Below, in pieces: positions 1-64,000 of a stretch of 64,000 bases of DNA. The stretch spans positions 68,655-132,654 of the forward strand of contig JACPIH010000002.1 of the NCBI GenBank assembly GCA_016188155.1, read 5' to 3'. Positions within the stretch are counted from its first letter, which is position 1, and each line of letters starts with the position of its first letter. The notes beneath the pieces were generated by a model. The model saw only the letters and a program-made list of their open reading frames with translations, made no database searches and was not told where the DNA came from. This DNA is from Candidatus Woesearchaeota archaeon (GTDB taxonomy: Archaea > Nanobdellota > Nanobdellia > Woesearchaeales > UBA10216). Position numbers and translations under genes: made by a program.

Positions 1-288
1 ATAGCTGCTGCAGCGAGCGAAAGGGCAAACGGCGAAGCCTTCAACGTAGCAACAGGGAAAGGGACAAGCTTTCTTGAACTGGCAAAGGAAGTGATTAGGG
101 CAAACGGCGGAGGCAGCAGCAGATTCGTGCCATATCCCAAAGAAACAAAACAGCTCGAGCCTGGCGACTTTGTTGCAGACATCCGTAAGGTTAAGAAGCT
201 GCTGGAGTGGGAGCCAAAAACAGGGCTTGCAGAAGGCCTGAAGGCAACAATCAATTTTTATAGGAAAAATAAAAGCCGCTATTGGTGA
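1..288 (+). CDS. NAD-dependent epimerase/dehydratase family protein, C-terminal fragment (gene starts upstream of window)
   Basis: Open frame from window start; C-terminal region typical of extended SDR epimerases (…AEGLKATINFY…); followed by glycan genes. Confidence 0.5.
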   Translation: MAAAASERANGEAFNVATGKGTSFLELAKEVIRANGGGSSRFVPYPKETKQLEPGDFVADIRKVKKLLEWEPKTGLAEGLKATINFYRKNKSRYW

Positions 289-295
289 CCTGAAA

Positions 296-1384
296 ATGAA
301 AAGAATCCTGATAGGCAGCAGCGGAGGAGTGCCGTCAATAAATTTTGAACGCTCACTCAGAGACGCAAAAGAGCAGTACTACCTCATAGGAATGGACTCG
401 CATGAATACAACATATTCAGGGCAGAGGTTGACGAGTCCCACCTCATTACACTGGCCGCAGACCCCCTGTACATTCCCCTCCTGCAAGAACTGATCGAAC
501 GCGCAAAGCCTGACTTCCTGCACACGCAAAACGACTACTCAGAACTAAAAAAAATCTCTGACAACCGCCACAAGCTAAACACGCTGTTATTTATCCCCAG
601 CGATAGGACAATAAAAATCTGCATAGACAAAAACGCCTCTTACAGGGAGTGGAGCAAAGCTGGCCTGAACGTGCCCCACACAATCCTGGTCAAAACCGAG
701 GATGACCTGCTACAAGCGATAAAGCTCCATGGAACAGTCTGGCTCAGGTACAAAGAAGGCGGATTTGGGTATGGCTCACTGCACACGGGCGACTTCGAAT
801 TTGCGAAGAAATGGATAGACTACTTCAAAGGCTGGGGCAAGTTCACAGCGGCAGAATACCTGAGCGAGCACAGCGTAACATGGATGGCGCTGTACAAGGA
901 AGGCGAGCTGGTAGTTGCCCAAGGCAGGAAAAGGCTTTACTGGGAATTCGCAAGCAGAACAGTCTCAGGGGTAACCGGGGTAACAGGCACAGGCGTCACA
1001 GTAAGCGACCCTGTCCTGGACAAAATCGCGCAGGACGCAATCTACGCCATTGACAAGGAACCGCACGGGGTATTCAGCGTCGACCTGACATACAACTCAA
1101 AAGGCATCCCTACACCTACAGAGATAAACATAGGAAGGTTCTTCACAACGAGCTACTTCTACACCAAAGCAGGCCTGAACATGGCAGAGCTGTACGTCAA
1201 GCTCGCCTTCGGAGAGAAAATCCCACGGATAGAAAAGAAAATCAACCCCCTGCCGGAAGGGCTGGCATGGGTAAGGGGCATGGACGTTCTGCCCGTCCTA
1301 ACAACAGTAAAAGCCATAGAAGCGAAAAAGGCAGACCTGACGCGAAGGATACAAAATGCGCAAAGTCTCACCGGAAAAAAATAA
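296..1384 (+). CDS. ATP-grasp domain protein (carboxylate-amine ligase-like) within sugar-modification operon
   Basis: 362 aa; ATP-grasp-like layout (KTEDDLLQAIKLHG…WLRYKEGGFGYG…EYL…GELVV…, C-terminal …VDLTY…PTPTEINIGRF); internal GVTGVTGTGVTV repeat. Confidence 0.55.
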   Translation: MKRILIGSSGGVPSINFERSLRDAKEQYYLIGMDSHEYNIFRAEVDESHLITLAADPLYIPLLQELIERAKPDFLHTQNDYSELKKISDNRHKLNTLLFIPSDRTIKICIDKNASYREWSKAGLNVPHTILVKTEDDLLQAIKLHGTVWLRYKEGGFGYGSLHTGDFEFAKKWIDYFKGWGKFTAAEYLSEHSVTWMALYKEGELVVAQGRKRLYWEFASRTVSGVTGVTGTGVTVSDPVLDKIAQDAIYAIDKEPHGVFSVDLTYNSKGIPTPTEINIGRFFTTSYFYTKAGLNMAELYVKLAFGEKIPRIEKKINPLPEGLAWVRGMDVLPVLTTVKAIEAKKADLTRRIQNAQSLTGKK

Positions 1385-2309
1385 AGGGCTGATCCTCATC
1401 ACCGGAGGAACGGGCTTTATCGGAAAGCACCTGCTCAACCAGCTAGCAGCATCAGGGCGAAGAAGTATTTGCGTTCTCACAAGGCAGCATCGGCAGCAAG
1501 AATGTTACGAGGGCTTTTCATGCGTAAAAGGCGACCTCACCAAGCCGGAAACGCTTAAAAGCCTCTCTAAACTAAACATCCACACCGCAATTCATCTCGC
1601 AGCGCTAATACCAAACCAGGAAAACCGCAACAACGCGCAAGAGCACATGCGCCAAAACCTCGAAGGAACAATAAACCTGTTCCTTGCGCTCCCGCCAACA
1701 GTAAAGCACTTCATATTCATGAGCACAGCCGACGTTTATGGAACACCAGCCAAGCTTCCGGTAAGCGAAAGCCACCCCACCAAACCAATAAGCTACTATG
1801 CCGTAAGCAAGCTGGCAAGCGAACACTTCCTCAGAGCAGCGTGCCCAAAACGAAACATAACGCTCACCATACTCAGATTAAGCCACGTATATGGGCCAGG
1901 GGAGCCCGTCATCAAAGCAATACCCACGTTCATTTCCAGCTTCCTGGGAGGAAAGGCACCAACTCTCTACAGCAGCCCGAAAGAAGCCAGGGACTACGTG
2001 TACGTAGGCGATGTTGCCACGGCGATTAGGCTTGCAGCAGAATCGGAAAAAGGCGGCATATACAACATTGCAAGCGGAAAACCGCACAGAATAGGCAAGG
2101 TAATGGCAGAAATAAGGGCACAGATTAAAAGCCCGATAAACCCGGCAATAACTGGGCAGGGCAAAAGGCAGAAACCGCTTGTGCTTTACTTCAGCATCAG
2201 TGCGGCAAAACGCAAGCTCGGATACGAGCCGAAAACCCCTTTCGCCAAAGGCATAAGCCATGAAATAGAGTGGTTCAAAAATGCGAACAAGGCACACAAT
2301 CTACGCTGA
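1356..2309 (+). CDS. NAD-dependent epimerase/dehydratase (extended SDR, UDP-glucose 4-epimerase-like)
   Basis: GGTGFIGKHL Rossmann motif near N-terminus; YxxSK (YYAVSKLASE); 317 aa. Confidence 0.75.
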   Translation: MRKVSPEKNKGLILITGGTGFIGKHLLNQLAASGRRSICVLTRQHRQQECYEGFSCVKGDLTKPETLKSLSKLNIHTAIHLAALIPNQENRNNAQEHMRQNLEGTINLFLALPPTVKHFIFMSTADVYGTPAKLPVSESHPTKPISYYAVSKLASEHFLRAACPKRNITLTILRLSHVYGPGEPVIKAIPTFISSFLGGKAPTLYSSPKEARDYVYVGDVATAIRLAAESEKGGIYNIASGKPHRIGKVMAEIRAQIKSPINPAITGQGKRQKPLVLYFSISAAKRKLGYEPKTPFAKGISHEIEWFKNANKAHNLR

Positions 2310-2940
2310 CCTAGACGGAACAATACTGGACACGAAGAAGCGCCACTACACTGTTTACAGCAGCATTCTACGAAAACACGGCTACAAGCCCCTAAACATC
2401 TCTGATTACTGGCGGCTTAAAACAGCAGGCAGAAATAATAAAGAAATCCTGGGCAGGTCCAAAGCGCAGCGCCTCACAAACCGGTTCACGGCAGAGTGGC
2501 TGCATAACATAGAAAAAAAGGAATACCTTGCCCTTGACTTGCTGCAGCGCAGCGCAAAAAAAAGCCTTACAGCGCTCCTCTCTTTCAGGCTGGTACTGGT
2601 AACCCTCCGCCGAAAACGCAGAAACCTGATATGGCAACTAGAACGCTTAGGCATAAAGGAACACTTCAGCGCAATTCTCAGCGCACCACCTTCGCGGCAG
2701 CCGCATAAACAAAAGGCAAGCCTCATCAAAAAAGACAGCCAAAACAACCACAAGGGGATTTTTATTATGGGAGATACGGAAGCGGACATTGCAGCAGCAA
2801 AAGCGCTCAAAATACCTGCAATAGCGGTAACCAGCGGAATCCGCAACAGCAAACAGCTGCTGAAGCTCAAGCCTGAGTTCACAGCCCAGCAACTAAGCGA
2901 CGCTGTGCAAATCATCAAAAAGCAAAGCGCCAGAAGGTAA
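2281..2940 (+). CDS. HAD-superfamily hydrolase/phosphatase
   Basis: N-terminal DLDGTILDT (DxDGT) motif; C-terminal GDTEADIAAA motif IV-like. Confidence 0.55.
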   Translation: MRTRHTIYADLDGTILDTKKRHYTVYSSILRKHGYKPLNISDYWRLKTAGRNNKEILGRSKAQRLTNRFTAEWLHNIEKKEYLALDLLQRSAKKSLTALLSFRLVLVTLRRKRRNLIWQLERLGIKEHFSAILSAPPSRQPHKQKASLIKKDSQNNHKGIFIMGDTEADIAAAKALKIPAIAVTSGIRNSKQLLKLKPEFTAQQLSDAVQIIKKQSARR

Positions 2941-2943
2941 ACG

Positions 2944-3120
2944 ATGCCCATGATTTTTGGACTAACAAGACAGTGTAGGGGAATAAAAGCAGAAATAGAT
3001 GCTGCAATAAGCGATACATTGGAGAAAGGCAGGTTCATTCTTGGGGAAAAGGTTGGGCAGTTTGAAAGGGCATTTGCAAAATACTGCAGGGCAAAACGCA
3101 GTTTTCAGCCAGCTGATTGA
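2944..3120 (+). pseudogene. 5' fragment of a DegT/DnrJ/EryC1/StrS-family aminotransferase gene (first about 55 codons, then premature stop)
   Basis: MPMIFGLTRQCRGIKAEIDAAISDTLEKGRFILGEKVGQFERAFAKYCRAK matches conserved DegT N-terminus; frame ends at TGA 3118-3120 before the PLP-binding core; downstream sequence is unrelated. Confidence 0.6.
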
Positions 3121-3347
3121 CACGAACAACATAACAGGCCTTGATATTGGCTTTGACAAGGCCTACTATGAGCAGCAGGCCTGGCAGCACCTCTACACGT
3201 TCTACTATTCTGGAAACTACTATTACACTGTTTACGGCGGCGTTGAGATGACACTGTGAAAATTTTGAAATCACCGACGGAAAAACTACGGGATTTGACA
3301 GAAAGGTTTAAATAACATCAAATATCGGCACCGACTGGGGTTAAAAA

Positions 3348-4013
3348 GTGGGAAAAAGGGGTTCATTTGCTATTAAGAAGAACAAGGTAGTTGTCCTATT
3401 TTTAGTTTTGTTATTCACCTCCTCACTTAGTTACCTTATTTTTGCTAATGCTGCCGAAGTTCAAGAAATTGTCAAGAGTGTGATTAATGGCAATTCCGCA
3501 AGTGTAGAAGCCAGTCCAGCACATATAAATTATGAGGAGAGTATGAAAAATTTCAGAGGTGCTCTTCTATCTTTAAATGTAACAAGTTCACACAGCTTTG
3601 AAAAAACAGTTGATTCTGAAAAACACGAGCTTTCAGTAGAGCTTATCGAACCTGTAACAAGACAAGGGGCTCATTTGAAAGTAAACAACGAGAATGTTTT
3701 TCTTCCATCTGGCGGTACCAGTTATATAGATGGTTGGCTTATCAGGAACAGGGGAAATATCAAAGATCCAAATGGCATAATCAGTTCAAACATAGATTCT
3801 TTTTACATAGGCACCGATGGCGACTGCAGCCTTGCAGACCATTACGAATGCATTGATGGGAATTTGCACTGGTTTTATTGCAATGGCACGGACTATGGCA
3901 TGGTGGAAGAGTGCGATTCGTGCCAAGATAATGAATGTGTAAAAAAAGGAACTTTTGCCCGCTGGGAGCGAATAAAGGTACTTAGGCAAAATGTTAGTGT
4001 TGCAAGTGAATAA
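3348..4013 (+). CDS. secreted/membrane-anchored Cys-rich hypothetical protein (GTG start)
   Basis: N-terminal hydrophobic signal/anchor (VVVLFLVLLFTSSLSYLIFANA); Cys-rich C-terminus; 2-nt gap to next gene. Confidence 0.5.
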   Translation: MGKRGSFAIKKNKVVVLFLVLLFTSSLSYLIFANAAEVQEIVKSVINGNSASVEASPAHINYEESMKNFRGALLSLNVTSSHSFEKTVDSEKHELSVELIEPVTRQGAHLKVNNENVFLPSGGTSYIDGWLIRNRGNIKDPNGIISSNIDSFYIGTDGDCSLADHYECIDGNLHWFYCNGTDYGMVEECDSCQDNECVKKGTFARWERIKVLRQNVSVASE

Positions 4014-4015
4014 AT

Positions 4016-7000
4016 ATGAACAAGAATTTATTGGTAATTTTGGCAATCATTTTAGCTGCAGTTCTGTTACCGATATTGGTTGAAGCTTTGCCAGTGATAG
4101 ATTCTGATGAGAGTTGGAACGTTAATGGCGGGACTATATTTGACAATGTTATCTGGACTGATGATAACATAGACTTCGAAGTAAATGGGATTAATGATGG
4201 CTCAGCAGACTTTGTTTGTGTGGATTGGAACAACGATGGAACTTTCGATAATTGCTATTACGATTCTAATGGCTGTACTTCAAGTTGCGGGGTAAATGAT
4301 TGCGATTTTTTCCCTATTCCTCAAAACATGAATGATGCCAATAAGGAAAGTTGCGATATTGAAGGAAGCTGTAAGGAAGGAGTTGACGTTGCACAAAGAG
4401 TATGTGATGGGTGTAGTGCGGTAGACACGTCCAATATTCAGAACACATACGTCAATGCTACTGTATACTACGATTGTGATAACTCGCAGAGTAACAGGCA
4501 CTCAGATTCACTGGCTAAGGTTGGTTTTTGGGTCATCAATCCCCAAAAGTTTGATTGTGATGCTGACGGTACCGAGGAAGCCGACAATTATAAGGCTGGT
4601 ACAGCTTATTACGACCTTGAAGGAAAGAACGGTAGCGGCAGCACGGATTGGAAAAACGTAAAAAGCGATTTAGGGTGCCCAGCATACAGGATTTGTGATC
4701 CTACCAGCAGCCATACAAATCATGATGATGAAGAAGTTACAACGAGAACAGGGATAATTCTGTCACCTTGCTCGCTTGAAGATGGCTCGACACTAAATCA
4801 CGTCTGCACTCAAAACGCCGATTGCTATTCCGGAAACTGCGGCGGCTGGGCTACTGATGAGAAACATGTATGCGTAACGGATGGAAGCAACAATTACTAC
4901 CAACAGTTTAAGTATACCAACAGGACTTGCGGAGGAGCAGGCTATACTGATGGCATATTTTATACTAATGCCACGCTTTCGTGCGCTGTAAAGGCAGGAC
5001 CAAGCTACGTCTGTGACTCAGACCATGATGAAAATGTCACAACAAACCCAACCACTCCTGCTTTACCATGCAAAAAAGCAGTTGGCCAACCTTGCTCCCA
5101 AGACAGCGACTGCTGGAACGACGATGGTGGTGTCTTATGCACATCAGGTTATTGCAAAGGGCTGCCAACTTACTGCACTGGCTCGATAGAAGTTCTTACC
5201 GAGGACAGCAGCGGCGCGCCCCTTTCCGGCTTAAGCGTTTACTGGAACGCTACATACAACGGCACCACGGATAGTCTTGGGCAAAGGATACTAAACCTTA
5301 ACGTCACATGCGGCTCTGACCAGAACGTTACGGTAAAGTGCTCCAATAACAGCACTGTTTGCGATACCAAGCTGACACAGATTGACAGCAGCGGCGACAT
5401 AGACTTCCTGTACTTTGAGTGCACAAAGTGCAGCCCGAAGAAGGACCTTTACGTTACGCAAAGTGATGTTTACGTTAACATAACAAGTAAGAGTGTGAAC
5501 GTTACAGTTCATTCTTCCAGCATAACGTCTAATGTGCAAGTTACGGTTTATAGACTGGACGAAGAAGGTGTCACAAAGGAAAGCAGTTCAACAACTATAT
5601 CACTGACTGCGGGTTCAGAAAAGAATGCCTCATTCACTTTAAGCAGTATCGCATCAACTGATTTCCTGCACATATACGTGGACTCCAATAACGCAGTAAA
5701 AGAGGACGACGAGACAAACAACTACGTTTTCAGGGCGGCAGTAAAACCGATTAAGGCCTATATTGACGTTAAGCTTGACCCTTCTTTCTCCATTCTGAAC
5801 GAGCTGGTAAAGGAATACATTGGCACTTTCGTGGAACCTTCAAGTTCTTCCCAAGCAGATGTCATAATCATTGTCGGGCACCCAAAAGTGTCCAATTCTG
5901 AGCCGTTCAATATAACTGGCACAATTATTGGCGGCGGTAAATCCATGCAGAAAGCATACGCTGGAGTTGTTAAAAAGGCTCCGGATTTTGTGAATAGTTA
6001 TTCTGGGAAGCCTGAAATATTAGTGTACGGCAACCAAATCCAGGGCGATATCGCTGCTGTGAAGCGCTTAATCAGTGCCAGAAGCATCTTTTTGGATAAA
6101 GGAACAAGCAGCAAATCGTATACCGTTTTTATTGATGACTACGACTCGTTAGGTATTTCCGTGATGGACCTTATGAGTAGGAACGAGACTAAAAAGCACA
6201 TGAAAAACAACAACATTACGTTAGCTAACGATGTTAGGAAGATTCTTTATGATAACAATTTTGAGGTTGCCGTGAAGCCTGTGAAGACGCTGAGCACCAC
6301 TTCGTATGGTAATTCGAGCATATTACGGGTCAAGAATGTAAATACTGATTTTTCTGTAAGTTATAAAGATGCTGTTGGTATCAGTAACTTTCCAGTAGTT
6401 TTTAGCGGTGGACTTTTTAGCCATTTAACTGCATGGGAAGGCAATGGTAAAGGGTTAGCCAAACAGATGGCCGGGGAAGGTTGGGACGTATGGGAAATAG
6501 AAATGACAGGAGGTCCCGATACCGATTGTAGTGTTTCAGATGTTGACACTTGTCCTAATTACGCTTACAGCGATTTGACAACGTACTTTTGGCCTGCACT
6601 AATTGCTGGAATTCAAAAATACTCGGGAAAAGGTCAGGTTGATTATGTGGGGCATAGTAATGGCTGCTTGGCGGCGCTAAGTGCGTTGAATAATTATTCC
6701 TTGTCTGGTAAAAATAATACTGGCTACTACTTTAACTATAACACGGGACAGTACTTATTCGTGAATCTCTCCTCAAACCCTGTGAGGAAGTTTGTAGGAG
6801 TGGCATGCCCCTCAGTTTTAGACGACAGCACAGCATATACGACTCTGGCAAGATTAAACAGCAAGTTTGGTAGTGGAACAGCCGGCGATGTGGCTATGAA
6901 TAAACTCGCTGGCAAAAAGCACGTAACAATGGGACAATACGCACAATACCTCGTTCCTAGCACACCCACCAAACTTGACGACTACGCCAGTTTCATACTA

Positions 7001-7300
7001 GCATTTGCAGGCGGGAAAAAAATCTCCTACAACCTTATGGACTTCTACAATGATTTGGCGGTAAGTAATTCAGATTCTATAAATTTGAGCGGACTAAACG
7101 TAAGCAAACTTTACCTGTTGGCAACAAATCCGGACGATTTCATAGTGTCCTACGACGATCAGCTTGAAATAAATGGTAGCGCTACAGCTCTAACAGCACC
7201 TAATAAAGAGATAATAACCTATCAGGGCATAACATTTAATCATATAGCGATTAAAGATAGGCCGACAGTAAAAGAAAAAATAAAAGAGAAATTAAAATGA
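4016..7300 (+). CDS. giant secreted surface protein with Cys-rich N-terminal region, CARDB-like domain(s) and a C-terminal alpha/beta-hydrolase (lipase/esterase-like, GHSNG) module
   Basis: Signal peptide; numerous N-X-S/T sequons; E..DETNN CARDB-like motif (DDETNNYVF); GHSNGC nucleophile-elbow-like motif (VDYVGHSNGCLAAL), later DDFIV and FNHIA (candidate Asp/His). Confidence 0.6.
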   Translation: MNKNLLVILAIILAAVLLPILVEALPVIDSDESWNVNGGTIFDNVIWTDDNIDFEVNGINDGSADFVCVDWNNDGTFDNCYYDSNGCTSSCGVNDCDFFPIPQNMNDANKESCDIEGSCKEGVDVAQRVCDGCSAVDTSNIQNTYVNATVYYDCDNSQSNRHSDSLAKVGFWVINPQKFDCDADGTEEADNYKAGTAYYDLEGKNGSGSTDWKNVKSDLGCPAYRICDPTSSHTNHDDEEVTTRTGIILSPCSLEDGSTLNHVCTQNADCYSGNCGGWATDEKHVCVTDGSNNYYQQFKYTNRTCGGAGYTDGIFYTNATLSCAVKAGPSYVCDSDHDENVTTNPTTPALPCKKAVGQPCSQDSDCWNDDGGVLCTSGYCKGLPTYCTGSIEVLTEDSSGAPLSGLSVYWNATYNGTTDSLGQRILNLNVTCGSDQNVTVKCSNNSTVCDTKLTQIDSSGDIDFLYFECTKCSPKKDLYVTQSDVYVNITSKSVNVTVHSSSITSNVQVTVYRLDEEGVTKESSSTTISLTAGSEKNASFTLSSIASTDFLHIYVDSNNAVKEDDETNNYVFRAAVKPIKAYIDVKLDPSFSILNELVKEYIGTFVEPSSSSQADVIIIVGHPKVSNSEPFNITGTIIGGGKSMQKAYAGVVKKAPDFVNSYSGKPEILVYGNQIQGDIAAVKRLISARSIFLDKGTSSKSYTVFIDDYDSLGISVMDLMSRNETKKHMKNNNITLANDVRKILYDNNFEVAVKPVKTLSTTSYGNSSILRVKNVNTDFSVSYKDAVGISNFPVVFSGGLFSHLTAWEGNGKGLAKQMAGEGWDVWEIEMTGGPDTDCSVSDVDTCPNYAYSDLTTYFWPALIAGIQKYSGKGQVDYVGHSNGCLAALSALNNYSLSGKNNTGYYFNYNTGQYLFVNLSSNPVRKFVGVACPSVLDDSTAYTTLARLNSKFGSGTAGDVAMNKLAGKKHVTMGQYAQYLVPSTPTKLDDYASFILAFAGGKKISYNLMDFYNDLAVSNSDSINLSGLNVSKLYLLATNPDDFIVSYDDQLEINGSATALTAPNKEIITYQGITFNHIAIKDRPTVKEKIKEKLK

Positions 7301-7896
7301 AAATTACTAAAAATCATTTACTCACAGCATTACATCTGTTACTAGCTACGATAACTGGTGGCTTTTTTGCCGGACTGCAATCTATTATACACCCAAGTGA
7401 CGCAACAATTTTTGCTCCGATATATTTTATTGCACTAAATTCGTTATTGTTTACGCCAGCCATACTTTTTTCACTTTTTTATATTTTTATGGCAAGTAAA
7501 ATTTTAAAAAACGATTTTAAACCTTCACGTGGTTTGTGGACTGGAACGATTGCTGGATTACTGTTGGCAAGCGTATTATTGACGTATTTATTAAACGTTG
7601 AAATAACAGAATCCTATAAAGTTGAAGGTGGCGCTATAAATGAAGATTTTAAAGGTACGGCCACAGGATTAGAAAAATTGTCATTAACTTCATTCTATTC
7701 ATTTTTGATTTTATTTTCTATCCTTACTCCACTAATAGATTTTTTCGATTTTAAAAGAAGAAAAACAAGAATTGACACAAAAAATTTCTTTTTACTTTTA
7801 GGATTGTCTATTGGTTATTATGTTCTGATTTTCCTTTGGAGAATTGTATTATTTTATGCCGTTAACATATTTTTATTTTTCGCATTATGGAGCTAA
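7297..7896 (+). CDS. small polytopic membrane protein (candidate immunity/partner protein of upstream hydrolase module)
   Basis: 199 aa, 5-6 predicted TM helices, very AT-rich; start overlaps upstream stop (ATGA). Confidence 0.5.
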   Translation: MKITKNHLLTALHLLLATITGGFFAGLQSIIHPSDATIFAPIYFIALNSLLFTPAILFSLFYIFMASKILKNDFKPSRGLWTGTIAGLLLASVLLTYLLNVEITESYKVEGGAINEDFKGTATGLEKLSLTSFYSFLILFSILTPLIDFFDFKRRKTRIDTKNFFLLLGLSIGYYVLIFLWRIVLFYAVNIFLFFALWS

Positions 7897-9140
7897 AAAT
7901 GATTCGAAAACAATTAGCTGCTGTGAAGCGTTTAATCAGCGCACGAAATATCTTTTTGGATAAAGGGACTGGCAGTAAGTCGTACACGGTGTATATTGAT
8001 GATTTTGATTCTCTTGGTATTTCTGTGATGGATTTGATGAGTAGGAATGAGACTAAGCTGCATCTTAAAAACAACAACATTACATTAGCCAATGACGTTA
8101 GGAAAATCCTGTTTGACAACAACTTTGAAGTGGCTGTAAAGCCTGTGAAGACGCTGAGCACAACTTCTTATAACAATTATTCGATTTTAAGAGTAAAGAA
8201 TGTTAATTCTGATTTTTCTGTAAGTTATAAAGATGCTGTTGGTATCAGTAACTTTCCAGTCGTGTTTAGCGGTGGACTTTTTAGTAACTTGATTGCTTGG
8301 GAAGGTGATAATGGTAAGGGTTTAGCCAAGCAAATGGCTGGTGAGGGCTGGGATGTCTGGGAGATTGAAATTACTGGAGGGCCTGAAACTGATTGCAGTA
8401 GTTCAGAAATAGATACTTGTCCTAACTATACGTACAGCGACTTAACCGACTTCTACTGGCCAGCTTCGATTGCAGGGGTTCAAAAATATTCAGGAAAAAA
8501 TCAGATTGACTATGTGGGGCATAGTAATGGTTGTAGGGCAGCTTTAAGCTCACTAAATAGCTACTCTACTTCCGGTAAGAATAATTCAGGTTATTATTTT
8601 AATTACAACACGGGGCAGTATTTTCTCGTAAATCTGTCTACAAATCCCGTCAGGAAGTTTATCGGCGTCGCGTGCCCAACAACTTTAAATGACGTATCGG
8701 ATATCTCTGTGATAGCCAGAGAATTAAAGGGAGGGGTATCAAAAGGAGACCTAGCAATAAGAGCTCTTTATAATGATAAAATTCAGCATATAAAACGCCA
8801 ATCTTATGCTGGGAGGTTGGATGCAAAAGCCTGGTTTGTAGCAAGAAGTGATTACAAAATATCTACTGCTTTGATGAAGTTTTATAATGACATAAGCATC
8901 GAGACAAATACACAATTCGCTGTTTCACCAAATATTGCTAACAGAACATATTTATTTGCCGGAACAGAAGGCTATTTTGGTTTAAAACATTACGAAGGAG
9001 ATGGAGTTGTGCCTCTGAGTGATATGCTTATGCTCAACAATTCCTTAGATAATTCTGTTTTATATCTTATTAAAGAAAATCATGGCGGGATACTATCCAA
9101 TCCATTATTTATTGGCACTATCAAGGAGGCTGTAAAATGA
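7887..9140 (+). CDS. orphan alpha/beta-hydrolase (GHSNG) cassette, paralog of C-terminal module of 4016..7300, no signal peptide
   Basis: Roughly 80-85 percent nt identity to 6040..6800 with perfect tracts; GHSNGCRAAL, GDGVVP, ENHGG motifs (Ser-Asp-His order); overlaps upstream gene by 10 nt. Confidence 0.55.
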   Translation: MELKMIRKQLAAVKRLISARNIFLDKGTGSKSYTVYIDDFDSLGISVMDLMSRNETKLHLKNNNITLANDVRKILFDNNFEVAVKPVKTLSTTSYNNYSILRVKNVNSDFSVSYKDAVGISNFPVVFSGGLFSNLIAWEGDNGKGLAKQMAGEGWDVWEIEITGGPETDCSSSEIDTCPNYTYSDLTDFYWPASIAGVQKYSGKNQIDYVGHSNGCRAALSSLNSYSTSGKNNSGYYFNYNTGQYFLVNLSTNPVRKFIGVACPTTLNDVSDISVIARELKGGVSKGDLAIRALYNDKIQHIKRQSYAGRLDAKAWFVARSDYKISTALMKFYNDISIETNTQFAVSPNIANRTYLFAGTEGYFGLKHYEGDGVVPLSDMLMLNNSLDNSVLYLIKENHGGILSNPLFIGTIKEAVK

Positions 9141-9553
9141 ACAAGAAACTAATTTACAGAATACTGATAAATAACTTTTTGTTTATATTTTTTGAGATTA
9201 TCTTTTTGGGTTTGATATTGTTGGGTGTTTTTGATGGTTTGATGCCTTCAAATTATGGAGCCTGGATATCCTACGAGGGTTATGGAGTAGTAATCGCAGG
9301 AACTATGGCGGTTATAATCTGCTCCTACGTCTTAGCATATAAAAGATATAACAGTTCAGATACTACGCTTAAGTCTCTTATGAAATATTATAACCTATCC
9401 TTTATTTTAATGATGATCTTTTTGATAAAACTGTTAACTTTGCCTGCCTTTTCACCAGTCATGATTATTGCGTCGCTTTTTGCATTTTTCTTTTTGCTAA
9501 GTTTTTTTGCTTCAATACTGCATCGGATACAAAGCAGAGGTTCAGAAAAATGA
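9137..9553 (+). CDS. small polytopic membrane protein (second candidate immunity/partner protein)
   Basis: 138 aa, about 4 TM helices; ATGA overlap with upstream and downstream genes. Confidence 0.5.
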   Translation: MNKKLIYRILINNFLFIFFEIIFLGLILLGVFDGLMPSNYGAWISYEGYGVVIAGTMAVIICSYVLAYKRYNSSDTTLKSLMKYYNLSFILMMIFLIKLLTLPAFSPVMIIASLFAFFFLLSFFASILHRIQSRGSEK

Positions 9554-10284
9554 GCCAGAAACAATTTATTATAAAACAGATGGCAAAGTTTGTTCAAAAT
9601 AGCTTACTTAGAGCATCCAATGCTAACGTCATAATCATTGTCGGGCACCCAAGGGTATCTAACTCTGAGCCGTTCAATATCACAGGAACAATCCGTAGTG
9701 GAGTAAAATCAATGCTGAAGCCTTATGCTGGAGTTGTTAAAAAGGCCACAGATTTTGTGAACAGCTACTCAGGAAAACCAGAAATTTTAGCGTATGGTAA
9801 TGGTATTCAGGGTGATGTGGCTGCAGTTAAACGCCTTATTAACGCTCGCAGTATTTTCTTGGATAAGGGCACTAACAGCAAATCGTATACCGTTTTTATT
9901 GATGACTACGACTCGTTAGGTATTTCCGTGATGGACTTAATGACGAGGAATGAGACTAAGCTGCATTTGAAGAATAATAATATCACGCTCGCGAATGACG
10001 TTAGGAAGATTCTTTTTGACAACAACTTCGAAGTGGCGGTAAAGCCTGTAAAAACTCTTAGCACAACTTCTTATGGTAATTCAACCATTTTGAGAGTTAA
10101 GAATGTCAACAGTGACTTTAGCAGAGGCTATAGGGATGTTGCCGGTATAAGTGATAAGCCTGTAGTTTTGTCAAGAGGTATTCACAGTAATCTCTTCAGC
10201 TGGCAGGATTTTGCAAGAGAATTGACCGGCGAGGGTTTTGACGCGTGGCTCATTGAAAGTGCAGCAGGGGCAGAGAATGACTAA
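9550..10284 (+). CDS. truncated orphan cassette homologous to the region upstream of the hydrolase core (possible pseudogene/donor cassette)
   Basis: ANVIIIVGHPRVSNSEPFNITGTI… aligns with 5860..6500 of the large gene (61-nt perfect tract); diverges and stops before the GHSNG segment. Confidence 0.45.
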   Translation: MSQKQFIIKQMAKFVQNSLLRASNANVIIIVGHPRVSNSEPFNITGTIRSGVKSMLKPYAGVVKKATDFVNSYSGKPEILAYGNGIQGDVAAVKRLINARSIFLDKGTNSKSYTVFIDDYDSLGISVMDLMTRNETKLHLKNNNITLANDVRKILFDNNFEVAVKPVKTLSTTSYGNSTILRVKNVNSDFSRGYRDVAGISDKPVVLSRGIHSNLFSWQDFARELTGEGFDAWLIESAAGAEND

Positions 10285-12601
10285 GGAACTTATAGAAAAA
10301 ATGTTCGTGTACCTGATTTGCCTGCTTGCAGGCTCATCTGCCGTGTTAGCTGCGAATATGACAGTTGACAAGCTTATCGATTCTTACGACTACGATTTCG
10401 ATACGGGCGTTATTAATGTAACCACATTTAGCGATTATATGATAGACCAGAACAGCAACGGGTTGAACGATACGCTTGTAATCAACTTGACTACTAATGC
10501 CTTGAACAGTTCGACGTACCTATTCATAGTGAGTCTGAATGAGAAAACAGGCTTACTGAAAAATTATACAAATGCTACTGTTAATTCCACTAGCCAGAGT
10601 GCACTAGTACTTTTTGACACCAAACTATTGAACCTTAACCAGTACAATTATTCGGTTGAAGTGCGAGGCCAAGATTACGGGCTGGTTTTCACAAAATACA
10701 AGGTCCAGACAAACAGTTATCAAAGTTATGAAAAAGGAGTTAACATAACTTTAATATCAGATGCTGCTGTTAACAATAACCTGCTCAGGATTACATTGAG
10801 CTTGAACGTCACAGAAAATAAGACCACGAGCATTACGGTTTATTTGAAGTACAATAATCAGAGCATTTCTTCCACAAAGGAAGTTACTTTAACAACGCCA
10901 TCGCAAATGGTCGATGTTGACTTTGATAATGAAACGATTAAATCAATTCACTATGTTGGCAATTACAGCATAGGAGAAGTAAAGATTGGAGAGAAATTAC
11001 TCGCTGTTAGTTATAATACGTCCTCTTACAACTATGCTGATTTTGCTAAGAGTTCTTACATCAAAAGCGTCGTAAGCGGAGCTTTTGACAATAACTCAAA
11101 CAACCTTTCAGATGCGTTGCAGGTGAATTTCACATTGAATGTTACAGAGGCGGGGGATTTCACTTTAGAGGCGCCTCTTTACACAGCCGAAGGAGAGTAT
11201 GTGACGGCAATTGCCAAGAACGTCACACTGAGCGCTGGCTTGCAGACTGTAATCACAGAAGTAGCTGGAAAGAACATATATTTGACTTACTACAATGGAG
11301 TTTTTGAGCTTTCATTTGCAAAATTGTCTTCAGGAAATAACACGAGGGATATACTTTATGATGCGCATGCGACTAATTCGACTTTTTATACTGACTTTGA
11401 AAGGCCGTCATTGCCTGACCTGAAAGTCAATATCTCAATAAATTTTTCCTCGGTTACTAACGTTACAAATATTACTGTAAACCTTAGCAATATTGGAAAT
11501 GCTCCAGCATTCAACATAATGATTAATGTTTTGGACAATGTTAGTTATGAAAATGAGTCATCGCTTTCTTACTTGAATTTAAGCGATTCTCAAGTTTTTT
11601 ACTTCACAGCCCAAAATACAACGAATGACTCGCTTTTTATAGCCATAGCTGATTTTGAAAATCTTGTTGATGAGAGTAATGAATCAAATAATTTCATTGA
11701 TACATCTCCACCACCGCCACTGCCCGTAGTTTCGCTCAAAATTGTCAGTTTATCTCAGCTTTACTCCTTAGCAACCCACAAAGTGTTCGAATTTGTTATT
11801 GAGAATAACGGCTCATCTGCAGTTAACAATGTTACTTGGAAGCTCAACCTCGGGGATGGCACCGTTATAAACAGCACCCGGAATACAAGTCTGGCCATAA
11901 ATGAAACAATACGTGTACATTTCGAATACAATTACAGTTCCGAAAGCGATTACACCGTTACAGCTAACGCTACCGCTATTGCTGAGGGCGTAACGGCCAC
12001 TAAGACACTGGTTATTAGTTCGGCTGGCACGCTTTCCCTCAGCAACTTAAAAGTGCTTTATTCTAATTTATCGGAAAGAGTGTTCGAGTTTACCATTAAC
12101 AACAGCGGCGATAACAACCTTAGCGCTAATTGGACACTCAACTTGGGAGACGGCAATGTCGTAAGTAGCACGCAAAATGCTAACCTTAACTCCAGCAAAT
12201 CCTTGCTAGTGTACGTTCAGCATGATTATTCCGCCCAAGGCGACTACTCGGTTACCGCTACTGCGCAGGGCGGCGGTCTTACGGCATCTTCCAGTATTCC
12301 TGCAGAAGTTGAGTATCTTGGAGTTAGCAACTTTTCCGTTATTAACAGCAGCGGCTCTTTGAGAACATTTGAGGCTTACGTCAAGAACTACATGGCAGTC
12401 GCAATGTCTAACGTAAGCTGGAGCCTCAATACAGGCAATGGCATTGTGAGCAGCACATCGCCAATTACCCTACAGCCTCAGGAAACCGCTTTTGTTTTTG
12501 CAAAATACAACTATACAGCAACTGGCACTTTTGCTGCCAATTTCACAGCTGTCAACAGCTCATGGAATGATTTGGAAGCATTGAACGTCACAATCACGTA
12601 A
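10277..12601 (+). CDS. secreted CARDB-repeat surface protein, heavily N-glycosylation-sequon-rich
   Basis: Signal peptide MTKELIEKMFVYLICLLAGSSAVLA; FENLVDESNESNNF CARDB signature; about 4 internal roughly 90-aa repeats (…NLGDGTVINST…DYTVTA…); dozens of N-X-S/T. Confidence 0.55.
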   Translation: MTKELIEKMFVYLICLLAGSSAVLAANMTVDKLIDSYDYDFDTGVINVTTFSDYMIDQNSNGLNDTLVINLTTNALNSSTYLFIVSLNEKTGLLKNYTNATVNSTSQSALVLFDTKLLNLNQYNYSVEVRGQDYGLVFTKYKVQTNSYQSYEKGVNITLISDAAVNNNLLRITLSLNVTENKTTSITVYLKYNNQSISSTKEVTLTTPSQMVDVDFDNETIKSIHYVGNYSIGEVKIGEKLLAVSYNTSSYNYADFAKSSYIKSVVSGAFDNNSNNLSDALQVNFTLNVTEAGDFTLEAPLYTAEGEYVTAIAKNVTLSAGLQTVITEVAGKNIYLTYYNGVFELSFAKLSSGNNTRDILYDAHATNSTFYTDFERPSLPDLKVNISINFSSVTNVTNITVNLSNIGNAPAFNIMINVLDNVSYENESSLSYLNLSDSQVFYFTAQNTTNDSLFIAIADFENLVDESNESNNFIDTSPPPPLPVVSLKIVSLSQLYSLATHKVFEFVIENNGSSAVNNVTWKLNLGDGTVINSTRNTSLAINETIRVHFEYNYSSESDYTVTANATAIAEGVTATKTLVISSAGTLSLSNLKVLYSNLSERVFEFTINNSGDNNLSANWTLNLGDGNVVSSTQNANLNSSKSLLVYVQHDYSAQGDYSVTATAQGGGLTASSSIPAEVEYLGVSNFSVINSSGSLRTFEAYVKNYMAVAMSNVSWSLNTGNGIVSSTSPITLQPQETAFVFAKYNYTATGTFAANFTAVNSSWNDLEALNVTIT

Positions 12602-12638
12602 AAAGCTTTAAAACTGAACGATTGAGAGGTGGTTTGGA

Positions 12639-14705
12639 ATGAGAAAAATCAGGGAAGCGGCAAAAGCTGGTTTGAGAAGTAACTTAGGCACAAGAGCCCT
12701 TCTGATATTTACTGTATTGGTTATTTCACTATTGCTGCTGCAGGTTGGTAGCGTGAGCTCTGCAGAACCCCAGACAGGGGCTGCTCGCGGAGGAGTTAGC
12801 GTTTGGCACGAAGTCTCAGGGGTGGGGCTCCTCAACATAACTCCGGAAGTAGCTAAGGTTGGCGAAACCGTACTGTACAACTACACTGCTTACGCCCCTT
12901 TTAATCTCGGCTTAAACCTAACGATAAAGTTTGAAAACGACGAAGGATACTTGGATTACGTAGAAGTTTTCAAGAACGTCCAGAAGACAGCCACGCTGGC
13001 TAACGTTTCAACCGAGCAGCTTTTCAACCCCTCAAACGCTTCCTTCTACAACGTAACAACAGTAAACACCAGCATACTAACAACCTTCGTAAAAGAATGG
13101 GTCGCAACGCCAACAGTCAAATACGGCATAGGCAGCGATTATTACTACACTGCAAAATTCGTTACCGGAGAGCAAGTAAGGTACAAACCGAAAGCTAAGG
13201 TTTACGGAGGCATAATCAAGTACGACGCAATCCTTCACCCTTCCAACCTTAACGCAACTCAGCCAATAAGAATAGAAATAGACCCAGTACTTAACGCCAC
13301 GGCAGCCAACATAACAAGCAACTCAGACCTGAACCTGTCAGCATCAACGGCAAGGTTCGTCCCGCCAACAAACAACCTCATACTGGGGGCGGGCAATGGC
13401 AGCAACTTGACAGAATTTGACACTTTTTCCGACAGCAACTTTAACGGCTGGACAACTTTTAATAGAAGCGCTTCGGGAAATGGGTGCGGCTCAACAACAA
13501 GAGTCGGCGTGAACAAAGGAAGCTTAAACATAACAAGCGAACAAGTAGGAACTTCTAACTGTTTCGCAACAGCTTGGATACTCACCAACCACAGCATCAA
13601 TAAGCTCGGCGGAGTTGTGGTAACTGCAAAAATCAACACAAGCAACGTGCCTTCTACAGGTCAAGTGATGATGTGCTACGCTAACCAGTATGATAAGCTT
13701 GCCAACAGCACAAGTGGCAACCCTCCTTCTTGTTACGGCAGCGCAAACTCCGGATACGACGGATTAGTAGCGTATTTTGATGGAGACTCAACATACCATT
13801 TGGCTTCAATAGTGGACGCTGGTGTTGTTTCGGTAAGCGCATCTTACGGGACAAGCAGCAGGAACAGTGTTGAAACGTGGAGGGTGTATGTTGACTGCAT
13901 TACCCCTCAAGCGCAGCTTACGATTAACGAAGTTTCTGGCGAAGGCACAGCAATAGAAGGAGCAGTTTACACCCCAAACGCAGCTGCAGACCTTTGCTCC
14001 GGAGGAGCTTTCGGAATCCAAGCGGCAGACAACGGTGCTGGCGTAAACACGATATACGTGGATAATTACAGCATCGCTAACGCTTCCGTTTTCGGAAGCC
14101 CATTCAACCTTACGCCTGCAAGATTCCAAACCAACGTCCTGAACAGCACAATAACTACGACTTCTGTGAAGATAACCAACATCACAGCATCTTATGCTAA
14201 CACGGCAGCAAATTTTTACGTTTTTGATGCTAATCACGCTAATTTGCAAAGCGTCACGGAAGGCAGCTTCAACACCATAAACAGCATCACAGGCATCGGC
14301 ATTAACGCAACATTCGTACCAGCAGACATCAATACCGTAACAGAACTCACAAGCATACTTTTGGAGTGGTCAACGGCAGGAGGAGGCGGTCCTTCAAACG
14401 CGAACGAAGCAGAAGGCGACACAGCCATTGAGTTGGGCATCAACAGCTCACTCGCATCAGCTACAAAGTACAGCGAACAACAAGTATACGTCAGAAACCT
14501 AAGCAACAACCAAACCCTTGGCACGTTCGACCGGGTAGCAAGCTTCGGCAGCCAGAGGTGGCTGCTTAACTACGTCACAAGTGGAGAGAGCTACGTCAAC
14601 GCGCCGAATTTGACTACTGCGGTTTACGTGCTGGAAATCACGAATAAGACCTCTGCACAGATAACTGACGAAGTGAGCAGGCACATCAATGCTACGAAAA
14701 GCTGA
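12639..14705 (+). CDS. secreted surface (S-layer-like) glycoprotein candidate
   Basis: Signal peptide/TM (ALLIFTVLVISLLLLQVGSVSSA); 688 aa, Asn/Thr/Ser-rich with very many N-X-S/T sequons. Confidence 0.5.
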   Translation: MRKIREAAKAGLRSNLGTRALLIFTVLVISLLLLQVGSVSSAEPQTGAARGGVSVWHEVSGVGLLNITPEVAKVGETVLYNYTAYAPFNLGLNLTIKFENDEGYLDYVEVFKNVQKTATLANVSTEQLFNPSNASFYNVTTVNTSILTTFVKEWVATPTVKYGIGSDYYYTAKFVTGEQVRYKPKAKVYGGIIKYDAILHPSNLNATQPIRIEIDPVLNATAANITSNSDLNLSASTARFVPPTNNLILGAGNGSNLTEFDTFSDSNFNGWTTFNRSASGNGCGSTTRVGVNKGSLNITSEQVGTSNCFATAWILTNHSINKLGGVVVTAKINTSNVPSTGQVMMCYANQYDKLANSTSGNPPSCYGSANSGYDGLVAYFDGDSTYHLASIVDAGVVSVSASYGTSSRNSVETWRVYVDCITPQAQLTINEVSGEGTAIEGAVYTPNAAADLCSGGAFGIQAADNGAGVNTIYVDNYSIANASVFGSPFNLTPARFQTNVLNSTITTTSVKITNITASYANTAANFYVFDANHANLQSVTEGSFNTINSITGIGINATFVPADINTVTELTSILLEWSTAGGGGPSNANEAEGDTAIELGINSSLASATKYSEQQVYVRNLSNNQTLGTFDRVASFGSQRWLLNYVTSGESYVNAPNLTTAVYVLEITNKTSAQITDEVSRHINATKS

Positions 14706-14735
14706 AGGTTAAAAGCTAAAAGTTGAGACGGAAAA

Positions 14736-16205
14736 ATGACAACAACCAGAAACGCCGCATATGTCTTGTCAGCACAGGTTGTGCTGCTTTTATCAGGCAC
14801 AATAATAAGCCTGGGCCTTGGCAGGCTGCTCGGGCCCGAGCTTTACGGCAGATATGGCGTAGTATTCGCGATAGCCACAGTCATGAATATCCTGCTCGTG
14901 CCAGGAATGATGCAGGCAGTTTCTAAGTTCGTTGCCGAAAGAAAAGACAAGCCGGAAGCCGGGGCTGTTGCAAGGGCAGTTCTCAAAAAACAGCTTTTGA
15001 CAGGAGCAATCATCGCAGCTGCATACTTCTTCCTCGCGATACCATTGTCAGAAGCTTTGAGGGACAAGTCGCTGCTGCACCTTTTCCAAATAATAACGCC
15101 AATGGCAATCATATACGGCGTATCAGCCGTGTACGGAGGCTACCTCACGGGAACAGGCAGGTTCCTGGAGCAGTCAAAGCAGCTGATTCTCTACTCAACC
15201 AGCAGGCTTGTGCTGACATTCCTCCTTGCATACCTATTCTCACTGGCAGGAGCAATAATTGCGCTGCCGGTCTCAGCCATGATAGCCTTGGCCTACAATG
15301 CAAGAGTTGCAAGGCTCGGGCTAAAAAGTGAGGCACAACCAGCTGCAAGAACAGCTCAGGCAGCAGCTACAGCGGAAGTGTACAAGTTCGCACTGCCGCT
15401 GACGCTATTTTCGGTGCTAATCACGCTTTTTATGAACACAGACCTGCTGCTTGTCCAGGCGCTTCTCAACAATCCACAGGCAACAGGCTACTATACCGCC
15501 GCAAGCGCCACAGCAAGGATACCTTACTTCGTATTGACAGCACTAGCTGCACTGGTGCTTCCTGCAGTCGCTGGAAAGCTGATGGTTTCTGCCAAGGAAG
15601 CGCAGGGGTTTGTCAAGGAAACACTGAGGTACGTGCTCATCCTCCTGCTGCCGGCAACAGCTGTGTTTGCCGCAACAGCCAAGCCTTTGATGATGCTGCT
15701 CTACCGGTCAGAATACGCCCAGGCAGCAGAGCCGGCAGCCATACTGGCAATCGGGACAGCAGCGCTGACATTGGCTTATCTGCTTGCGACAGTGATAAAC
15801 GCTTCAGGAAAAACACGCGCAACAGTCGCTGTGGCGGCAGCTATGCTCATCATAAGCGTATTGGCAAATTTGGCAGTAATACCGAAGTACGGGCTTAAAG
15901 GCGCAGCCCTAGTCGTAATGTCAACATCATTAGTTGCGGTGGCTGTTTTAGCAGCTGTTGCTTACAAAAAAATAGGCAGCTTTGTCAGCTACAGGAGCCT
16001 AATCAAAATCTTGGCCTCAACTGCAGTGATTTTTGCAGTGGCAAATACTGTGCAGCTCCAAAACAAGTTCCTCCTGCCTGCAGAATACATATTCCTGGGA
16101 ATTGCTTACCTGATTCTGCTCGTACTGTTCAGGGAAATAAAAAAAGAGGACATCAAGAAAATAAAATCGCTGATACCGCTGGGAATTAAAGTGAATCAAG
16201 CTTAG
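14736..16205 (+). CDS. polysaccharide biosynthesis protein / oligosaccharide flippase (Wzx-like, MOP superfamily)
   Basis: 489 aa, about 12-14 TM helices, Wzx-like hydrophobicity pattern; located in glycan cluster. Confidence 0.65.
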   Translation: MTTTRNAAYVLSAQVVLLLSGTIISLGLGRLLGPELYGRYGVVFAIATVMNILLVPGMMQAVSKFVAERKDKPEAGAVARAVLKKQLLTGAIIAAAYFFLAIPLSEALRDKSLLHLFQIITPMAIIYGVSAVYGGYLTGTGRFLEQSKQLILYSTSRLVLTFLLAYLFSLAGAIIALPVSAMIALAYNARVARLGLKSEAQPAARTAQAAATAEVYKFALPLTLFSVLITLFMNTDLLLVQALLNNPQATGYYTAASATARIPYFVLTALAALVLPAVAGKLMVSAKEAQGFVKETLRYVLILLLPATAVFAATAKPLMMLLYRSEYAQAAEPAAILAIGTAALTLAYLLATVINASGKTRATVAVAAAMLIISVLANLAVIPKYGLKGAALVVMSTSLVAVAVLAAVAYKKIGSFVSYRSLIKILASTAVIFAVANTVQLQNKFLLPAEYIFLGIAYLILLVLFREIKKEDIKKIKSLIPLGIKVNQA

Positions 16206-16232
16206 CCATTTGCTATTATTTGTTATTATTTG

Positions 16233-16964
16233 CTATTTCTTGTTTTTTAGGCTGTTTTCCCTAACTATGGCGTTGGCCTCAAACCATGACTCCAGCGTTC
16301 CAGCGTCAGTCCAGTAGCCCTTAAGCATGCTCCAAGAAAGCCTGCCAGAGCTCAAGTAATGGGTAACCACGTCAACAATCTCCACCTCGCCACGCTTAGA
16401 TGGCTTCAACGCAGGAATCACGCCGAAAACAGTGCTGTCAAACATGTAAACGCCTGTCACGCAAAGGCTGCTTGGCGGATTAGCCGGCTTTTCGTGAATA
16501 GCAACAATTTTATCCCCTTTTAACTCAACAACGCCGTAGCGCTGCGGGTCATGGACTTCCTTAAGGAACAAGTGCGCACCGTGGCTGCTATCCTTTTCAA
16601 ACTTCACAGCATCCTCTTTCAGACTTTCCTCCATAACATTGTCACCAAGAACAACCATAACCTTGCTACCGTCAGCGAACTCCCGGGCAAGGGCAAGGGC
16701 TACTGGAATGCCCTCAGCGCCCTCTTGGCAACGATAAGTCAAATTAACGCCAAAATCCTCGCCGCTGCCAAGCAGCCTAAGAAAATCGCCAATGCTCTCG
16801 CCGCCAACAATAATAAGGATGTCCTTAATCCCAGCCGCTGCCAAGGTCCTGATAGGGTAGTAAATCATGGGCTCGTTGTAAATGGGAAGAAGGTGCTTGT
16901 TAGTGACCTTTGTCAAAGGCAGCATCCTTGTCCCCTTACCCCCAGCAAGAATCACGCCTTTCAT
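16233..16964 (-). CDS. rmlA: glucose-1-phosphate thymidylyltransferase-like sugar nucleotidyltransferase
   Basis: MKGVILAGGKGTRMLPLT signature; start ATG 16964 overlaps rmlB stop (ATGA). Confidence 0.7.
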   Translation of the reverse strand: MKGVILAGGKGTRMLPLTKVTNKHLLPIYNEPMIYYPIRTLAAAGIKDILIIVGGESIGDFLRLLGSGEDFGVNLTYRCQEGAEGIPVALALAREFADGSKVMVVLGDNVMEESLKEDAVKFEKDSSHGAHLFLKEVHDPQRYGVVELKGDKIVAIHEKPANPPSSLCVTGVYMFDSTVFGVIPALKPSKRGEVEIVDVVTHYLSSGRLSWSMLKGYWTDAGTLESWFEANAIVRENSLKNKK

Positions 16965-17929
16965 TTCTTTAACGGCCTCCACCACCACTCATTATCCTTA
17001 TACCATTCAACAGTTGCCTTAAGCGCATCCTCAAACCCGTGGCTGGGCTTCCAGCCAAGCTTTTTAATCTTTGCGCTCCCGATGGCATACCTGCGGTCAT
17101 GCCCTGGCCTGTCAGCAACGTGGGTTATGAGCGACTTCGGCTTCCTAAGCAGCGCAAGAACAGCATTAGTGACTTCAAGATTAGCCTTTTCATTGCCACC
17201 GCCAATATTGTAAATTTCACCAGGCTTCCCCTTCTCCATAACCAAAGCAATTGCCTCGCAGTTATCCTCAACAAAAAGCCAGTCGCGCCTGTAAAGCCCG
17301 TCACCGTAAACCGGCAGGGGCTTGTCCTCCAGCGCGTTGGTGATGAAAAGCGGGATGAGCTTTTCAGGATACTGGTAAGGCCCAAAATTGTTCGAGCTTC
17401 TGGCAACAGAAACAGGAAACCTGTGCGTCTTGAAATACGAAAGGGCAAGCAGGTCGGCTGCCGCTTTCGTTGCAGAATACGGGCTGCTGGGATTAAGCAT
17501 GGCGTCTTCCGTAAAATGGCCAGACCCGCGGCTGCCGTAAGCCTCATCAGTGCTTACTTGCACAAATTTCCTGATGCCAAGCTTTCTCGCAACTTCAATC
17601 ATCACATAAGTGCCTGTAAAATTTGTGCGGATAAAAGGCTGGGCGTCGGTGATGGACCTGTCAACATGGCTTTCTGCAGCGAAGTTAACAGCAGCATCGC
17701 AGCCGCTCATTGCTTTCTCAACAGCAAAAGCATCGCAAATATCGCCCTTTACGAATTTATAACGATTTTTGAAGCGGCTGCTGCCGGAAACGTCCCTAAG
17801 GCTGTTAAGGTTGCCGGCATAAGTCAGCTTATCAAAATTCACAACCTCAAAATCGCTGCCGCTTTCAAGCAGGCATCTGACAAAGTTGCTGCCTATGAAG
17901 CCCGCTCCCCCAGTGACCAAAACCCTCAT
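16961..17929 (-). CDS. rmlB: dTDP-glucose 4,6-dehydratase
   Basis: [17 protein letters not shown]…; YxxxK; length 322 aa typical RmlB. Confidence 0.8.
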   Translation of the reverse strand: MRVLVTGGAGFIGSNFVRCLLESGSDFEVVNFDKLTYAGNLNSLRDVSGSSRFKNRYKFVKGDICDAFAVEKAMSGCDAAVNFAAESHVDRSITDAQPFIRTNFTGTYVMIEVARKLGIRKFVQVSTDEAYGSRGSGHFTEDAMLNPSSPYSATKAAADLLALSYFKTHRFPVSVARSSNNFGPYQYPEKLIPLFITNALEDKPLPVYGDGLYRRDWLFVEDNCEAIALVMEKGKPGEIYNIGGGNEKANLEVTNAVLALLRKPKSLITHVADRPGHDRRYAIGSAKIKKLGWKPSHGFEDALKATVEWYKDNEWWWRPLKK

Positions 17930-17956
17930 AACAGCCAGGCATGTTAGGAAGACTTA

Positions 17957-19225
17957 TTAAAAGGTTTTGCTCTCCGAGGCAACAGTTGCAAAAAGCGCAT
18001 AAAACCTGTTCGCCAAGGCGTCCCAAGAAAAGCTCCTGGCAACATGGCTTTTTGCGGCTGCAGACAATTTTTTTCTCATTTGCGGATTTTTTAACAGCAG
18101 GGCAATCGCTGTTGCCAGCCGCTGGCGGTTTTTCTGCTCAACTAGCAAGCCTGTCTTGCCGTTAATGACTATGTCAGGTATCCCCCCGATATTGCTCGCA
18201 ACAACAGGGGTGCCTGCTGCAATTGCTTCAAGGAGCACTACGCCAAGCCCTTCAGTGTCGCCTTTCCTGTCAACGATGGAAGGCAAAACAAAAACGTCAG
18301 CAGCCCTGTAAAACGACGGCAGCGCATTGTTCGGAACGCTGCCTGCGAAAACAACATTTTCAGACAGCCCGAGCTGCTGCGATTGCCGAACCAACGCCGG
18401 TTTTTCAGGACCATCCCCAACAATAACGAGCTTGCAGCCCGGATTTTTTTTGATAATTTCAGCCATCGCCGCAATTAGATGGGTGACACCCTTCTTTTCA
18501 GCCAGTCTGCCAACAAAAAGAATCATTTTACCATCTCTTCCGCCGATGCCACATCTTTTCCTTACCGCCTCGGCCGCAGCAGGTGAAGACGAAGAAAATA
18601 GTTTCAAGTCAACGCCCATTGGAATTATGCTGATGTCCTTTCTGCCGGATATTTTCTCAACGGCAGCCCTAGTATAGATGCTATTGACGGTAACAGCAGC
18701 TGCTGACCTGACCGAAAACCTTGACAGGATTCGGAAAAAAGGTTTGTTAAGTGGAAAAACGTCACCGGCATGCGCCGTAACAACAACAGGAATCTTCAGC
18801 AGTTTGCCGATTACTGCCGCAACAAGACCCTGCGGAAGAATCCAGTGGGCATGAATAATGTCCGGGTGTTCCTTCTTTGCGGCTTTCCAGAGCGAAAAAA
18901 ACTCGGCAGCAACGAGAAAAGGCAGCTGCAGCCTTGCAAGAAAGCTTTTTTTCATATTCGGCAGGATTCCACCATCGTAGCAAAGCCTCTCAAGGCTGCT
19001 TGGCAGGAAGTAGCGGAAACGGTAAACACTCATTCCGCCAACTGTTTCATATGTTTTTGAGCCGGGATGATGCGGCATTAGGACTGAAACTTCAATGCCT
19101 TTGCTGCAAAGCCTTTTGGAAAGGTCATAAACAAAAACAGGAATGTTGTCGTTGGCCCACCTGGGAAAGGCGCTGCTGCCGGCAACGAGCACTTTCAGCC
19201 TGCTTCTCATTCTACCCTCCTCCAA
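17957..19225 (-). CDS. glycosyltransferase family 4 (GT1/GT4 fold)
   Basis: EGLGVVLLEAIAAGTPVVASNIGGIPDIV (E-x7-E region) typical of GT4. Confidence 0.75.
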   Translation of the reverse strand: MEEGRMRSRLKVLVAGSSAFPRWANDNIPVFVYDLSKRLCSKGIEVSVLMPHHPGSKTYETVGGMSVYRFRYFLPSSLERLCYDGGILPNMKKSFLARLQLPFLVAAEFFSLWKAAKKEHPDIIHAHWILPQGLVAAVIGKLLKIPVVVTAHAGDVFPLNKPFFRILSRFSVRSAAAVTVNSIYTRAAVEKISGRKDISIIPMGVDLKLFSSSSPAAAEAVRKRCGIGGRDGKMILFVGRLAEKKGVTHLIAAMAEIIKKNPGCKLVIVGDGPEKPALVRQSQQLGLSENVVFAGSVPNNALPSFYRAADVFVLPSIVDRKGDTEGLGVVLLEAIAAGTPVVASNIGGIPDIVINGKTGLLVEQKNRQRLATAIALLLKNPQMRKKLSAAAKSHVARSFSWDALANRFYALFATVASESKTF

Positions 19226-20136
19226 TAATCCAGCAGGTCAGAAAGTGTCTGGTCAAAGCCAATCACAGGCTTCCATCCTGTTGCGGCCATAAGCTTTGAG
19301 TTGTCACCGTGAAGGACAGGCACAGTCTTCCCCATAACCCTGGAAGAGTCCTGCTCAATTTTGACTTTTAAGCCGCTGATTTCAATCAGCTTGGCAAGAA
19401 CCTCGCCAATTGTGCAGGCCTTGCCGCTGCAGACGTTGTAAACATCGCCAAAAGAGCCCTTCATAAGCAGAAGAAGATAAGCATTAACAACATCCCTAAC
19501 ATCTGCAAAGTCCCTCTTCACAGTGAGGTCACCAACCTTCACAGCAGGCTGTTGCTTGCTTTTTTCTATATCAGCAAGCTGCTTCGCAAAGTTCGAGCAG
19601 ACGAGCTCCGAAGGCTGGCCAGGGCCGGTATGGTTGAAGCTTCTGGTAATTACTATCCGCACCCCCCTTCGGGAATGCTCCAGCGCAACTTTCTCCTGCT
19701 CCACTCTTGACTCGCCGTAAGGGCTGACTGGCTGCAAAGGGTGATTCTCGGCTGTCGGGAATTTCTTTGCAACGCCATACACCTCTGCAGATGAAACTAT
19801 CAGAATTTTCGGGTTAATCCCAGAGGCGGCAACGGCTTCGAGAAGGTTTTTCGTGCCGCCAACATTAACCTTCCTTGTGAGCTCAGGCTCCTTCCAGCTA
19901 AGCGCAACAGAGCTCTGGCCTGCAAGGTGAAAAACAAGGTCCGGCAGAACTTTTTCCACAGCTGAAGCAACAGCCGCAGCGCGGGTTATATCGCATTGAA
20001 TAACATCACAGCCATCAGCCTTGCTGCCTTTCCTGTCAAGACCGAAGACCTCAAAGCCGTTTTTTGCAAGATGCCGGCTTAGGTAAGGGCCGACAAAGCC
20101 GCCAACACCGGTAATAAGCGCTTTCATCAGCAGCAA
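19207..20136 (-). CDS. rmd: GDP-4-dehydro-6-deoxy-D-mannose reductase-like (Rmd-type extended SDR)
   Basis: MKALITGVGGFVGPYL…, about 310 aa, directly downstream of gmd; pattern resembles Rmd rather than Fcl. Confidence 0.6.
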   Translation of the reverse strand: MLLMKALITGVGGFVGPYLSRHLAKNGFEVFGLDRKGSKADGCDVIQCDITRAAAVASAVEKVLPDLVFHLAGQSSVALSWKEPELTRKVNVGGTKNLLEAVAASGINPKILIVSSAEVYGVAKKFPTAENHPLQPVSPYGESRVEQEKVALEHSRRGVRIVITRSFNHTGPGQPSELVCSNFAKQLADIEKSKQQPAVKVGDLTVKRDFADVRDVVNAYLLLLMKGSFGDVYNVCSGKACTIGEVLAKLIEISGLKVKIEQDSSRVMGKTVPVLHGDNSKLMAATGWKPVIGFDQTLSDLLDYWRRVE

Positions 20137-20153
20137 AGAGAAAGAAGGGCTAT

Positions 20154-21221
<1,068 letters not shown>

Positions 21222-21224
21222 TTA

Positions 21225-22286
21225 TCAAGAGAGAAAGCCAACTGCTGCGGGCACGCTGTGATGGACGCTGTACGGCCTCAGGGAGCTTAAGGCATTTATT
21301 GCTCCAACAGTTGTTCTTTGCATTCTGGCCAGTGGCACACTGTAAAGCCGTGTGTGTTCTTCTCTAGCTCCGGGGCTGGCAAGGCACTCCTTGGCAATGT
21401 TTTCAAAACTCCTTTTAGAGTTCACTGTAACGAAAAAGGCAGGCTGGCCGTTAGTCAGGTCCCTTACAAACCAGACTTTACCAATCTCATAGTCTGGTTG
21501 TGCCAACGTGAGTTCGTCCGAAAGCTCCTTTGCCACATCCTTTCTGATGACATTAGCTGTGTCTTCATCCCACCCTGGCGTGCTTCCCGGAAGGCAAATT
21601 GTTCCGCCAGCTACTGCAAGTCCCCTTCCCTTTTTCACAAGTAGTAATTCCTTGCTGTTGTTTAGCAGAACCATGTAGGCTATCCCGATGCGGTTTGCCA
21701 TCGCAGAATCGCGAGGATGCATCATTCTCCCGTTTTGTGTTTCATAGTCCCTTAGGGTTTTTTCCTCGCCAAAAGCAGGATCAAACTGGCTCAGACGGGC
21801 ATCCATTGCCAAGTTTGACCACATAAAATCGAAGTAGCCCGTTTTTCTTACGTCAAGGGTGAGCCTGCCTCTTTTACCAAACTCATAATCTGCAAGTCCT
21901 ATTCCTTGACCATTCCGCGCAGTTGGGCTTAACCGGGCGTTCAAATACTCTTTGGCGAATTGCTTAAACCGCTCAGGTATGGAATAAGGCTGGTCAAGTG
22001 CTTGCACAATAACCTGTTCAATGCCATCAACTCTTTCAATGGCAGCAACTGGAATAACGCTCCCGTTCACTCTAACAAGTCCTTCCTCATTCCGATAAAG
22101 CTGTCCGTAATTGACAGCCTTGCGCCTAATTACTGGCGCCTTGTTGCCGGCTCTGATTGTTTGTATCAATTCAGGAGAGTCTTCAGCCTGCAGGACAACC
22201 TCATCGATAGTTAGCCCATTCAGCTTTAAGTGATTGATCTCCATTTCATTTGGGGTTTCAGTTCCCGCTTTATAAATATTTCTCAT
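21225..22286 (-). CDS. hypothetical protein (no recognisable family by eye)
   Basis: 353-aa ORF, codon usage consistent with neighbours, sits between gmd and HAD/HIT genes. Confidence 0.4.
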   Translation of the reverse strand: MRNIYKAGTETPNEMEINHLKLNGLTIDEVVLQAEDSPELIQTIRAGNKAPVIRRKAVNYGQLYRNEEGLVRVNGSVIPVAAIERVDGIEQVIVQALDQPYSIPERFKQFAKEYLNARLSPTARNGQGIGLADYEFGKRGRLTLDVRKTGYFDFMWSNLAMDARLSQFDPAFGEEKTLRDYETQNGRMMHPRDSAMANRIGIAYMVLLNNSKELLLVKKGRGLAVAGGTICLPGSTPGWDEDTANVIRKDVAKELSDELTLAQPDYEIGKVWFVRDLTNGQPAFFVTVNSKRSFENIAKECLASPGAREEHTRLYSVPLARMQRTTVGAINALSSLRPYSVHHSVPAAVGFLS

Positions 22287-22344
22287 CTTTTACAACTTTA
22301 CGGGGATAACAATGTTTTAATACTGTGGTTGCTGCCGTGCCCGT

Positions 22345-22983
22345 ATGGATGAAATCAGGGTTATTTTATGGGACATTGGAGGCGTGATTCAGCCTGATGA
22401 CAGGCTTCCCCCAAAAATCCTTGGCATCTCACCAGAAAAGTATGCAAGGCTGGTGGATAAGGAAGAATACCAGCTCTACTTTAAGGGCCTTCGCAGCATT
22501 GAGGAAATGCCCCCTTTTGCACTCCGTTATCTTGGCAGTGAAATAACTCCAGCAAATATTCGGCAAGTAAAGGCTGCCATCTTGGCAACGTGGGAGCCTC
22601 CGAGGCCTGACGTGGTTGCCCTAATCAAGAAAATTCCAGACAGGTTCAGGAAGATGGTTCTTTCTACTGTACCTTATGACATGGAAATCTTTGCCAGGGA
22701 AGCCCATGAAAAAGGGCTTTACCCACCAGAACAGCAGTATCTCCAACTGTTCCGGGATGGTGACATGCTTTTTTCAAACCGGATACATGCGACTAAGAAG
22801 GAAAAAGCGGCATTTGCTGCTGTGTACGATGTTTGCCGCATAGACCCAAAGTATTGGTTATTTATAGATGACCGCCAGCCAAACCTGAGTGTTGCGAAAG
22901 AGTTCGGGGTTGGCCATGTCCTGCTTTACACAACAACCGCTAAGCTGGAAAAGGAGCTGACTATGCTTGGCGTATTGGCATAG
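22345..22983 (+). CDS. HAD-like hydrolase (variant motif I)
   Basis: ILWDIGGVI (DxGGV-type motif I variant), C-terminal FIDDRQ motif. Confidence 0.5.
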   Translation: MDEIRVILWDIGGVIQPDDRLPPKILGISPEKYARLVDKEEYQLYFKGLRSIEEMPPFALRYLGSEITPANIRQVKAAILATWEPPRPDVVALIKKIPDRFRKMVLSTVPYDMEIFAREAHEKGLYPPEQQYLQLFRDGDMLFSNRIHATKKEKAAFAAVYDVCRIDPKYWLFIDDRQPNLSVAKEFGVGHVLLYTTTAKLEKELTMLGVLA

Positions 22984-23043
22984 CCTTAAAAACCCCTAGT
23001 ATGTGTAGAAATTCTTTTATATGAGCTTAGCTGGTTTTGCGGC

Positions 23044-23481
23044 ATGCGCTGCATTTTTTGCGATTTCGTGTCAGGAAAAAGAAAGAGGCACAAAAACCGG
23101 TTTCCGTTCAAAAAGCTTCACGAAACAAGAAACGTTGTTGCGTTCTTGTCAGTCGATTTTCCAGCAACCGAAAACGGCCACACCATTGTTATCCCGAAGA
23201 GGCATTTTAAGCTGCTGGAGAGTGTTCCTGATGGGATTCTCGCTGAGCTAATCGGGGAAATAAAGCTGATTTCAAAGGTTCTTAGGAGAAGCAATGAGGG
23301 AACAAACGTATTGCTGAATAACGGCAGATGCGCCGGGCAGAAAGTGCCCCATGTGCACTTTCACGTGATACCGAGAAACCCCCGGGACCATATCGACGTT
23401 GAACACTTCAGGCGCAAGAAAATGTCTCTGGTTGACTTTGAAAGGCTGCATAAAGAGTTGAGAAAGAGATTTGTTAGCTGA
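23044..23481 (+). CDS. HIT-family (histidine triad) nucleotide hydrolase/transferase
   Basis: HVHFHVIPR histidine-triad motif. Confidence 0.75.
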   Translation: MRCIFCDFVSGKRKRHKNRFPFKKLHETRNVVAFLSVDFPATENGHTIVIPKRHFKLLESVPDGILAELIGEIKLISKVLRRSNEGTNVLLNNGRCAGQKVPHVHFHVIPRNPRDHIDVEHFRRKKMSLVDFERLHKELRKRFVS

Positions 23482-23500
23482 GGTGTTGCCTAGCCGCATC

Positions 23501-24607
23501 TTATTTAAGCTTTAGCTCCTGCATCAGCTTTATGTTATGGTATAATGGGTTGTTAAGCGGGTCTTTCAGAAGCCCTTTCTTGAACGCCTCCACAAGCGTT
23601 TCCACAGCCTCTTCTACTGTGTACTTTGCAGTGAAGCCAAGAACTCTTTTTATCTTGTCTGAGTTGATATGGTAGGACCTGTTGTCATTAGTTGGCACAA
23701 CCTCCAGGTCAACTTCTATTCCAATGCCCTTCTTGACTATCCTCTTTACAAGCATCGCTATCTCGCTGACTGTGAGGTTTTGGTAGCCTGCGTTGAAGGT
23801 TTGGTGCCTCAGCTTTTCCCAGGGCGCTGCCAGCAGCAGCTCGTATGCCCTTACCATATCCTTGATATTCAAGTTAGGCCTTAGCTGGTTCCCTCCGAAA
23901 ATCTTGATTTTCTTGTTCACGAGCGCGTTTATGGTTAGTATGTTCACAACAAGGTCCAGCCTGAGCCTTGGGGCGTAGCCGCACACAGTTGCCGGCCTTA
24001 TAGTGACCCATTCAATGCCTTCCCCTTCCTCTTTCAGAACCCGCTCGCATTCTGCCTTGTATTTTGAGTAGTCGGTCAGGGGCTCAAGCGTTGCCTCTTC
24101 CACGACGTTCTTTTCAGACTTAAGGCCATAAACGCTGGAAGTGCTTGCATAAATAAGCCGTTTTGCATTGTTTGCCCTTGCCGCTTCCATAACATTGTAG
24201 AATGCGTCGAAGTTGATTGACTTCCCAAGGCCTGGATCGAGTTCAAAGCTGGGGTCATTGGAGATGCACGCAAGGTGGATGATGGCATCGGAGCCTTTCG
24301 CTGCCGCCACTAGTTTTCCCCTGTCCCTTATGTCCCCTTTTATTTCTGTCAGCTTTGGGTTTTTTATGCCCTTGAAAACATCGCCGTAGATGTAGAGGTC
24401 GTAAACAACTACCTCATAGCCCCCCGCCAGCAGGCTTTGGACTAGTGCAGAGCCAACATAACCGGCGCCGCCTGTGATAAGGACTTTTTTTATGCCAACA
24501 GGATTAATTTTTATCACCTTTGCCTTTCCCGAGGTATTTGAACCATTTCTCGGTTGCCTGTCCGATTGATTTCTCATCCCAGAGAGGGGCGTCTTTCCAG
24601 TAATCAA
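23501..24607 (-). CDS. NAD-dependent epimerase/dehydratase (extended SDR); true start probably internal
   Basis: KKVLITGGAGYVGSAL; ORF N-terminus overlaps upstream gene by about 100 nt so a downstream start (for example GTG near 24535) is likely. Confidence 0.7.
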   Translation of the reverse strand: MITGKTPLSGMRNQSDRQPRNGSNTSGKAKVIKINPVGIKKVLITGGAGYVGSALVQSLLAGGYEVVVYDLYIYGDVFKGIKNPKLTEIKGDIRDRGKLVAAAKGSDAIIHLACISNDPSFELDPGLGKSINFDAFYNVMEAARANNAKRLIYASTSSVYGLKSEKNVVEEATLEPLTDYSKYKAECERVLKEEGEGIEWVTIRPATVCGYAPRLRLDLVVNILTINALVNKKIKIFGGNQLRPNLNIKDMVRAYELLLAAPWEKLRHQTFNAGYQNLTVSEIAMLVKRIVKKGIGIEVDLEVVPTNDNRSYHINSDKIKRVLGFTAKYTVEEAVETLVEAFKKGLLKDPLNNPLYHNIKLMQELKLK

Positions 24608-25526
24608 TGTTATCCAGCATAATTTTTACGCCTTCTTCAAACGACACTTCAGGTTCCCATTTAAGAAGCTTTCGAGCCTTTGTGATATCCGCGTGGGTGC
24701 TGTCAGGCTCACCAGGCCGTTTTGGAATGTGTAGTGTTTTGCCGCCTATTAATCTGGCGAGGTGGTTGACTGACTGCGGTTTTCCGGTGCCGATGTTGAT
24801 AATTTCGCCAACAACGTCAGATTCTGCAGCGATGAGGGTTGCTTTTGCAACATCGGTTACATAAGTGAAGTCTCTCGTTTGGGTTCCATCCCCAACAATG
24901 GTAAGCGGCCGATTATGCAATTTCTGTGCAAGGAAGACCTTGAAAACAGCTCCGTATGTGTCATTCGTTCTGGCTCGTGTTCCGTATGCGTTGAAGTACC
25001 TCAATGATACTACAGGAAGACCGTAGAGCTTGTGCCAGAACATCACGTAAAGCTCTCCAACGTACTTGGTGAAGGCGTACGGGTATTGCGGCCTTATCTC
25101 GGCAGTTTCAGGCGTGGGAAACTGGTCTGGTATGCCGTAGCAGGAGGAAGAGGCGCTGTAAACGAGTTTTTTAATGCCATATTTCCTGCACGCTTCCAGC
25201 ACTTTGATTGTGCCTGTTACGTTTACTTCGTGGTATCTTTGCGGCTGCTCAATGGATGGAACAATGTCGGCAAGGGCCGCCATGTGAAAGACGTAAGTTG
25301 CGCCCTTAAACAAGGAATCATCGAATTCCCCTGACAGGTCAATCCTGTGAAACTCATAGTTCTGGTTGCCTTTGAACAAGTCAATGTTGTCCTGCTGGCC
25401 GTTGGACATGTCATCAATGGCAACCACGCGGTAGCCTTTGCTGAGAAGCAGTTCAGTCAGGTGCGAGCCGATAAAGCCTGCGCCACCAGTTACAATGGCT
25501 TTTTTCCCGTCTTTCATGTATGCCAT
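24504..25526 (-). CDS. NAD-dependent epimerase/dehydratase (UDP-sugar 4-epimerase-like)
   Basis: [17 protein letters not shown]…; YxxxK. Confidence 0.75.
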   Translation of the reverse strand: MAYMKDGKKAIVTGGAGFIGSHLTELLLSKGYRVVAIDDMSNGQQDNIDLFKGNQNYEFHRIDLSGEFDDSLFKGATYVFHMAALADIVPSIEQPQRYHEVNVTGTIKVLEACRKYGIKKLVYSASSSCYGIPDQFPTPETAEIRPQYPYAFTKYVGELYVMFWHKLYGLPVVSLRYFNAYGTRARTNDTYGAVFKVFLAQKLHNRPLTIVGDGTQTRDFTYVTDVAKATLIAAESDVVGEIINIGTGKPQSVNHLARLIGGKTLHIPKRPGEPDSTHADITKARKLLKWEPEVSFEEGVKIMLDNIDYWKDAPLWDEKSIGQATEKWFKYLGKGKGDKN

Positions 25527-25591
25527 ATTATCAGAAGGGTTGACTGTGCGACTTCTTTAAATTTTCCATTTAATGGTATTCAATGGGGCAG

Positions 25592-26284
25592 TCAAATTGG
25601 TTGTTGCAGCTTTTCCGCTGCCACAGAATTTGCCGATTGGGGTTCGCTGACTTCTTTAATCCTCTCATGCAAATATGATGCTATGAGATGGTGCACCATG
25701 AGGTGGCAGCTCTCTACCCTGCCATAATGGTTTGATTTCACAAGGACCGTATGGTCTGCTATGTTCATTAACTTTCCGCCATCAAAGCCGAGCAAGGCAA
25801 TGGTCTTGGCCCCAAACTTCTTGGCAAGCTCAACTCCCTTAATTACGTTTGGGGAATTGCCGCTTCCGCTAATGGCAATGACAACATCACCCTTATTTAC
25901 ATAATGGTTGAGCTGCTGGGAAAACATGTCATCATACGAAAGGTCATTTGCAAAAGCCGTCATTAAGGCAACGTTATCGGTCAGGGATATGACGCGAAAG
26001 CGCTTTTCCGTGTGGTCATAGACCCTTTGCAAAGTGCCTTTTGCTATGTCACAGGCGAAATGGGAGGCTGTTGAGGCACTCCCGCCATTCCCGAAGATAA
26101 AGACCTGCTTGCCTTCTTTCCATGCGTCGAACAGTACATCTACAACGTGCTTTACATCTTCAGGACGTATCGAGTCCATGTCTTTTTTCTCTTGTTCGAT
26201 GTAGTTCCTTATGTATTGGACCATTTTTGTCAGGCAGCTGGCAGCAGGGGCATGTTTAAAAATTTTGTGATAGCCAAGCCGCAC
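25592..26284 (-). CDS. gmhA: SIS-domain sedoheptulose-7-phosphate isomerase-like (GmhA-type)
   Basis: VFIFGNGGSASTASHFACD…ISGSGNSPNV…LLGFDGG…CHLMVHH matches short GmhA pattern. Confidence 0.7.
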   Translation of the reverse strand: MRLGYHKIFKHAPAASCLTKMVQYIRNYIEQEKKDMDSIRPEDVKHVVDVLFDAWKEGKQVFIFGNGGSASTASHFACDIAKGTLQRVYDHTEKRFRVISLTDNVALMTAFANDLSYDDMFSQQLNHYVNKGDVVIAISGSGNSPNVIKGVELAKKFGAKTIALLGFDGGKLMNIADHTVLVKSNHYGRVESCHLMVHHLIASYLHERIKEVSEPQSANSVAAEKLQQPI

Positions 26285-26335
26285 CGCCGCATCCCTGAGC
26301 TATTAGTAACTTAATAGTGGTCAAATATGGAAAGG

Positions 26336-26343
26336 TTTATAAA
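26336..26343 (+). promoter_or_regulatory. archaeal-type TATA box (TTTATAAA) about 27 nt upstream of ATG 26367
   Basis: Sequence and spacing; implies leaderless transcript. Confidence 0.4.
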
Positions 26344-26366
26344 GCGTGGTTGATGCTTCAGTTTTG

Positions 26367-27563
26367 ATGGGTATGACTTTAGACTTGTGCGTTGTTGGAG
26401 CTGGGGAATGCTACGAAAAATATTTCTTGCCAGCCGACAGGCTTCTCAGGGAGCATGGTATCGCGGCCATCCGAACAGTTATTGACGTGAAAGACCCTGC
26501 AGGTGTCCGCCTCCCTACTGGCGCAGCTTATCTCAAACGCCGGGAACCGCAGCAGCCACTTGACCAATTATTAACAGGTACAAAAAACGATATTGTAGTT
26601 CTTGCACATTCAAATGATTTCCATACGCCTGACGCAGAAGAACTCGTCCGCCACGGTTACAAGGTTGTTGTCGAAAAGCCTTACTCAGTTAACTTAGGGG
26701 AATTATCAAGGTTGCAAGCTTTGGTACAAAGCGGAAATCTCGGTCTCATCGAATATTACTTGTTTGGAAAGACGCCACAGCTCCACATACTTTCAGGAAC
26801 AATCCCTCCAGATTCCTTTTTTCTTACCACGCCAGGCCTGTTGAAAGGCGATGTTGCAGAATTAAGACAAAATGCTGGGCGATTGCAGGACATAGTTGGC
26901 AAAGTAAACTATGTTCAAATACAGTTCTTGGAAGGCGCAAACGACACTGGCAGCCTAATGCATCGGCATGACAGCACAAGCATTGCAAGCTTAGGCGGCG
27001 GTACAATTAGCGATGATGCAATCCATTGCTTTGCAATTGTCACGTCACTGGAGCACGTAATGGGCAAGATAACAGAACTAAACTCTGTCAAGGCTGCCGT
27101 GTGCCAGGAGCATCAGCAGCATTTTATGGGAAAAGGTTACAAGGCCGTGGATGTTGCTGAAACATACGCGAGCATTCGGCTAAGCGCTGGCGATGTCCCC
27201 ATCAGCTTTACCGTCGGCAAATACGTCCTTGGGTGGCCTAACAATGGCAGGAACCATCGCAACCTCCTAATAGTTGGCACTAACGGGAAGATAGATGTTG
27301 ACCTTTCAAGTTGCACCATGGCAGTCTATGAAGGCGATTCGGTAGAGCCGCGATGGAAAGTTGGCGTTGAACGCGAGCAGTTCCCAAGATACTACGCTGT
27401 TGTCCGGGCGGCGATAGAAGGGTTTGATGGCAAATTCAAAAGCCTCACGCCAACAATTCTGGAAGCCCAGGCCCATGTGCTTGAATCAGTTGATGTTGCG
27501 AAGCGCCAATACGGCAATATGCCTGCATACCCGGCAGGCGCAGAAGCACACGAAATTCAATAA
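26367..27563 (+). CDS. Gfo/Idh/MocA-like NAD(P)-dependent oxidoreductase (possible sugar oxidoreductase)
   Basis: VVVEKPYSVNLGEL motif; ATG 26367 preferred over GTG 26346 because TATA box 26336-26343 lies about 27 nt upstream. Confidence 0.5.
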   Translation: MGMTLDLCVVGAGECYEKYFLPADRLLREHGIAAIRTVIDVKDPAGVRLPTGAAYLKRREPQQPLDQLLTGTKNDIVVLAHSNDFHTPDAEELVRHGYKVVVEKPYSVNLGELSRLQALVQSGNLGLIEYYLFGKTPQLHILSGTIPPDSFFLTTPGLLKGDVAELRQNAGRLQDIVGKVNYVQIQFLEGANDTGSLMHRHDSTSIASLGGGTISDDAIHCFAIVTSLEHVMGKITELNSVKAAVCQEHQQHFMGKGYKAVDVAETYASIRLSAGDVPISFTVGKYVLGWPNNGRNHRNLLIVGTNGKIDVDLSSCTMAVYEGDSVEPRWKVGVEREQFPRYYAVVRAAIEGFDGKFKSLTPTILEAQAHVLESVDVAKRQYGNMPAYPAGAEAHEIQ

Positions 27564-27668
27564 ACAGCGGAAGGCAGGGCTATAAGTTCTGGGTTATCGC
27601 GCAGAAAGCGAAATGAGAACAGTTTTGGAAGCGCAAACTTTATAAAATCCGGTGAAAATGGCTTTTTC

Positions 27669-28322
27669 ATGATGGAAGTAAATCTTTTGGATTTGTATCC
27701 AAAAACCAAGCGTAATCCGGACGAACGTGCCGAAACTATAAATGATGAAGACAAGAGAATTGCAAAACAGTTTGGCAAGGAATTTTTTGATGGCTCCAGA
27801 AATACGGGTTACGGGGGCTACAGGTATGATGGCCGGTGGGTTCCGGTAGTTGAGCGCTTTGCCCAGCACTACGGCTTAACCGCAGGCAGCTCAGTTCTTG
27901 ACGTTGGCTGCGCAAAGGGGTTTATGCTGCACGACTTTCAGAAGGCAGTCCCGGGCATTACCGTCGAGGGCATTGACATTTCCCAGTATGCGATTGACAA
28001 TGCTATGGAGGGCGTTAAGCCGTTTCTTCACGTTGGTAATGCAAAGGACCTTTCCAGCTATGGCGATAAGTCTTTTACCCTGGTGGTCTCAATTACCACG
28101 GTTCACAATCTCAGGCTTGCAGACTGCAAAATGGCCTTAAGGGAAATCCAGCGTGTTGGCAAGCATGCCTTCATAACCGTAGATGCGTGGCGCAATCCTG
28201 AAGAGGAAGCCAGGATGAAGAAGTGGAACATCACGGCAGAGACTTTCATGCATGTTGATGACTGGAAAAGGCTATTTGATGAGGTTGGCTATACGGGGGA
28301 TTACTACTGGTTTATTCCCTGA
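27669..28322 (+). CDS. class I SAM-dependent methyltransferase
   Basis: VLDVGCAKGFML…EGIDIS motif I/II. Confidence 0.7.
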   Translation: MMEVNLLDLYPKTKRNPDERAETINDEDKRIAKQFGKEFFDGSRNTGYGGYRYDGRWVPVVERFAQHYGLTAGSSVLDVGCAKGFMLHDFQKAVPGITVEGIDISQYAIDNAMEGVKPFLHVGNAKDLSSYGDKSFTLVVSITTVHNLRLADCKMALREIQRVGKHAFITVDAWRNPEEEARMKKWNITAETFMHVDDWKRLFDEVGYTGDYYWFIP

Positions 28323-28350
28323 ATAAATTCTTGAATAAACGTGAAGCAAG

Positions 28351-29412
28351 ATGAGATTTAAAGCAGCTGTTCTTTACGAACAAAACAAGCCTTTGGTAAT
28401 TGAGGAGCTTGAAACGCAAGCGCTTGGGCACGGCCAGGTACTGGTGAAAATTCTCTACAGCGGCATTTGCCAAACGCAGGTTAACGAAGTAAAGGGCATA
28501 AAGGGCCCTGACAAGTACATACCTCACTGCCTTGGCCACGAAGCGTCAGGCATAGTTCATGAAATCGGCCCCGGCGTAACCCGTATCAGGCCGGGTGATT
28601 ACGTTGTTCTGTCATGGATAAAGGGCCCGGGCCTTGAAGTCCCATCAATGCAATATTTGCGGGGCGCCTCTAAAATAAACGCTGGCGCAGTAACCACATT
28701 TAACACGTTTTCCGTGGTTTCGGAAAACCGCATTACTAAAATTCCAAAACAGGTTCCAGCTGACGTTGCTGCGCTGCTTGGCTGCGCTGTCCCTACCGGT
28801 GCGGGAATGGTGAAGAATACCCTAAAAGCAGAGCCTGGCAGCAGCATTGCAATTTTCGGGCTTGGCGGTGTTGGGCTGAGTGCCGTATTGTTCGCAAGTG
28901 CGGTTGGCTGTGCCAAAATTATTGCTGTTGATATTCACGACTCAAAACTGGAGCTTGCGAAAAAGCTTGGTGCGACACATGTCATAAACAGCGCCAATGA
29001 GCAGGCTCTGGAAAAAATAAGGGCACTCACCGGGGGACTTATTGGGTCCGGTGCCGATTATGCAATTGAATCTTCTGGAGTAAGAGAGGTAATGGAGCTG
29101 GCATTCGAAGCCGTAAGATTCGGCGGCACCGCTGTGCTTGCAGGCAATATACGAAAGGGAGACAAGATTGCCATTGACCCGTACGCCCTTATACACGGGA
29201 AAAAGATTATTGGGACATGGGGCGGCGAAACTCGTACCGATGAGGACATACCTTTCTATGCCGAACAGTACTTGCAGGGCAAATTGAAAATTGACCAGCT
29301 AATTACGCACCGCTACAAACTTGAGGATATTAATGCGGCATTTACAGAACTTAAAGATGGCACTATGGGCAGGGCGCTGATAAAGCTTGGCGAAAAGCCT
29401 GATGAAGCGTAG
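28351..29412 (+). CDS. zinc-dependent alcohol dehydrogenase-family (MDR) oxidoreductase
   Basis: CLGHEASGIVHEIGPGVT…; GLGGVGL Rossmann. Confidence 0.75.
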   Translation: MRFKAAVLYEQNKPLVIEELETQALGHGQVLVKILYSGICQTQVNEVKGIKGPDKYIPHCLGHEASGIVHEIGPGVTRIRPGDYVVLSWIKGPGLEVPSMQYLRGASKINAGAVTTFNTFSVVSENRITKIPKQVPADVAALLGCAVPTGAGMVKNTLKAEPGSSIAIFGLGGVGLSAVLFASAVGCAKIIAVDIHDSKLELAKKLGATHVINSANEQALEKIRALTGGLIGSGADYAIESSGVREVMELAFEAVRFGGTAVLAGNIRKGDKIAIDPYALIHGKKIIGTWGGETRTDEDIPFYAEQYLQGKLKIDQLITHRYKLEDINAAFTELKDGTMGRALIKLGEKPDEA

Positions 29413-29445
29413 CTAGCGTGGTTGCTTAGGAAGTATAACGAGAAT

Positions 29446-30291
29446 TTACGGTGCGTTCCTGTGCCTTCTCAACTTGTACATGTTGCTGTCGGACTTAAGC
29501 TCGGCAGCCAATAAGCTGCTTTCTGCGCCTTTCCACTTGTCGTGAACTACTGAAAAGTTCCTGCCGCTTGCTACGCCTCTCCCTTGGGCTTGCAGCCAAT
29601 TGATGCACCCGTAAATGTCATCCATACTTGTGCCTCCACCCTCCTGCTTCATAAACTCAACAGTTTTTTGGTAATTAATGGCACCAGCCCTTTCCTCGCC
29701 AGCCTCAAGCGTTTGGTAATGCGTTTTGCTCTTTGTCCAGCCAGGCCCCACAATGAATACGTTAAGGTCTTTTGCTTCATCATCCAACAGTTCGCACATT
29801 TTTATTAACATTATTTTTGAAGCCACATAAGCGGAGTAATTCGTGAATGGGTTATTAGCTCCAGGACCGGCAAAGAAGACAGCAGCGGCGCCTGTTTTAT
29901 TTCTATACGGGTAAAGGCCGTGCAGCACGCGCAGCTGTTCTATCGCGTTTACATGAACAGACTCGCTCCAATAGTCAAAATCAATGTCAAAGAATTTGCC
30001 TATCGGGTTTGGGGTGCCGGCACACGAAATAAAAATGTCCCAAGGAAGGTTCAGGGCAGCATACGCCTTCAAAAACGCTGATACCTGCTCTTTTTTGGCA
30101 ATATCACAAGGGAACAAACGGCAGTTCGGCAGCTTTTTAAGGCCATTGAGATGCTCTTCAGAGCGGTAAGTTCCTATTATCGCATACCCGTCTCTAGCGT
30201 ACCTAAATGCCAGTTCCCTGCCTATGTCACTGCTAATGGAGCTTAAAACTACAACCTTAATGGTAGACATGCTAGCCATGTTTGGAGACAA
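29446..30291 (-). CDS. short-chain dehydrogenase/reductase-like protein
   Basis: YSAYVASK (YxxxK) active-site motif; degenerate N-terminal Gly motif. Confidence 0.5.
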   Translation of the reverse strand: MSPNMASMSTIKVVVLSSISSDIGRELAFRYARDGYAIIGTYRSEEHLNGLKKLPNCRLFPCDIAKKEQVSAFLKAYAALNLPWDIFISCAGTPNPIGKFFDIDFDYWSESVHVNAIEQLRVLHGLYPYRNKTGAAAVFFAGPGANNPFTNYSAYVASKIMLIKMCELLDDEAKDLNVFIVGPGWTKSKTHYQTLEAGEERAGAINYQKTVEFMKQEGGGTSMDDIYGCINWLQAQGRGVASGRNFSVVHDKWKGAESSLLAAELKSDSNMYKLRRHRNAP

Positions 30292-30292
30292 T

Positions 30293-30973
30293 TTAAATCA
30301 GCCCTCCCCTTCTTGAAAGTTCTTGAAAGTCGTTAACATCTATTTTTGAAAGGCTGTCAACGATTTTGTCAGCAATGGAAACATCCTGGTTCTTTGTGTG
30401 CTCTGTGAGCAGGGCTATGCACACCATGCCAGCATTTTTCGCTGCCAAAATGCCTGTTTCGGAGTCTTCTACTACAACGCATTCGTCTGGCTTCAGCTTA
30501 AGCCTTCCCGCAACCTCGAGGTAGATGTCTGGCGCAGGCTTGGTTTTTGTTACGTCCGAGCCCGTGACTACAGTCACGAATGTGTTTCCCAGCTTCAGAA
30601 AGTTCAGGACATTCCACACCTTTGTTTTTGAGCTGCTTGAAGCCAGGGCAACAATGTAGTTGTTAGCTCTCAGCTTTGCAACGAGCTCGTGGAAGCCAGG
30701 GTTTGGCTTAAGGTTGAGTTCCTCTATGGCTTTTTTGATGTACTCCTCGCGTTTTGCCACGAGCGCTTCAAGGTCGGCTGTGACCCCGTGCTGTTTTAAA
30801 ATTTCGTCGTAAATCTGCCTTCCAGGCTTGCCTGTGTGCTTTAGGTATTCGCCTTTGCTGATGTTCAGACCAACGCTGTTCAGCACCTTTGAGTCAGCGA
30901 CGAAGTTGAGCTGCGCAGTGTCTACAACAACCCCATCCATGTCAAAGATTACGGTTTTTATCATGCTAATCAC
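30293..30973 (-). CDS. HAD-IA hydrolase (beta-phosphoglucomutase/phosphatase family)
   Basis: VIFDMDGVVVDT motif I; 226 aa. Confidence 0.8.
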   Translation of the reverse strand: MISMIKTVIFDMDGVVVDTAQLNFVADSKVLNSVGLNISKGEYLKHTGKPGRQIYDEILKQHGVTADLEALVAKREEYIKKAIEELNLKPNPGFHELVAKLRANNYIVALASSSSKTKVWNVLNFLKLGNTFVTVVTGSDVTKTKPAPDIYLEVAGRLKLKPDECVVVEDSETGILAAKNAGMVCIALLTEHTKNQDVSIADKIVDSLSKIDVNDFQELSRRGGLI

Positions 30974-31155
30974 TTCGGTTCCGGTTTCTGTGGCAGTATA
31001 TAAATTTTATTTTGTTTACATATTGGCCATGCGCTGTTTAAAGGCAGCTTAAGGGATATTTTGGGTGAAGGCGTCGCAACCGAAAACTTTAAGTATGATT
31101 GCTTAGGGCTCTTTATTAGCCATTTTTCGGATAATCATATATTGCGTTTTTGTAA

Positions 31156-32262
31156 GTGGTGGGTGAAGTCTGCGTGAGGAAACTGTTTATCCCTGGGCCT
31201 GTTCAGGTGAGCAGGCGAGTTCTGGAGGAAATGGCCAGGCCGATGATGCACCACAGGTCTGCAGAATGCATAGCAATCATCAAAGAAATTAAGGGGTTGC
31301 TGTCGGATTTCCTTTATACCAACAATGATATTTTTCTGCTGACGTGCTCTTCGACAGGTGCTATGGAAGCCAGTATGCGAAGCTGCGTGGTTGGGAGCGT
31401 GTTGTGCGTCGCGAATGGCGAATTCGGAAGAAGGTGGCATTCCATAGCTGTTTCAAACGGCAAAGAGGCAAAGCTTTTGGATTTCGGTGATGGTAAATTA
31501 ATTGATTACAGCTTGGTAGCCGAGGAGTTAAGGAAAGGCGGTTTTGACGCGGTTGCTTTTGTAGTCAATGAAACCTCTACAGGCATGGAAAACGATTCTA
31601 AAGCGCTCAAAAAGGCTGTTCAGTCTGTTTCGAAAGACATCATTATCTTGGCGGATGGCGTTTCAGCCGTGTTCGGAACTATGCTTGACATAGACGACTA
31701 CGATGTACTCCTGTTTGCAACTCAGAAGGCACTCGCATTGCCTCCTGGCATGGCTATCATAATCGCGAATGACAAGGCAATTGAGCGTTCGAAGGCTGTT
31801 AAGGACAGGGGGTATTACTTTGACTTTCTTAACCTGAAAAAGCGGAGCGACGAGAACATGACCATAACAACGCCAGCCCTGCCCATAATTTACGCCCTAA
31901 GGTATCGCCTGCAAGAGATAAAGAAGCACGGCATTAACAGCTACATTGAGAACCACAATGCCAAGGCTGAGCTTGTCCGCAAGGAAATTCGCAAAATGGG
32001 CTTCGGGCTTTTCGTGCCAAGCAGCTATTCAAACACAGTCACTGTTATTTCCAACAACCTTGGCATTGACGTTGAGAAACTGATCAGGCTTCTTGGCGAA
32101 AAAGGATTCGCTATAGAAAACGGCTATGGCCCGTTGAAGAACAAAACATTCCGCATAAGCCACATGGGCGATATCACTTCCGAAGATACTAAGCAGTTGT
32201 TAAAAGAAATGGGAAAAATAATCAAAACTCTAACGTCTGAGCATAAGCATGAAACAGGTTAA
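31156..32262 (+). CDS. class V (PLP) aminotransferase, serine-pyruvate/alanine-glyoxylate family
   Basis: LFIPGPVQVSRRVLEEMARPMMHHRS N-terminus typical of class V AT. Confidence 0.65.
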   Translation: MVGEVCVRKLFIPGPVQVSRRVLEEMARPMMHHRSAECIAIIKEIKGLLSDFLYTNNDIFLLTCSSTGAMEASMRSCVVGSVLCVANGEFGRRWHSIAVSNGKEAKLLDFGDGKLIDYSLVAEELRKGGFDAVAFVVNETSTGMENDSKALKKAVQSVSKDIIILADGVSAVFGTMLDIDDYDVLLFATQKALALPPGMAIIIANDKAIERSKAVKDRGYYFDFLNLKKRSDENMTITTPALPIIYALRYRLQEIKKHGINSYIENHNAKAELVRKEIRKMGFGLFVPSSYSNTVTVISNNLGIDVEKLIRLLGEKGFAIENGYGPLKNKTFRISHMGDITSEDTKQLLKEMGKIIKTLTSEHKHETG

Positions 32263-33316
32263 GGTTTTTGCACCTGCGACTATAGCAAATATTGGTCCAG
32301 GGTTTGACATATTTGGGGTCGCGCTTTATAATATCGGCGACGTTGTAGAAGCAAGGTTAACTGATTCTTTTAAAGGCGTTAGGCTGGCAGAGGTAACGGT
32401 TGCGTCTGACAGCGCAGGCGTTAAAGACATGCCTAAGGATGAAGGCAACCTTGTTTTTCCTGTTGCCAAGCTCATCTACGAGGCAATTGGCAATCATGAA
32501 GTTGGGGTTGAAATCAGGCTTGTCAAGAGGATGGGCATAGGAACAGGGCTTGGCAGCAGCGCCTCAAGCTCTGTTGCTTCTGCTGTTGCAGTTAACGAGG
32601 TGCTTGGCGGTATTTTAGCCCGTGATAGCGTGAAGATGCTGGCTGCTGTTATTGAGGGCGAGTACATTGCTTGCGGCTCAAGGCACGCTGATAATGTTTT
32701 TCCAAGCCTGCTCGGCGGTTTAGTCTTTGTTGAAGACGCTGCCTCTTTTAAGTTCAAAAAATTCGGGGTTGGAAAGGACGCGTTCTTTGTCATTGCCTCT
32801 CCCGACTTGGTTGTGAGCACTCGAGAAGCCAGGGAAGCCCTGAAGGCTTCGCCTTACAACATTAAGGAGCTTGTAAGGTTTTCAAGCTCAACTGTAAAGC
32901 GCTTCATTGAATCTGGTACAGGCAGCCGCTTTAATGCCCAGATACCGGATTCTGTAGTGGGCAGCGGCTCAAGAAGCGTTGTCAAGGCCTACATTGAGGG
33001 AACTCTGGATGTTTTAAGCGGGCTGCTTAATAATGATGTTGAAGCGCTAGGCAGGGGCACGCTGAAGGATGGCATTGTGACGCCTGTGCGTGCCAAACTG
33101 ATTCCGGGTTATGATGCAGTTAAGGAGGCTGCACTTGGGGTAGGTGCCAAGGGCTTCTCTATATCCGGCTCAGGCCCTTCTGTTTTCGCAGTTGCTTACA
33201 AGGAAGACTGTGAGAAAGTGAAAAATGCCATGTTGGGCGCTTTTGAAAGGCACAAGATAACGGCAAAAGGGCACATTTCTGCAGTGAACAACAACGGCGC
33301 CTTGGTTGTTGAGTAA
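32249..33316 (+). CDS. GHMP-family kinase (homoserine-kinase-like N-terminal motif)
   Basis: VFAPATIANIGPGFD and MGIGTGLGSSASS GHMP motifs. Confidence 0.6.
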   Translation: MKQVKVFAPATIANIGPGFDIFGVALYNIGDVVEARLTDSFKGVRLAEVTVASDSAGVKDMPKDEGNLVFPVAKLIYEAIGNHEVGVEIRLVKRMGIGTGLGSSASSSVASAVAVNEVLGGILARDSVKMLAAVIEGEYIACGSRHADNVFPSLLGGLVFVEDAASFKFKKFGVGKDAFFVIASPDLVVSTREAREALKASPYNIKELVRFSSSTVKRFIESGTGSRFNAQIPDSVVGSGSRSVVKAYIEGTLDVLSGLLNNDVEALGRGTLKDGIVTPVRAKLIPGYDAVKEAALGVGAKGFSISGSGPSVFAVAYKEDCEKVKNAMLGAFERHKITAKGHISAVNNNGALVVE

Positions 33317-33445
33317 AGGAATAACGTCTGCTTTGAAACTTTGAAATCTTGCTGTCCCTGTTTGTTGTTGCTGTTTTCATACGTAGAAATATATTTAAAG
33401 AAAGGCTTTTAGCTGCATTCTCAGCTGTAGATTATCAGGTTAAAA

Positions 33446-35218
33446 ATGAAGCTGTCTGACTATGTCATAGAGTTTTTGGTGCAGCGTGGCGTTAGGCACG
33501 TTTTTCTTATATCCGGAGGAGCGGTTGCGCACCTTGTTGATTCTGCTGCCAGGAACCCAAAAATTACGTATGTTTGCCCAGAGCACGAGCAGAATGCCGG
33601 AGCAGCTGCTGACGCTTATTCAAGAATTACGGAGAACTTAGGCGCCGTCCTTACCACGAGCGGGCCTGGTGCCACTAACCTTGTGACGAGCGTTTGCAAT
33701 TCCTATTTTGACTCAATTCCTGTTATTTTCATCACAGGCCAGGTTGCAACATTTCGCATAAGACCCAACGAGAGGCTTCGCCAGAAGGGTTTTCAGGAAA
33801 CTGATGTTATTTCAATATTTAAGTCAATCACTAAGTACGCAACACAGCTTAGGAAGGCAGAGGACATTAAATGTGTCCTTCAGGAAGCAGTCTATGCAGC
33901 CACGTCAGGGCGCATGGGCCCTGTCCTAGTTGATATTCCAGATGACATTCAACGCGCCGAGATTGACCCTGATAAGCTACGTGAATTTGTTCCCCCCTCT
34001 GCTCACGCTAACAGCGATTTTTCGGCTGTTAAGGACATTTTTGCGGCAATAAGGTCTGCAAAAAGGCCTGTCCTGATTCTCGGAGCCGGCGTGAGGCTTT
34101 CTGGAACAATCCTTGAAGCTTTGAAGTTTGCAGAATACTTCCGAATTCCTCTCCTGCTTACCTGGGGAGCGACGGACATCGCAGAATACAGCCATGAGCT
34201 CAACATGGGCGGTCTTGGGGTTTGCGGCCCAAGAGGGGGTAACTTTGCAGCCCAGACATCAGACCTTGTTGTTGCACTTGGAACAAGGCTTTCACAGATG
34301 ATCACAGGCGGTAAGCAGAACCTTTTTGCACCTAACGCTAAGAAAATCATGGCAGACATTGATCCTGAAGAGCTTAACAAGTTCGGTCCGAATGATGTTG
34401 TTCTCGACTTGAAGATTCAGTGTGACTTGAGGGAGTTCTTTGCGGAGTGTGAAAGGCTCTACACCCCTGGCGAGAAGGACAGATTTATGGAATGGAGGCA
34501 GCAGATTAATGAATGGCGGAGAATATACCCAACCTGTCCTCAATCAAACTATGAAAAGAAGGAAGGTGTTGACGCCTATGTCTTCGTAAAGGAGCTTTCT
34601 AAGGCCGCAAATGAGGGGGATATGATATTTACCGATGCGGGCGGCAACCTGAGCCAGACCATGCAGGCCTTTGAGGTCAAGAAAAGGCAGCGGCTCATCT
34701 CCGCCTGGAACCACTCACCCATGGGCTATTCACTTCCTGCATGCATCGGTGCCGCATTTGCCCTCAGCAAGGACAGCAGCAATAACATCCTTTGCATCAT
34801 TGGCGATGGCGGTCTGATGCTGTGCCTCGAGGAGCTTTCCGTAATTGTGAAGCACAAGCTGCCGATCAAGATATTTATTTTCAACAACCACGGCCACGGA
34901 ATCCAGAAGCAGACTCTTGACACGTGGCTGAACTCTCACTACGTGGCTGTAGACGAAGCTTCTGGCCTCGCCTTTGCTGATTTTGACAAAATAGGCCCAG
35001 CTTTCGGACTTCCGACCGTTATCATAAGAAACCACGAAGAACTTAAGGCAAAACTCGACCAGGTTCTTGACATGAGAGGGCCTGTTTTGTGCAACGTTAA
35101 AATTGCTGTTGACCAGAGGATTGTGCCCATGCTCAAGTTTGGCGCAGGGCTCGAGGACCTTGACCCGAAGTTGCCAAGGGAGGATATAGAGTCTATCATG
35201 GCGATTGTTAAGGGTTAA
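33446..35218 (+). CDS. thiamine-diphosphate-dependent enzyme, acetolactate-synthase-large-subunit-like
   Basis: 590 aa; N-terminal TPP_enzyme_N pattern (GGAVAHLVDSAA…TSGPGATNLVT…), C-terminal GDGG…NN TPP-binding. Confidence 0.75.
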   Translation: MKLSDYVIEFLVQRGVRHVFLISGGAVAHLVDSAARNPKITYVCPEHEQNAGAAADAYSRITENLGAVLTTSGPGATNLVTSVCNSYFDSIPVIFITGQVATFRIRPNERLRQKGFQETDVISIFKSITKYATQLRKAEDIKCVLQEAVYAATSGRMGPVLVDIPDDIQRAEIDPDKLREFVPPSAHANSDFSAVKDIFAAIRSAKRPVLILGAGVRLSGTILEALKFAEYFRIPLLLTWGATDIAEYSHELNMGGLGVCGPRGGNFAAQTSDLVVALGTRLSQMITGGKQNLFAPNAKKIMADIDPEELNKFGPNDVVLDLKIQCDLREFFAECERLYTPGEKDRFMEWRQQINEWRRIYPTCPQSNYEKKEGVDAYVFVKELSKAANEGDMIFTDAGGNLSQTMQAFEVKKRQRLISAWNHSPMGYSLPACIGAAFALSKDSSNNILCIIGDGGLMLCLEELSVIVKHKLPIKIFIFNNHGHGIQKQTLDTWLNSHYVAVDEASGLAFADFDKIGPAFGLPTVIIRNHEELKAKLDQVLDMRGPVLCNVKIAVDQRIVPMLKFGAGLEDLDPKLPREDIESIMAIVKG

Positions 35219-35330
35219 CTGGGCTTACCGCAAACAATATAAATTTATAAAGTCAGTTCAATGTGTAATTCAATGTGTAATGATAAGCTGATGCTGTAAG
35301 CTAAGGCTAAGTTGTGAATGGGCTGCTGGG

Positions 35331-36473
35331 ATGGATTTACTTGTTGCGAAGGGAAGGGACCTTAAGAAGGAGGAGTTTCATGACAAGCATGAGGCTTTTA
35401 CCGACAAGGCATACGCGGATGGCGACCTGCTGCCTGACAGGTATGTGTTTGTGCTCACCAACCTCTGCAACCTAAGGTGCAGTTTCTGCTTTCAGAAAAA
35501 GGACCCCAGGAAAGATGCCATGACTACCGAGGGCTGGATTAGCCTTGCAAAGCAGCTTCCTGAATACGCCAGGGTGACAATGACAGGCGGGGAGCCGTTG
35601 GCGTTTCGCGGCTTTAAAGAAGTGTTTTCCTACGTGGCTGAGCGTTTTGACTGCAACATGGTTTCAAACGGGTTGCTCTGGAAGGAGGAATTGGTTGATT
35701 TTGTCCTCTCGTATCCAAAATTCAGGGTGCTTTCCATTTCGATAGACAACATTGGCAACACGCTGAGGGACGTGAGCCCCAACCAGTGGAAGCGAGCTGA
35801 AGAGATGATGAGGTACTTTGTTAAAAAGCGGGATGAGCTCAATTCCGGCTGCGTGCTGGAGGCCAAAACAGTAGTGCTGGATGATAATGCCGAGGATTTG
35901 CTTGCAATTCACAAATACTGCATTGAAGAGCTTGGCTGCGACCACCACTCCTTCCAGTTTCTGAAGGGCTCGCCAATCCAGCACGCTGATTTTATGTTCC
36001 AATTTGAGGATATTTTGAAAGAGTCCCATGCCGTTACTTACAAAAAATTTGATATCATAAAGCAGCAGTTGGATCTGGTAAGAAAGTACAACCTTAAAAC
36101 AGGAAAGGTTGCCTTCTCGCACCCCATCATCGGCTCGTTGATGTCAGAAAATCCCCTTCCGAACATTTCATACCTGAATGAGAGCAGGCACATTAAGGGA
36201 AATTACATGCCCTGCAAATTTCCGTGGTCAAGCGTGCATATTAATGTTGACGGAAACCTTTTTCCGTGCATGGCAGTTTCAATGGGAAATGTTAAGGAAA
36301 CTCCCCTTCGTGACATAATATTTGGCGAGCAGTTTACGAGGTTTAAGCGGCTTATAAGGGACGAGGGCACTGTTGAGGGGTGTAACCGCTGTGGCTGGCT
36401 AAGGCCAATTCCGAACCTGCGGCAGCAGGAGCCGGAAAAGCAGGTGCAAGTGGCTGTGTCGGAAAGTGAATGA
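35331..36473 (+). CDS. radical SAM protein with SPASM/twitch-like C-terminal Cys cluster
   Basis: CNLRCSFC (CxxxCxxC); C-terminal CKFPW…CMAV…GCNRCGW. Confidence 0.75.
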   Translation: MDLLVAKGRDLKKEEFHDKHEAFTDKAYADGDLLPDRYVFVLTNLCNLRCSFCFQKKDPRKDAMTTEGWISLAKQLPEYARVTMTGGEPLAFRGFKEVFSYVAERFDCNMVSNGLLWKEELVDFVLSYPKFRVLSISIDNIGNTLRDVSPNQWKRAEEMMRYFVKKRDELNSGCVLEAKTVVLDDNAEDLLAIHKYCIEELGCDHHSFQFLKGSPIQHADFMFQFEDILKESHAVTYKKFDIIKQQLDLVRKYNLKTGKVAFSHPIIGSLMSENPLPNISYLNESRHIKGNYMPCKFPWSSVHINVDGNLFPCMAVSMGNVKETPLRDIIFGEQFTRFKRLIRDEGTVEGCNRCGWLRPIPNLRQQEPEKQVQVAVSESE

Positions 36474-36476
36474 TTT

Positions 36477-37379
36477 ATGCCAAAGAAAGTTGTTATTCTT
36501 GGCGCGTCTGGATTCGTCGGCGGCTGGCTGCTGAAGCGGTTCCTGTCAGATTCGCCGTATACGGCGGTTGGTTACTCATCTGCGGATTGCAACCTGCTCT
36601 CCCCGGGCTCGATTCGCAAAGCACTGTCATCTGTCACTTCAGAAGACGTTATCGTTATGCTGTCGTGCATTACACGCCTTAGGGAAAATTCGTTTGAGTC
36701 CATGCTTAAAAACATCAAGATGGCAGACAACATTGCCTGTTTTGTCGAGAGCCATCCTGTGTCCCATTTTATTTACTTTAACACTGTTGACGTTTATGGG
36801 CTGATTCCGGAGGGGACTGTTATAAGTGAGAGTCTTCCGCCAAATCCGCATGATTACTACTCAATTTCCAAGCTTACAAGCGAGTTTATTCTTAAAAAGG
36901 CGTTATCGGAGAAGAATATACCTTTCCTTTCGCTGAGGTTTTCCGGAATTTACTGCCCTGGCGATGAGGGAAAAAGTACTATCAACGCCTTGTTATATTC
37001 CCTTTTTGACACAGGAAAAATCACAATCTTCGGTGACGGGAAGAGTACCAGGGATTTTGTATACGTTGATGACGCTTACAGGATAGTGGAAGAGGCTGTC
37101 AAGCGGCCATTGAACGCAACTGTGAACGTAGCTACCGGGAAAAGTTATTCAATTCTTGAAGTAATAGAAACCATTAAGTCATTAATCGATAAAAAATTCA
37201 CTATCGAGTTCAAGCCAATAGACTCCAAAGCCGAGAAAAGGCAAGGGAATATGGTGCATGATATTTCCCTCTTTCAGAAGTTGTTTCCCAATTTCGTTTT
37301 TACAAGCCTTAAAGCAGGACTGTCCCGGAACATCAAGCACATTACAAGCATTACGAGCATTACAAGCAAAAAAGATTAA
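36477..37379 (+). CDS. NAD-dependent epimerase/dehydratase family protein
   Basis: KVVILGASGFVGGWL; YYSISK; C-terminal ITSITSITS encoded by 9-bp tandem repeat. Confidence 0.65.
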   Translation: MPKKVVILGASGFVGGWLLKRFLSDSPYTAVGYSSADCNLLSPGSIRKALSSVTSEDVIVMLSCITRLRENSFESMLKNIKMADNIACFVESHPVSHFIYFNTVDVYGLIPEGTVISESLPPNPHDYYSISKLTSEFILKKALSEKNIPFLSLRFSGIYCPGDEGKSTINALLYSLFDTGKITIFGDGKSTRDFVYVDDAYRIVEEAVKRPLNATVNVATGKSYSILEVIETIKSLIDKKFTIEFKPIDSKAEKRQGNMVHDISLFQKLFPNFVFTSLKAGLSRNIKHITSITSITSKKD

Positions 37380-38533
37380 ATCCTGTCAAATTCCTTTTTC
37401 AGTTCTGCGTAATTTTTGCATGTAACGTCAATGTATGCGGCACCAACATTTTTTGCAAACAACGCATCATCTTCGCTATCGCCTATTATGACGACCTTGT
37501 CAAAATCGCTGATGCTTATTCGCAACTCTTGAAGAGCATGGAGGAGCATACTAGGGCTGGGCTTCCTTCTCGTTTTTTTCTTTACAAAATCCGGATTGAA
37601 TTTAACTTCTTTTCGCAGGGCAGCATAGCTTGCATCAGCATCTGGGCAGTACTGCCAGCTGTCTATTGCAATCCCTTCTTCTTTCAATAACTTGCCTATG
37701 TGCCTGTTTACTTTTTCCACAGTTTCTGTGCCAAAATAGCCCCGCGCAACCCCTTGCTGGTTTGAAATTACCACCTTGACCGTGTCGTATTTTGTTTGTA
37801 CATAGCTGATAAGGTTGGTAACGTCTTTTTTTAGCCTTATCTGCTTTTCCCATAGCTTCTCTTTGCCGAGGAATGGCACATTTTCTATCAGGGTTCCGTC
37901 CCTGTCTATTCCCAACAGGAGCTTTTCCCGCTTTACTTTTTCCTGTATGTACCTGATTACATCTGTTGTCGACAGCTTCTCGTCATTTGTGTACCTGATT
38001 TCACCGCCTGCTGAGGTTATAGCCTCCCTCTCTGCGGTAATTCCTGGCGTTGTCTTGCCTATGAAATCTGGGCCTTTTATGTAATAAGACGGCTTCAGCT
38101 TTTCTATTACCTCAGTTGCACGCTCGAGGTCGCTGATAAACACGTAATCGACATACTCAATGCTTGCAACAGAGTAGGCCCGCAGTTTCTCTGAAAAGAT
38201 TGGCCTGCCGCTGCCTTTCCTTGCCGCCACGAATCTGTCCGAAGTCACAGATACGAAAAGACAGTCACACAGTTTTTTTGCTGACTCAAAGTGTTTAATG
38301 TGACCCGGATGCAAAAAGTCAAAGCCGCCGGCGCAAAGGCCTGCTTTTTTGTTTTGCCTCTTCAATTCAGAAATCCTCTTGGCCGCCGTGCCTATATCCA
38401 CTATTTTCTCAGACTTGAATTCATCAGTGTTTGCTTTCATAGTCTCCCAATCATCTTTCCTTGTCACTTTTGGCCGCCACCGCTTCAGCTTCCGAAATAA
38501 GCTCTGAAGAACATCTTCGGTATTGCTATGCAA
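37376..38533 (-). CDS. bifunctional protein: N-terminal cytidylyltransferase-like nucleotidyltransferase (RfaE/HldE domain II-like) fused to C-terminal HAD-IIIA GmhB-like heptose-bisphosphate phosphatase
   Basis: GGFDFLHPGHIKHFESAKKLCDCLFVSVTSD (HxGH nucleotidyltransferase); LLGIDRDGTLIEN, RKPSPSML, IGDSEDD (HAD-IIIA/GmhB); alternative start ATG at 38440 avoids overlap with upstream gene. Confidence 0.65.
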   Translation of the reverse strand: MHSNTEDVLQSLFRKLKRWRPKVTRKDDWETMKANTDEFKSEKIVDIGTAAKRISELKRQNKKAGLCAGGFDFLHPGHIKHFESAKKLCDCLFVSVTSDRFVAARKGSGRPIFSEKLRAYSVASIEYVDYVFISDLERATEVIEKLKPSYYIKGPDFIGKTTPGITAEREAITSAGGEIRYTNDEKLSTTDVIRYIQEKVKREKLLLGIDRDGTLIENVPFLGKEKLWEKQIRLKKDVTNLISYVQTKYDTVKVVISNQQGVARGYFGTETVEKVNRHIGKLLKEEGIAIDSWQYCPDADASYAALRKEVKFNPDFVKKKTRRKPSPSMLLHALQELRISISDFDKVVIIGDSEDDALFAKNVGAAYIDVTCKNYAELKKEFDRI

Positions 38534-39195
38534 ACCCCAATAATGTTCTTTACCCTGAAAATGTTTGTCGCCGAGCCCTCCTCCTCCTGAATCAGCACTG
38601 GCACCTCAAGGTAAGAATGCTTCTGCTTGCTCTTAAGCAACTGAAGTAATACCTCTGCATGAAAAGCAAAGCTGCTTGTTGTTATTTTAACCTGCCTGGC
38701 CAGGCTGAGCTTATAAAGTGCCAGGCCGTTATAGTACTTTACGTTCAGGCCAAATAGTAAATTCAGCATGGTTGTATAAAGGGTTGAAACAAGTCTCCTT
38801 ACAATTGGCCTTACTTCAGGATTCATAGTATAGGAATTCAGAATGTCGGCATCACCTATCCTTCCAAGCATCCGCGCAATAGATTCTGCCGGTATTCCGT
38901 TATCGCCTGTCAGCAACATAATGTATTCTTTAGTGGCAAGCCTTATGGCTTCCCTGTACACCGCACCCGGCCCGCGGTTCGTTTTAAAATGAACTACCCT
39001 TATTCTTGGGTTCCTTTTGGCAAAATCTTCTGCAATTGCGCCTGAACTGTCCCTGCTACCGTCGTCAATTACGATTAGCTCATAATCAGCAACAAAGCGT
39101 TTTACAGTGTCATTTATAGTTGTAATTGAGTTGCCTAAGTTACGCTCCTCGTTGTAGGCTGGTACTATCAGGGTTATTGATGCCGCTTTTTTCAT
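38485..39195 (-). CDS. glycosyltransferase family 2, dolichyl/polyprenyl-phosphate sugar synthase-like (Dpm1/ArnC-type)
   Basis: ITLIVPAYNEERNL…LIVIDDGSRD…; 236 aa; paralog of 47754..48536. Confidence 0.75.
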   Translation of the reverse strand: MKKAASITLIVPAYNEERNLGNSITTINDTVKRFVADYELIVIDDGSRDSSGAIAEDFAKRNPRIRVVHFKTNRGPGAVYREAIRLATKEYIMLLTGDNGIPAESIARMLGRIGDADILNSYTMNPEVRPIVRRLVSTLYTTMLNLLFGLNVKYYNGLALYKLSLARQVKITTSSFAFHAEVLLQLLKSKQKHSYLEVPVLIQEEEGSATNIFRVKNIIGVCIAIPKMFFRAYFGS

Positions 39196-39307
39196 GCTTG
39201 CCCAATCTCAGAATGATTTTGCGAAGCTTTAAAAACTTTTTTGTGGCATTTGCCACGTTAAAAAGGCCTTTCCAGCTTCTTATTATTATGCTGTCACATA
39301 GTCATAG

Positions 39308-41191
39308 TCATATTTTGTATATCCTTATTCTGTTCCTATGGTACAGCAGATTGGCTTGAGCTTCGTCCTCTGTCAGGTTGTGCACCAACGTAATGGCTTT
39401 GCTGCCATTAATGGTGTTTCTGTATATGTCAAATAAGTCATCATTAATTAGGATGTGACTGATGTTGAGATCCTTCAGCCGCCTTAATAAGTCTGTAGTA
39501 TTGCTCATGCTCCAGTAGTCGATGTAATTCTGGTGGGGTGAGCTTATAACGTATTCCCTGTTTAGGAAATAGCCCCTTGGCTCGTTAAACAGCAGCACTA
39601 CAGAATCTGGTGTTGTGTTGGCATTTATCCAGGAAGCTGCGCCGTGAGCGTTGTAGTCTTTAAGCTGGTCATAGTATTCACCTTCACTTTCTCCAGACAA
39701 AAAGTAGTTGACACTCTTCGCGTTTATACCATACCATATTGCGGCATTAAATGCTAGCGAAACTATAAGCATCAAGAAAATGGCTGCTTTTAGTATCCTA
39801 TACTTGGACATTGAATCAATAACCATGGCTGTGGCCGCGCTTAACAAGGCTATTCCTGGGAACATGTACCTCAGCACAGGGTGGACCCAGAACTGTACCA
39901 TAAGGATGGCCGTGGCCATTACAAAGATTATGCTCCACGCTCTTATGTCCTTAACACCCTTGTAAAAGAAAATCAGCAGGGGTATTATCATGATGAAGAA
40001 TGGCGTGAGACCGATAACGGTGCCAAACGGCTTGCTGTTGAAGGTTATGTTCCAGTGCACAAGCAGGACGTTGGCCATGTTTTTGCCAAGGCCGACATAC
40101 TTATGATACGCTTCGTACGCGATGTCGTGCGAGGGCAAAAGGTAGTTCCCGCCAAAGATGCTGTGGCCTAAGGGGTAAACAGGGTTGCCTGTGTGAATGT
40201 AGCTTCTTGCGAGCCAGGGCATAGTGAGAAGCAGCACAACAGCAGCCAGCAGGAAAATCTCGATGCACGCTTGTTTTACGTTGACCTCTTTCTTGTACAG
40301 CAGCCTCGACAGCACCATGCCTATTACAAAGGCAAAGGCAACAAAGACGCCTGTCAGCTTTACAGCCGTTGCTAATCCTATCAGAATTCCGCATAACAGC
40401 GTCAGCAAAATTCTTCGGCGGCTGTCACTTTCATGGGCGTACTTGAACAGGACCAGGACAGCTGCGAGGAAGAAGTAAGCCACGCTTATGTCAACCATTG
40501 TCTGCGGCAAGCGCTCAATCATCACAGGCGCTGTAAAAAAAAGCAGAACCCCTGTTATCGCTGCTGATTCTGAGCTTTTTTTCCTGATAAGCGCGTATAT
40601 CGCGAGGCTAGCGAGGATGCCGAACGAGTAAGCTATGAGGGGCGAAAGATTTGGCGTTGAGAAAAGCTCTGAGATTGTGTACAGCATCGTCATGCCTTGT
40701 GGCATCGTTGTGTACATCTGGCTTGGCTGGTAAACGAGGCTGTGGCTACCGGCGTACACTTTCGCAAACGCGAGATGGTAAACCATTGAGTCAAACTCGT
40801 ACACTGGCGAAAGGGCGGGGATAAAGTTGATAAGTACGAAAAATATGCACGCGAGGAGCAGCACGCCAGCCAGGGTTGGCTTTAGCGTTTGCCTAATGTA
40901 TTTGCCAAGCAACATGGCAAGCTGGCAGAAGCGCTTTACTTCTTTGAAAAAAAGCACAACAGCTACTACGGCCATTGCGATGTAAAATCCACTGTAAAGC
41001 AGCTTGAACGTGCCTAGCAGGATTGTCAGGTTCATTATAACGCCTGCCCCTAATGCAACGCTGATGAGAAATTCCTCAAGTTTGCCAAGGTCTGTTTTGA
41101 ATATTGCAAGTATTCTCCTGCCGATGCTAAAAGTAACCACTAAAAATATGAGCAGCATGGTAAGGCTTACAATGGAAATTAGCAAAGACAA
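39308..41191 (-). CDS. GT-C fold membrane glycosyltransferase (ArnT/PMT-like, GT39/GT83-type), TTG start in current frame
   Basis: 627 aa, about 12 TM helices then about 180-aa C-terminal soluble domain; no WWDYG (not STT3/AglB). Confidence 0.55.
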   Translation of the reverse strand: MSLLISIVSLTMLLIFLVVTFSIGRRILAIFKTDLGKLEEFLISVALGAGVIMNLTILLGTFKLLYSGFYIAMAVVAVVLFFKEVKRFCQLAMLLGKYIRQTLKPTLAGVLLLACIFFVLINFIPALSPVYEFDSMVYHLAFAKVYAGSHSLVYQPSQMYTTMPQGMTMLYTISELFSTPNLSPLIAYSFGILASLAIYALIRKKSSESAAITGVLLFFTAPVMIERLPQTMVDISVAYFFLAAVLVLFKYAHESDSRRRILLTLLCGILIGLATAVKLTGVFVAFAFVIGMVLSRLLYKKEVNVKQACIEIFLLAAVVLLLTMPWLARSYIHTGNPVYPLGHSIFGGNYLLPSHDIAYEAYHKYVGLGKNMANVLLVHWNITFNSKPFGTVIGLTPFFIMIIPLLIFFYKGVKDIRAWSIIFVMATAILMVQFWVHPVLRYMFPGIALLSAATAMVIDSMSKYRILKAAIFLMLIVSLAFNAAIWYGINAKSVNYFLSGESEGEYYDQLKDYNAHGAASWINANTTPDSVVLLFNEPRGYFLNREYVISSPHQNYIDYWSMSNTTDLLRRLKDLNISHILINDDLFDIYRNTINGSKAITLVHNLTEDEAQANLLYHRNRIRIYKI

Positions 41192-41197
41192 AGGCAG

Positions 41198-41302
41198 TCA
41201 CCTCAGGTAGTATGCAATTATTTCAAATGCCTTCACCCAGTAGTAGGCGAGAAAAACAATAACCATCCATAACAACGCAAGAACTAAGCCAGCCCTTTTC
41301 AT
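41198..41302 (-). CDS. 34-codon hydrophobic micro-ORF in frame with downstream GT-C gene (separated by single TGA)
   Basis: ATG 41302 … MKRAGLVLALLWMVIVFLAYYWVKAFEIIAYYLR, TGA 41200-41198, then CTG CCT TTG(start of GT-C); TATA box about 27 nt upstream. Confidence 0.3.
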   Translation of the reverse strand: MKRAGLVLALLWMVIVFLAYYWVKAFEIIAYYLR

Positions 41303-41323
41303 TTCGCCTTTGGCAAGAACGGG

Positions 41324-41333
41324 CTTATATAAA
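41324..41333 (-). promoter_or_regulatory. TATA box (TTTATATAAG on minus strand) about 27 nt upstream of micro-ORF ATG 41302
   Basis: Sequence and spacing. Confidence 0.4.
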
Positions 41334-41411
41334 CTTAATGCTCAACTTAACGCCTGCCCGCAAAGGCAAAGGCACAAATAACTCTTTCAAGCAAGCCGGC
41401 AAAATAAATAG

Positions 41412-41421
41412 CTTTAAAAAG
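41412..41421 (+). promoter_or_regulatory. TATA box (CTTTAAAAAG) about 29 nt upstream of PfkB kinase ATG 41445
   Basis: Sequence and spacing. Confidence 0.35.
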
Positions 41422-41444
41422 AAAAGTATTGTTCCTTTTTTGAA

Positions 41445-42494
41445 ATGGATAGGGCGAAAGCAGAAGCTATTGAAAGAATAAGGTCACAGTATTCACTCGA
41501 GCGTTTAAAACAAATGCTTGATAAATTTAGAAATTTGAAAATCCTGGTGATTGGCGATGCCATCATAGACGAGTATCATTTCACTACCCCGAAAGGCAGG
41601 GCAGTAAAGGACCCTATCCTTTCTGTCGACTACATTAAGCACGAGGCCTATGCAGGTGGAGTGTTTGCCATAGCAAACCACTTGAGTGATTTTGCAGATA
41701 GCGTTACTTTGCTTACAATGCTTGGAGACAGGGACGACAGGAAAGATTTTATTGCCAACGCACTCAACAAGAATATAGTTACTAAATTTTTTGTCAAACA
41801 AAATTCTCCTACGACAGTTAAAAAGCGGTATTTGAATGCCCTTCGAAATGAAAAGCTGTTCAAGGTCGAATACCTAAACGATGCCCCCATATCGGAGGAA
41901 CTTGAAAGAAGCATACTCAACTTCTTGATTGAGGAACTGCCTAAATTTGACTTGGTCGTGGTAGGTGATTTTGGCCACAGCCTCATTACAGAAAACATGA
42001 TAAACGTGTTGGAGGGAAAATCAAATTACATCACCGTAAACGTCCAATCCAATAGTGCAAATCTCGGTTTTAACTTTGTTACAAAGTATAAATCCCCAAA
42101 TTACGTCACTATGGACATACCTGAGCTTCAATATGCCGTGTCTGACAGATTCAACGAAGTGCCTGTGCTGGCTGCAAAGCTTTATGCCAAGACGCGTTTC
42201 AAAAAATTTTTGGTAACAATGGGCGGGGCCGGCGCTGGCTACTTCAATGCGGGCAGACCAACATTTTTCCCTGCATTTGCGAGCAGGCCGCTGGACGTTG
42301 TTGGCGCTGGCGATGCGGTTTTTTCCATTACCTCACTGCTCGCTTACTGCAATTACGATGAGCTAATACCATTTATTGCCAATTGTGTTGGCGGCATTGC
42401 CGTTTCCTACATGGGAAACAAGGAGTACATAACAAAAAAGAAGCTGCTTGACTTTATTGAGCAAGTTTACAACGGGGATGTTCATATGCAGTAA
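41445..42494 (+). CDS. PfkB-family carbohydrate kinase, RfaE/HldE domain I-like (candidate heptose-7-phosphate kinase)
   Basis: ILVIGDAIIDEYHF…AYAGGVFAIANHL…; C-terminal VVGAGDAVFS (GAGDA PfkB motif). Confidence 0.6.
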   Translation: MDRAKAEAIERIRSQYSLERLKQMLDKFRNLKILVIGDAIIDEYHFTTPKGRAVKDPILSVDYIKHEAYAGGVFAIANHLSDFADSVTLLTMLGDRDDRKDFIANALNKNIVTKFFVKQNSPTTVKKRYLNALRNEKLFKVEYLNDAPISEELERSILNFLIEELPKFDLVVVGDFGHSLITENMINVLEGKSNYITVNVQSNSANLGFNFVTKYKSPNYVTMDIPELQYAVSDRFNEVPVLAAKLYAKTRFKKFLVTMGGAGAGYFNAGRPTFFPAFASRPLDVVGAGDAVFSITSLLAYCNYDELIPFIANCVGGIAVSYMGNKEYITKKKLLDFIEQVYNGDVHMQ

Positions 42495-42531
42495 AATATG
42501 CAGTAAACAGAACGTTATCAACTGCTTGGTT

Positions 42532-43623
42532 TCAGAAAGGCCCTGTGAAGCTCGGGTCTGGCACGTCCAGATATTTTGGCTCTTTTTTCTCTTCTTCTTC
42601 AATAAGCTCCCCTGCTTTGTCGCGTTTTCCAACCATTTCGCAGGCTGTTTTTATGACATCGGTGTGCCTCGGATAATAGTAGTTGGCAAGTGCCGGCGTG
42701 GATGGCGTTGGTATGTCGGGGGATGTGATTCTGCGGGGAGCGACAATCATATGGTCAAACGCCTCTTCTGAAACTCGCGCTACGACATCTCCTGCAAGGC
42801 CTACAGAGTAATAGCCCGAGTCTGCAACTAGCAAGCGCCCTGTTTTTTTGACTGATTCAATGATTTTTCCGTAATCAAGCGGCTTTACAGTTCGGATGTC
42901 TATGACCTCTGCTGATATCCCTGCTTTTTCCAAAACGGTTGCAGCCCTCAAAGCCTCCACAGCCATGTAGGAGGTTGCCGCTATTGTAATGTCGGTTCCT
43001 TTTCGTATCACGCTTGCCGCACCAAGAGGGACTGTGTAGGGCTCCTGAGGCACATACCCTGTCATGCTGTGCAGCCACCTGTGCTCTATGAATATTACCG
43101 GGTTGTTGTCCTGTATGCTTGCCATTAATAGGCCTTTGGCATCGTGTGCCGTGCTTGGCATCACTACCTTTAATCCTGGTATGTGGGCCAGAATGGCTTG
43201 CAGGTTTTGCGAGTGCTGGGCTCCCTGTCCCCAGCCCCTTCCGATTACTGCCCTGATTACCAAGGGGACCTTCATTTGGCCGCCAAACATGTAGTGCCAC
43301 TTTGCAGCGTTATTGACAAGCTGGTCCATCGCCAGCAGCAAGAAGTCAATGCGCTGGTGCACCATTATGGGCCTCATGCCCTGAATTGCAGCTCCTATGC
43401 AAACGCCGGTGACTCCCCCTTCTGATAGCGGCATGTCCAGCACCCTCATTTTGCCGTACTTTTCGCGCAGGCCCTTGGTTGTGCCGAAAACGTGTTTCGG
43501 GTCGGGAACGCCCTCGCCGATAATGAAAACAGAAGGATCCTCTTCCATGCTTTGGTCTATTGCTTCCTGTATCGCTGCAGCATAAGTTATTTCTCTTGTC
43601 CGCTCAACGTCTCTTTCAGCCAT
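42532..43623 (-). CDS. TPP-dependent 2-oxoacid dehydrogenase E1 component beta subunit (transketolase-like C-terminal)
   Basis: E1-beta-like pattern (…MPLSEGGVTGVCIGAAIQGMRPI…); acidic C-terminal tail. Confidence 0.75.
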   Translation of the reverse strand: MAERDVERTREITYAAAIQEAIDQSMEEDPSVFIIGEGVPDPKHVFGTTKGLREKYGKMRVLDMPLSEGGVTGVCIGAAIQGMRPIMVHQRIDFLLLAMDQLVNNAAKWHYMFGGQMKVPLVIRAVIGRGWGQGAQHSQNLQAILAHIPGLKVVMPSTAHDAKGLLMASIQDNNPVIFIEHRWLHSMTGYVPQEPYTVPLGAASVIRKGTDITIAATSYMAVEALRAATVLEKAGISAEVIDIRTVKPLDYGKIIESVKKTGRLLVADSGYYSVGLAGDVVARVSEEAFDHMIVAPRRITSPDIPTPSTPALANYYYPRHTDVIKTACEMVGKRDKAGELIEEEEKKEPKYLDVPDPSFTGPF

Positions 43624-43662
43624 TTTCCAAAACTTTAATGTATGTTGCTTGTGGTTGTTTGC

Positions 43663-44640
43663 TCAATCGGCATAAAGGTACTCGTGAAGGGCGCGTTTTT
43701 CCGGGAAGGGGCTTTTTTTGGCGAATGCTACGGCCTCTTCAACCTCTCGCATGATTTCCAAGTCTAGCTTTTCTAGCTCTTCCCCTGTTGCTACCTTTTT
43801 CGTGAGCATGGCTTCTTTAAATCTTTTAATTGGGCATTTCTCCATCCACTCCAGAATTTCCCTTTCAGAGCGGTAACCAAGGTCTTTGTCTTCGTTTGGG
43901 CCACAATGCTCCAGCCACCTGTAAGTTGAGAATTCTATAAATGCCGGGCCGGTGCCTGATCTTATGTTTGCAATGGCTTTTTTTGTAGTTTCATATACCG
44001 CAATGACATCATTGCCGTCTGCCCGATAAGTTTGTATGGCGTGGGCCTCTGCCAGTTTGCCTATTTCCCTGTTAGGCTGCCTTTCTGGCAGGGAGGTTTG
44101 GCAGGCGTAGAGGTTATTTTCGCATACAAACAACACAGGCAGTTTGTGCAGCGAAGAAAAATTTAGGGCTTCGTGGAATACCCCCTCCTCCACTGCCGAG
44201 TCTCCAAAAAAGGCGACTGAAATGCCTGGCTTGTTTTGCGCTTTCAATGCGAAAGCAATTCCCACGGCAACTGGTATTGTGCCGGCAACCAATGGGGTCG
44301 CGGCTATGAAATTCACAGCCAGGTCTATCAGGTGCATTGAGCCTCCTCTTCCCTTTGAACAGCCTGTTGCTTTTCCGTAAAGTTCAGCAAGCATGCCTTT
44401 CAGGCTTCCCCCTTTTGCAAGGTAATGCCCATGGGCGCGGTGGTTCGAAAAGACACAGTCTTCCTTGACCAAGTTTAGGCATACCCCTGCGGAAACGGCT
44501 TCCTGCCCTATGCACAGGTGAGTTGGGCACCTCATCTCCTGTTCATGATAAAGCTCAACAATTTTCTCTTCTGCTCTTCTGATCAAAAGCATACTTTTGT
44601 AAAGTTCAATCAGAGTATCGTTGGAGAACTGATTTTCCAT
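43663..44640 (-). CDS. TPP-dependent dehydrogenase E1 component alpha subunit
   Basis: FFGDSAVEEGVFHEALNFSSLHKLPVLFVCENNLYA TPP-binding signature. Confidence 0.75.
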   Translation of the reverse strand: MENQFSNDTLIELYKSMLLIRRAEEKIVELYHEQEMRCPTHLCIGQEAVSAGVCLNLVKEDCVFSNHRAHGHYLAKGGSLKGMLAELYGKATGCSKGRGGSMHLIDLAVNFIAATPLVAGTIPVAVGIAFALKAQNKPGISVAFFGDSAVEEGVFHEALNFSSLHKLPVLFVCENNLYACQTSLPERQPNREIGKLAEAHAIQTYRADGNDVIAVYETTKKAIANIRSGTGPAFIEFSTYRWLEHCGPNEDKDLGYRSEREILEWMEKCPIKRFKEAMLTKKVATGEELEKLDLEIMREVEEAVAFAKKSPFPEKRALHEYLYAD

Positions 44641-44705
44641 TTTGCTGTCGGCACGGCATAGTCTTTAAAAATCTTGTGCTGGTGCAACAATGAGATTGGC
44701 AGGGC

Positions 44706-45098
44706 TTAAACAGTTGAATAAGCCAGGAGACTTACGCCCAGAATTATGCTTGAAATGCCAAGCCACTTGAACCTGTTCATCCTTTCCCTGAGGAACTTCA
44801 TTGAAAGCAGAGAGACCCAGATGTAAGTAAGGGAGGTAATCGGATAAACCAAGGAAAGGCTCGCATTCTTCAAGGCCCACAGGTAAACAGGGGTTGGAGC
44901 TGCGTAAAGGAACACGCCAACAAGAAGGTTTGTATTTTTTATAATGCCTCGCAGTTGCTTAAGAATATCAATGGAAAGCGAAAACTCTGAAGCGCCTTTC
45001 TTAAAGAACAAGGCCCCAAACGCTGCTGTAACCGTAAAGACAGCTACAATCCCCGCAACCACTATTGTTTCAACCATGCTCAGCACCGTAACCAACAA
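44706..45098 (-). CDS. small 4-TM SMR/EamA-like membrane protein (ArnE/ArnF-like half-transporter)
   Basis: 130 aa; …SLVYPITSLTYIWVSLLS…GISSIILGVSLLAY pattern; paired with similar neighbour. Confidence 0.5.
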   Translation of the reverse strand: MLVTVLSMVETIVVAGIVAVFTVTAAFGALFFKKGASEFSLSIDILKQLRGIIKNTNLLVGVFLYAAPTPVYLWALKNASLSLVYPITSLTYIWVSLLSMKFLRERMNRFKWLGISSIILGVSLLAYSTV

Positions 45099-45429
45099 GG
45101 CTCACTCCAAGAACTATAAAGCCAACTCCAGCCCAGCTTATCAGCGGCAGCCTCTCGCTAAAAAAGAAAAAAGCTACAAGAGCAACCCATATGTAGCTTA
45201 AACCAATGAAAGGGTAAACAACTGAAAGTTCTGCGCGCTTCAAGGCACACATGAGCAGGATTGCCGCTATGAGGTAAAAAAACAATCCAATAAGAACAGG
45301 ATAGTTTGTAATAAGAGCTAAAGGCTCAAGCCTCAGCGAACCAGCGCCAAGCTTGTACAGGTACTGCCCTGCTGTTGAAAAAACGGTGAACAGAACCATT
45401 AACACAATGGCAAAAGACCTTGTTTTCAT
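45070..45429 (-). CDS. small 4-TM SMR/EamA-like membrane protein (ArnE/ArnF-like partner)
   Basis: 119 aa; …SVVYPFIGLSYIWVALVAFFFFSERL…GFIVLGVSLVGYG. Confidence 0.5.
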   Translation of the reverse strand: MKTRSFAIVLMVLFTVFSTAGQYLYKLGAGSLRLEPLALITNYPVLIGLFFYLIAAILLMCALKRAELSVVYPFIGLSYIWVALVAFFFFSERLPLISWAGVGFIVLGVSLVGYGAEHG

Positions 45430-45441
45430 ATAGCACCAAAT

Positions 45442-46548
45442 TCATGTAAGGCCGGAATAGAAGCTCCTTACTGCGTCGCATACAACTTCAAGCTCCTCAT
45501 CCGACAATTCCGGATAAATGGGGAGGCTCAATATTCTCTTAGCCTGAGCTTCTGCTACGGGAAAATTCCCCTCCTTGTACCCCAGCAGAGAGGCAGCCTC
45601 CTGCAAGTGGATAGGAATAGGATAATGCACCTTAGTTTCAACACCCAGCTTTAACAGGTGCTGCATCATCTCATTCCGCCTTTCGCACTGCACAATAAAC
45701 GTGTGGTACACTGGCTCTTCACCTTGCGCATCAACAGGAACCTTCACAACACCGTGCAATCTTTCCCTATACATGGCCGCCATTTCCCTTTTTCTCCTAT
45801 TCCAGCCATCGAGGTACCTAAGTTTAACGTTGAGGATAGCAGCCTGCAGATTATCCAGCCTTGAATTATAACCCCACATCTCGCATTCATCCCTGTTTTT
45901 CAATCCGTGGTTCCTGATTTTCACCAACTTTTCATAAAGGGCTGTATCGTTTGTGGTTATAGCGCCTCCGTCCCCGTATGCGTTAAGCGTTTTCAGGGGA
46001 TGAAAACTGAAACATCCGGCAATCCCAAAAGAGCCTGCCTTTTTGCCATTATATGAAGCCCCTACTGACTGCGCCGCATCTTCGATGACGTAAAGGCCAT
46101 GCCGCTTTGCAATATCCAGTATGGCACTCATGTCTGCCGGCCTTCCGGTAAGGTGAACAGGCATTATTGCCTTCGTCCTTCCCGTAATAGCCTCTTCTAT
46201 TTTATTCGGATCTATATTGTAATCATCCCTGACGTCGGCAAAAACAGGCTTTGCACCAGCGGCAATTATTGCCCCAGCAGTTGCCAGAAAAGAATTAGGT
46301 GCGGTTATCACCTCATCACCGCGGCCAATGCCTAACGCCTTCATAACCAGAAACAAGGCATCTGTTCCGTTAGCAACGCCAACTGCGTATCTGCAGCCGC
46401 AGTAGCTGGCGAAATTTTGTTCGAACTCTTTCAGCTCATTCCCGAGAATAAAGCTTCCAGATTGACAAACGTCATCTATTTTTTTGAGAATTTCATCCCT
46501 CAGCGAGTTAAACTGGGCCGCTATATTTACAAATTTAACTGTTTTCAT
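45442..46548 (-). CDS. DegT/DnrJ/EryC1/StrS-family PLP sugar aminotransferase
   Basis: …GVANGTDAL…GCFSFHPLKTLNAYGDGGAITTND…. Confidence 0.85.
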   Translation of the reverse strand: MKTVKFVNIAAQFNSLRDEILKKIDDVCQSGSFILGNELKEFEQNFASYCGCRYAVGVANGTDALFLVMKALGIGRGDEVITAPNSFLATAGAIIAAGAKPVFADVRDDYNIDPNKIEEAITGRTKAIMPVHLTGRPADMSAILDIAKRHGLYVIEDAAQSVGASYNGKKAGSFGIAGCFSFHPLKTLNAYGDGGAITTNDTALYEKLVKIRNHGLKNRDECEMWGYNSRLDNLQAAILNVKLRYLDGWNRRKREMAAMYRERLHGVVKVPVDAQGEEPVYHTFIVQCERRNEMMQHLLKLGVETKVHYPIPIHLQEAASLLGYKEGNFPVAEAQAKRILSLPIYPELSDEELEVVCDAVRSFYSGLT

Positions 46549-47642
46549 CTGAAAAACTCCTTCACTTTTTGAATGACGTACTCCTTCTGTTCGCCAGTAA
46601 GATGCTGATGGACAGGCAGCGAAATAATGTGGTCTGCCTGGTATTCTGTTGCTGGAAAGTCTCCTTTGACATAACCGAGGTATTCGCTTGCTTTTTGCAA
46701 ATGAAGCGGAATTGGGTAATGAACCTTAGCATCTATTCCTTGTTCCATAAGAAATTTAAGCAGCTTATCCCTATTTTTCACCATAATCACGTAATTATGA
46801 AACACATTTTTGTAACCCTTCCTTCTTGGAGGAATGGTAATGTCCGGTATCTTTGAAAATTCGTCATCATATAGCTTGGCATTTTCAATCTTGGCATTTA
46901 TAATCCAGTCAACATGCCTGATAAGGTGGTTGCCAACAACAGCATGAAGGGTGTCCAGCCTGCTATTGTAGGCATAAAACTCGCATTCGTCACGGCTTAT
47001 CAGCCCGTGGTTTCTAAGAAGCAACAATTTACCCCTCATCTTTTCCGAGCTTGTTACGACCATACCTCCATCTCCCCAAACGTTTATCGGTTTAAGGGGA
47101 TGAAAACTGAAGCAGCCTGTCACTCCAAAAGAGCCAACCTTCTTGCCATTTACCTCGGCGCCAATTGCCTGACATGCATCCTCTACCACAGGAATGGCAT
47201 GCTTTTTAGAAAGCAGCATTATCTTTTCCATGTCTGCAGGGCACCCATTTAAATGCACCGGGATAATTGCCTTGGTTTCCCCAGTTATTGCCGCTTCAAT
47301 AAGGCCGGCATTTAGTGTGTAGTTATCATCTACATCAACAAAAACAGGTCTTGCACCAACAGTCGCGATTGCTCCAGCCGTAGCATAAAAAGAATTTGCA
47401 GCAGTAATAATCTCATCGCCTGAACCAACTCCCAACGCGATTAGCGAAAGCCTCAGCGCATCAGTGCCGCTACCAACACCAACGCCGTACTTTGTTTGAA
47501 TCACCGCAGAAAAATTTTCCTCGAATTTTTCAAGTTCCCTGCCAAGGGTAAAATCACCGCTTTTAACAAGTTTTCTTATGTCACTAAGTATCAAATCCGG
47601 ATTATTAAACTGCTCCTTAAGGTACGAATAGCCAACCTCCAT
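46545..47642 (-). CDS. DegT/DnrJ/EryC1/StrS-family PLP sugar aminotransferase (tandem paralog)
   Basis: …GVGSGTDAL…GCFSFHPLKPINVWGDGGMVVTS…; 4-nt overlap with downstream paralog. Confidence 0.85.
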   Translation of the reverse strand: MEVGYSYLKEQFNNPDLILSDIRKLVKSGDFTLGRELEKFEENFSAVIQTKYGVGVGSGTDALRLSLIALGVGSGDEIITAANSFYATAGAIATVGARPVFVDVDDNYTLNAGLIEAAITGETKAIIPVHLNGCPADMEKIMLLSKKHAIPVVEDACQAIGAEVNGKKVGSFGVTGCFSFHPLKPINVWGDGGMVVTSSEKMRGKLLLLRNHGLISRDECEFYAYNSRLDTLHAVVGNHLIRHVDWIINAKIENAKLYDDEFSKIPDITIPPRRKGYKNVFHNYVIMVKNRDKLLKFLMEQGIDAKVHYPIPLHLQKASEYLGYVKGDFPATEYQADHIISLPVHQHLTGEQKEYVIQKVKEFFR

Positions 47643-47753
47643 CGGTTACGGGCGATTACGCTTCGTATATTAATCTTTTGGTTAGCATTGGAAAAAACAA
47701 AAGCTTTTAATAAGATAATTTGGCGAACATGCCCAAATGGAAAGGGGGCATTT

Positions 47754-48536
47754 ATGAAGAAATCAAAAATAGCATCGGTAGCGACAGATGCGCGTAGAGG
47801 CAGCAAGGCTGCCTCTAAATCGTTGTCCGTCATTATCCCAGTATACAATGAAGAAAAAAACTTGGCAAATGCTGCTAAGACGATAAACTCAGCAGTGAAG
47901 AAGTTCTTCTATGATTACGAACTAATAATCCTCAATGACGCAAGCACAGATAAAACGGCAGCAATCGCAACCGCATTAGCCAAAAAGGATTCAAAAATAA
48001 GATTTGTTGATTTTAAAATAAATCGTGGATTCGGAGCAATGTATAGGGAAGGCGTTACACGGGCAAAAAAGGAGTACCTTATGATGGTTCCGGGTGATAA
48101 CGAGATTCTTGGCGAGTCGATAGAAAACATACTGTCACACACTGGAGAAGCCGACGTAGTGCTCTCCTACACGGTAAACAAGGAAGCAAGACCACTGTTA
48201 AGGCAGGTAGTGTCCACTTTTTTTACTAGCCTCCTAAATTTTTTATTCGGCTTCAAGCTTAAATACTACATAGGCATGGTCTTATATAAAACAGCCCTTG
48301 TACAAAATGTGAAAATGACAACGAACAGCTTTGCATTTCAGGCGGAGATCCTGATTCGCCTGCTTAAAAGCGGCTATTCGTACAAAGAGGTTCCCATGAT
48401 GATAAGGCAATATAAAGGTTCACTGAAAAACCTTTTTCGGATTAAGAACTTAATTGGCGTGTTAGTGACTGTATTGCGGCTGCTTTTTGACGTATACATC
48501 CGCAAGGAAACAACATTGGGAAAAACTCAGCTTTAA
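47754..48536 (+). CDS. glycosyltransferase family 2, polyprenyl-phosphate sugar synthase-like (Dpm1/ArnC-type)
   Basis: LSVIIPVYNEEKNL…LIILNDASTD…; paralog of 38485..39195; start 47754 chosen because upstream part of ORF-track frame overlaps DegT gene. Confidence 0.75.
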   Translation: MKKSKIASVATDARRGSKAASKSLSVIIPVYNEEKNLANAAKTINSAVKKFFYDYELIILNDASTDKTAAIATALAKKDSKIRFVDFKINRGFGAMYREGVTRAKKEYLMMVPGDNEILGESIENILSHTGEADVVLSYTVNKEARPLLRQVVSTFFTSLLNFLFGFKLKYYIGMVLYKTALVQNVKMTTNSFAFQAEILIRLLKSGYSYKEVPMMIRQYKGSLKNLFRIKNLIGVLVTVLRLLFDVYIRKETTLGKTQL

Positions 48537-48543
48537 ACTGAAT

Positions 48544-49476
48544 TTAATTATGCCTAAACCATTCAATCGTGCGCTTCAGGCCAGCGTCAACGCTTACCTT
48601 CGGCTGCCAGTTAAGCAGTTTCTTTGCCTTGGAAATGTCAGGGCATCTTGTCTTAGGGTCATCAACAGGCAAAGGCTTGAATGTTATCTTGCTGCCGCTG
48701 CCGGTAAGTTTCAAAATCTTCCCTGCAAACTCCAAAACAGTGTACTCATCAGGATTGCCAAGGTTAATAGGCTCACTAGCCTTTGACAGCATCAGCCGGT
48801 AAATACCCTCAACAAGATCGGTCACGTAACAAAAGCTTCTGGTCTGGGAGCCGTCACCAAAAACAGTAAGTGGCTTTCCTGAAAGGGCCTGCGTAATGAA
48901 AGCGGGAACAACACGGCCATCATTTTTGCGCATGCACTCACCATAAGTGTTGAAAATCCTGGCTATTTTCGTGTCCGTTTTATGAACGCGGTGGTAAGCC
49001 ATTGTGAGCGCCTCTGCAAACCTCTTTGCCTCATCGTAAACACCCCTGGGCCCGATAGGGTTAACATTGCCCCAGTAGCTTTCAGGCTGGGGATGAACAA
49101 GAGGATCACCGTAGACCTCTGAGGTTGAAGCAAGAAGAAAAACAGCCTTCTTAACCTTTGCCAAGCCAAGCATGTTATGAGTTCCCAAACTCCCAACTTT
49201 CAGCGTCTGGATAGGAAAAGCCGCATAATCAAAAGGCGATGCAGGACTAGCAAAATGAAGCACGTAATGAACAGGCTCTGGTATCTCAATGGGCTTCGTA
49301 ACATCATGGTTAATGAAAACAAAATCGCTGTTGCCCTTAAATTCAGTTATGTTCCTGCCGCTCCCGGTAAGGAAATTGTCAACGCAGACAACCCTGAAGC
49401 CCTTATCCAAAAGAAACCTGCACAAATGGCTGCCAATAAAACCGGCTCCGCCAGTAACGAGAACAGTTTTCTTCAT
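48544..49476 (-). CDS. UDP-glucuronate decarboxylase (UDP-xylose synthase / ArnA-C-terminal-like)
   Basis: [39 protein letters not shown]…YDEAKR typical UXS. Confidence 0.8.
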
Positions 49477-49529
49477 TTTTGTTTTATTTATTCGTATGTT
49501 TTTAACCTTTGCTACTGCAGCTTATTCTG

Positions 49530-50282
49530 CTAAGGCTCAAACTCCTTCCTCGCCGCTTCAAGCGCCTCAATCCAGCCTATGTCAAACCACTTTTCAGTGT
49601 AAACGTGGCCAAGGACCTTCTCAAGCTTCATAAGCCACACAAGGAAAAAGCCCATCTTGTCAGGGCTGTTCTTTTCCGCAATGTATTTTTTAACCAAGTT
49701 AAGCTTTTGCTGCGGAAAAAAATAAATGCCCAAAGAGATCAAAGTGGATTTTGGCATAGGAGATTTTTCCATAAACTCAACAAACTCGTTAGTCAGCTCA
49801 TCAATCACGACGCTTCCAGATTCTCTCGCAGCCTTGTAAGATTTTGACTCATACAGCGGATTCAATATCTGCTTCTGCCGCATGAAAACATTGTAAGCAG
49901 GAAGAAGAGAGAAATTGAACAAGTTGTCTCCAGCAACAACAAGAAGGCCATCATCGATACCTTCCCTTTCCATAACGAAATGTATGTCCCCAACCTGGCC
50001 AAGGCGGTCATCATTGGATGCTGTGCCATCATTAACCAGCTTGATTGGAACTGGAAAGTTCGCCTTTATCTCAACCAGCCAGTCCTCAAACAAGGGATAA
50101 AACTTTGCATTTGTGACAATAAAGATTTCATCAACCTCAGGAATCTCGGAAATCTTTCCAACAATGTGCTCAACAATTGGCTTCCCCTTAACCTCAAGAA
50201 GCGGCTTCGGGATGTCTTTGGTCAATGGCCACAAGCGGGAGGCATAACCGGCAGCTGTAATTATTGCTTTGATACAAATCAC
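49530..50282 (-). CDS. sugar-phosphate nucleotidyltransferase
   Basis: AIITAAGYASRLWPLT…LLVVAGDNLF. Confidence 0.6.
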   Translation of the reverse strand: MICIKAIITAAGYASRLWPLTKDIPKPLLEVKGKPIVEHIVGKISEIPEVDEIFIVTNAKFYPLFEDWLVEIKANFPVPIKLVNDGTASNDDRLGQVGDIHFVMEREGIDDGLLVVAGDNLFNFSLLPAYNVFMRQKQILNPLYESKSYKAARESGSVVIDELTNEFVEFMEKSPMPKSTLISLGIYFFPQQKLNLVKKYIAEKNSPDKMGFFLVWLMKLEKVLGHVYTEKWFDIGWIEALEAARKEFEP

Positions 50283-50289
50283 CCCTCAT

Positions 50290-51591
50290 TTAGCCCCGGC
50301 CAATCCCAGCATAATTGAAGCCCAGGCTCCGCATTTCCTCTGGCTCGTAAATGTTGCGGCCATCAACGACATTAGGCTCGGCCATAAGCTGCTTCATCCT
50401 GCCCTTATCCAGTTCGCGGAACAAATCCCACTCAGTAACAACAACAAGGCAGCTTGCACCTTCCAAGGCACCCAGAGGCGTATCAGCGTAATGAACTCCA
50501 TTGAGAACCTGCCGGGCATTCCTCTCCGAAACAGGGTCAAAGGCATACACCTCGGCGCCAAGCTTCTGCAGCTCCCTTATTATGACAATTGAAGGGGCTT
50601 CCCTCATGTCATCAGTCTTTGGCTTGAAAGAAAGGCCCCAGACAGTAACCTTCCTGCCCTTCAAATCAGGCACGAGCCTCTGGACTTTTTGAATGACAGA
50701 AGACTTCTGCAATTCATTAATGCCGTCCACAGACTCCAAAAGCCTTGAGTTGCAGCCATGCGCCTTCATCAATTGAATCAGGGCCCTCACATCCTTAGGG
50801 AAACAGCTTCCGCCGTAACCAATGCCTGCCTGAAGGAACCTTGGGCCTATCCTGCTATCAAGGCCGATGCCTTTAGCGATTGTCTTCACATCGGCACCGA
50901 CCTTCTCACACAAATAGGAAATCTCGTTCATAAAGGAGATTCTTGTGGCAAGCATCGCATTGCTTGCGTACTTGATAAGCTCAGAGCTCTTGACATCGGT
51001 AATCATAATAGGCCTTCCGGTTCGCTCAATAGGCCTGTAAATGGAAAGCATAACGTCTTTTGCCTTGCCATTGTCAACGCCAATGACAACCCTGTCCGGA
51101 ATCATAAAGTCGTTAACAGCCTCGCCCTCCCTAAGGAACTCGGGATTTGAGACAACATCAAACTCAACGGCCTTCCTAAGCTTCTCCCTTATCAATTCCC
51201 GGACCTTGTGGCAGGTTCCAACAGGAACCGTGCTTTTGACTATGATAACCTTGTAAGAGCCCATAAACCTGGCAATCTGCTCGGCAACAGCAAAAACAGA
51301 AGACATGTCAGCGCTGCCATCAGAGCTGGAAGGGGTGCCAACAGCAATAAAGACAACATCAGAATTCTTAATGGCAATCTCAGAGTCTGTCGTAAACATA
51401 AGGCGCTTCTGGGCAAGGTTCATCTCAACCATGTCCCTAAGGCCGGGCTCGAAAAACGGGATAACGCCCCTCCTGAGAGCAGAGACCTTCTCGTCATCAA
51501 TGTCAACGCAGATAACGTCATTGCCAAGGTTAGCAAGGCAGGCGCCTGTCACAAGGCCAACGTAGCCACAACCAATAACAGCAATCTTCAT
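50290..51591 (-). CDS. ugd: UDP-glucose 6-dehydrogenase
   Basis: MKIAVIGCGYVGLVTGACLA…; GGSCFPKD catalytic Cys motif; ATG 51591 with TATA about 26 nt upstream. Confidence 0.85.
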   Translation of the reverse strand: MKIAVIGCGYVGLVTGACLANLGNDVICVDIDDEKVSALRRGVIPFFEPGLRDMVEMNLAQKRLMFTTDSEIAIKNSDVVFIAVGTPSSSDGSADMSSVFAVAEQIARFMGSYKVIIVKSTVPVGTCHKVRELIREKLRKAVEFDVVSNPEFLREGEAVNDFMIPDRVVIGVDNGKAKDVMLSIYRPIERTGRPIMITDVKSSELIKYASNAMLATRISFMNEISYLCEKVGADVKTIAKGIGLDSRIGPRFLQAGIGYGGSCFPKDVRALIQLMKAHGCNSRLLESVDGINELQKSSVIQKVQRLVPDLKGRKVTVWGLSFKPKTDDMREAPSIVIIRELQKLGAEVYAFDPVSERNARQVLNGVHYADTPLGALEGASCLVVVTEWDLFRELDKGRMKQLMAEPNVVDGRNIYEPEEMRSLGFNYAGIGRG

Positions 51592-51612
51592 ACTGCTGCC
51601 GAACACCAAACA

Positions 51613-51620
51613 CATATAAA
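51613..51620 (-). promoter_or_regulatory. TATA box (TTTATATG on minus strand) about 26 nt upstream of ugd ATG 51591
   Basis: Sequence and spacing in divergent ugd / RHH-regulator intergenic region. Confidence 0.4.
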
Positions 51621-51652
51621 TATCTTACCATTATCCTACCTTATCCGATACA

Positions 51653-51660
51653 TTTATATA
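51653..51660 (+). promoter_or_regulatory. TATA box (TTTATATA) upstream of RHH-nucleotidyltransferase gene 51711
   Basis: Sequence; about 50 nt before ATG. Confidence 0.35.
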
Positions 51661-51710
51661 TTCAAACGGTTAAGTCACAACACAATCACAGCAGCAGCTG
51701 CTGAACGAAA

Positions 51711-52511
51711 ATGAAGCGCAAAATCAGCATAACCATTGAGGACAGCCTACTGAAGGGAATAGACTCCGTCGTCGATAACGTCTTCATCAGGAACAGGTCG
51801 CAGGCCATCGAGTTTCTGACAAAGACGGCCCTGGGTGAGCACAAGCAGGCAGTCATACTGGCAGGGGGGCCCGATGAGAAGCTGAAGATTTCCGAGGCAG
51901 AATACAGAATAACGGCGAGGGTTAAAAACACGACAGTCGTTGAGAAAGCGGTAAAAAAGCTCAGGGAGAACGGCTTCAAGGACATCTACATCGTAGCGAG
52001 GCACAACGTCCTCACAAAGGTGTTTGACATTATGAAAGACGGCAGCAGCCACAACGTCAAGGTCACCTACATTGAGGAAAAGGAAAGCGACGGAAGCGCA
52101 GACACCCTGCGGCTGCTTAAAGGGAAGATAAGCACCAACTTTCTGGCAGTTTATGGGCACATAATATTTGACAAGGTAAACATAGAGGAGCTGTGGAACC
52201 AACATATAAAACAAGGCACGGCAGTAGCAACCCTTATACTGACAACAGCACCAAACCCGAGCGAGAAAGGTACAGTAAAAGTGGAAGGCAACCGCATACT
52301 GGAATTCATACAGAAACCGAGGAAAACCGACGTTTACCTTGTTTTCTCACCCATCTTTGTCGCAACTCCTGAAATATTCAACACAGAAGGCAGCAGCCTA
52401 GAGTACGACGTTTTTCCTAAGCTGGCAGAGCAAGGGCTCCTCTTTGGACACACATCAGCAGAGAAAGAGCAGCACATACACACGGCCGCAGACGCGAAAA
52501 CAATCAGGTAG
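51711..52511 (+). CDS. ribbon-helix-helix (CopG/NikR-like) DNA-binding domain fused to a degenerate sugar-nucleotidyltransferase-like domain (candidate ligand-sensing regulator)
   Basis: KISITIEDSLLKGIDSVV…NRSQAIEFL RHH pattern; then AVILAGGPDEKL…GSADTL NTP-transferase-like but lacking the GxGTRL phosphate-binding residues. Confidence 0.55.
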   Translation: MKRKISITIEDSLLKGIDSVVDNVFIRNRSQAIEFLTKTALGEHKQAVILAGGPDEKLKISEAEYRITARVKNTTVVEKAVKKLRENGFKDIYIVARHNVLTKVFDIMKDGSSHNVKVTYIEEKESDGSADTLRLLKGKISTNFLAVYGHIIFDKVNIEELWNQHIKQGTAVATLILTTAPNPSEKGTVKVEGNRILEFIQKPRKTDVYLVFSPIFVATPEIFNTEGSSLEYDVFPKLAEQGLLFGHTSAEKEQHIHTAADAKTIR

Positions 52512-52535
52512 CTTGAGCCGCAAGCCGCAGCAAAC

Positions 52536-52543
52536 TTTATAAA
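52536..52543 (+). promoter_or_regulatory. TATA box (TTTATAAA) about 24 nt upstream of 5S rRNA 5' end
   Basis: Sequence and spacing. Confidence 0.45.
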
Positions 52544-52561
52544 CCACCACCTCATTCTAAG

Positions 52562-52684
52562 CGTCGTGAACGGCCATGGCCGCCCGGTAATACCTGATCC
52601 CATTTCGAACTCAGAAGTCAAGCGGGCGCACGTTCCTGCCAGTACTGCACGTCGTGCGGAAACGTAGGATCGCTGTTCACACTT
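52562..52684 (+). rRNA. rrf: 5S ribosomal RNA
   Basis: …CCCAUUUCGAACUCAGAAGUCAAGCGGGCGCACG… matches conserved 5S loop C/helix III core; 5' GUGAACGGC pairs with 3' GCUGUUCAC (helix I); TATA upstream, T5 tract downstream. Confidence 0.8.
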
Positions 52685-52688
52685 AACC

Positions 52689-52693
52689 TTTTT
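52689..52693 (+). terminator. T5 tract immediately after 5S rRNA 3' end (archaeal oligo-T terminator candidate)
   Basis: CACACTTAACCTTTTTG following helix I 3' strand. Confidence 0.3.
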
Positions 52694-52725
52694 GCGAAAA
52701 AGGTTAACCAAAAACGTTCACACTT

Positions 52726-53193
52726 TTATTTTTCTGAGTGGTTTAGGCAAGAAATAGTGTAGCTGTAACTAACCTGTCGCCTGGGCACAAGGCCAAGGAA
52801 CCTGTAGCGCTGATCAACAACGTCAGCCCTAACATAAAAGCGCAGCTGGCCGTTACGGTTATCCTTTTTAATGTGAAGCTGCCCGTCGAGTGATGCAATA
52901 GACACTTCGGTTGTTGAATTATCTTCAGAGTGCACAGCAACCCTCTGCTCCAGAAGCATAGCCGAAATTTCTGCGCCTGTTCCCTTTGCGTGAACAGAAG
53001 GCTTTTCCCTTTGCATTCTAGGAAAGACAGGAACGCCAGCATAGCTAAGAGTCACGCCTAACAGTTCTGCCTCAGGTAGCTCGGCAATTTGAGCGCATGC
53101 ATCTTGAAGACTAAGCTTTTGTAACATAAGGATACCAAAGAGCTGAAAAAAAGGCTTATTTAAAAAGGATTTGGCTGCACACGGCTTCAACAC
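52726..53193 (-). CDS. single-domain diaminopimelate-epimerase-fold (DapF/PhzF-like) protein, probably non-catalytic; start may be internal ATG near 53127
   Basis: Aligns by eye to DapF C-terminal domain (VTLSY…RMQRE…AKGTGAEISAML…LDGQLHI…) with catalytic Cys position occupied by Lys. Confidence 0.35.
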   Translation of the reverse strand: MLKPCAAKSFLNKPFFQLFGILMLQKLSLQDACAQIAELPEAELLGVTLSYAGVPVFPRMQREKPSVHAKGTGAEISAMLLEQRVAVHSEDNSTTEVSIASLDGQLHIKKDNRNGQLRFYVRADVVDQRYRFLGLVPRRQVSYSYTISCLNHSEK

Positions 53194-53259
53194 GCTTCAA
53201 TATACTGGTATATGATACCAAAACCTTTATGTATCACCTAGTGCCTAAACCGTATTGGC

Positions 53260-53817
53260 ATGGTTTTCATAAGAATCAAGCGGATTTCCGGGAAAGAGTA
53301 CGGCTACCTTGTTGCCAACAGCTGGACAGGCTCAGGACCGAGGCAGAAGGTGTCAAAATACCTTGGAAGGCTGATAAGGCCTGAAAAGGCAAAAAGTGAG
53401 CCCTTAGCGCAGTTCCTGGGGCTTGCAGGCGAGCCTGCCATTACTGAATGGGTAAAGAAGAGCAGTTTCAAGGAGATTGCTGCTGCGCTGATAAAATGGG
53501 AGCTTAACAATCACAACATTGCAGAGAGCAGCTACGGAATCAGTGCAGAAAAGGCCGAACTTCTCGACTGTAAAGGCAAGCCGGTTGCCATTGCGCTGAA
53601 TGACGGGTTCCTGTGCGGCCACACAGCCAAAAAGCTGCTGGAATACGACGCAGCAGCCGACTACTCAGGCTATAATCTGGCAGACGCCTTAACAGCTGCC
53701 GGGATAGCTATTGAGAAAGAAGTCTTCATAACACTGTTCGGGAAGATGCAGGCAATGACAGGAGCCGGAAAGCAGGAAGCTGCGGCAAAAGAGACATTGA
53801 AGGACTTCTACTACTGA
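53260..53817 (+). CDS. hypothetical protein
   Basis: 185-aa ORF, no recognisable motif. Confidence 0.4.
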   Translation: MVFIRIKRISGKEYGYLVANSWTGSGPRQKVSKYLGRLIRPEKAKSEPLAQFLGLAGEPAITEWVKKSSFKEIAAALIKWELNNHNIAESSYGISAEKAELLDCKGKPVAIALNDGFLCGHTAKKLLEYDAAADYSGYNLADALTAAGIAIEKEVFITLFGKMQAMTGAGKQEAAAKETLKDFYY

Positions 53818-54881
53818 GAATTGCCATTAATCTCAAGCGTAATTTGACCAGTTTTCTCGTCGATGGATCTGATAAGCTTGTTGCTGCCGAAGTACTCCCT
53901 AAGCTGGTCTGGCGTGAAGGTCTTCCTGAGCGTGTTATAGTCGTCAAGGATGCGCTTAACGTCCTGGTAATGCTCATAGATGAGCTTTGCAGCCTTGGTA
54001 GCTTCCTCAGCAACCCTTGCAAACTCCGCAACTGCCGAATTCTGCTGCCCAATAGCTATTTCAAGCTCATTTATTCGCATTGAAAAAGCGGCAGTTTTCG
54101 GCGACACGGAAGCTGCGGTAAGCTGTGCCGTGGCGTTTGCCTCTAAAGTTGCGTTTATTGGCTGCTTCCTAGACAGCAGCTGCTGCAGTGATGAGTAAAG
54201 CTTCTGAAGTTCTAGTTGGGATAGCTTGGATGGTTTCTTGGACTTATCAACAGCGGCAGCAGAACAGAGCTGTTCAGCATATGTGCCGGAAAGGCCAAGG
54301 TCAACAGCCAAAGCCTTTACCACAGAGTCCTTTTCCGACGACAAAACAGCTTTTTGGAACTGCCCTTCATTCATCGCTGCAAAATCGGCAGTTGCCGGGG
54401 GAAGCGCGTAAGCGAATCCAGGCCTTACTGTGCGGTCCCTCCATGCCTGATGCTCAGCACAGCCAAGAATAACCCCTTTCTCATCAACCAGGATTACGTT
54501 GCCCTTGCTGAACAACTCGATAATGAGCCTGAAATGCAGCTGCTGTCTCGACGAGAAAACAAGCTCAAGGATGCGCTCTGAACCAGGCTGCAAGACCGAA
54601 GCCAGCCTTGCATTGCCCAAATGGTGCCTCAGAAAGCTGCAAAAGCCGCCAGGCTTCTCTGCAGTTGCCGGTTTCTTAGACGAGAAAAACAGTGAGGAAG
54701 GCGCAAGGCAGACAAGAAACCTTTTACCCTCACTTGTGTTCAGCTGCAGCACAATCGACTTCCCCGGCTTCGCTGCGGCTGGCTGCTGAAGCTCATAAAC
54801 CTGGTCCAGCCAAGAGCCTTCAAGCTGCTTAAGCTCACTCACAAGCGTCCTAAGCTCTATTGCAGCAATCTGGTTTCTCAT
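53811..54881 (-). CDS. NFACT-N domain protein (Rqc2/NEMF/FbpA-like N-terminal domain plus coiled coil)
   Basis: …RILELVFSSRQQLHFRLIIELFSKGNVILVDEKGVILGC… resembles NFACT-N core; coiled-coil C-terminus; shorter (356 aa) than full NEMF homologs. Confidence 0.45.
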   Translation of the reverse strand: MRNQIAAIELRTLVSELKQLEGSWLDQVYELQQPAAAKPGKSIVLQLNTSEGKRFLVCLAPSSLFFSSKKPATAEKPGGFCSFLRHHLGNARLASVLQPGSERILELVFSSRQQLHFRLIIELFSKGNVILVDEKGVILGCAEHQAWRDRTVRPGFAYALPPATADFAAMNEGQFQKAVLSSEKDSVVKALAVDLGLSGTYAEQLCSAAAVDKSKKPSKLSQLELQKLYSSLQQLLSRKQPINATLEANATAQLTAASVSPKTAAFSMRINELEIAIGQQNSAVAEFARVAEEATKAAKLIYEHYQDVKRILDDYNTLRKTFTPDQLREYFGSNKLIRSIDEKTGQITLEINGNSQ

Positions 54882-54988
54882 AAATCCTCACTTTTGTAGT
54901 TTTATGCGAACTTTTTTAGCTAATTTTGGCTGTTTTCATTCATTGAGTAAAGTATTTAAATAGGTTTCCCATTAAAACGGTTTCAAAA

Positions 54989-55690
54989 ATGGGGTTTTTG
55001 GGCTTCTTATTCGGCAGCAGCACGAAACCCAAGTCGACGGCGGTCGACTGGGCACAGTCGCGGCAGCGACTTGTGAGTGAGAAGAGCGTGCGGCAGGTGC
55101 AGCCATCGGAAATCTCACTTTCACCCTTTGCAGTCATAGAAGGCAAGGTAATATCCGCGTTCTCCAAGGTAAAGCAGGACATCACACTCGTAAGCTCCTG
55201 GCTCAAGTACCTCAGGCACAAGGACCTGCTGCATGAGCAAAGGCACACAAAAACGCACAGGGAGCTGGGGGAGCACAAAGTAAGGATTGAAAGGCTGCAA
55301 GCAGAAATGGTAGAGCTCAAAGCAGCCCTAAATGAGGCCAAAACTGCTGCCCAAACAGGTTCGTTTCCGAACCTAGTCCGGACTAAATCCGAACCTAAAG
55401 CGGACCTAAAACGAACCCAGTTTGAAAACAGGGTTGTAAGCACGCTTAGGAGCAGAAGAAAGGACTATGTTTTGAAGCAAATCCTTGAATTGGCAGCGAA
55501 AGAAACGCACTCAACAAGCGAAATAGAGCAAATTGTCGTCGGAGAAAAGGCTTTGTGCGGAAGGACCGCATTCTACGATTACATTCGCGAGCTTAAGCAC
55601 AAAAGGATGATAAGACCCAGTGAAAAGGGCTCGAAAAAGGTTGTTGTTGCCGAAAAAGCTGGTTTGGAGCAGGTTCGTTTCCGAACCTAA
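54989..55690 (+). CDS. coiled-coil protein with C-terminal winged-helix-like domain (putative DNA-binding/regulatory protein)
   Basis: 233 aa; central heptad-rich segment; C-terminal …YDYIRELKHKRMIRPSEKGSKK… wHTH-like; contains duplicated 44-bp element. Confidence 0.4.
   Translation: MGFLGFLFGSSTKPKSTAVDWAQSRQRLVSEKSVRQVQPSEISLSPFAVIEGKVISAFSKVKQDITLVSSWLKYLRHKDLLHEQRHTKTHRELGEHKVRIERLQAEMVELKAALNEAKTAAQTGSFPNLVRTKSEPKADLKRTQFENRVVSTLRSRRKDYVLKQILELAAKETHSTSEIEQIVVGEKALCGRTAFYDYIRELKHKRMIRPSEKGSKKVVVAEKAGLEQVRFRT
55356..55417 (+). repeat. copy 1 of about 44-bp palindrome-containing element (CAGGTTCGTTTCCGAACCTAgTCCGGACTAAATCCGAACCTA…)
   Basis: Near-identical to 55670..55723 (1 mismatch over about 44 nt); contains GGTTCG-TTTC-CGAACC hairpin and AGTCCGGACT palindrome. 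Confidence 0.6.
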
Positions 55691-55723
55691 TCCGGACTAA
55701 ATCCGAACCTAGTCCGGACCTAC
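55670..55723 (+). repeat. copy 2 of about 44-bp palindrome-containing element, spanning stop codon of 54989..55690 and convergent intergenic region
   Basis: See copy 1. Confidence 0.6.
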
Positions 55724-56244
55724 GTCAGCAGCTTCCTGATTTTGGCCGCAAATGCCTTGACATCGGCTGTTTTTGCTGTTGTGGTGTCAAAGGCAACAAT
55801 CCTGTGACCCATTTCCTTGGCTTCAGAGAGGCAGGTGTCAAAGATCTCGGCATTGAGGTTTTCCCTTACCTTTGCCTGGCTGTAGCCTTTCCTTCTTAGC
55901 CGGTGCTGGAGGGTTTTTAAGCTGCAGCGGGCAACGAGGCACAAATCAGCGTACTTTTTGGGGAGATAGTGAGACATGTGTGAGTCGAGAATAATGCCTT
56001 TCCTGCCTCCTCTAAGGGCTTTTTGCCTCACTTTTATGCGTGAGCGGGCCAGTTTTGCCTCGTCTACAACGTAAGTATGCCTTTTCCGGTCGTAGCTGCT
56101 GTAAATGTGAGCATTCTTCACGAAAGAACCAACGTCAAAGTGCGTATAACTCAGCAAAAGTGAGAGCTTTTTGGCCAAGGTTGTCTTGCCAGTGCCCGGA
56201 GTGCCTGTGACAATCAGGGTTACGAAGCGAGTCGTCATCGCCAA
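55720..56244 (-). CDS. P-loop kinase of the adenylate-kinase-6/Fap7 family
   Basis: IVTGTPGTGKTTLAKKLS Walker A at N-terminus; about 170 aa. Confidence 0.6.
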   Translation of the reverse strand: MAMTTRFVTLIVTGTPGTGKTTLAKKLSLLLSYTHFDVGSFVKNAHIYSSYDRKRHTYVVDEAKLARSRIKVRQKALRGGRKGIILDSHMSHYLPKKYADLCLVARCSLKTLQHRLRRKGYSQAKVRENLNAEIFDTCLSEAKEMGHRIVAFDTTTAKTADVKAFAAKIRKLLT

Positions 56245-56427
56245 ACCACCTGTCTTTTAGGCACTAGGCTGAAAAGTGAGCTTAAGACGCTTAGTTTCAG
56301 TGCTAGGATAGAATAAAACAGGGATTTGCGCATTGCTGAAGCAGTTACCAATGGCAGTATAAAAGGATAACTGAAGTTTACAGCGAACTGCAAAAGAATT
56401 TTAAACCTGAATTCCCTGACCAAGGCC

Positions 56428-56772
56428 ATGAAGGTGGGTTTCTTTTTCATCATTGTGGCAGTTTTAGCTGCGGTAGTCATGTTTGCAGGGTGTAAAACGC
56501 AAACTGACGGCAAACAACCACCGCTGCAGCCGCAGCCGCCAAAAGAAAACGTAACAGTGGAGTGCTCCTCTGACTCTGACTGCGGCGTTGGAGGCTGCTC
56601 AGGGCAGGTATGCACAGCAGCCTCTGAGGCTGCTGGGGTAATAACGACGTGTGAGTACCGGGCAGAGTATGACTGCCTGAAGCTGACGAGCTGCGGCTGC
56701 GTGGAAGGCAAATGCGCTTGGAAAGAAACAGCAGGGTATATGGGTTGTTTGGATAAGCTTAACTCGCAATAG
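56428..56772 (+). CDS. small secreted Cys-rich protein/lipoprotein
   Basis: Signal peptide with Cys after hydrophobic core (VVMFAGC); 10 Cys in mature part. Confidence 0.45.
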   Translation: MKVGFFFIIVAVLAAVVMFAGCKTQTDGKQPPLQPQPPKENVTVECSSDSDCGVGGCSGQVCTAASEAAGVITTCEYRAEYDCLKLTSCGCVEGKCAWKETAGYMGCLDKLNSQ

Positions 56773-56844
56773 CGGCAGTAGCAGCGATAAAAATAAAAAG
56801 CCGCTGCATAAAGGAAAACAGGGTCTAAAAAAGGTAGTTCTGGA

Positions 56845-57324
56845 ATGGATTGTGACATGTGCGGGAGGGAGCAGGCCACCCTTAAGGCAGCTGTGGAAGG
56901 CAGCGTGCTGAGCCTGTGCGACGGCTGCAGCAAATTTGGGAAGGTTGTTGGCAGGGTGGCTACAGCTGCGGCTGCTGCTAAGAAAAAAGAGGGGAAAACT
57001 GCGGCTATTGCCGAAGACGATACCGAACTCATTGTTGCCAACTTTGGCCAGCTCCTAAAGCAGAAGAGGGAAGAGCTTGGCAGGAAGCAGGAAGACGGGT
57101 TCATGAAACTGGAGGACTTTGCCAAGATGATTAACGTGAAGGAGTCTGTGCTTCACAAGATGGAAACCGGGGCTTTAAAGCCGAGCGTTGAGGAAGCGAA
57201 AAGGATAGGGAAGGCCCTGGGAATAAAGCTTGTGGAAAAAGCTGAGGCTGTGGAAGATATAGTGCCGCAGCCGAAAAAGGACCAGCTCACGCTGGGAGAT
57301 TTGATAAAGATTAAGAAGAAGTAG
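56845..57324 (+). CDS. mbf1: MBF1-type transcription cofactor (N-terminal Zn-ribbon plus C-terminal HTH_XRE)
   Basis: CDMCGRE…CDGC zinc ribbon; …DFAKMINVKESVLHKMETGALKPSVEEAKRIGKALGIKL HTH cro/C1-type. Confidence 0.65.
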   Translation: MDCDMCGREQATLKAAVEGSVLSLCDGCSKFGKVVGRVATAAAAAKKKEGKTAAIAEDDTELIVANFGQLLKQKREELGRKQEDGFMKLEDFAKMINVKESVLHKMETGALKPSVEEAKRIGKALGIKLVEKAEAVEDIVPQPKKDQLTLGDLIKIKKK

Positions 57325-58864
57325 CCTGGCTGTTAAAAGACTCGTTAACAAAGAGGTAGTAGCTTATCCCGCCTTCATATGTCTCGTTGAACAGCAGCTT
57401 ATACGAGGAGTTTATGGTCGTGAACAACTCTTCCTTATCAGAATAGCATTCCAAATCGCCGTAAGGGCAAAAGAAATTCTCAGGCGAATAAATCACTGCC
57501 TCAAATGGCTTATTCCTCTCCCAATCGTTTGATGGCTTTGGCTCTTTCGGGATGCCTATTGAAGAGTCATAGTAGTGGAAGAAGCGGTTGTCATTGTAAG
57601 CTGCAAAAACAGGATCAGATGTGAGTACCGGACCCGAGATTCCAAACCTGGAGAGAGAGCCGTAAAGCCCGTCAGCTGCGGCTTTGCCGGAATCGCTGTT
57701 CCACAGGTAAAAATGGTAATCCACAAATGCGGCAACAGCAAATGACAGAAGCAGCAGGGAAAAGGCAGCAACCAGTGCAAACCGGCAGGCTAACCGGTAA
57801 GCCGTTGCTGAGCGTGATGCGGCAATGAAACCGAAAAGGTAATTCGCAGACTCGAAAAAAGCAGCCGCTGCAAAAATGCATATTACGGGCAGGAAAATAA
57901 GCAGGAAGCGCTCATCCTTGTTTGGAATATAGGAGAAGTGAATGAGAAAGACTGCAAGAACCGTGCCAAGCAGCAGCTTCCTGCTGTCGGCGAACCACCT
58001 GTTCTTCCAAAAGAAAAATGCCGCAACAAGGGCAAACACAAAGGCAAAATGCTGCCTGAATGCCTGAATGAGGTAAAAGGCATAGTTGGAAACCAGCCCT
58101 TCTATTGCCTTTGCAGGGTTAAACTGGTGCCAGGAGGCAAGCACGAAAGGGCGGAAAGCTGCAGCAAGGTAGCTGGTTGCGTATTGCCTGTAAGAAAGCC
58201 AGTTGGCAAAAAGAAAAGGAAAAACGGGAATGGCGAATGACGCGGCAACCTTAAGCAACGGCTTGATTAAGGATGCCAAGGACACAAAGTTTCCTTTCCT
58301 GGATTTCTCTGCAAGGTAATGAATCACCATTGTTGCCGCTATCGCCGCAAGAATGAGGCCGCTTGTAAACTTGAAAAGCAAGGCAATGGCTGCTGCCACG
58401 CCACAAAGGAAGTATCTCCTGCTAATGAAAAAATAAATTGAGGCCAGCACAAAAAAAGCCGAGGGAATGTCTGAAAGAGCAAAAGAGGAGTAGCGAAAAA
58501 ACACCGGTGCTGAAGCCAGAAGCGCTGCCGAAAGTAAAGCAGCCCCTTTCCCAAAAACCTTGTTCGCAATGGCGAAAGTCAGCAGGATGCTGCCAATGCC
58601 AAACAAAACCGAAATGACCTTGGAAAAAAGCACAAAAGGAAGCCCAGCCTTCCAGACCCAGCCAATAAGCAAAGGAAGCCCTGGAGGCCTTATCATCTCC
58701 CACAAGCCTGAACCACCAAGGGAGTAAAGGTACTTGCCAATGCCAAGATAGACTGCCTCATCCCAGAAAAGCTGCCGCTGGCCCAATATAAAAGGCAGCT
58801 GAAGCAGCGCAAACAATATTGCAATTGCAAATAGCATCTTATGATGAATTGAGGGCTTCAGCAT
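57311..58864 (-). CDS. GT-C fold membrane glycosyltransferase, ArnT/PMT-like (GT39/GT83 family)
   Basis: LFWDEAVYLGIGKYL… motif near first loop (DE motif), SAFFVLASIYFF; about 12 TM helices. Confidence 0.7.
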   Translation of the reverse strand: MLKPSIHHKMLFAIAILFALLQLPFILGQRQLFWDEAVYLGIGKYLYSLGGSGLWEMIRPPGLPLLIGWVWKAGLPFVLFSKVISVLFGIGSILLTFAIANKVFGKGAALLSAALLASAPVFFRYSSFALSDIPSAFFVLASIYFFISRRYFLCGVAAAIALLFKFTSGLILAAIAATMVIHYLAEKSRKGNFVSLASLIKPLLKVAASFAIPVFPFLFANWLSYRQYATSYLAAAFRPFVLASWHQFNPAKAIEGLVSNYAFYLIQAFRQHFAFVFALVAAFFFWKNRWFADSRKLLLGTVLAVFLIHFSYIPNKDERFLLIFLPVICIFAAAAFFESANYLFGFIAASRSATAYRLACRFALVAAFSLLLLSFAVAAFVDYHFYLWNSDSGKAAADGLYGSLSRFGISGPVLTSDPVFAAYNDNRFFHYYDSSIGIPKEPKPSNDWERNKPFEAVIYSPENFFCPYGDLECYSDKEELFTTINSSYKLLFNETYEGGISYYLFVNESFNSQATSS

Positions 58865-58881
58865 ATCCTGTCAACACCATT

Positions 58882-59226
58882 TCACAGAAGCCTGTAACGC
58901 TTCATGACCAAAAAGAGCAACAGCAGCATTGTAGTCGGCACGAAAATGATTGCATTAGCCAGCAGCGTTTTGGAAACATGCAATACGTTGCTTAGCAAGT
59001 TAATAATGCCAAAGTAGTAGGGAACCAAGCCAAGGACAATCCCGCTTAGGGCAAAAAACCTGCCTGGGCGTTTACCATTTGCATCCCTGATGTCCATCAA
59101 TGCCTTAAAGCCAAAATAGACTGCCCCAAGGCAGATGAAATAATTAAGCAAAGGCATCCAGAAGGATAAGGAGAGGATAAAAGAAAGAACTGCAGTGCCG
59201 CTCCTGGATTTTTGGCCATCAGGCAT
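58882..59226 (-). CDS. small membrane protein
   Basis: 114 aa, 3 hydrophobic helices; immediately downstream of GT2 synthases. Confidence 0.4.
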   Translation of the reverse strand: MPDGQKSRSGTAVLSFILSLSFWMPLLNYFICLGAVYFGFKALMDIRDANGKRPGRFFALSGIVLGLVPYYFGIINLLSNVLHVSKTLLANAIIFVPTTMLLLLFLVMKRYRLL

Positions 59227-59261
59227 TTAACACACCCAACACACATGCCATGCTAACCATG

Positions 59262-60623
59262 CTAATTGCGGCTGTTGCCCTGCTTGTTAAGCAAAAACCA
59301 CTCCATCGGCTTCCCTGCCAAAACCTTGAAGATTCCAACATTAACATAGTAAGTGACGATGAGCCCGTAGCTGACTGACGAAACCAGCATCTGGCCAATC
59401 TTTCTCGCGTTGCCGCTTTTCACCATGGCATACACGCCAGTAAGGAGCAAACCACTAGTCACAAGGATATTCCGCCCTGTCTCAAAAAAGAACCTTGCAA
59501 AGTCCACAGGCTCAGGTTTGTGTGTGATAATGCTGGCAACGCCCAGCAGAAGAACTGCAAGAAGAGCCAAACTGAAAAGATAACCGGAAAAAACGTAGCC
59601 AAGCAGGAACTTGTCCTCTGCAGTAAGCTTTTTGCTTGAGACAAGGTCCTTTAAGTGGACTTTCACTGCAGAAATAACTCCGTAAGCCCAGCGCATCTGC
59701 TGCCTGTATAAATCCCGGGGCCTGAAAGGCACCTCGCTGGCACACTCAAGCTCAGACAGGTACTGTATCCTGTGGCCGTTTTTCAAAAGGCGAAGGGTGT
59801 ACTCAATATCCTCGGTAAGGCTGCCATGCTGCCAGCCTCCCATACCCTCAAGCACGCTCTTCCTGACAGCCTCAGCTGAGCCGCAAAGGATGGACAATCT
59901 TCTCCTCTTGTTGAAAAAAGGAAGGGCAACGTGATGGACAGAAGCCACAATTGCAGCGCCAAGCACAGAAACCATGTTCTGCTCTGCATTGAAAAACTTC
60001 CAGCGCGCCTGCACTCCGGCTATATTTTGGTCGTGAACCATTGGAGCGATGATGCGCCTGAGGAAATCAGGCTTGGGGATGAAATCAGAGTCAAACAGCA
60101 CAAGAAACTCGCCCTTTGAATGGGGAAGCATGTTGTTAAGGTTGCCAGCCTTATAACCTGAGTTGCTTTGCCTTTTCAGGACCTTAACCATTGCACTGTT
60201 CTCAGCAGCAAAAGCTGCTATCCTGCCTGAAAAAACAGGATTATCACTGTCATCGCCTATCAGAATCTCATACTTGTCCTTGGGGTAATCAAAAGCCAGG
60301 CAATGCTCAGCGCACCTTAGGGCGGCAAGCTCGTTCCTTGTAGGAATCTGCACTGTAACAAGGGGAAGCTCAGAACCAGAAAGTGGCTTCTCAAGATAAG
60401 GCTCCTTTTTCCTGAACATAACATATAAGGTGGCGATTATGTAGACTAAAGAAACAAGGCTTAGAAGGAACAGCGCTGCATAGAAGAGATTCTGGAAGAT
60501 TACGTGCATAAAGTCAAGGAAGGGCCTGCCAAGCTCATTGTACTTCTGGAAGAAAAAATCGCCTTTCTCAGCCAAACCGTTCACTAGTGCTTGCGGTACA
60601 ATGCTCATGCCCATTTTGGTCAC
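59262..60623 (-). CDS. membrane-embedded processive GT2 glycosyltransferase (cellulose/chitin/hyaluronan-synthase-like)
   Basis: N- and C-terminal TM segments; DDS/DSD motifs; Q-x-x-R-W (YRQQMRWAYG). Confidence 0.7.
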   Translation of the reverse strand: MTKMGMSIVPQALVNGLAEKGDFFFQKYNELGRPFLDFMHVIFQNLFYAALFLLSLVSLVYIIATLYVMFRKKEPYLEKPLSGSELPLVTVQIPTRNELAALRCAEHCLAFDYPKDKYEILIGDDSDNPVFSGRIAAFAAENSAMVKVLKRQSNSGYKAGNLNNMLPHSKGEFLVLFDSDFIPKPDFLRRIIAPMVHDQNIAGVQARWKFFNAEQNMVSVLGAAIVASVHHVALPFFNKRRRLSILCGSAEAVRKSVLEGMGGWQHGSLTEDIEYTLRLLKNGHRIQYLSELECASEVPFRPRDLYRQQMRWAYGVISAVKVHLKDLVSSKKLTAEDKFLLGYVFSGYLFSLALLAVLLLGVASIITHKPEPVDFARFFFETGRNILVTSGLLLTGVYAMVKSGNARKIGQMLVSSVSYGLIVTYYVNVGIFKVLAGKPMEWFLLNKQGNSRN

Positions 60624-61864
60624 TACTTAATGAAAAACCTTGTTCGTAAGCTTCTGAAACGCAGCAAACTTATAAATGTTACCAAATTGATGACTATGGT
60701 GTAAGGGAAATAAAAGAACAGGGCAAAAAGGTTCCTAATGTGCAACTTATCCTTAAAAAGCCTTATACTGGAAAGGATCATGAAGGCGCTGATAAGCCCG
60801 CCCAGAACTCCAAAGAAGCTGTAATAAGAAAGGCCCCACTGCGGAACCTTGTAAACAACATAAGTAGGCCCGGCAAGGCTGAACCACCTGAAAAGGTAGC
60901 CGAAAACGCTTGCGATGCTTTGGGAGTTGTAGGGCAGCCAGTAAAAAACCTGATATATGATCAGGGGAAGGGAGACGAAGGAATAGAAAGACCACCAGAA
61001 CTGGTTAATGTAAAGGAAAAGGACTGAAGGGGAGGACTTAAGCGAGAAAAGCTGCCTGTTCCTGACAAGTGCCTGCAAAGTGCCAAGCCACCACCTGCTC
61101 CTCTGGCTGTAAAAGCCCAAGATAGTATCGGGCACAATGGTGAATGAAACAGCATCCTTAACGCTATAAGTCCTGTAGCCCTCTTTTCTAAGCTCAAGGA
61201 CAATATCCATGTCCTCGGCAAGGGTGTGAGGCTTAAAATAGCCAACCTTGGCAAGGGCTGCCTTGCGGTAACAGGCCAAAGCGCCAAAAAACCAGATGCC
61301 GTTGTTGAACACAACGGAAAAGCTGTTCTTAATCAGGTTATTATAGTGGTACTCGATGTTCTGAAACATGCCAAGAAGCGATGAGCGGTTTTTCACCTTG
61401 CACATTCCGGTAACAGCGCCAATGTACTGGTCAGTAAGGGGCTTAATAAGATGCCTGATGCATTCCTTCTCCAAAAAAGTATCGGCATCAATTGTAAGCA
61501 CAAAGCCATGCCTTGCGGCCTTTGCCCCGACAGTAAGGGCAACTGCTTTCCCGCTGTGCGGCGCCGAAACGCACTTCACAGACTTGTATGATTTGGCAAT
61601 TTTCACTGTGGAATCTGTTGAGCCGTCATCAACAACAATGACCTCAATCTTGTCCGGAGCATAGTCGCTGGCGAAAACAGAATCAAGGCATGCCGCAATG
61701 TTCTTTTCCTCATTAAAAGCAGGGATAACAACGCTAATGCCGGGCTCAAAATCAGGAAAACTCCTCCTGACAAACAAGGAAACAGCGTAAACTACAAAAA
61801 CGAACATAAGGAAAACGAACAAAACAAAAAACATCACTCCGCCAGCAACCATTACAACATCCAT
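60623..61864 (-). CDS. membrane-embedded processive GT2 glycosyltransferase (second synthase-type)
   Basis: ISVVIPAFNEEKNI…VVDDGSTD…; Q-x-x-R-W (SQRSRWWLG); multiple TM helices. Confidence 0.7.
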   Translation of the reverse strand: MDVVMVAGGVMFFVLFVFLMFVFVVYAVSLFVRRSFPDFEPGISVVIPAFNEEKNIAACLDSVFASDYAPDKIEVIVVDDGSTDSTVKIAKSYKSVKCVSAPHSGKAVALTVGAKAARHGFVLTIDADTFLEKECIRHLIKPLTDQYIGAVTGMCKVKNRSSLLGMFQNIEYHYNNLIKNSFSVVFNNGIWFFGALACYRKAALAKVGYFKPHTLAEDMDIVLELRKEGYRTYSVKDAVSFTIVPDTILGFYSQRSRWWLGTLQALVRNRQLFSLKSSPSVLFLYINQFWWSFYSFVSLPLIIYQVFYWLPYNSQSIASVFGYLFRWFSLAGPTYVVYKVPQWGLSYYSFFGVLGGLISAFMILSSIRLFKDKLHIRNLFALFFYFPYTIVINLVTFISLLRFRSLRTRFFIK

Positions 61865-61914
61865 GCACTCTTTAAGCGCTGGGGGCTACTTAAACTTTTG
61901 CATGAACACGGGAC

Positions 61915-62880
61915 TCACCTGGAAAAGGACACCAGCTCAAGCTCTTGGCTGCCAAGCCAGAATTTCCTGAGCACTTTTGGCTTGAACTTGTAATTTGAAG
62001 CTGCAGCGGCAACATTATTCCAGCCTTTCTTAAGCAGCAGCACCACCTCACCACTGTCTTTGAGGAAGAGATCAGCCTGGTAGAAAAAATTCTTGTACAT
62101 TTTCTGCAGCTTTTCATTTTCAGCAACTGCAAAATCGTCATTGCCACCCCTGAATTGCGGAGGGTAGCTCACAACCAAATCAACAGACTGCTCATCAAGC
62201 TTTGCATCAAGCCACTCAATGTCCAGGCGGCTGAACCTTATGAGCTTGTTGACCCCTGCTATTTTGGCGTTTTTCTCTGCAAAGCGCACGTTCTGCATTG
62301 ACTGCGAAGATGAAAGTATTTGCGGTTTTGCTCCTTTAATCCTCCTTTTCGCGGCAGCTGCGGCTTCTTTTTCTGCTGTGGCAAAAAAATCGCTAAAATC
62401 GGATTTTGAAAATGGTTGCTGCTTAGAAAAAGCCGAAGCCAAAGAATCCTTCCGGTAATGGTTGACCGGAAATCCTGAGCTGAAAAGGGCTGCTTCAATT
62501 ACGATTGCCCCAGAACGGGTGAAAGGGTCAAAAAGGAATTCCCTGCCGGTGTAGCCAGAGGCTCTCAACATAAGGTAGGAAAGGCTTCCGCTGATTCCGC
62601 CATTGTCGCCAAAGACTTCGTATTCCCTTTTACTCATTTCAAACGGGTTAATAGGGGCTTTTTGCGGCAAAAGAAAAACAGAATTCGAAGACTGCGACAA
62701 GTAGCAGAGCTTGCACAAGTCAAGCGGGTTCCGGGCTCGGAACTTAACAATGCCTGCTTCAGCTGTTGTTGCTTTTGCGCCGATAAGCTCACTGACCTCT
62801 AAAGCCGCGATGTCCTCAAAGCCAGGATAAGTTACAACTGCAGCTTCAAGCTGGGGCTTCGCTGCCACCATTGCCACCAC
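61915..62880 (-). CDS. THUMP-domain class I SAM-dependent RNA methyltransferase (tRNA m2G Trm14/TrmN-like)
   Basis: N-terminal THUMP-like region; LFDPFTRSGAIVIEAAL; VSYPPQF (N/D/S-PP-Y/F-like) motif. Confidence 0.6.
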   Translation of the reverse strand: MVAMVAAKPQLEAAVVTYPGFEDIAALEVSELIGAKATTAEAGIVKFRARNPLDLCKLCYLSQSSNSVFLLPQKAPINPFEMSKREYEVFGDNGGISGSLSYLMLRASGYTGREFLFDPFTRSGAIVIEAALFSSGFPVNHYRKDSLASAFSKQQPFSKSDFSDFFATAEKEAAAAAKRRIKGAKPQILSSSQSMQNVRFAEKNAKIAGVNKLIRFSRLDIEWLDAKLDEQSVDLVVSYPPQFRGGNDDFAVAENEKLQKMYKNFFYQADLFLKDSGEVVLLLKKGWNNVAAAASNYKFKPKVLRKFWLGSQELELVSFSR

Positions 62881-64000
62881 CGTTAGTGCTGTCCCGGGGA
62901 ACCTTGGCTATTGACACAACCTCATCACCAGCGTCAAGCCTCATAAGCCTTACTCCTTGCGTGTTCCTGCTTATTATGGAGATGTCCTTTGCTGCCATGC
63001 GTATTATGTTTCCCTTGCTGCTGACAACTATCATGTCATCATTATCGGTTGCCGAAGCGATTGCAGCCACAGGGCCATTTCGGTCATTAGCCTGGATGTT
63101 TATGACGCCAGAGCCTCCCCTGGAGATAAGCCTGTAGTCGCTTACCGGGCTGCGCTTTCCATAGCCATTGGCGGTTATTGTGAAAAGTGCCTCCTGCTCG
63201 TTAGCAACGACCATGCCAACAACGGCATCTTTCTCCCTGAGCCTAATTGCCCTAACGCCCTTGGCAGACCTTCCAACAGCTCTGACGTCCTGCTCGTTAA
63301 ACCTGACTGCCAAGCCATTCTTGGTAGCAACGATGAGCTGCTGGTTCCCTGATGTCAAGGCAACAGTGATAAGCTCATCATTATCCTCAAGGGTAATGCC
63401 TATAATGCCGCCCCTCCTCGGATTGGAGTACTCTGAAAGCCCGGTCTTTTTTATGGTGCCGCCCCTTGTAACCATAACGAGGTTGCCAGCGAATTCATTA
63501 ACTGGAATGAATGCGTTAATCTTCTCGTTATCGCGGAGATGCAGCAGGTTAACAATTGCCTTTCCGGAAGCATACCTTGATGCCTCAGGAACCCCATAAA
63601 CCTTCAGCCAGTGAACAATGCCAAGGTTTGTAAAGAAAAGAAGGTAGGAATGCGTGTTGGCAACAAATATGCTTTCAACAAAGTCCCCTTCCCTGGTTGT
63701 TGCAGCAATAACGCCCTTACCCCCCCTTCTCTGCTGCCTGTACGCATCAACTGATATGCGCTTGATATAACCGGCATGGGTTACTGTGACAACAACATCT
63801 TCGGGCTTTATTGTGTCCTCGGCAACAAACTCCTCGCCAGACTCAACAATCTCTGTCCTCCTGCCGTCGCCAAACTTCTGTGAAATCTCGGAGATTTCTG
63901 AAATTATAATCTTAGACACCCTGGACTCTGAAGCCAGGATGCCCCGGTAATCGGCAATGTCCTTAAGCAGCCCAGCATGCTCATCCCTGATGCCCTGCTG
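62846..64000 (-). CDS. gyrA: DNA gyrase subunit A, C-terminal portion (N-terminal part lies beyond window end)
   Basis: Repeated GyrA-CTD beta-pinwheel blades (…GGKGV…, …RGGIIGI…, …SAKGVRAI…, …GGSGVINI…, …NTQGVRLM…); acidic/Gly-rich tail; frame open to position 64000. Confidence 0.8.
   Translation of the reverse strand, partial: QQGIRDEHAGLLKDIADYRGILASESRVSKIIISEISEISQKFGDGRRTEIVESGEEFVAEDTIKPEDVVVTVTHAGYIKRISVDAYRQQRRGGKGVIAATTREGDFVESIFVANTHSYLLFFTNLGIVHWLKVYGVPEASRYASGKAIVNLLHLRDNEKINAFIPVNEFAGNLVMVTRGGTIKKTGLSEYSNPRRGGIIGITLEDNDELITVALTSGNQQLIVATKNGLAVRFNEQDVRAVGRSAKGVRAIRLREKDAVVGMVVANEQEALFTITANGYGKRSPVSDYRLISRGGSGVINIQANDRNGPVAAIASATDNDDMIVVSSKGNIIRMAAKDISIISRNTQGVRLMRLDAGDEVVSIAKVPRDSTNGGGNGGSEAPA

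Follow-up and report, generated by a model that had tools for sequence, protein, structure and literature searches.

A surface-glycan island of roughly 35 kb in Candidatus Woesearchaeota, a DPANN archaeon, contains neighboring genes for an acetolactate synthase-like ThDP enzyme and a radical SAM protein, which raises the question of whether they serve amino acid metabolism or the chemistry of an unusual sugar. We analyzed the whole 64,000-nt stretch of DNA around them (the window). In the window's ORF list the two genes start with ATG and encode 590 and 380 residues, respectively; coordinates, lengths and domain types all agree with the original prediction. Each protein has hundreds of homologs at 54–82% identity, so both are real genes rather than chance ORFs. 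The features discussed below are collected in Table 1.

Table 1. Features of the glycan island. Fractions of 31 give the related loci with a homolog, within 10 kb of the ThDP gene for the cassette partners.
Feature	Position	Strand	Evidence and occurrence
Extended-SDR NDP-sugar epimerase/dehydratase (Epi23501), first canonical cassette gene	23501..24607	-	Epimerase family; 13/31, ~52% identity; true start probably lies past the TTG, as the Pfam match starts at residue 42
SIS-domain isomerase, GmhA-like	25592..26284	-	TIGR00441 120 bits, below cutoff; 4/31
SAM methyltransferase, cassette member	27669..28322	+	Methyltransf_11/25; 19/31, median 58% identity
Zn-dependent alcohol dehydrogenase (Zn-ADH), cassette member	28351..29412	+	ADH_N + ADH_zinc_N; 16/31, median 52% identity
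Classical SDR, candidate side-chain ketoreductase (YerF-like role)	29446..30291	-	adh_short; 19/31, usually directly upstream of the ThDP gene
HAD-IA phosphatase	30293..30973	-	HAD_2, E 2e-36
Class V aminotransferase, serine/alanine-glyoxylate type	31156..32262	+	Aminotran_5; best PDB match P. horikoshii serine aminotransferase 2dr1, 188 bits
Homoserine-kinase-type GHMP kinase, ~55-aa insertion	32249..33316	+	NF002288 252 bits, cutoff 194
YerE-like (JanthE-related) ThDP carboligase, annotated 'acetolactate synthase-like'	33446..35218	+	Three TPP domains, PDB matches, NJ clade, motifs
Radical SAM enzyme with a single twitch-type auxiliary cluster; accessory module that pairs with the SDR gene after it	35331..36473	+	Radical_SAM + SPASM
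Extended-SDR epimerase/reductase, frequent radical SAM partner	36477..37379	+	Starts 3 nt past the radical SAM stop
RfaE-domain-II-like nucleotidyltransferase fused to GmhB-like HAD-IIIA phosphatase	37376..38533	-	TIGR02199 105 bits + HAD-IIIA domain; kept in L008, L009
Small GT2, probable polyprenyl-phosphate sugar transferase, cassette member	38485..39195	-	Glycos_transf_2; weak AglJ and PgfS matches; 19/31, cassette 3' end
PMT_2/ArnT-like GT-C glycosyltransferase	39308..41191	-	PF13231; homolog in L009, 64% identity
PfkB kinase, RfaE-domain-I-like	41445..42494	+	TIGR02198 121 bits, below cutoff; 8/31
PDH-type E1 beta, partner of E1 alpha	42532..43623	-	Transket_pyr + Transketolase_C; 17/31, co-occurrence as for E1 alpha
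PDH-type E1 alpha (ThDP), stand-alone; candidate AviB1-type two-carbon sugar-branching enzyme	43663..44640	-	E1_dh, E 1e-69; below PDH cutoffs; 15/31
Two tandem DegT-family sugar aminotransferases	45442..47642	-	PF01041, E 8e-124 and 4e-105; SFHPLK motif, catalytic Lys in both

The ThDP enzyme carries the domains TPP_enzyme_N, TPP_enzyme_M and TPP_enzyme_C (Pfam, E 1e-29 to 3e-35), and its best curated families are AHAS large subunits (E 6e-114), but every AHAS model scored below its own cutoff (381 bits for TIGR00118, against 538). With AHAS large subunits (IlvB/IlvG/IlvI) it shares superfamily, domain order and the FQE motif, and it is 31% identical to a genuine Woesearchaeota IlvB, which is encoded beside ilvN, ilvC, ilvD and leu genes (L097). 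Unlike AHAS, it has lost the acceptor-binding Arg and Trp: the acceptor motif RF(D/S)DR reads RLSQM in the alignment, and W586 of the GMVxQW motif is replaced by Thr, as it is in JanthE. The enzyme retains the catalytic Glu (HEQ) and the GDGG...NN motif. Before RQKGFQE it has a 6-residue insertion that also occurs in JanthE, in PpYerE and in a group from Clostridial sugar clusters, but that AHAS and Gcl lack in the same alignment. The window contains neither ilvN nor ilvC; tblastn with IlvN and IlvC of L097 as queries gave no match there.

Among PDB entries, JanthE ranked first (8rph, 308 bits) and 5ahk second (280 bits; titled acetolactate synthase II, and which we take to be PpYerE), both scoring above E. 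coli AHAS I (274 bits). In a small neighbor-joining tree (31 sequences, with just four AHAS and one outgroup), the enzyme grouped with JanthE at 99% bootstrap support and fell into a YerE-like clade, including the PpYerE group, at 100%, outside AHAS; a second run gave 100% for both groupings. Its sequence marks the ThDP enzyme as related to YerE, which places carbon branches onto keto-sugars, and not as an amino acid enzyme. The scores below AHAS cutoffs, the clade and the lack of ilvN and ilvC in the window thus support the earlier proposal of sugar branching rather than amino acid metabolism. JanthE, the nearest characterized relative, is a YerE-like enzyme that accepts ketones (PMC12188165, PMC12247030), and its physiological substrate is unknown (PMC12188165).

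We compared the enzyme with the YerE-like lyases YpYerE, PpYerE/5ahk, ErwE, MMAR_2332, MyGE and JanthE/8rph. It resembles them in the three-domain decarboxylase-superfamily fold, the catalytic Glu, GDG...NN, the insertion and the lost AHAS Trp and, like YerE with its neighbor YerF, lies in a surface-glycan cluster with a short-chain reductase adjoining. It differs in being ~35–40% identical to the characterized members (estimated from the alignment rather than computed), in a signature of its own (RLSQM / GH(G/A)IQKQT), in its family's usual partnership with E1alpha/beta, and in its occurrence in an archaeon and in uncultured phyla.

Relatives at 53–66% identity were found in Omnitrophota, Planctomycetales, Chlamydiales, Patescibacteria (CPR), Nitrospirales and others. 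The recurring gene order is SDR epimerase (Epi) – E1alpha – E1beta – SDR – ThDP enzyme – methyltransferase – Zn-ADH – GT2, and the window holds every part. This order is whole, or lacks the ADH only, in L003, L013, L015, L017 and L020. Across 31 related loci, which represent 7 or more phyla, the methyltransferase, SDR and GT2 were the most frequent partners within 10 kb, followed by E1beta, Zn-ADH, E1alpha and Epi23501. In a distant group of 45 loci, the partners were missing save GT2 (6 loci) and a generic SDR matching Epi23501 (13 loci, ~26% identity). The commonest partners of the ThDP enzyme thus include a second ThDP enzyme of a sugar-branching type (E1alpha/beta), not the radical SAM protein. 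Together with the family assignment and the lost AHAS features, this conserved neighborhood is the firm part of our reading. The cassette is conserved across several uncultured phyla and is uncharacterized, and its product is probably an unusual branched surface sugar. The methyltransferase, GT2, E1alpha/beta pair (42532–44640), Zn-ADH and SDR all lie outside the coordinates covered by the original prediction.

The two routes described for adding two-carbon branches to sugars run through E1alpha/beta pairs and through YerE (PMC4425429, PMC12247030). Like the alpha-KADH2 sugar-branching pairs AviB1/B2, Pau11/12, AlmDI/DII and KbDH, the window's E1alpha and E1beta are adjacent and sit in a nucleotide-sugar cluster with aminotransferases and reductases, and none of the 59 window ORFs scanned with Pfam has an E2 or E3 domain; the likeness to AviB1/B2 is one of gene arrangement, not of sequence comparison. 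The known pairs belong to antibiotic clusters of actinomycetes, where they act alone, whereas this pair is conserved together with a YerE-like enzyme in loci for cell-surface glycans. Of the 18 ThDP loci flanked by 5 kb or more on each side, 12 have E1alpha/beta and 6 lack it, so the two ThDP enzymes need not act one after the other.

We favor, as the probable reading of the whole, a YerE-like carboligase in a sugar-branching cassette with the radical SAM protein and its SDR as an optional tailoring pair; within it, we infer the donor, acceptor, order of steps, radical SAM chemistry and product. The ThDP enzyme would decarboxylate a 2-oxo acid (pyruvate or a functionalized homolog) and join the acyl-anion equivalent thus formed to the carbonyl group of a nucleotide-activated keto-sugar, supplied by an extended-SDR enzyme, giving a C-branched sugar with a tertiary alcohol. 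The stand-alone E1alpha/beta may act as a second carboligase of the AviB1/B2 type. Side-chain carbonyls would be reduced by the SDR and Zn-ADH, and the product decorated by the methyltransferase; the small GT2 could then move the finished sugar to polyprenyl phosphate, from which an ArnT-like GT-C enzyme would transfer it outside the membrane. In contrast to YerE systems, the window lacks ddhABCD-type genes (for CDP-3,6-dideoxy-4-keto-glucose) and a donor-synthesis aldolase; it has no DdhD and no His-type E1 dehydrase, both DegT proteins keeping the catalytic Lys. With the canonical YerE acceptor pathway missing, the acceptor must be a different one.

The ThDP and radical SAM genes were first described together, but their adjacency is not obligatory: just 3 of the 18 well-flanked ThDP loci have the radical SAM gene, which also occurs without the window's ThDP family. 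The radical SAM protein is an accessory to the ThDP cassette. It matches Radical_SAM (E 7e-15) and SPASM (E 5e-12) in Pfam and contains the motif CNLRCSFC. Across an alignment of 30 family members, C46, C50 and C53 do not vary, nor do exactly four C-terminal Cys (C295, C313, C351 and C354), which make up one auxiliary cluster of twitch type rather than the complete 7-Cys SPASM motif. The AF2 model (pLDDT 88.9) has the sugar-acting enzymes DesII and BlsE, and also viperin, among its Foldseek neighbors, and the C-terminal domain matched the twitch domain of BtrN in a profile search.

A ThDP enzyme (E1alpha/beta, the window's type or a split transketolase) accompanies the radical SAM gene in 12 of 13 other loci, most of which have an E1alpha homolog, and most radical SAM loci also carry NDP-sugar SDRs. 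In the lone exception, L088, the DNA ends at the radical SAM gene. A homolog of the SDR partner lies directly 3' of the radical SAM gene in 7 of these 13 (six with DNA, plus a JGI place; for example L005, L009, L033, L091, L092 and JGI 3300072015), while L037, L007, L087 and L090 have one at another position in the locus. In L005 this homolog forms a fusion with Transketolase_N, and in the JGI place with a methyltransferase. The window's copy of this SDR has YxxxK, but TVDVYG where dehydratases have TDE.

The radical SAM protein resembles BtrN, a twitch radical SAM 2-deoxy-scyllo-inosamine dehydrogenase, in its CX3CX2C core, single 4-Cys auxiliary domain and carbohydrate context. It differs in a core nearer SkfB and SuiB, in 110 additional residues and in a presumed nucleotide-sugar rather than aminocyclitol substrate. 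The SDR homolog that so often follows it, NAD(P)-dependent, recalls the radical dehydratase and reductase pair AprD4/AprD3, in which AprD3 follows AprD4 in function. Most likely the enzyme would oxidize or dehydrate a secondary alcohol of the same nucleotide sugar by H-atom abstraction, in the manner of BtrN or AprD4/AprD3, and the resulting keto or deoxy-keto intermediate may be taken up by the SDR or a ThDP enzyme. C-methylation, among the reactions named earlier for radical SAM enzymes, has no evidence in its favor here. An auxiliary cluster by itself does not discriminate between dehydrogenase, dehydratase, epimerase and C–C-forming chemistry.

Upstream of the ThDP gene lie the aminotransferase, GHMP kinase and phosphatase. 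These flanking genes, and on the other side the SDR epimerase and the RfaE-II/HAD fusion, are in place as first described, except that the kinase is of the homoserine-kinase type (NF002288), not a sugar kinase; its best PDB matches are homoserine kinases, aligned in two stretches. Kinase and aminotransferase had been counted as sugar-cluster enzymes, but they are of amino acid types and restricted to the cluster's DPANN versions. Among related loci the aminotransferase occurs in L008 and L096 only, beside a HAD-IA phosphatase (~80% identity), and the trio is a DPANN-specific accessory.

It is conceivable, though rather unlikely, that the trio makes the ThDP donor: transamination of homoserine or O-phosphohomoserine would give 4-hydroxy- (or 4-phosphooxy-) 2-oxobutanoate, from which the ThDP enzyme, after decarboxylation, would build a three-carbon hydroxylated branch, with the phosphatase removing the phosphate afterwards. 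Aminotransferase, kinase and ThDP genes follow one another in this order on one strand, the first two overlapping by 14 nt and the last two lying 129 nt apart, and the trio adjoins ThDP genes of 82–83% identity in L008 and L096. The kinase exceeds the homoserine kinase cutoff, the aminotransferase resembles small-amino-acid:2-oxo-acid transaminases, and amino acid transamination has been noted as a route to donors of this type (PMC9306805). However, the trio is missing in 30 of 31 related loci, including L009, whose ThDP enzyme is 81% identical; the phosphorylation–dephosphorylation cycle has no rationale; and donor-pocket residues are not separable from phylogeny. As ThDP genes 81–83% identical to the window's occur with and without the radical SAM gene, and with and without the trio, neither is an obligatory supplier of the ThDP substrate, unless copies are encoded elsewhere.

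DesI and DesII lead to a 3-keto-4,6-dideoxy sugar. Less probably still, the radical SAM protein and a DegT aminotransferase work likewise, a 4-amino-4,6-dideoxy sugar being deaminated radically to the 3-keto sugar that E1alpha/beta would branch at C-3 (aldgarose-type logic), with the acetolactate synthase-like enzyme a mere neighbor. L007 and L087 have an E1alpha–E1beta–Epi–DegT–DegT block, with the radical SAM gene within ~10 kb downstream and no ThDP gene of the window's family, and the window shares the block (42532–50282). The Foldseek match to DesII has a TM of 0.55–0.58, but its E value in the profile search was 0.33, and the DesI model gave 188 and 137 bits against a cutoff of 650. To our knowledge, DesII has no auxiliary cluster, whereas the twitch Cys are invariant here. 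Several radical SAM loci have no nearby DegT gene (L006, L092). In favor of this reading, E1alpha/beta branching at C-3 of deoxysugars has been described (PMC12247030).

We consider it very unlikely that the radical SAM protein has nothing to do with the sugar genes and instead matures a peptide or cofactor (SkfB-like or tungsten-cofactor-type). Its core domain is nearest the RiPP maturases SkfB and SuiB in sequence and structure, and it weakly matches W_rSAM_matur, but the scores are far under the cutoffs (61 bits against 300 and 54 against 380). No curated family reached its cutoff, the best being a maturase at 67 bits against 170. The gene tables of all loci contain no precursor-peptide or RiPP context, while ThDP enzymes and NDP-sugar SDRs recur beside the gene and the usual SDR partner can be fused to Transketolase_N. 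Of the two groupings named at the outset as refuting the sugar proposal, neither was seen: the ThDP enzyme did not group with IlvB, nor the radical SAM protein with cofactor maturases. Least credible of all is a genuine or catabolic acetolactate synthase that, with E1alpha/beta, SDR and ADH (also parts of acetoin metabolism; the SDR weakly matches BudC, 32.6 bits), forms an acetoin/2,3-butanediol pathway merely inside the glycan island, given the AHAS and E2/E3 results above and a cassette that always includes GT2, NDP-sugar SDR and methyltransferase across phyla.

The island also resembles the Arn (L-Ara4N) pathway, in that its E1alpha/beta genes are ringed by UDP-glucose dehydrogenase, DegT aminotransferases, small GT2s, two ArnE/F-like small membrane proteins and ArnT-like GT-C enzymes. 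Unlike Arn, the window has no formyltransferase or deformylase and its matches are all weak and below cutoffs, with ThDP enzymes inserted and an archaeal host.

The ThDP enzyme and the radical SAM (rSAM) protein, which the original prediction had linked to branched or C-modified sugar chemistry, were found as open reading frames where it had placed them, and the class V aminotransferase, GHMP kinase, HAD phosphatases and SDR epimerases named as their neighbours were also present (Table). They lie within a surface-glycan island of about 35 kb (16-51 kb of the window) that includes RmlA/RmlB, a GDP-mannose dehydratase, a UDP-glucose dehydrogenase, a Wzx-like flippase, several glycosyltransferases and ArnT-like GT-C enzymes. 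The GHMP kinase gene overlaps the aminotransferase gene by 14 nt. As called, the extended SDR begins at a TTG, overlaps its upstream neighbour by about 100 nt and matches its Pfam family only from residue 42 on; its true start is probably further downstream.

Table. Positions of the features discussed, with the number of loci holding a homolog among 31 related loci
Feature	Position	Strand	Loci (of 31)	Median identity	Remark
Giant CARDB/PKD protein	4016-7300
Giant CARDB/PKD protein	10238-12601
Extended SDR	23501-24607	-	13	52%	cassette
SIS protein, GmhA-like	25592-26284	-	4		heptose-like set
Methyltransferase	27669-28322		19	58%	cassette
Zn-ADH	28351-29412		16	52%	cassette
SDR, candidate YerF counterpart	29446-30291		19	46%	cassette
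HAD phosphatase	30293-30973
Class V aminotransferase	31156-32262
GHMP kinase	32249-33316
ThDP enzyme	33446-35218	+			590 aa
rSAM protein	35331-36473	+			380 aa
SDR following the rSAM gene	36477-37379
RfaE-II/GmhB fusion	37376-38533	-			heptose-like set; C-terminal half is a HAD phosphatase
Small GT2	38485-39195		19	34%	cassette
PMT_2/ArnT-like GT-C enzyme	39308-41191	-			Arn-like set
PfkB kinase, RfaE-I-like	41445-42494	+	8		heptose-like set
E1beta	42532-43623		17	49%	cassette
E1alpha	43663-44640		15	47%	cassette
Small EamA/SMR membrane protein	44706-45098	-			best curated match ArnE/ArnF, weak, under cutoff
Small EamA/SMR membrane protein	45070-45429	-			best curated match ArnE/ArnF, weak, under cutoff
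GT2	47496-48536	+			weak ArnC match
UDP-glucose 6-dehydrogenase	50290-51615	-			Arn-like set
5S rRNA gene	52566-52681	+			single, 66.6 bits; window without 16S or 23S
PMT_2/ArnT-like GT-C enzyme	57311-58864	-			Arn-like set

The ThDP enzyme has the three domains TPP_enzyme_N/M/C (Pfam), with the catalytic glutamate (HEQ, residues 47-49) and the ThDP motif (IGDGG...NN) intact. Its best curated matches were large subunits of acetohydroxyacid synthase (AHAS), each below its own cutoff (381.4 bits against 538.35 for TIGR00118). Sulfoacetaldehyde acetyltransferase, glyoxylate carboligase and pyruvate oxidase were rejected, with scores far under their cutoffs. In a 31-sequence alignment, the window protein and its family have RLSQM in place of the AHAS motif RF(D/S)DR, in which the last arginine is the binding site for the acceptor keto acid's carboxylate, and threonine (GIQKQT) in place of the tryptophan of GMVxQW. 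A related Woesearchaeota contig (L097) carries a genuine IlvB, 31% identical to the window enzyme, beside IlvN, IlvC, IlvD, LeuABCD and IlvE; tblastn searches with its IlvN and IlvC found no match in the window. A genuine AHAS was rejected on four counts, namely the curated cutoff, the signature residues, the missing ilvN and ilvC and the tree described below, and judged by its sequence the enzyme is not one. The automatic label "acetolactate synthase" on such proteins inflates the branched-chain amino acid biosynthesis predicted for DPANN and CPR genomes. The L097 contig (GCA_016211215.1) has an apparently complete ilv/leu cluster (IlvB, IlvN, IlvC, IlvD, IlvE, LeuA, LeuB, LeuCD) with a ThrB-type kinase; DPANN archaea are generally described as lacking amino acid biosynthesis, and this cluster is thus unusual.

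The two solved structures matching best were 8rph and 5ahk, with E. coli AHAS I behind them. We take 5ahk to be the YerE homolog of Pseudomonas protegens (PpYerE). The other structure, 8rph, shows JanthE, a YerE-like enzyme that has been characterised (PMC12188165, PMC12247030). A six-residue insertion ahead of RQKGFQE is common to the window family, JanthE, 5ahk and a large Clostridia group, and is missing from AHAS and glyoxylate carboligase in the 31-sequence alignment. In a small, distance-based tree (neighbor-joining, 31 sequences, 200 bootstraps), the window family grouped with JanthE at 99% and this pair with the 5ahk/Clostridial group at 100%. Outside this YerE-like clade stood the AHAS sequences, namely E. 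coli IlvB and IlvI, the yeast enzyme and the genuine IlvB of Woesearchaeota. The tree and the absence of ilvN and ilvC from the window thus bear out the earlier expectation that the enzyme belongs with YerE and not with IlvB. We place it among the YerE-like ketone-accepting lyases, and its predicted reaction is the carboligation of a 2-oxo acid to a ketone, with a tertiary alcohol as product.

Enzymes of the YerE group remove the carboxyl group of a 2-oxo acid and couple the remainder to a nucleotide-linked keto-sugar, giving branched sugars such as yersiniose, erwiniose and caryophyllose (PMC9306805, PMC12247030). Like them, the window enzyme sits in a glycan cluster with a candidate counterpart of the side-chain reductase YerF, an SDR whose homologs mostly adjoin the TPP gene in related loci. 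Unlike YerE, it is not accompanied in the window by the ddhA-D genes that provide the CDP-3,6-dideoxy-4-keto-hexose acceptor. Both DegT proteins of the window retain the catalytic lysine, so neither is an E1 dehydrase, and Pfam scans of ORFs in and around the island found no DdhD-like reductase. Because acceptor genes of the ddhA-D type are lacking, the acceptor would be a different keto-sugar.

A second sugar-cluster ThDP family (the distant TPP group, L038-L083) is 33-37% identical to the window protein, groups with 5ahk and is widespread in Clostridia, Ruminococcus, Holdemania, Alistipes and a Methanomassiliicoccaceae archaeon. DegT-family genes neighbour it in 37 of 45 loci and GDP-mannose-dehydratase-like genes in 35 of 45, a setting that recalls the classical 3,6-dideoxyhexose surroundings of YerE. 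Its members are probably YerE-type branching enzymes of gut anaerobes.

A scan of one genome per species recovered 31 loci encoding a ThDP protein at least 50% identical (53-82%; 57-59% for orthologs in Omnitrophota and Planctomycetes) to that of the window, from Woesearchaeota, Omnitrophota, Planctomycetales, Chlamydiales, Gottesmanbacteria, Nitrospirales, Neomarinimicrobiota and a gammaproteobacterial MAG. We compared the 31 island proteins of the window with all ORFs of these loci (coverage at least 0.5, E at most 1e-8, within 10 kb), and the cassette partners that recurred are marked in the Table. In 18 loci with at least 5 kb on both sides, E1alpha/beta was present in 12 and the methyltransferase in 13. 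The order extended SDR-E1alpha-E1beta-SDR-TPP, followed by methyltransferase, Zn-ADH and GT2, was seen in five loci. The tail ran methyltransferase-ADH-GT2 in L003, L017 and L020, and GT2-methyltransferase in L013 and L015, where no ADH was found; L032 lacks the SDR, and L035 stops inside the TPP gene. Among the cassette partners, only the GT2 (6 loci, about 25% identity) and the generic extended SDR (13 loci, about 26%) were matched in the 45 distant loci. In the window, these conserved partners lie 3-10 kb beyond the stretch that the original prediction had covered. From the neighborhood counts, the commonest partners of the ThDP enzyme include a candidate second ThDP enzyme of a sugar-branching type, E1alpha/beta.

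The adjacent E1alpha and E1beta genes encode a pair of the pyruvate dehydrogenase type, and the closest PDB matches of E1alpha were PDH and BCKDH E1alpha. No lipoyl, E2 or E3 domain was found by Pfam among 59 window ORFs scanned. The pair thereby resembles the alpha-KADH2 sugar-branching pairs, which likewise occur as adjacent E1alpha/E1beta genes without E2/E3 in NDP-sugar clusters. Such stand-alone pairs (AviB1/B2, Pau11/12 and the aldgamycin and kibdelomycin enzymes) constitute the other known route for two-carbon branching of keto-sugars (PMC4425429, PMC12247030). One locus (L005) holds three ThDP systems in a single glycan cluster, namely E1alpha/beta, a split transketolase and a YerE-like enzyme.

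The rSAM gene is present in only 3 of the 18 well-flanked TPP loci, and L006, L007 and L092 carry it without the window TPP family; an obligatory pair is ruled out, and the rSAM is accessory to the cassette. Even where the TPP genes are 81-83% identical to that of the window, L008 lacks the rSAM and L009 has it (L096 ends inside the TPP gene). We inspected 13 other rSAM loci in all, four of them from a metagenome scan, and 12 have a ThDP enzyme nearby (E1alpha/beta, the window TPP family or a split transketolase); only L088 does not, and there the contig stops at the rSAM. In six loci with DNA and in the JGI 3300072015 locus, the gene directly after the rSAM encodes a homolog of the SDR at 36477-37379, and four further rSAM loci have such a homolog elsewhere. 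This SDR is fused to Transketolase_N in L005 (an Epimerase-Transketolase_N fusion at 11213-12982 of that locus) and to a methyltransferase in the JGI locus. A 21-kb Pacearchaeota locus (L091) contains four B12-binding rSAMs, three SPASM rSAMs, two TPP enzymes and a mini E1-like pair.

The rSAM protein contains Radical_SAM and SPASM (PF13186, E 5e-12) domains, with CNLRCSFC as its CX3CX2C core motif. Across 30 bacterial and archaeal family members (52-82% identical to the window protein), C46, C50, C53 and exactly four C-terminal cysteines are invariant, and the full seven-cysteine SPASM motif is missing from both the sequence and the family alignment. The four C-terminal cysteines correspond to a predicted single twitch-type auxiliary [4Fe-4S] cluster. 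The family profile matched BtrN over two stretches, best in the twitch domain (residues 284-353; whole-sequence E 2e-8), and the best profile match of the core was SkfB. An AlphaFold model (pLDDT 88.9) retrieved generic SPASM/twitch neighbors from the PDB with Foldseek (TM 0.55-0.61), among them DesII, BlsE and viperin, which act on sugars or nucleotides; BtrN was not among the top 50 matches. These neighbors point to no single chemistry, and the gene context tells more than the predicted structure. Given the auxiliary cluster and the BtrN-like twitch, oxidation of an alcohol to a ketone would be the likeliest single option, at best a tentative one. Peptide or cofactor maturation was rejected, as the protein misses the curated cutoff of every such family (SkfB, PqqE, W-cofactor, NirJ, AhbD and others; best scores N_Twi_rSAM 67 against 170, SkfB 61 against 300, W_rSAM_matur 54 against 380) and no RiPP context was seen in the rSAM loci inspected, and the protein accordingly does not join the cofactor-maturation families that the original prediction had named as its refutation. 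B12-dependent C-methylation was rejected since the B12-binding domain is missing (Pfam).

The GHMP kinase that had been placed next to the ThDP gene is present, and its kind could be specified: it scores 252 bits on the homoserine kinase model NF002288, above the cutoff of 194. For the aminotransferase, the resemblance is to serine/alanine-glyoxylate transaminases of archaea. Together with the HAD phosphatase at 30293-30973 they form a trio that recurs in DPANN relatives only, and L008 and L096 share the order MT-ADH-HAD(-)-AT5-HSK-MT13-SDR-TPP (MT, methyltransferase; AT5, aminotransferase; HSK, homoserine kinase type). In place of the trio, L009 has a C-methyltransferase, a GDSL protein and an SDR. 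The trio might supply the donor of the ThDP enzyme from homoserine, which is attractive because ErwE, MMAR_2332 and MyGE accept 4-hydroxy-2-oxobutanoate (PMC9306805); however, the trio is dispensable among near-identical TPP genes, and we therefore regard this donor as unlikely. Phosphonate biosynthesis, prompted by PhnW-like matches of the aminotransferase and the presence of ThDP enzymes, was dismissed because the aminotransferase is nearer to the serine/alanine-glyoxylate transaminases and Pfam scans of the ORFs between about 16.2 and 51.6 kb found no PEP mutase. In contrast to the window kinase in its glycan cluster, a 47% identical homolog is part of a genuine ilv/leu cluster. The window kinase has an insertion of about 55 residues (about 200-254) when compared with solved homoserine kinases, and the resulting longer form (345-389 aa) recurs in other Woesearchaeota homologs.

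The family assignment of the ThDP enzyme, its loss of AHAS features and its conserved neighborhood are the firm ground of the pathway that we propose. The extended SDR would generate a nucleotide-linked keto-sugar, and E1alpha/beta, the YerE-like enzyme or both would couple 2-oxo acids, as acyl-anion equivalents, to carbonyl groups of the sugar. The SDR and Zn-ADH may then reduce the side-chain ketones, the methyltransferase decorate the product and the small GT2 move the sugar to polyprenyl phosphate, from which a PMT_2/ArnT-like enzyme would transfer it outside the membrane. Where present, the rSAM-SDR pair could contribute an extra radical oxidation, dehydration or epimerisation. A UDP-4-keto-pentose would be a plausible acceptor for E1alpha/beta, as has been proposed for eurekanate. 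Because both known types of branching enzyme and an rSAM occur in one cassette, the predicted sugar would be more elaborate than the yersiniose type. In its fullest form, the two carboligases would act in sequence on one nucleotide sugar, possibly one with a heptose-type or 4-keto-pentose precursor, to give a doubly branched or chain-extended higher-carbon sugar of an undescribed type; the twitch rSAM and SDR would offer an oxygen-independent route to a keto or deoxy-keto acceptor, homoserine would yield a functionalised three-carbon donor through the aminotransferase and kinase in DPANN, and the sugar would be a surface decoration common to Omnitrophota, Planctomycetota, Chlamydiota, CPR and DPANN. 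We consider this combination decidedly improbable as a whole.

ThDP-made branched-chain sugars have few known sources, namely some Gram-negative O-antigens, mycobacterial lipooligosaccharides and actinomycete antibiotics. With the cassette, ThDP sugar branching would reach archaea as well as several lineages that are uncultured and often host-associated or ultra-small, in which surface glycans probably mediate attachment between cells. That YerE-like enzymes occur in glycan clusters is well established, and a review cites an in-silico survey predicting more than 200 of them (PMC12247030). That survey aside, three features appear to be new: a distinct JanthE-related subfamily with its own signature; its systematic coupling, across DPANN and phyla of uncultured bacteria, to E1alpha/beta, a methyltransferase, two reductases and a GT2; and the optional twitch-rSAM/SDR and aminotransferase/kinase modules. 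A literature search on radical SAM, heptose and thiamine combined returned nothing relevant. There is an active search for YerE-like enzymes with which to synthesise chiral tertiary alcohols (PMC12247030), and the subfamily may be a ready source of such ketone-accepting carboligases.

The island also holds a divergent four-step ADP-heptose-like set, scattered and with all members under curated cutoffs, and in L092 an HldE-like fusion directly follows the rSAM-SDR pair. Around the E1alpha/beta genes lies an Arn-like lipid-linked sugar set that includes the two lysine-containing DegT aminotransferases. Just upstream of the island stand giant proteins, secreted or at the surface, that carry CARDB and PKD domains and are possible targets of glycosylation. 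They lie in a stretch (6000-12000) with a markedly lower GC content, 0.37-0.39 against 0.44-0.50 around it.

What the first reader, a model, noticed from the sequence alone, without database searches (positions are those of the whole stretch)
37376..38533. Novel domain arrangement: heptose-1-phosphate nucleotidyltransferase-like domain fused to GmhB-like phosphatase
The N-terminal half carries the HxGH cytidylyltransferase-like signature (GGFDFLHPGHIKHF…VSVTSD) seen in HldE/RfaE domain II. The C-terminal half carries HAD-IIIA/GmhB motifs (IDRDGTLIEN, RKPSPSML, IGDSEDD).

In canonical bacterial ADP-heptose synthesis, HldE fuses the kinase to the adenylyltransferase and GmhB is separate. Here the kinase is a stand-alone PfkB protein (41445..42494), and the phosphatase is fused to the nucleotidyltransferase. 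That fusion joins consecutive pathway steps 3 and 4.
Basis: partly seen in the sequence, partly recalled or inferred. Interest (0 to 1): 0.7.

Follow-up and report, generated by a model that had tools for sequence, protein, structure and literature searches.

The report
Fused heptose nucleotidyltransferase–phosphatase in Woesearchaeota
This archaeal gene joins two consecutive enzymes of the nucleotide-activated heptose sugar pathway into one protein; the arrangement is common in tiny DPANN archaea, was not found described in the papers available here, and is an interesting variant rather than a surprise.

Summary
An intact minus-strand ORF (37376..38533; the real start is probably 38467 or 38440) encodes an N-terminal HxGH nucleotidyltransferase joined by about 4 residues to a C-terminal HAD-IIIA phosphatase.

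Sequence profiles, an AlphaFold model (pLDDT 94) and two fold searches each pick the ADP-heptose enzymes as closest relatives. These are HldC/HldE domain II for the N-half and GmhB for the C-half.

The window also holds one HldE-type PfkB kinase (41445..42494) and one GmhA-like isomerase (25592..26284). Relatives carry the same four domains in many permutations, which links them to one pathway.

The protein is 100% identical to a Candidatus Woesearchaeota record named only "HAD-IIIA family hydrolase". It has well over a hundred full-length homologues in DPANN archaea, so it is not unique. The three nucleotidyltransferase architectures summarised from Tang et al. 2024 do not include it.

This DPANN branch is diverged. 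It scores below the curated HldE-II and GmhB cut-offs, and the GmhB zinc-binding cap (CxH…CxC) is replaced by a longer cysteine-poor loop.

Most likely function: dephosphorylate heptose 1,7-bisphosphate, then nucleotidylate heptose-1-phosphate, feeding the adjacent GT2/GT-C glycosylation genes. Verdict: new variant of a known kind, moderate interest.

The parts
37376..38467 (-). Fusion gene as called in public records (363 aa, GTG start). The alternative ATG at 38440 gives 354 aa.
37943..38371 (-). N-terminal HldC / HldE-domain-II-like nucleotidyltransferase domain (residues 55-197 of the 385-aa ORF).
   Evidence: - rfaE_dom_II: 104.9 bits.
- CTP_transf_like: 58 bits.
- Foldseek top hit HldC 5xf2, E 2.8e-11.
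- Family profile to HldC: 88.9 bits.
38300..38311 (-). HPGH (HxGH) nucleotide-binding motif.
   Evidence: Coordinates. Of the 119 homologues, the first His and the Gly are invariant, and the Pro and second His are at least 90% conserved.
37964..37975 (-). LSTT motif, the C-terminal signature of the cytidylyltransferase-like fold. It lacks the Arg at position 5 of the published (F/L)xxGxSTT motif.
   Evidence: motif definition from PMC11573728.
37424..37915 (-). C-terminal HAD-IIIA (GmhB-like) phosphatase domain (residues 207-370 of the 385-aa ORF).
   Evidence: - TIGR01656: 86.9 bits, cut-off 84.15.
- HAD-SF-IIIA: 71.9 bits, cut-off 44.6.
- GmhB models: 52-61 bits, below cut-off.
- Foldseek E 1.2e-9.
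37892..37906 (-). HAD motif I, DRDGT (nucleophile Asp and general acid/base Asp).
   Evidence: Invariant in 119 homologues; coordinates.
37739..37765 (-). HAD motif II region, SNQQGVARG (compare GmhB TNQSGIARG).
37559..37651 (-). Cap loop from YCPD to RRKP (motif III Lys). It stands in place of the GmhB/HisB-N zinc-binding CxH…CxC cap, is about 9 residues longer, and lacks the CxC cysteines.
   Evidence: Column statistics; alignment to E. coli GmhB; zinc-cap definition from PMC9798254.
37466..37483 (-). HAD motif IV, GDSEDD.
   Evidence: The Gly and the last Asp are invariant. The first Asp is D in 83 and N in 36 of 119 homologues.
41445..42494 (+). Stand-alone PfkB kinase, HldE-domain-I-like (proposed heptose-7-phosphate 1-kinase, step 2).
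   Evidence: - PfkB domain.
- rfaE_dom_I is the best family: 121 bits, cut-off 345.
- It scores 150-290 bits against the kinase halves of NTase-PfkB proteins.
25592..26284 (-). GmhA-like SIS isomerase (proposed sedoheptulose-7-phosphate isomerase, step 1).
   Evidence: - tblastn lead.
- TIGR00441 gmhA is the best family: 119.8 bits, cut-off 209.
- SIS_2 domain.
38485..39195 (-). GT2 glycosyltransferase immediately upstream on the same strand. It is the proposed user of the nucleotide sugar.
   Evidence: GT2 immediately precedes the fusion gene in L001-L003, L084, L086 and L087.
39308..41191 (-). 627-aa membrane protein with a PMT_2 (GT-C) domain, same strand, upstream of GT2.
   Evidence: Membrane proteins of similar size (628 and 629 aa, no Pfam hit on record) lie near GT2 in L084 and L086, and a 515-aa PMT_2 protein lies in L087.
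44706..45429 (-). Two small overlapping EamA/SMR-like membrane ORFs (44706..45098 and 45070..45429). They may form a flippase pair.
   Evidence: The same pair sits next to the large membrane protein in L084 and L086.
36477..37379 (+). Convergent SDR epimerase/dehydratase whose 3' end overlaps the fusion gene by 4 nt. It is a candidate nucleotide-sugar modifying enzyme.
   Evidence: weak similarity to ADP-heptose 6-epimerase, 55.6 bits, and to dTDP-glucose dehydratase.

Best explanation

Proposed route:
1. The GmhA-like isomerase (25592..26284) converts sedoheptulose-7-P to heptose-7-P.
2. The stand-alone PfkB kinase (41445..42494) makes heptose 1,7-bisphosphate.
3. The C-terminal HAD-IIIA domain removes the 7-phosphate, using Asp nucleophile chemistry (DRDGT, SNQ, RKP, GDxxDD).
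4. The N-terminal HxGH domain, about 4 residues away in sequence, transfers an NMP from an NTP onto heptose-1-P to give NDP-heptose.
5. The product, possibly after modification by neighbouring SDR and aminotransferase enzymes, is used by the co-oriented GT2. By analogy with ArnC/ArnE-F/ArnT it would then pass through a polyprenyl-phosphate carrier, a small EamA pair and a GT-C enzyme to a cell-surface acceptor.

What is shown:
- the domain identities and intact catalytic motifs;
- the closest sequence and structure relatives;
- the conserved gene neighbourhood and domain-fusion network.

What is inferred:
- the sugar identity and the nucleotide used;
- the order of the two reactions;
- any substrate channelling;
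- the lipid-carrier route.
For: 1. Both halves are real and look catalytically intact.
- The HxGH, RKGxGRP, KGPD and STT motifs, and HAD motifs I-IV, are invariant or at least 90% conserved in 119 homologues.

2. The best family for each half is the heptose enzyme.
- N-half: rfaE_dom_II 104.9 bits, against 37 for TagD.
- C-half: GmhB models 60.8 and 52.2 bits, against 47.1 and 43.6 for HisB.
- Family profiles against PDB sequences: HldC 88.9 bits is the best single domain; GmhB 51.3 bits against 42 for HisB-N.

3. Structure agrees.
- The AlphaFold2 model has pLDDT 94.2.
- Foldseek ranks HldC first, then E. coli GmhB.

4. The window holds exactly one copy of each of the four pathway activities.

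5. The neighbourhood is conserved.
- A PfkB kinase lies within 10 kb in 7 of 8 fusion loci, and GmhA within about 11 kb in 4 of 8.
- In L086 the genes GT2, fusion, SIS and PfkB are contiguous.
- In L084 a PfkB-SIS fusion supplies the other two steps.

6. Domain fusions in relatives link the four activities.
- HAD-NTase, PfkB-NTase-HAD, HAD-NTase-PfkB, NTase-PfkB and NTase-PfkB-SIS all occur.
- Several pass NCBI's curated cut-offs: P0150 for both rfaE_dom_II (208 bits, cut-off 181.5) and GmhB (169.5, cut-off 149.6); P0177 for the kinase (361, cut-off 345) and GmhB (190.9, cut-off 178).
- These proteins align end to end with the window protein at 32-38% identity.

7. Literature precedent.
- Archaeal NDP-heptose enzymes have been shown active in vitro (PMC11573728, PMC11461863).
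- A heptose occurs in a Thermoplasma N-glycan (PMC11407970).
Against: - All four candidate enzymes score below the NCBIfam equivalog cut-offs: rfaE_dom_II 105 against 181.5, GmhB 52-61 against 150-178, rfaE_dom_I 121 against 345, and gmhA 120 against 209.
- The HAD domain lacks the zinc-binding CxH…CxC cap that characterises GmhB and HisB-N. It has a longer loop and an extra GKxxxW insertion instead, so its substrate pocket may differ.
- The STT region departs from the published (F/L)xxGxSTT motif.
- GmhA lies 11 kb away, not adjacent.
- One fusion locus (L085) has no kinase or isomerase within 10 kb.
- Closely related Woesearchaeota loci (L006, L007) carry an unfused NTase with no HAD-IIIA gene nearby, so the phosphatase half is not always needed in cis.
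- There are no biochemical data for any member of this branch.
Confidence: 0.72

Rival explanations
1. The chemistry is the same but the sugar is different. The kinase, phosphatase and nucleotidyltransferase set activates a sugar other than D-glycero-D-manno-heptose, such as another ketose-derived aldose bisphosphate or a higher-carbon or branched sugar. The product would be a nucleotide sugar not yet described.
For: - All four enzymes fall well below the curated heptose-pathway cut-offs.
- The HAD cap that contacts substrate in GmhB is remodelled and has no zinc site.
- The DPANN HAD branch separates from canonical GmhB-type domains with 100% bootstrap support in a rough NJ tree.
- The surrounding conserved cluster is unusually rich in tailoring enzymes whose product is unknown: E1 alpha/beta, an ALS-like TPP enzyme, a radical SAM enzyme, two DegT aminotransferases and several SDRs.
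Against: - Three independent best hits (isomerase, kinase, NTase) all point to the heptose enzymes, and no other sugar pathway scores better.
- Canonical-scoring relatives share the same architecture.
- Tailoring enzymes normally act after nucleotide activation, so they do not argue against a heptose start.
Confidence: 0.13
2. The substrates are the same but the order is reversed. The nucleotidyltransferase acts first on heptose 1,7-bisphosphate to give NDP-heptose-7-phosphate, and the fused HAD domain removes the 7-phosphate afterwards.
For: - The fusion itself cannot tell the two orders apart.
- The enlarged zinc-less cap could in principle accommodate a bulkier nucleotide-linked substrate.
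- Related loci with an unfused NTase and no nearby HAD (L006, L007) show that the NTase can be encoded without a dedicated phosphatase next to it.
Against: - In the characterised pathway, as summarised in PMC11573728, the phosphatase step precedes nucleotidyl transfer (isomerase, kinase, phosphatase, nucleotidyltransferase).
- Nothing in the sequence specifically supports a nucleotide-binding cap.
Confidence: 0.07
3. The two halves have unrelated or non-heptose housekeeping roles. For example, the N-half could be a RibL-type FMN adenylyltransferase or a TagD-type glycerol-3-P cytidylyltransferase, joined to a histidinol-phosphate or generic sugar phosphatase.
For: - The N-half also matches the generic cytidylyltransferase family, namely TagD, ECT and the Thermoplasma protein 3glv.
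Against: - These alternatives score much lower: TagD 37 bits and a FAD-synthase relative 17 bits against 105 for rfaE_dom_II, and HisB-N 43.6 bits against a 140-bit cut-off.
- No riboflavin, teichoic-acid or histidine genes lie nearby.
- The conserved neighbours are GT2, PfkB and SIS.
- The fusion partners seen across relatives are always heptose-pathway domains.
Confidence: 0.04

Closest known systems
[quoted passage not shown]
   Same: - Same cytidylyltransferase-like Rossmann fold.
- Same HxGH, KG..RP, KG(G/P)D and STT motifs.
- Best sequence-family and structural match for the N-half.
- Associated with a PfkB heptose kinase and GmhA.
   Different: - It scores 105 bits against a 181.5-bit cut-off.
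- It is fused to a phosphatase rather than a kinase, or standing alone.
- The STT region reads (T/N)xDxKLSTT instead of (F/L)xxGxSTT, with no Arg at position 5.
- In a rough tree it sits in a DPANN clade separate from classical HldE.
[quoted passage not shown]
   Same: - HAD-IIIA fold with motifs DxDGT, (S/T)NQxG(I/V)ARG, RKP and GDxxxD.
- Best specific sequence models.
   Different: - It scores 52-61 bits against cut-offs of 150-178.
- The zinc-binding CxH…CxC cap is replaced by CPD…KTKRKP, about 9 residues longer.
- There is an extra conserved GKxxxW insertion after motif I.
- It is fused to the next enzyme of the pathway.
Published NDP-heptose nucleotidyltransferase ('HENase') architectures of Tang et al. 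2024: mono-domain NTase, kinase/NTase (HldE), isomerase/kinase/NTase
   Same: Same pathway and the same NTase family. Archaeal members were shown to be active (PMC11573728, PMC11461863).
   Different: The window protein pairs the NTase with the phosphatase, an architecture not among the three listed. I read only the two commentaries; the primary paper and the tri-domain paper were not available.
Canonical-type NTase/GmhB fusions in CPR bacteria and other uncultured organisms (e.g. P0186, EKD49868.1, NTase-HAD; P0150, HAD-NTase; P0177, PfkB-NTase-HAD in Nanoarchaeota)
   Same: They have the same two activities in one polypeptide, and P0186 has the same domain order. They align with the window protein over both halves at 32-38% identity.
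   Different: - Their halves reach or approach the curated HldE-II and GmhB cut-offs.
- They keep the CPH…CxCRKP zinc motifs.
- Both of their halves fall in clades separate from the window's branch, so the fusion probably arose independently.
ArnC / ArnE-ArnF / ArnT lipid-carrier glycosylation module (recalled from knowledge of the E. coli/Salmonella L-Ara4N pathway)
   Same: The neighbours of the fusion gene have the same parts list: a short GT2, two small EamA/SMR-like membrane proteins, and a large GT-C (PMT_2) membrane protein.
   Different: Similarity is only at the family level (ArnC model 40.5 bits against a 529-bit cut-off). The acceptor and carrier lipid are unknown, and the context is archaeal. 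This is an analogy, not a membership claim.

Membership tests
HldC / HldE domain II (TIGR02199 rfaE_dom_II) | HxGH nucleotide-binding motif and the C-terminal STT motif of the cytidylyltransferase-like fold | tested here: met
   HPGH lies at 38300..38311 and LSTT at 37964..37975. Both are invariant or at least 90% conserved in 119 homologues.
HldC / HldE domain II (TIGR02199 rfaE_dom_II) | Score at or above the curated equivalog-domain cut-off (181.5 bits) | tested here: not met
   It scores 104.9 bits. A reverse-order fusion relative, P0150, reaches 208 bits.
HldC / HldE domain II (TIGR02199 rfaE_dom_II) | Closer to the heptose NTases than to other cytidylyltransferase-like families (TagD, ECT/CCT, RibL-like, PPAT) | tested here: met
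   - NCBIfam: 105 bits against 37 or less for the others.
- Family profile against PDB: HldC 88.9, 3glv 73.9, ECT domain 1 70.2, TagD 61.6.
- Foldseek rank 1.
HldC / HldE domain II (TIGR02199 rfaE_dom_II) | Published (F/L)xxGxSTT motif of heptose nucleotidyltransferases (Arg at position 5 marks NTP promiscuity) | tested here: not met
   The family consensus is YTxDxKLSTT. Position 1 is not F/L, position 4 is K rather than G, and position 5 is L rather than R. Motif definition from PMC11573728.
HldC / HldE domain II (TIGR02199 rfaE_dom_II) | Genomic or fusion association with a heptose-7-P kinase (PfkB) and GmhA | tested here: met
   PfkB lies 3 kb away and GmhA 11 kb away in the window. PfkB lies within 10 kb in 7 of 8 fusion loci. 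Relatives carry fusions with PfkB and SIS.
HldC / HldE domain II (TIGR02199 rfaE_dom_II) | [quoted passage not shown] | not testable with these tools
   This needs an enzyme assay.
GmhB (TIGR00213 / PRK08942) | HAD motifs I-IV (DxDGT; S/T; K; GDxxxD) and HAD-IIIA/histidinol-phosphatase-type domain membership | tested here: met
   All motifs are present and conserved. TIGR01656 scores 86.9 bits (cut-off 84.15) and TIGR01662 scores 71.9 (cut-off 44.6).
GmhB (TIGR00213 / PRK08942) | Score at or above the curated GmhB cut-offs (149.6 / 178 bits) | tested here: not met
   It scores 52.2 and 60.8 bits. Relatives P0150, P0186 and P0177 do pass.
GmhB (TIGR00213 / PRK08942) | [quoted passage not shown] | tested here: not met
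   The window has YCPD…(24 aa)…KTRRKP. CxH has become CPD, both CxC cysteines are absent, and the loop is about 9 residues longer. Feature definition from PMC9798254.
GmhB (TIGR00213 / PRK08942) | Closest solved structure and sequence is GmhB rather than HisB-N or another HAD | tested here: met
- Foldseek: E 1.2e-9 against 6e-7.
- Profile: 51.3 bits against 42.
The direction is consistent but the margin is narrow.
GmhB (TIGR00213 / PRK08942) | 7-phosphatase activity on heptose 1,7-bisphosphate | not testable with these tools
   This needs an enzyme assay.
HisB-N histidinol-phosphate phosphatase (TIGR01261) | Curated cut-off (140 bits), a zinc cap with 5-residue spacing, and a histidine-biosynthesis context | tested here: not met
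   It scores 43.6 bits. There is no CxH/CxC cap. No his genes were found among the annotated neighbours.
Published HENase architecture types (mono-domain; kinase/NTase; isomerase/kinase/NTase) | The domain composition matches one of the three listed types | tested here: not met
   The composition is NTase plus HAD phosphatase. The three types are as listed in PMC11573728 and PMC11461863.

The most novel reading that the evidence does not exclude
The DPANN branch represented here has a zinc-less, enlarged-cap phosphatase and a divergent nucleotidyltransferase. It may not make ordinary ADP-D,D-heptose. It may instead make a different nucleotide sugar, with another nucleotide and/or a modified or different sugar bisphosphate. 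That sugar would be further tailored by the conserved E1 alpha/beta, TPP-enzyme, radical-SAM and aminotransferase cluster. It would then be delivered through an Arn-like polyprenyl-phosphate route (GT2, EamA pair, GT-C) to the cell surface. This would define a lineage-specific surface-glycosylation pathway in Woesearchaeota. The fused enzyme might also channel the sugar-1-phosphate intermediate between its two active sites.
Probability: 0.15. Interest if true: 0.6.

Novelty: new variant of a known kind. Interest (0 to 1): 0.4.

Why it matters
- **Annotation.** Well over a hundred DPANN proteins currently labelled "HAD-IIIA family hydrolase" or "rfaE … nucleotidyltransferase chain/domain" would get a specific, testable function.
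- **Classification.** It would add a fourth architecture (NTase/phosphatase), plus its permutations, to the published scheme of NDP-heptose synthetases.
- **Biology of DPANN archaea.** These genome-reduced archaea appear to keep a complete heptose-activation pathway next to a lipid-carrier-type glycosylation module. That bears on their cell-surface chemistry and host interaction.
- **Immunology.** NDP-heptoses are ALPK1 agonists, so their wider distribution in archaea is of some interest.
- **Enzymology.** The zinc-less GmhB-like cap is a natural experiment on what the zinc loop contributes. The short linker between consecutive enzymes offers a simple system for testing substrate channelling.
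- **Limits.** Fusion of consecutive pathway enzymes is a common evolutionary event, so a specialist would find this useful rather than startling.

Tried and rejected
- **FAD synthetase or TagD-type assignment for the N-half.** Rejected on scores: 17 and 37 bits against 105, supported by structure ranks.
- **HisB-N identity for the C-half.** It scores lower everywhere and has no his context, but the structural margin is small, so I keep it as a minor rival.
- **Assembly or frameshift artefact.** Rejected. The same continuous two-domain ORF occurs in more than 100 independent assemblies.
- **The 385-aa reading from TTG 38533.** Rejected as the likely start, because it overlaps the GT2 gene and homologues start 22-31 codons later.
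- **Bacterial promoter/terminator scan.** Counts were no better than shuffles, and the model does not apply to an archaeon.
- **Genome-contig scan as a census of the fusion.** It returned mostly NTase-PfkB proteins and cannot count fusions, though it was useful for context.
- **afdb50 fold library.** Unavailable.
- **Primary papers.** Tang et al. 2024 Science and the tri-domain paper were not held, so the 'three architectures' statement rests on two commentaries.
- **Literature searches for a prior description of an NTase-GmhB fusion or of heptose synthesis in Woesearchaeota/DPANN.** Nothing relevant was found. One search failed on syntax.
- **NJ trees.** They have low internal support and are used only for the well-supported splits.


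Full report
**1. The observation**

The minus-strand ORF 37376..38533 is real: 385 aa from a TTG.

Pfam places a cytidylyltransferase-like domain at residues 66-194 and HAD hydrolase models at the C-terminus. NCBIfam gives these scores:
- rfaE_dom_II: 104.9 bits, residues 55-197
- TIGR01656 histidinol-phosphatase-type domain: 86.9 bits (cut-off 84.15)
- HAD-SF-IIIA: 71.9 bits (cut-off 44.6)
- GmhB models: 60.8 and 52.2 bits
- HisB models: 47.1 and 43.6 bits
- TagD: 37.2 bits
- A FAD-synthase relative: 17.3 bits

The 5' end needs correcting. The TTG start overlaps the upstream GT2 gene, whose stop is at 38485. Public gene calls use GTG 38467 (363 aa). Most homologues begin at the position of ATG 38440 (354 aa).

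**2. Source organism and abundance**

The protein is 100% identical to a record from a Candidatus Woesearchaeota archaeon named "HAD-IIIA family hydrolase". The word-indexed search found 389 relatives with E at most 1e-5. The best 120 are almost all 346-388 aa, that is, full-length fusions. They come from Woesearchaeota/Nanoarchaeota and carry only generic names, including JGI's [quoted passage not shown].

The exhaustive search of 1.84 billion representatives found 3,849 proteins with E at most 1e-10. At least 20 clusters at 50% identity have the NTase-then-HAD order. The arrangement is therefore real and common in DPANN archaea. It is neither an artefact nor a one-off.

**3. Identity of each half**

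Catalytic motifs. In an alignment of 119 homologues the catalytic motifs of both halves are invariant or nearly so:
- N-half: HxGH, RKGxGRP, KGPD, STT
- C-half: DRDGT, SNQxGVAR, RKP, G(D/N)xxDD

Sequence matches to solved structures. A profile of the N-half matches B. pseudomallei HldC best as a single domain:
- HldC: 88.9 bits
- 3glv: 73.9 bits
- ECT domain 1: 70.2 bits
- TagD: 61.6 bits

A profile of the C-half gives E. coli GmhB 51.3 bits, the M. loti HAD 2o2x 51.4 bits, and HisB-N 42 bits.

Structure. An AlphaFold2 model built on the 119-sequence alignment has mean pLDDT 94.2 and pTM 0.74. The last NTase helix ends about 4 residues before the first HAD strand.
- Foldseek against the PDB ranks HldC first (E 2.8e-11), then E. 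coli GmhB (1.2e-9), with HisB-N at 6e-7.

Every method therefore picks the two ADP-heptose enzymes. The GmhB-over-HisB-N margin is narrow.

**4. Pathway context**

The established route is isomerase, kinase, phosphatase, then nucleotidyltransferase (PMC11573728). The window contains exactly one candidate for each remaining step:
- A GmhA-like SIS protein at 25592..26284. TIGR00441 is its best family at 119.8 bits.
- A stand-alone PfkB kinase at 41445..42494. rfaE_dom_I is its best family at 121 bits.

The fusion gene is the last of three co-oriented genes: GT-C membrane protein, GT2, fusion.

In relatives on long contigs the neighbourhood recurs:
- L086: EamA, EamA, a 629-aa membrane protein, GT2, fusion, SIS and PfkB are contiguous.
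- L084: GT2 then the fusion, with a PfkB-SIS fusion protein 4 kb away.
- L087: E1 alpha/beta, GT2, fusion and PfkB, followed by the same tailoring genes as the window.
- L088: the fusion is followed by an NTase-PfkB protein.
- L005 (a Nanoarchaeota single-cell genome): the fusion, with GmhA and PfkB 2 kb away.

Overall, PfkB lies within 10 kb in 7 of 8 fusion loci. L085 is the exception.

**5. Domain-fusion network**

Relatives combine the same four domains in many ways:
- HAD-NTase (P0150)
- PfkB-NTase-HAD (P0167, P0177)
- HAD-NTase-PfkB (P0199)
- NTase-PfkB (many proteins of about 500 aa)
- NTase-PfkB-SIS (P0234)

These occur in Nanoarchaeota and in CPR/Patescibacteria. Several pass NCBI's curated thresholds:
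- P0150: both HldE domain II (208 bits, cut-off 181.5) and GmhB (169.5, cut-off 149.6).
- P0186, an NTase-HAD protein from a CPR bacterium: GmhB (151.8, cut-off 149.6).
- P0177: the kinase (361, cut-off 345) and GmhB (190.9, cut-off 178).

This ties NTase/HAD-IIIA fusions to the heptose pathway independently of the window's own weak scores.

**6. How the window's branch differs**

It is a diverged DPANN lineage. The GmhB/HisB-N hallmark is a zinc-binding cap built from CxH and CxC motifs (PMC9798254). Here that cap is replaced by YCPD…(24 aa)…KT(K/R)RKP. The loop is about 9 residues longer, has only the first cysteine, and contains conserved W, Y-A and F-x3-F-V-K positions. A GKxxxW insertion follows motif I. 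Canonical-type fusions keep CPH…CxCRKP.

The STT region (YTxDxKLSTT) departs from the published (F/L)xxGxSTT motif and lacks the Arg linked to CTP/UTP promiscuity. The nucleotide used therefore cannot be predicted.

Rough NJ trees separate the DPANN HAD type from the canonical type with 100% support, and place the DPANN NTases apart from classical HldE. Within the DPANN clade, fused and unfused forms interleave. For example, the stand-alone NTases of L006 and L007 group with the window protein in a 100%-supported clade. The NTase-HAD architecture therefore arose at least twice, and it has been gained or lost repeatedly.

**7. Mechanism proposed**

- Shown: a two-domain protein with intact catalytic motifs of a HAD phosphatase and an HxGH nucleotidyltransferase. 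It is most similar to GmhB and HldC, and it is embedded with a GmhA-like isomerase, an HldE-type kinase and glycosyltransferases.
- Inferred: the HAD half removes the 7-phosphate of heptose 1,7-bisphosphate. The NTase half then converts heptose-1-P to NDP-heptose, so consecutive steps 3 and 4 sit in one polypeptide. The product feeds the adjacent GT2 and, by analogy with ArnC/ArnEF/ArnT, a lipid-carrier route through the EamA pair (44706..45429) and the GT-C protein.

I put 0.72 on the NDP-heptose reading. The rivals are:
- a different sugar with the same chemistry (0.13);
- reversed reaction order (0.07);
- unrelated housekeeping roles (0.04).

**8. Novelty and score**

The protein family is abundant in public data under generic names. 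Fusions of consecutive enzymes are commonplace.

Even so, I found no description of an NTase/GmhB fusion in the searchable literature. The published scheme lists only mono-domain, kinase/NTase and isomerase/kinase/NTase types. The zinc-less cap is also a genuine departure from GmhB.

I rate it a new variant of a known kind, interest 0.4.

Noticed in passing
L014 9977-12015; L020 9983-12014; L021 8484-10525; L033 2605-4705; L038 9938-11976 (bacterial loci): There is a recurrent gene trio: stand-alone NTase, NTase-PfkB, GmhA. In these clusters the PfkB-fused NTase domain reads HPGI/HPGT/HPGV instead of HPGH, so the second His of HxGH is lost. The adjacent stand-alone NTase keeps HPGH. Single NTase-PfkB proteins (L009, L039, L048) keep HPGH. 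This looks like a degenerate pseudo-enzyme domain backed up by a paralogue.
   Followed up: partly
P0161 (609 aa) and P0181 (618 aa), from the representative search: These proteins have the NTase-HAD didomain followed by a histidine-kinase-type HATPase_c domain. This is an unexpected link between a heptose-pathway enzyme and a signalling ATPase.
   Followed up: no
window 27669-35218 and 42532-47642; also L087 and L088: A conserved Woesearchaeota gene set surrounds the heptose genes:
- methyltransferase
- Zn-ADH
- short-chain dehydrogenase
- beta-PGM-like HAD
- class-V aminotransferase
- a GHMP kinase that passes the NCBIfam homoserine-kinase cut-off (252 bits, cut-off 194)
- an acetolactate-synthase-like TPP enzyme
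- PDH-E1 alpha/beta-like pair
- two DegT aminotransferases

The product is unknown. From memory, the TPP/E1 enzymes recall two-carbon branching of nucleotide sugars.
   Followed up: partly
window 38485-41191 and 44706-45429; L084 and L086: An Arn-like parts list lies next to the fusion gene: a short GT2, a large GT-C/PMT_2 membrane protein, and a pair of small EamA/SMR-like membrane proteins. This suggests a polyprenyl-phosphate-sugar route to the cell surface.
   Followed up: partly
L084 14915-16588; P0234: Other fusions of the same pathway occur: a PfkB-SIS protein (557 aa) in a Woesearchaeota-type locus, and an NTase-PfkB-SIS protein (764 aa). In L084 two genes cover all four steps.
   Followed up: partly
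L009-L048 (many bacterial phyla, Thermoplasmatota, Nanoarchaeota): There is a large clade of about 510-aa NTase-PfkB proteins, whose domain order is the reverse of E. coli HldE. The window's kinase scores 150-290 bits against their kinase halves, but only 30-57 bits against classical PfkB-NTase HldE of alphaproteobacteria.
   Followed up: partly
L006 9932-10507; L007 4037-4567: Close Woesearchaeota relatives carry the NTase unfused (about 55-63% identity to the window's N-half), with PfkB and/or GmhA nearby. No HAD-IIIA gene is detected on the fetched DNA. Stand-alone versions of the zinc-less HAD also exist (P0138-P0143).
   Followed up: partly
P0135 (362 aa): Here the NTase domain is fused to an AAA_33/P-loop kinase-like domain instead of a HAD domain.
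   Followed up: no
window 35331-36473: A radical SAM/SPASM protein sits two genes downstream of the fusion, inside the sugar cluster. Radical SAM genes also recur in L084 and L086. Its role is unknown.
   Followed up: no
window 1-4000 and 6001-12000: Composition is uneven. AT skew is +0.33 and +0.22 in the first 4 kb. G+C drops to 0.37-0.39 between 6 and 12 kb, against about 0.44-0.50 elsewhere. The low-G+C stretch includes part of a 1094-aa ORF (4016..7300).
   Followed up: no
window 49530-50282, 50290-51615, 51711-52511, 20154-21179: More nucleotide-sugar genes lie in the same island: two NTP_transferase-family enzymes, a UDP-glucose/GDP-mannose dehydrogenase, and a strong GDP-mannose 4,6-dehydratase-family match (433 bits). 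The region from 19 to 52 kb is therefore one large glycan-biosynthesis island.
   Followed up: no
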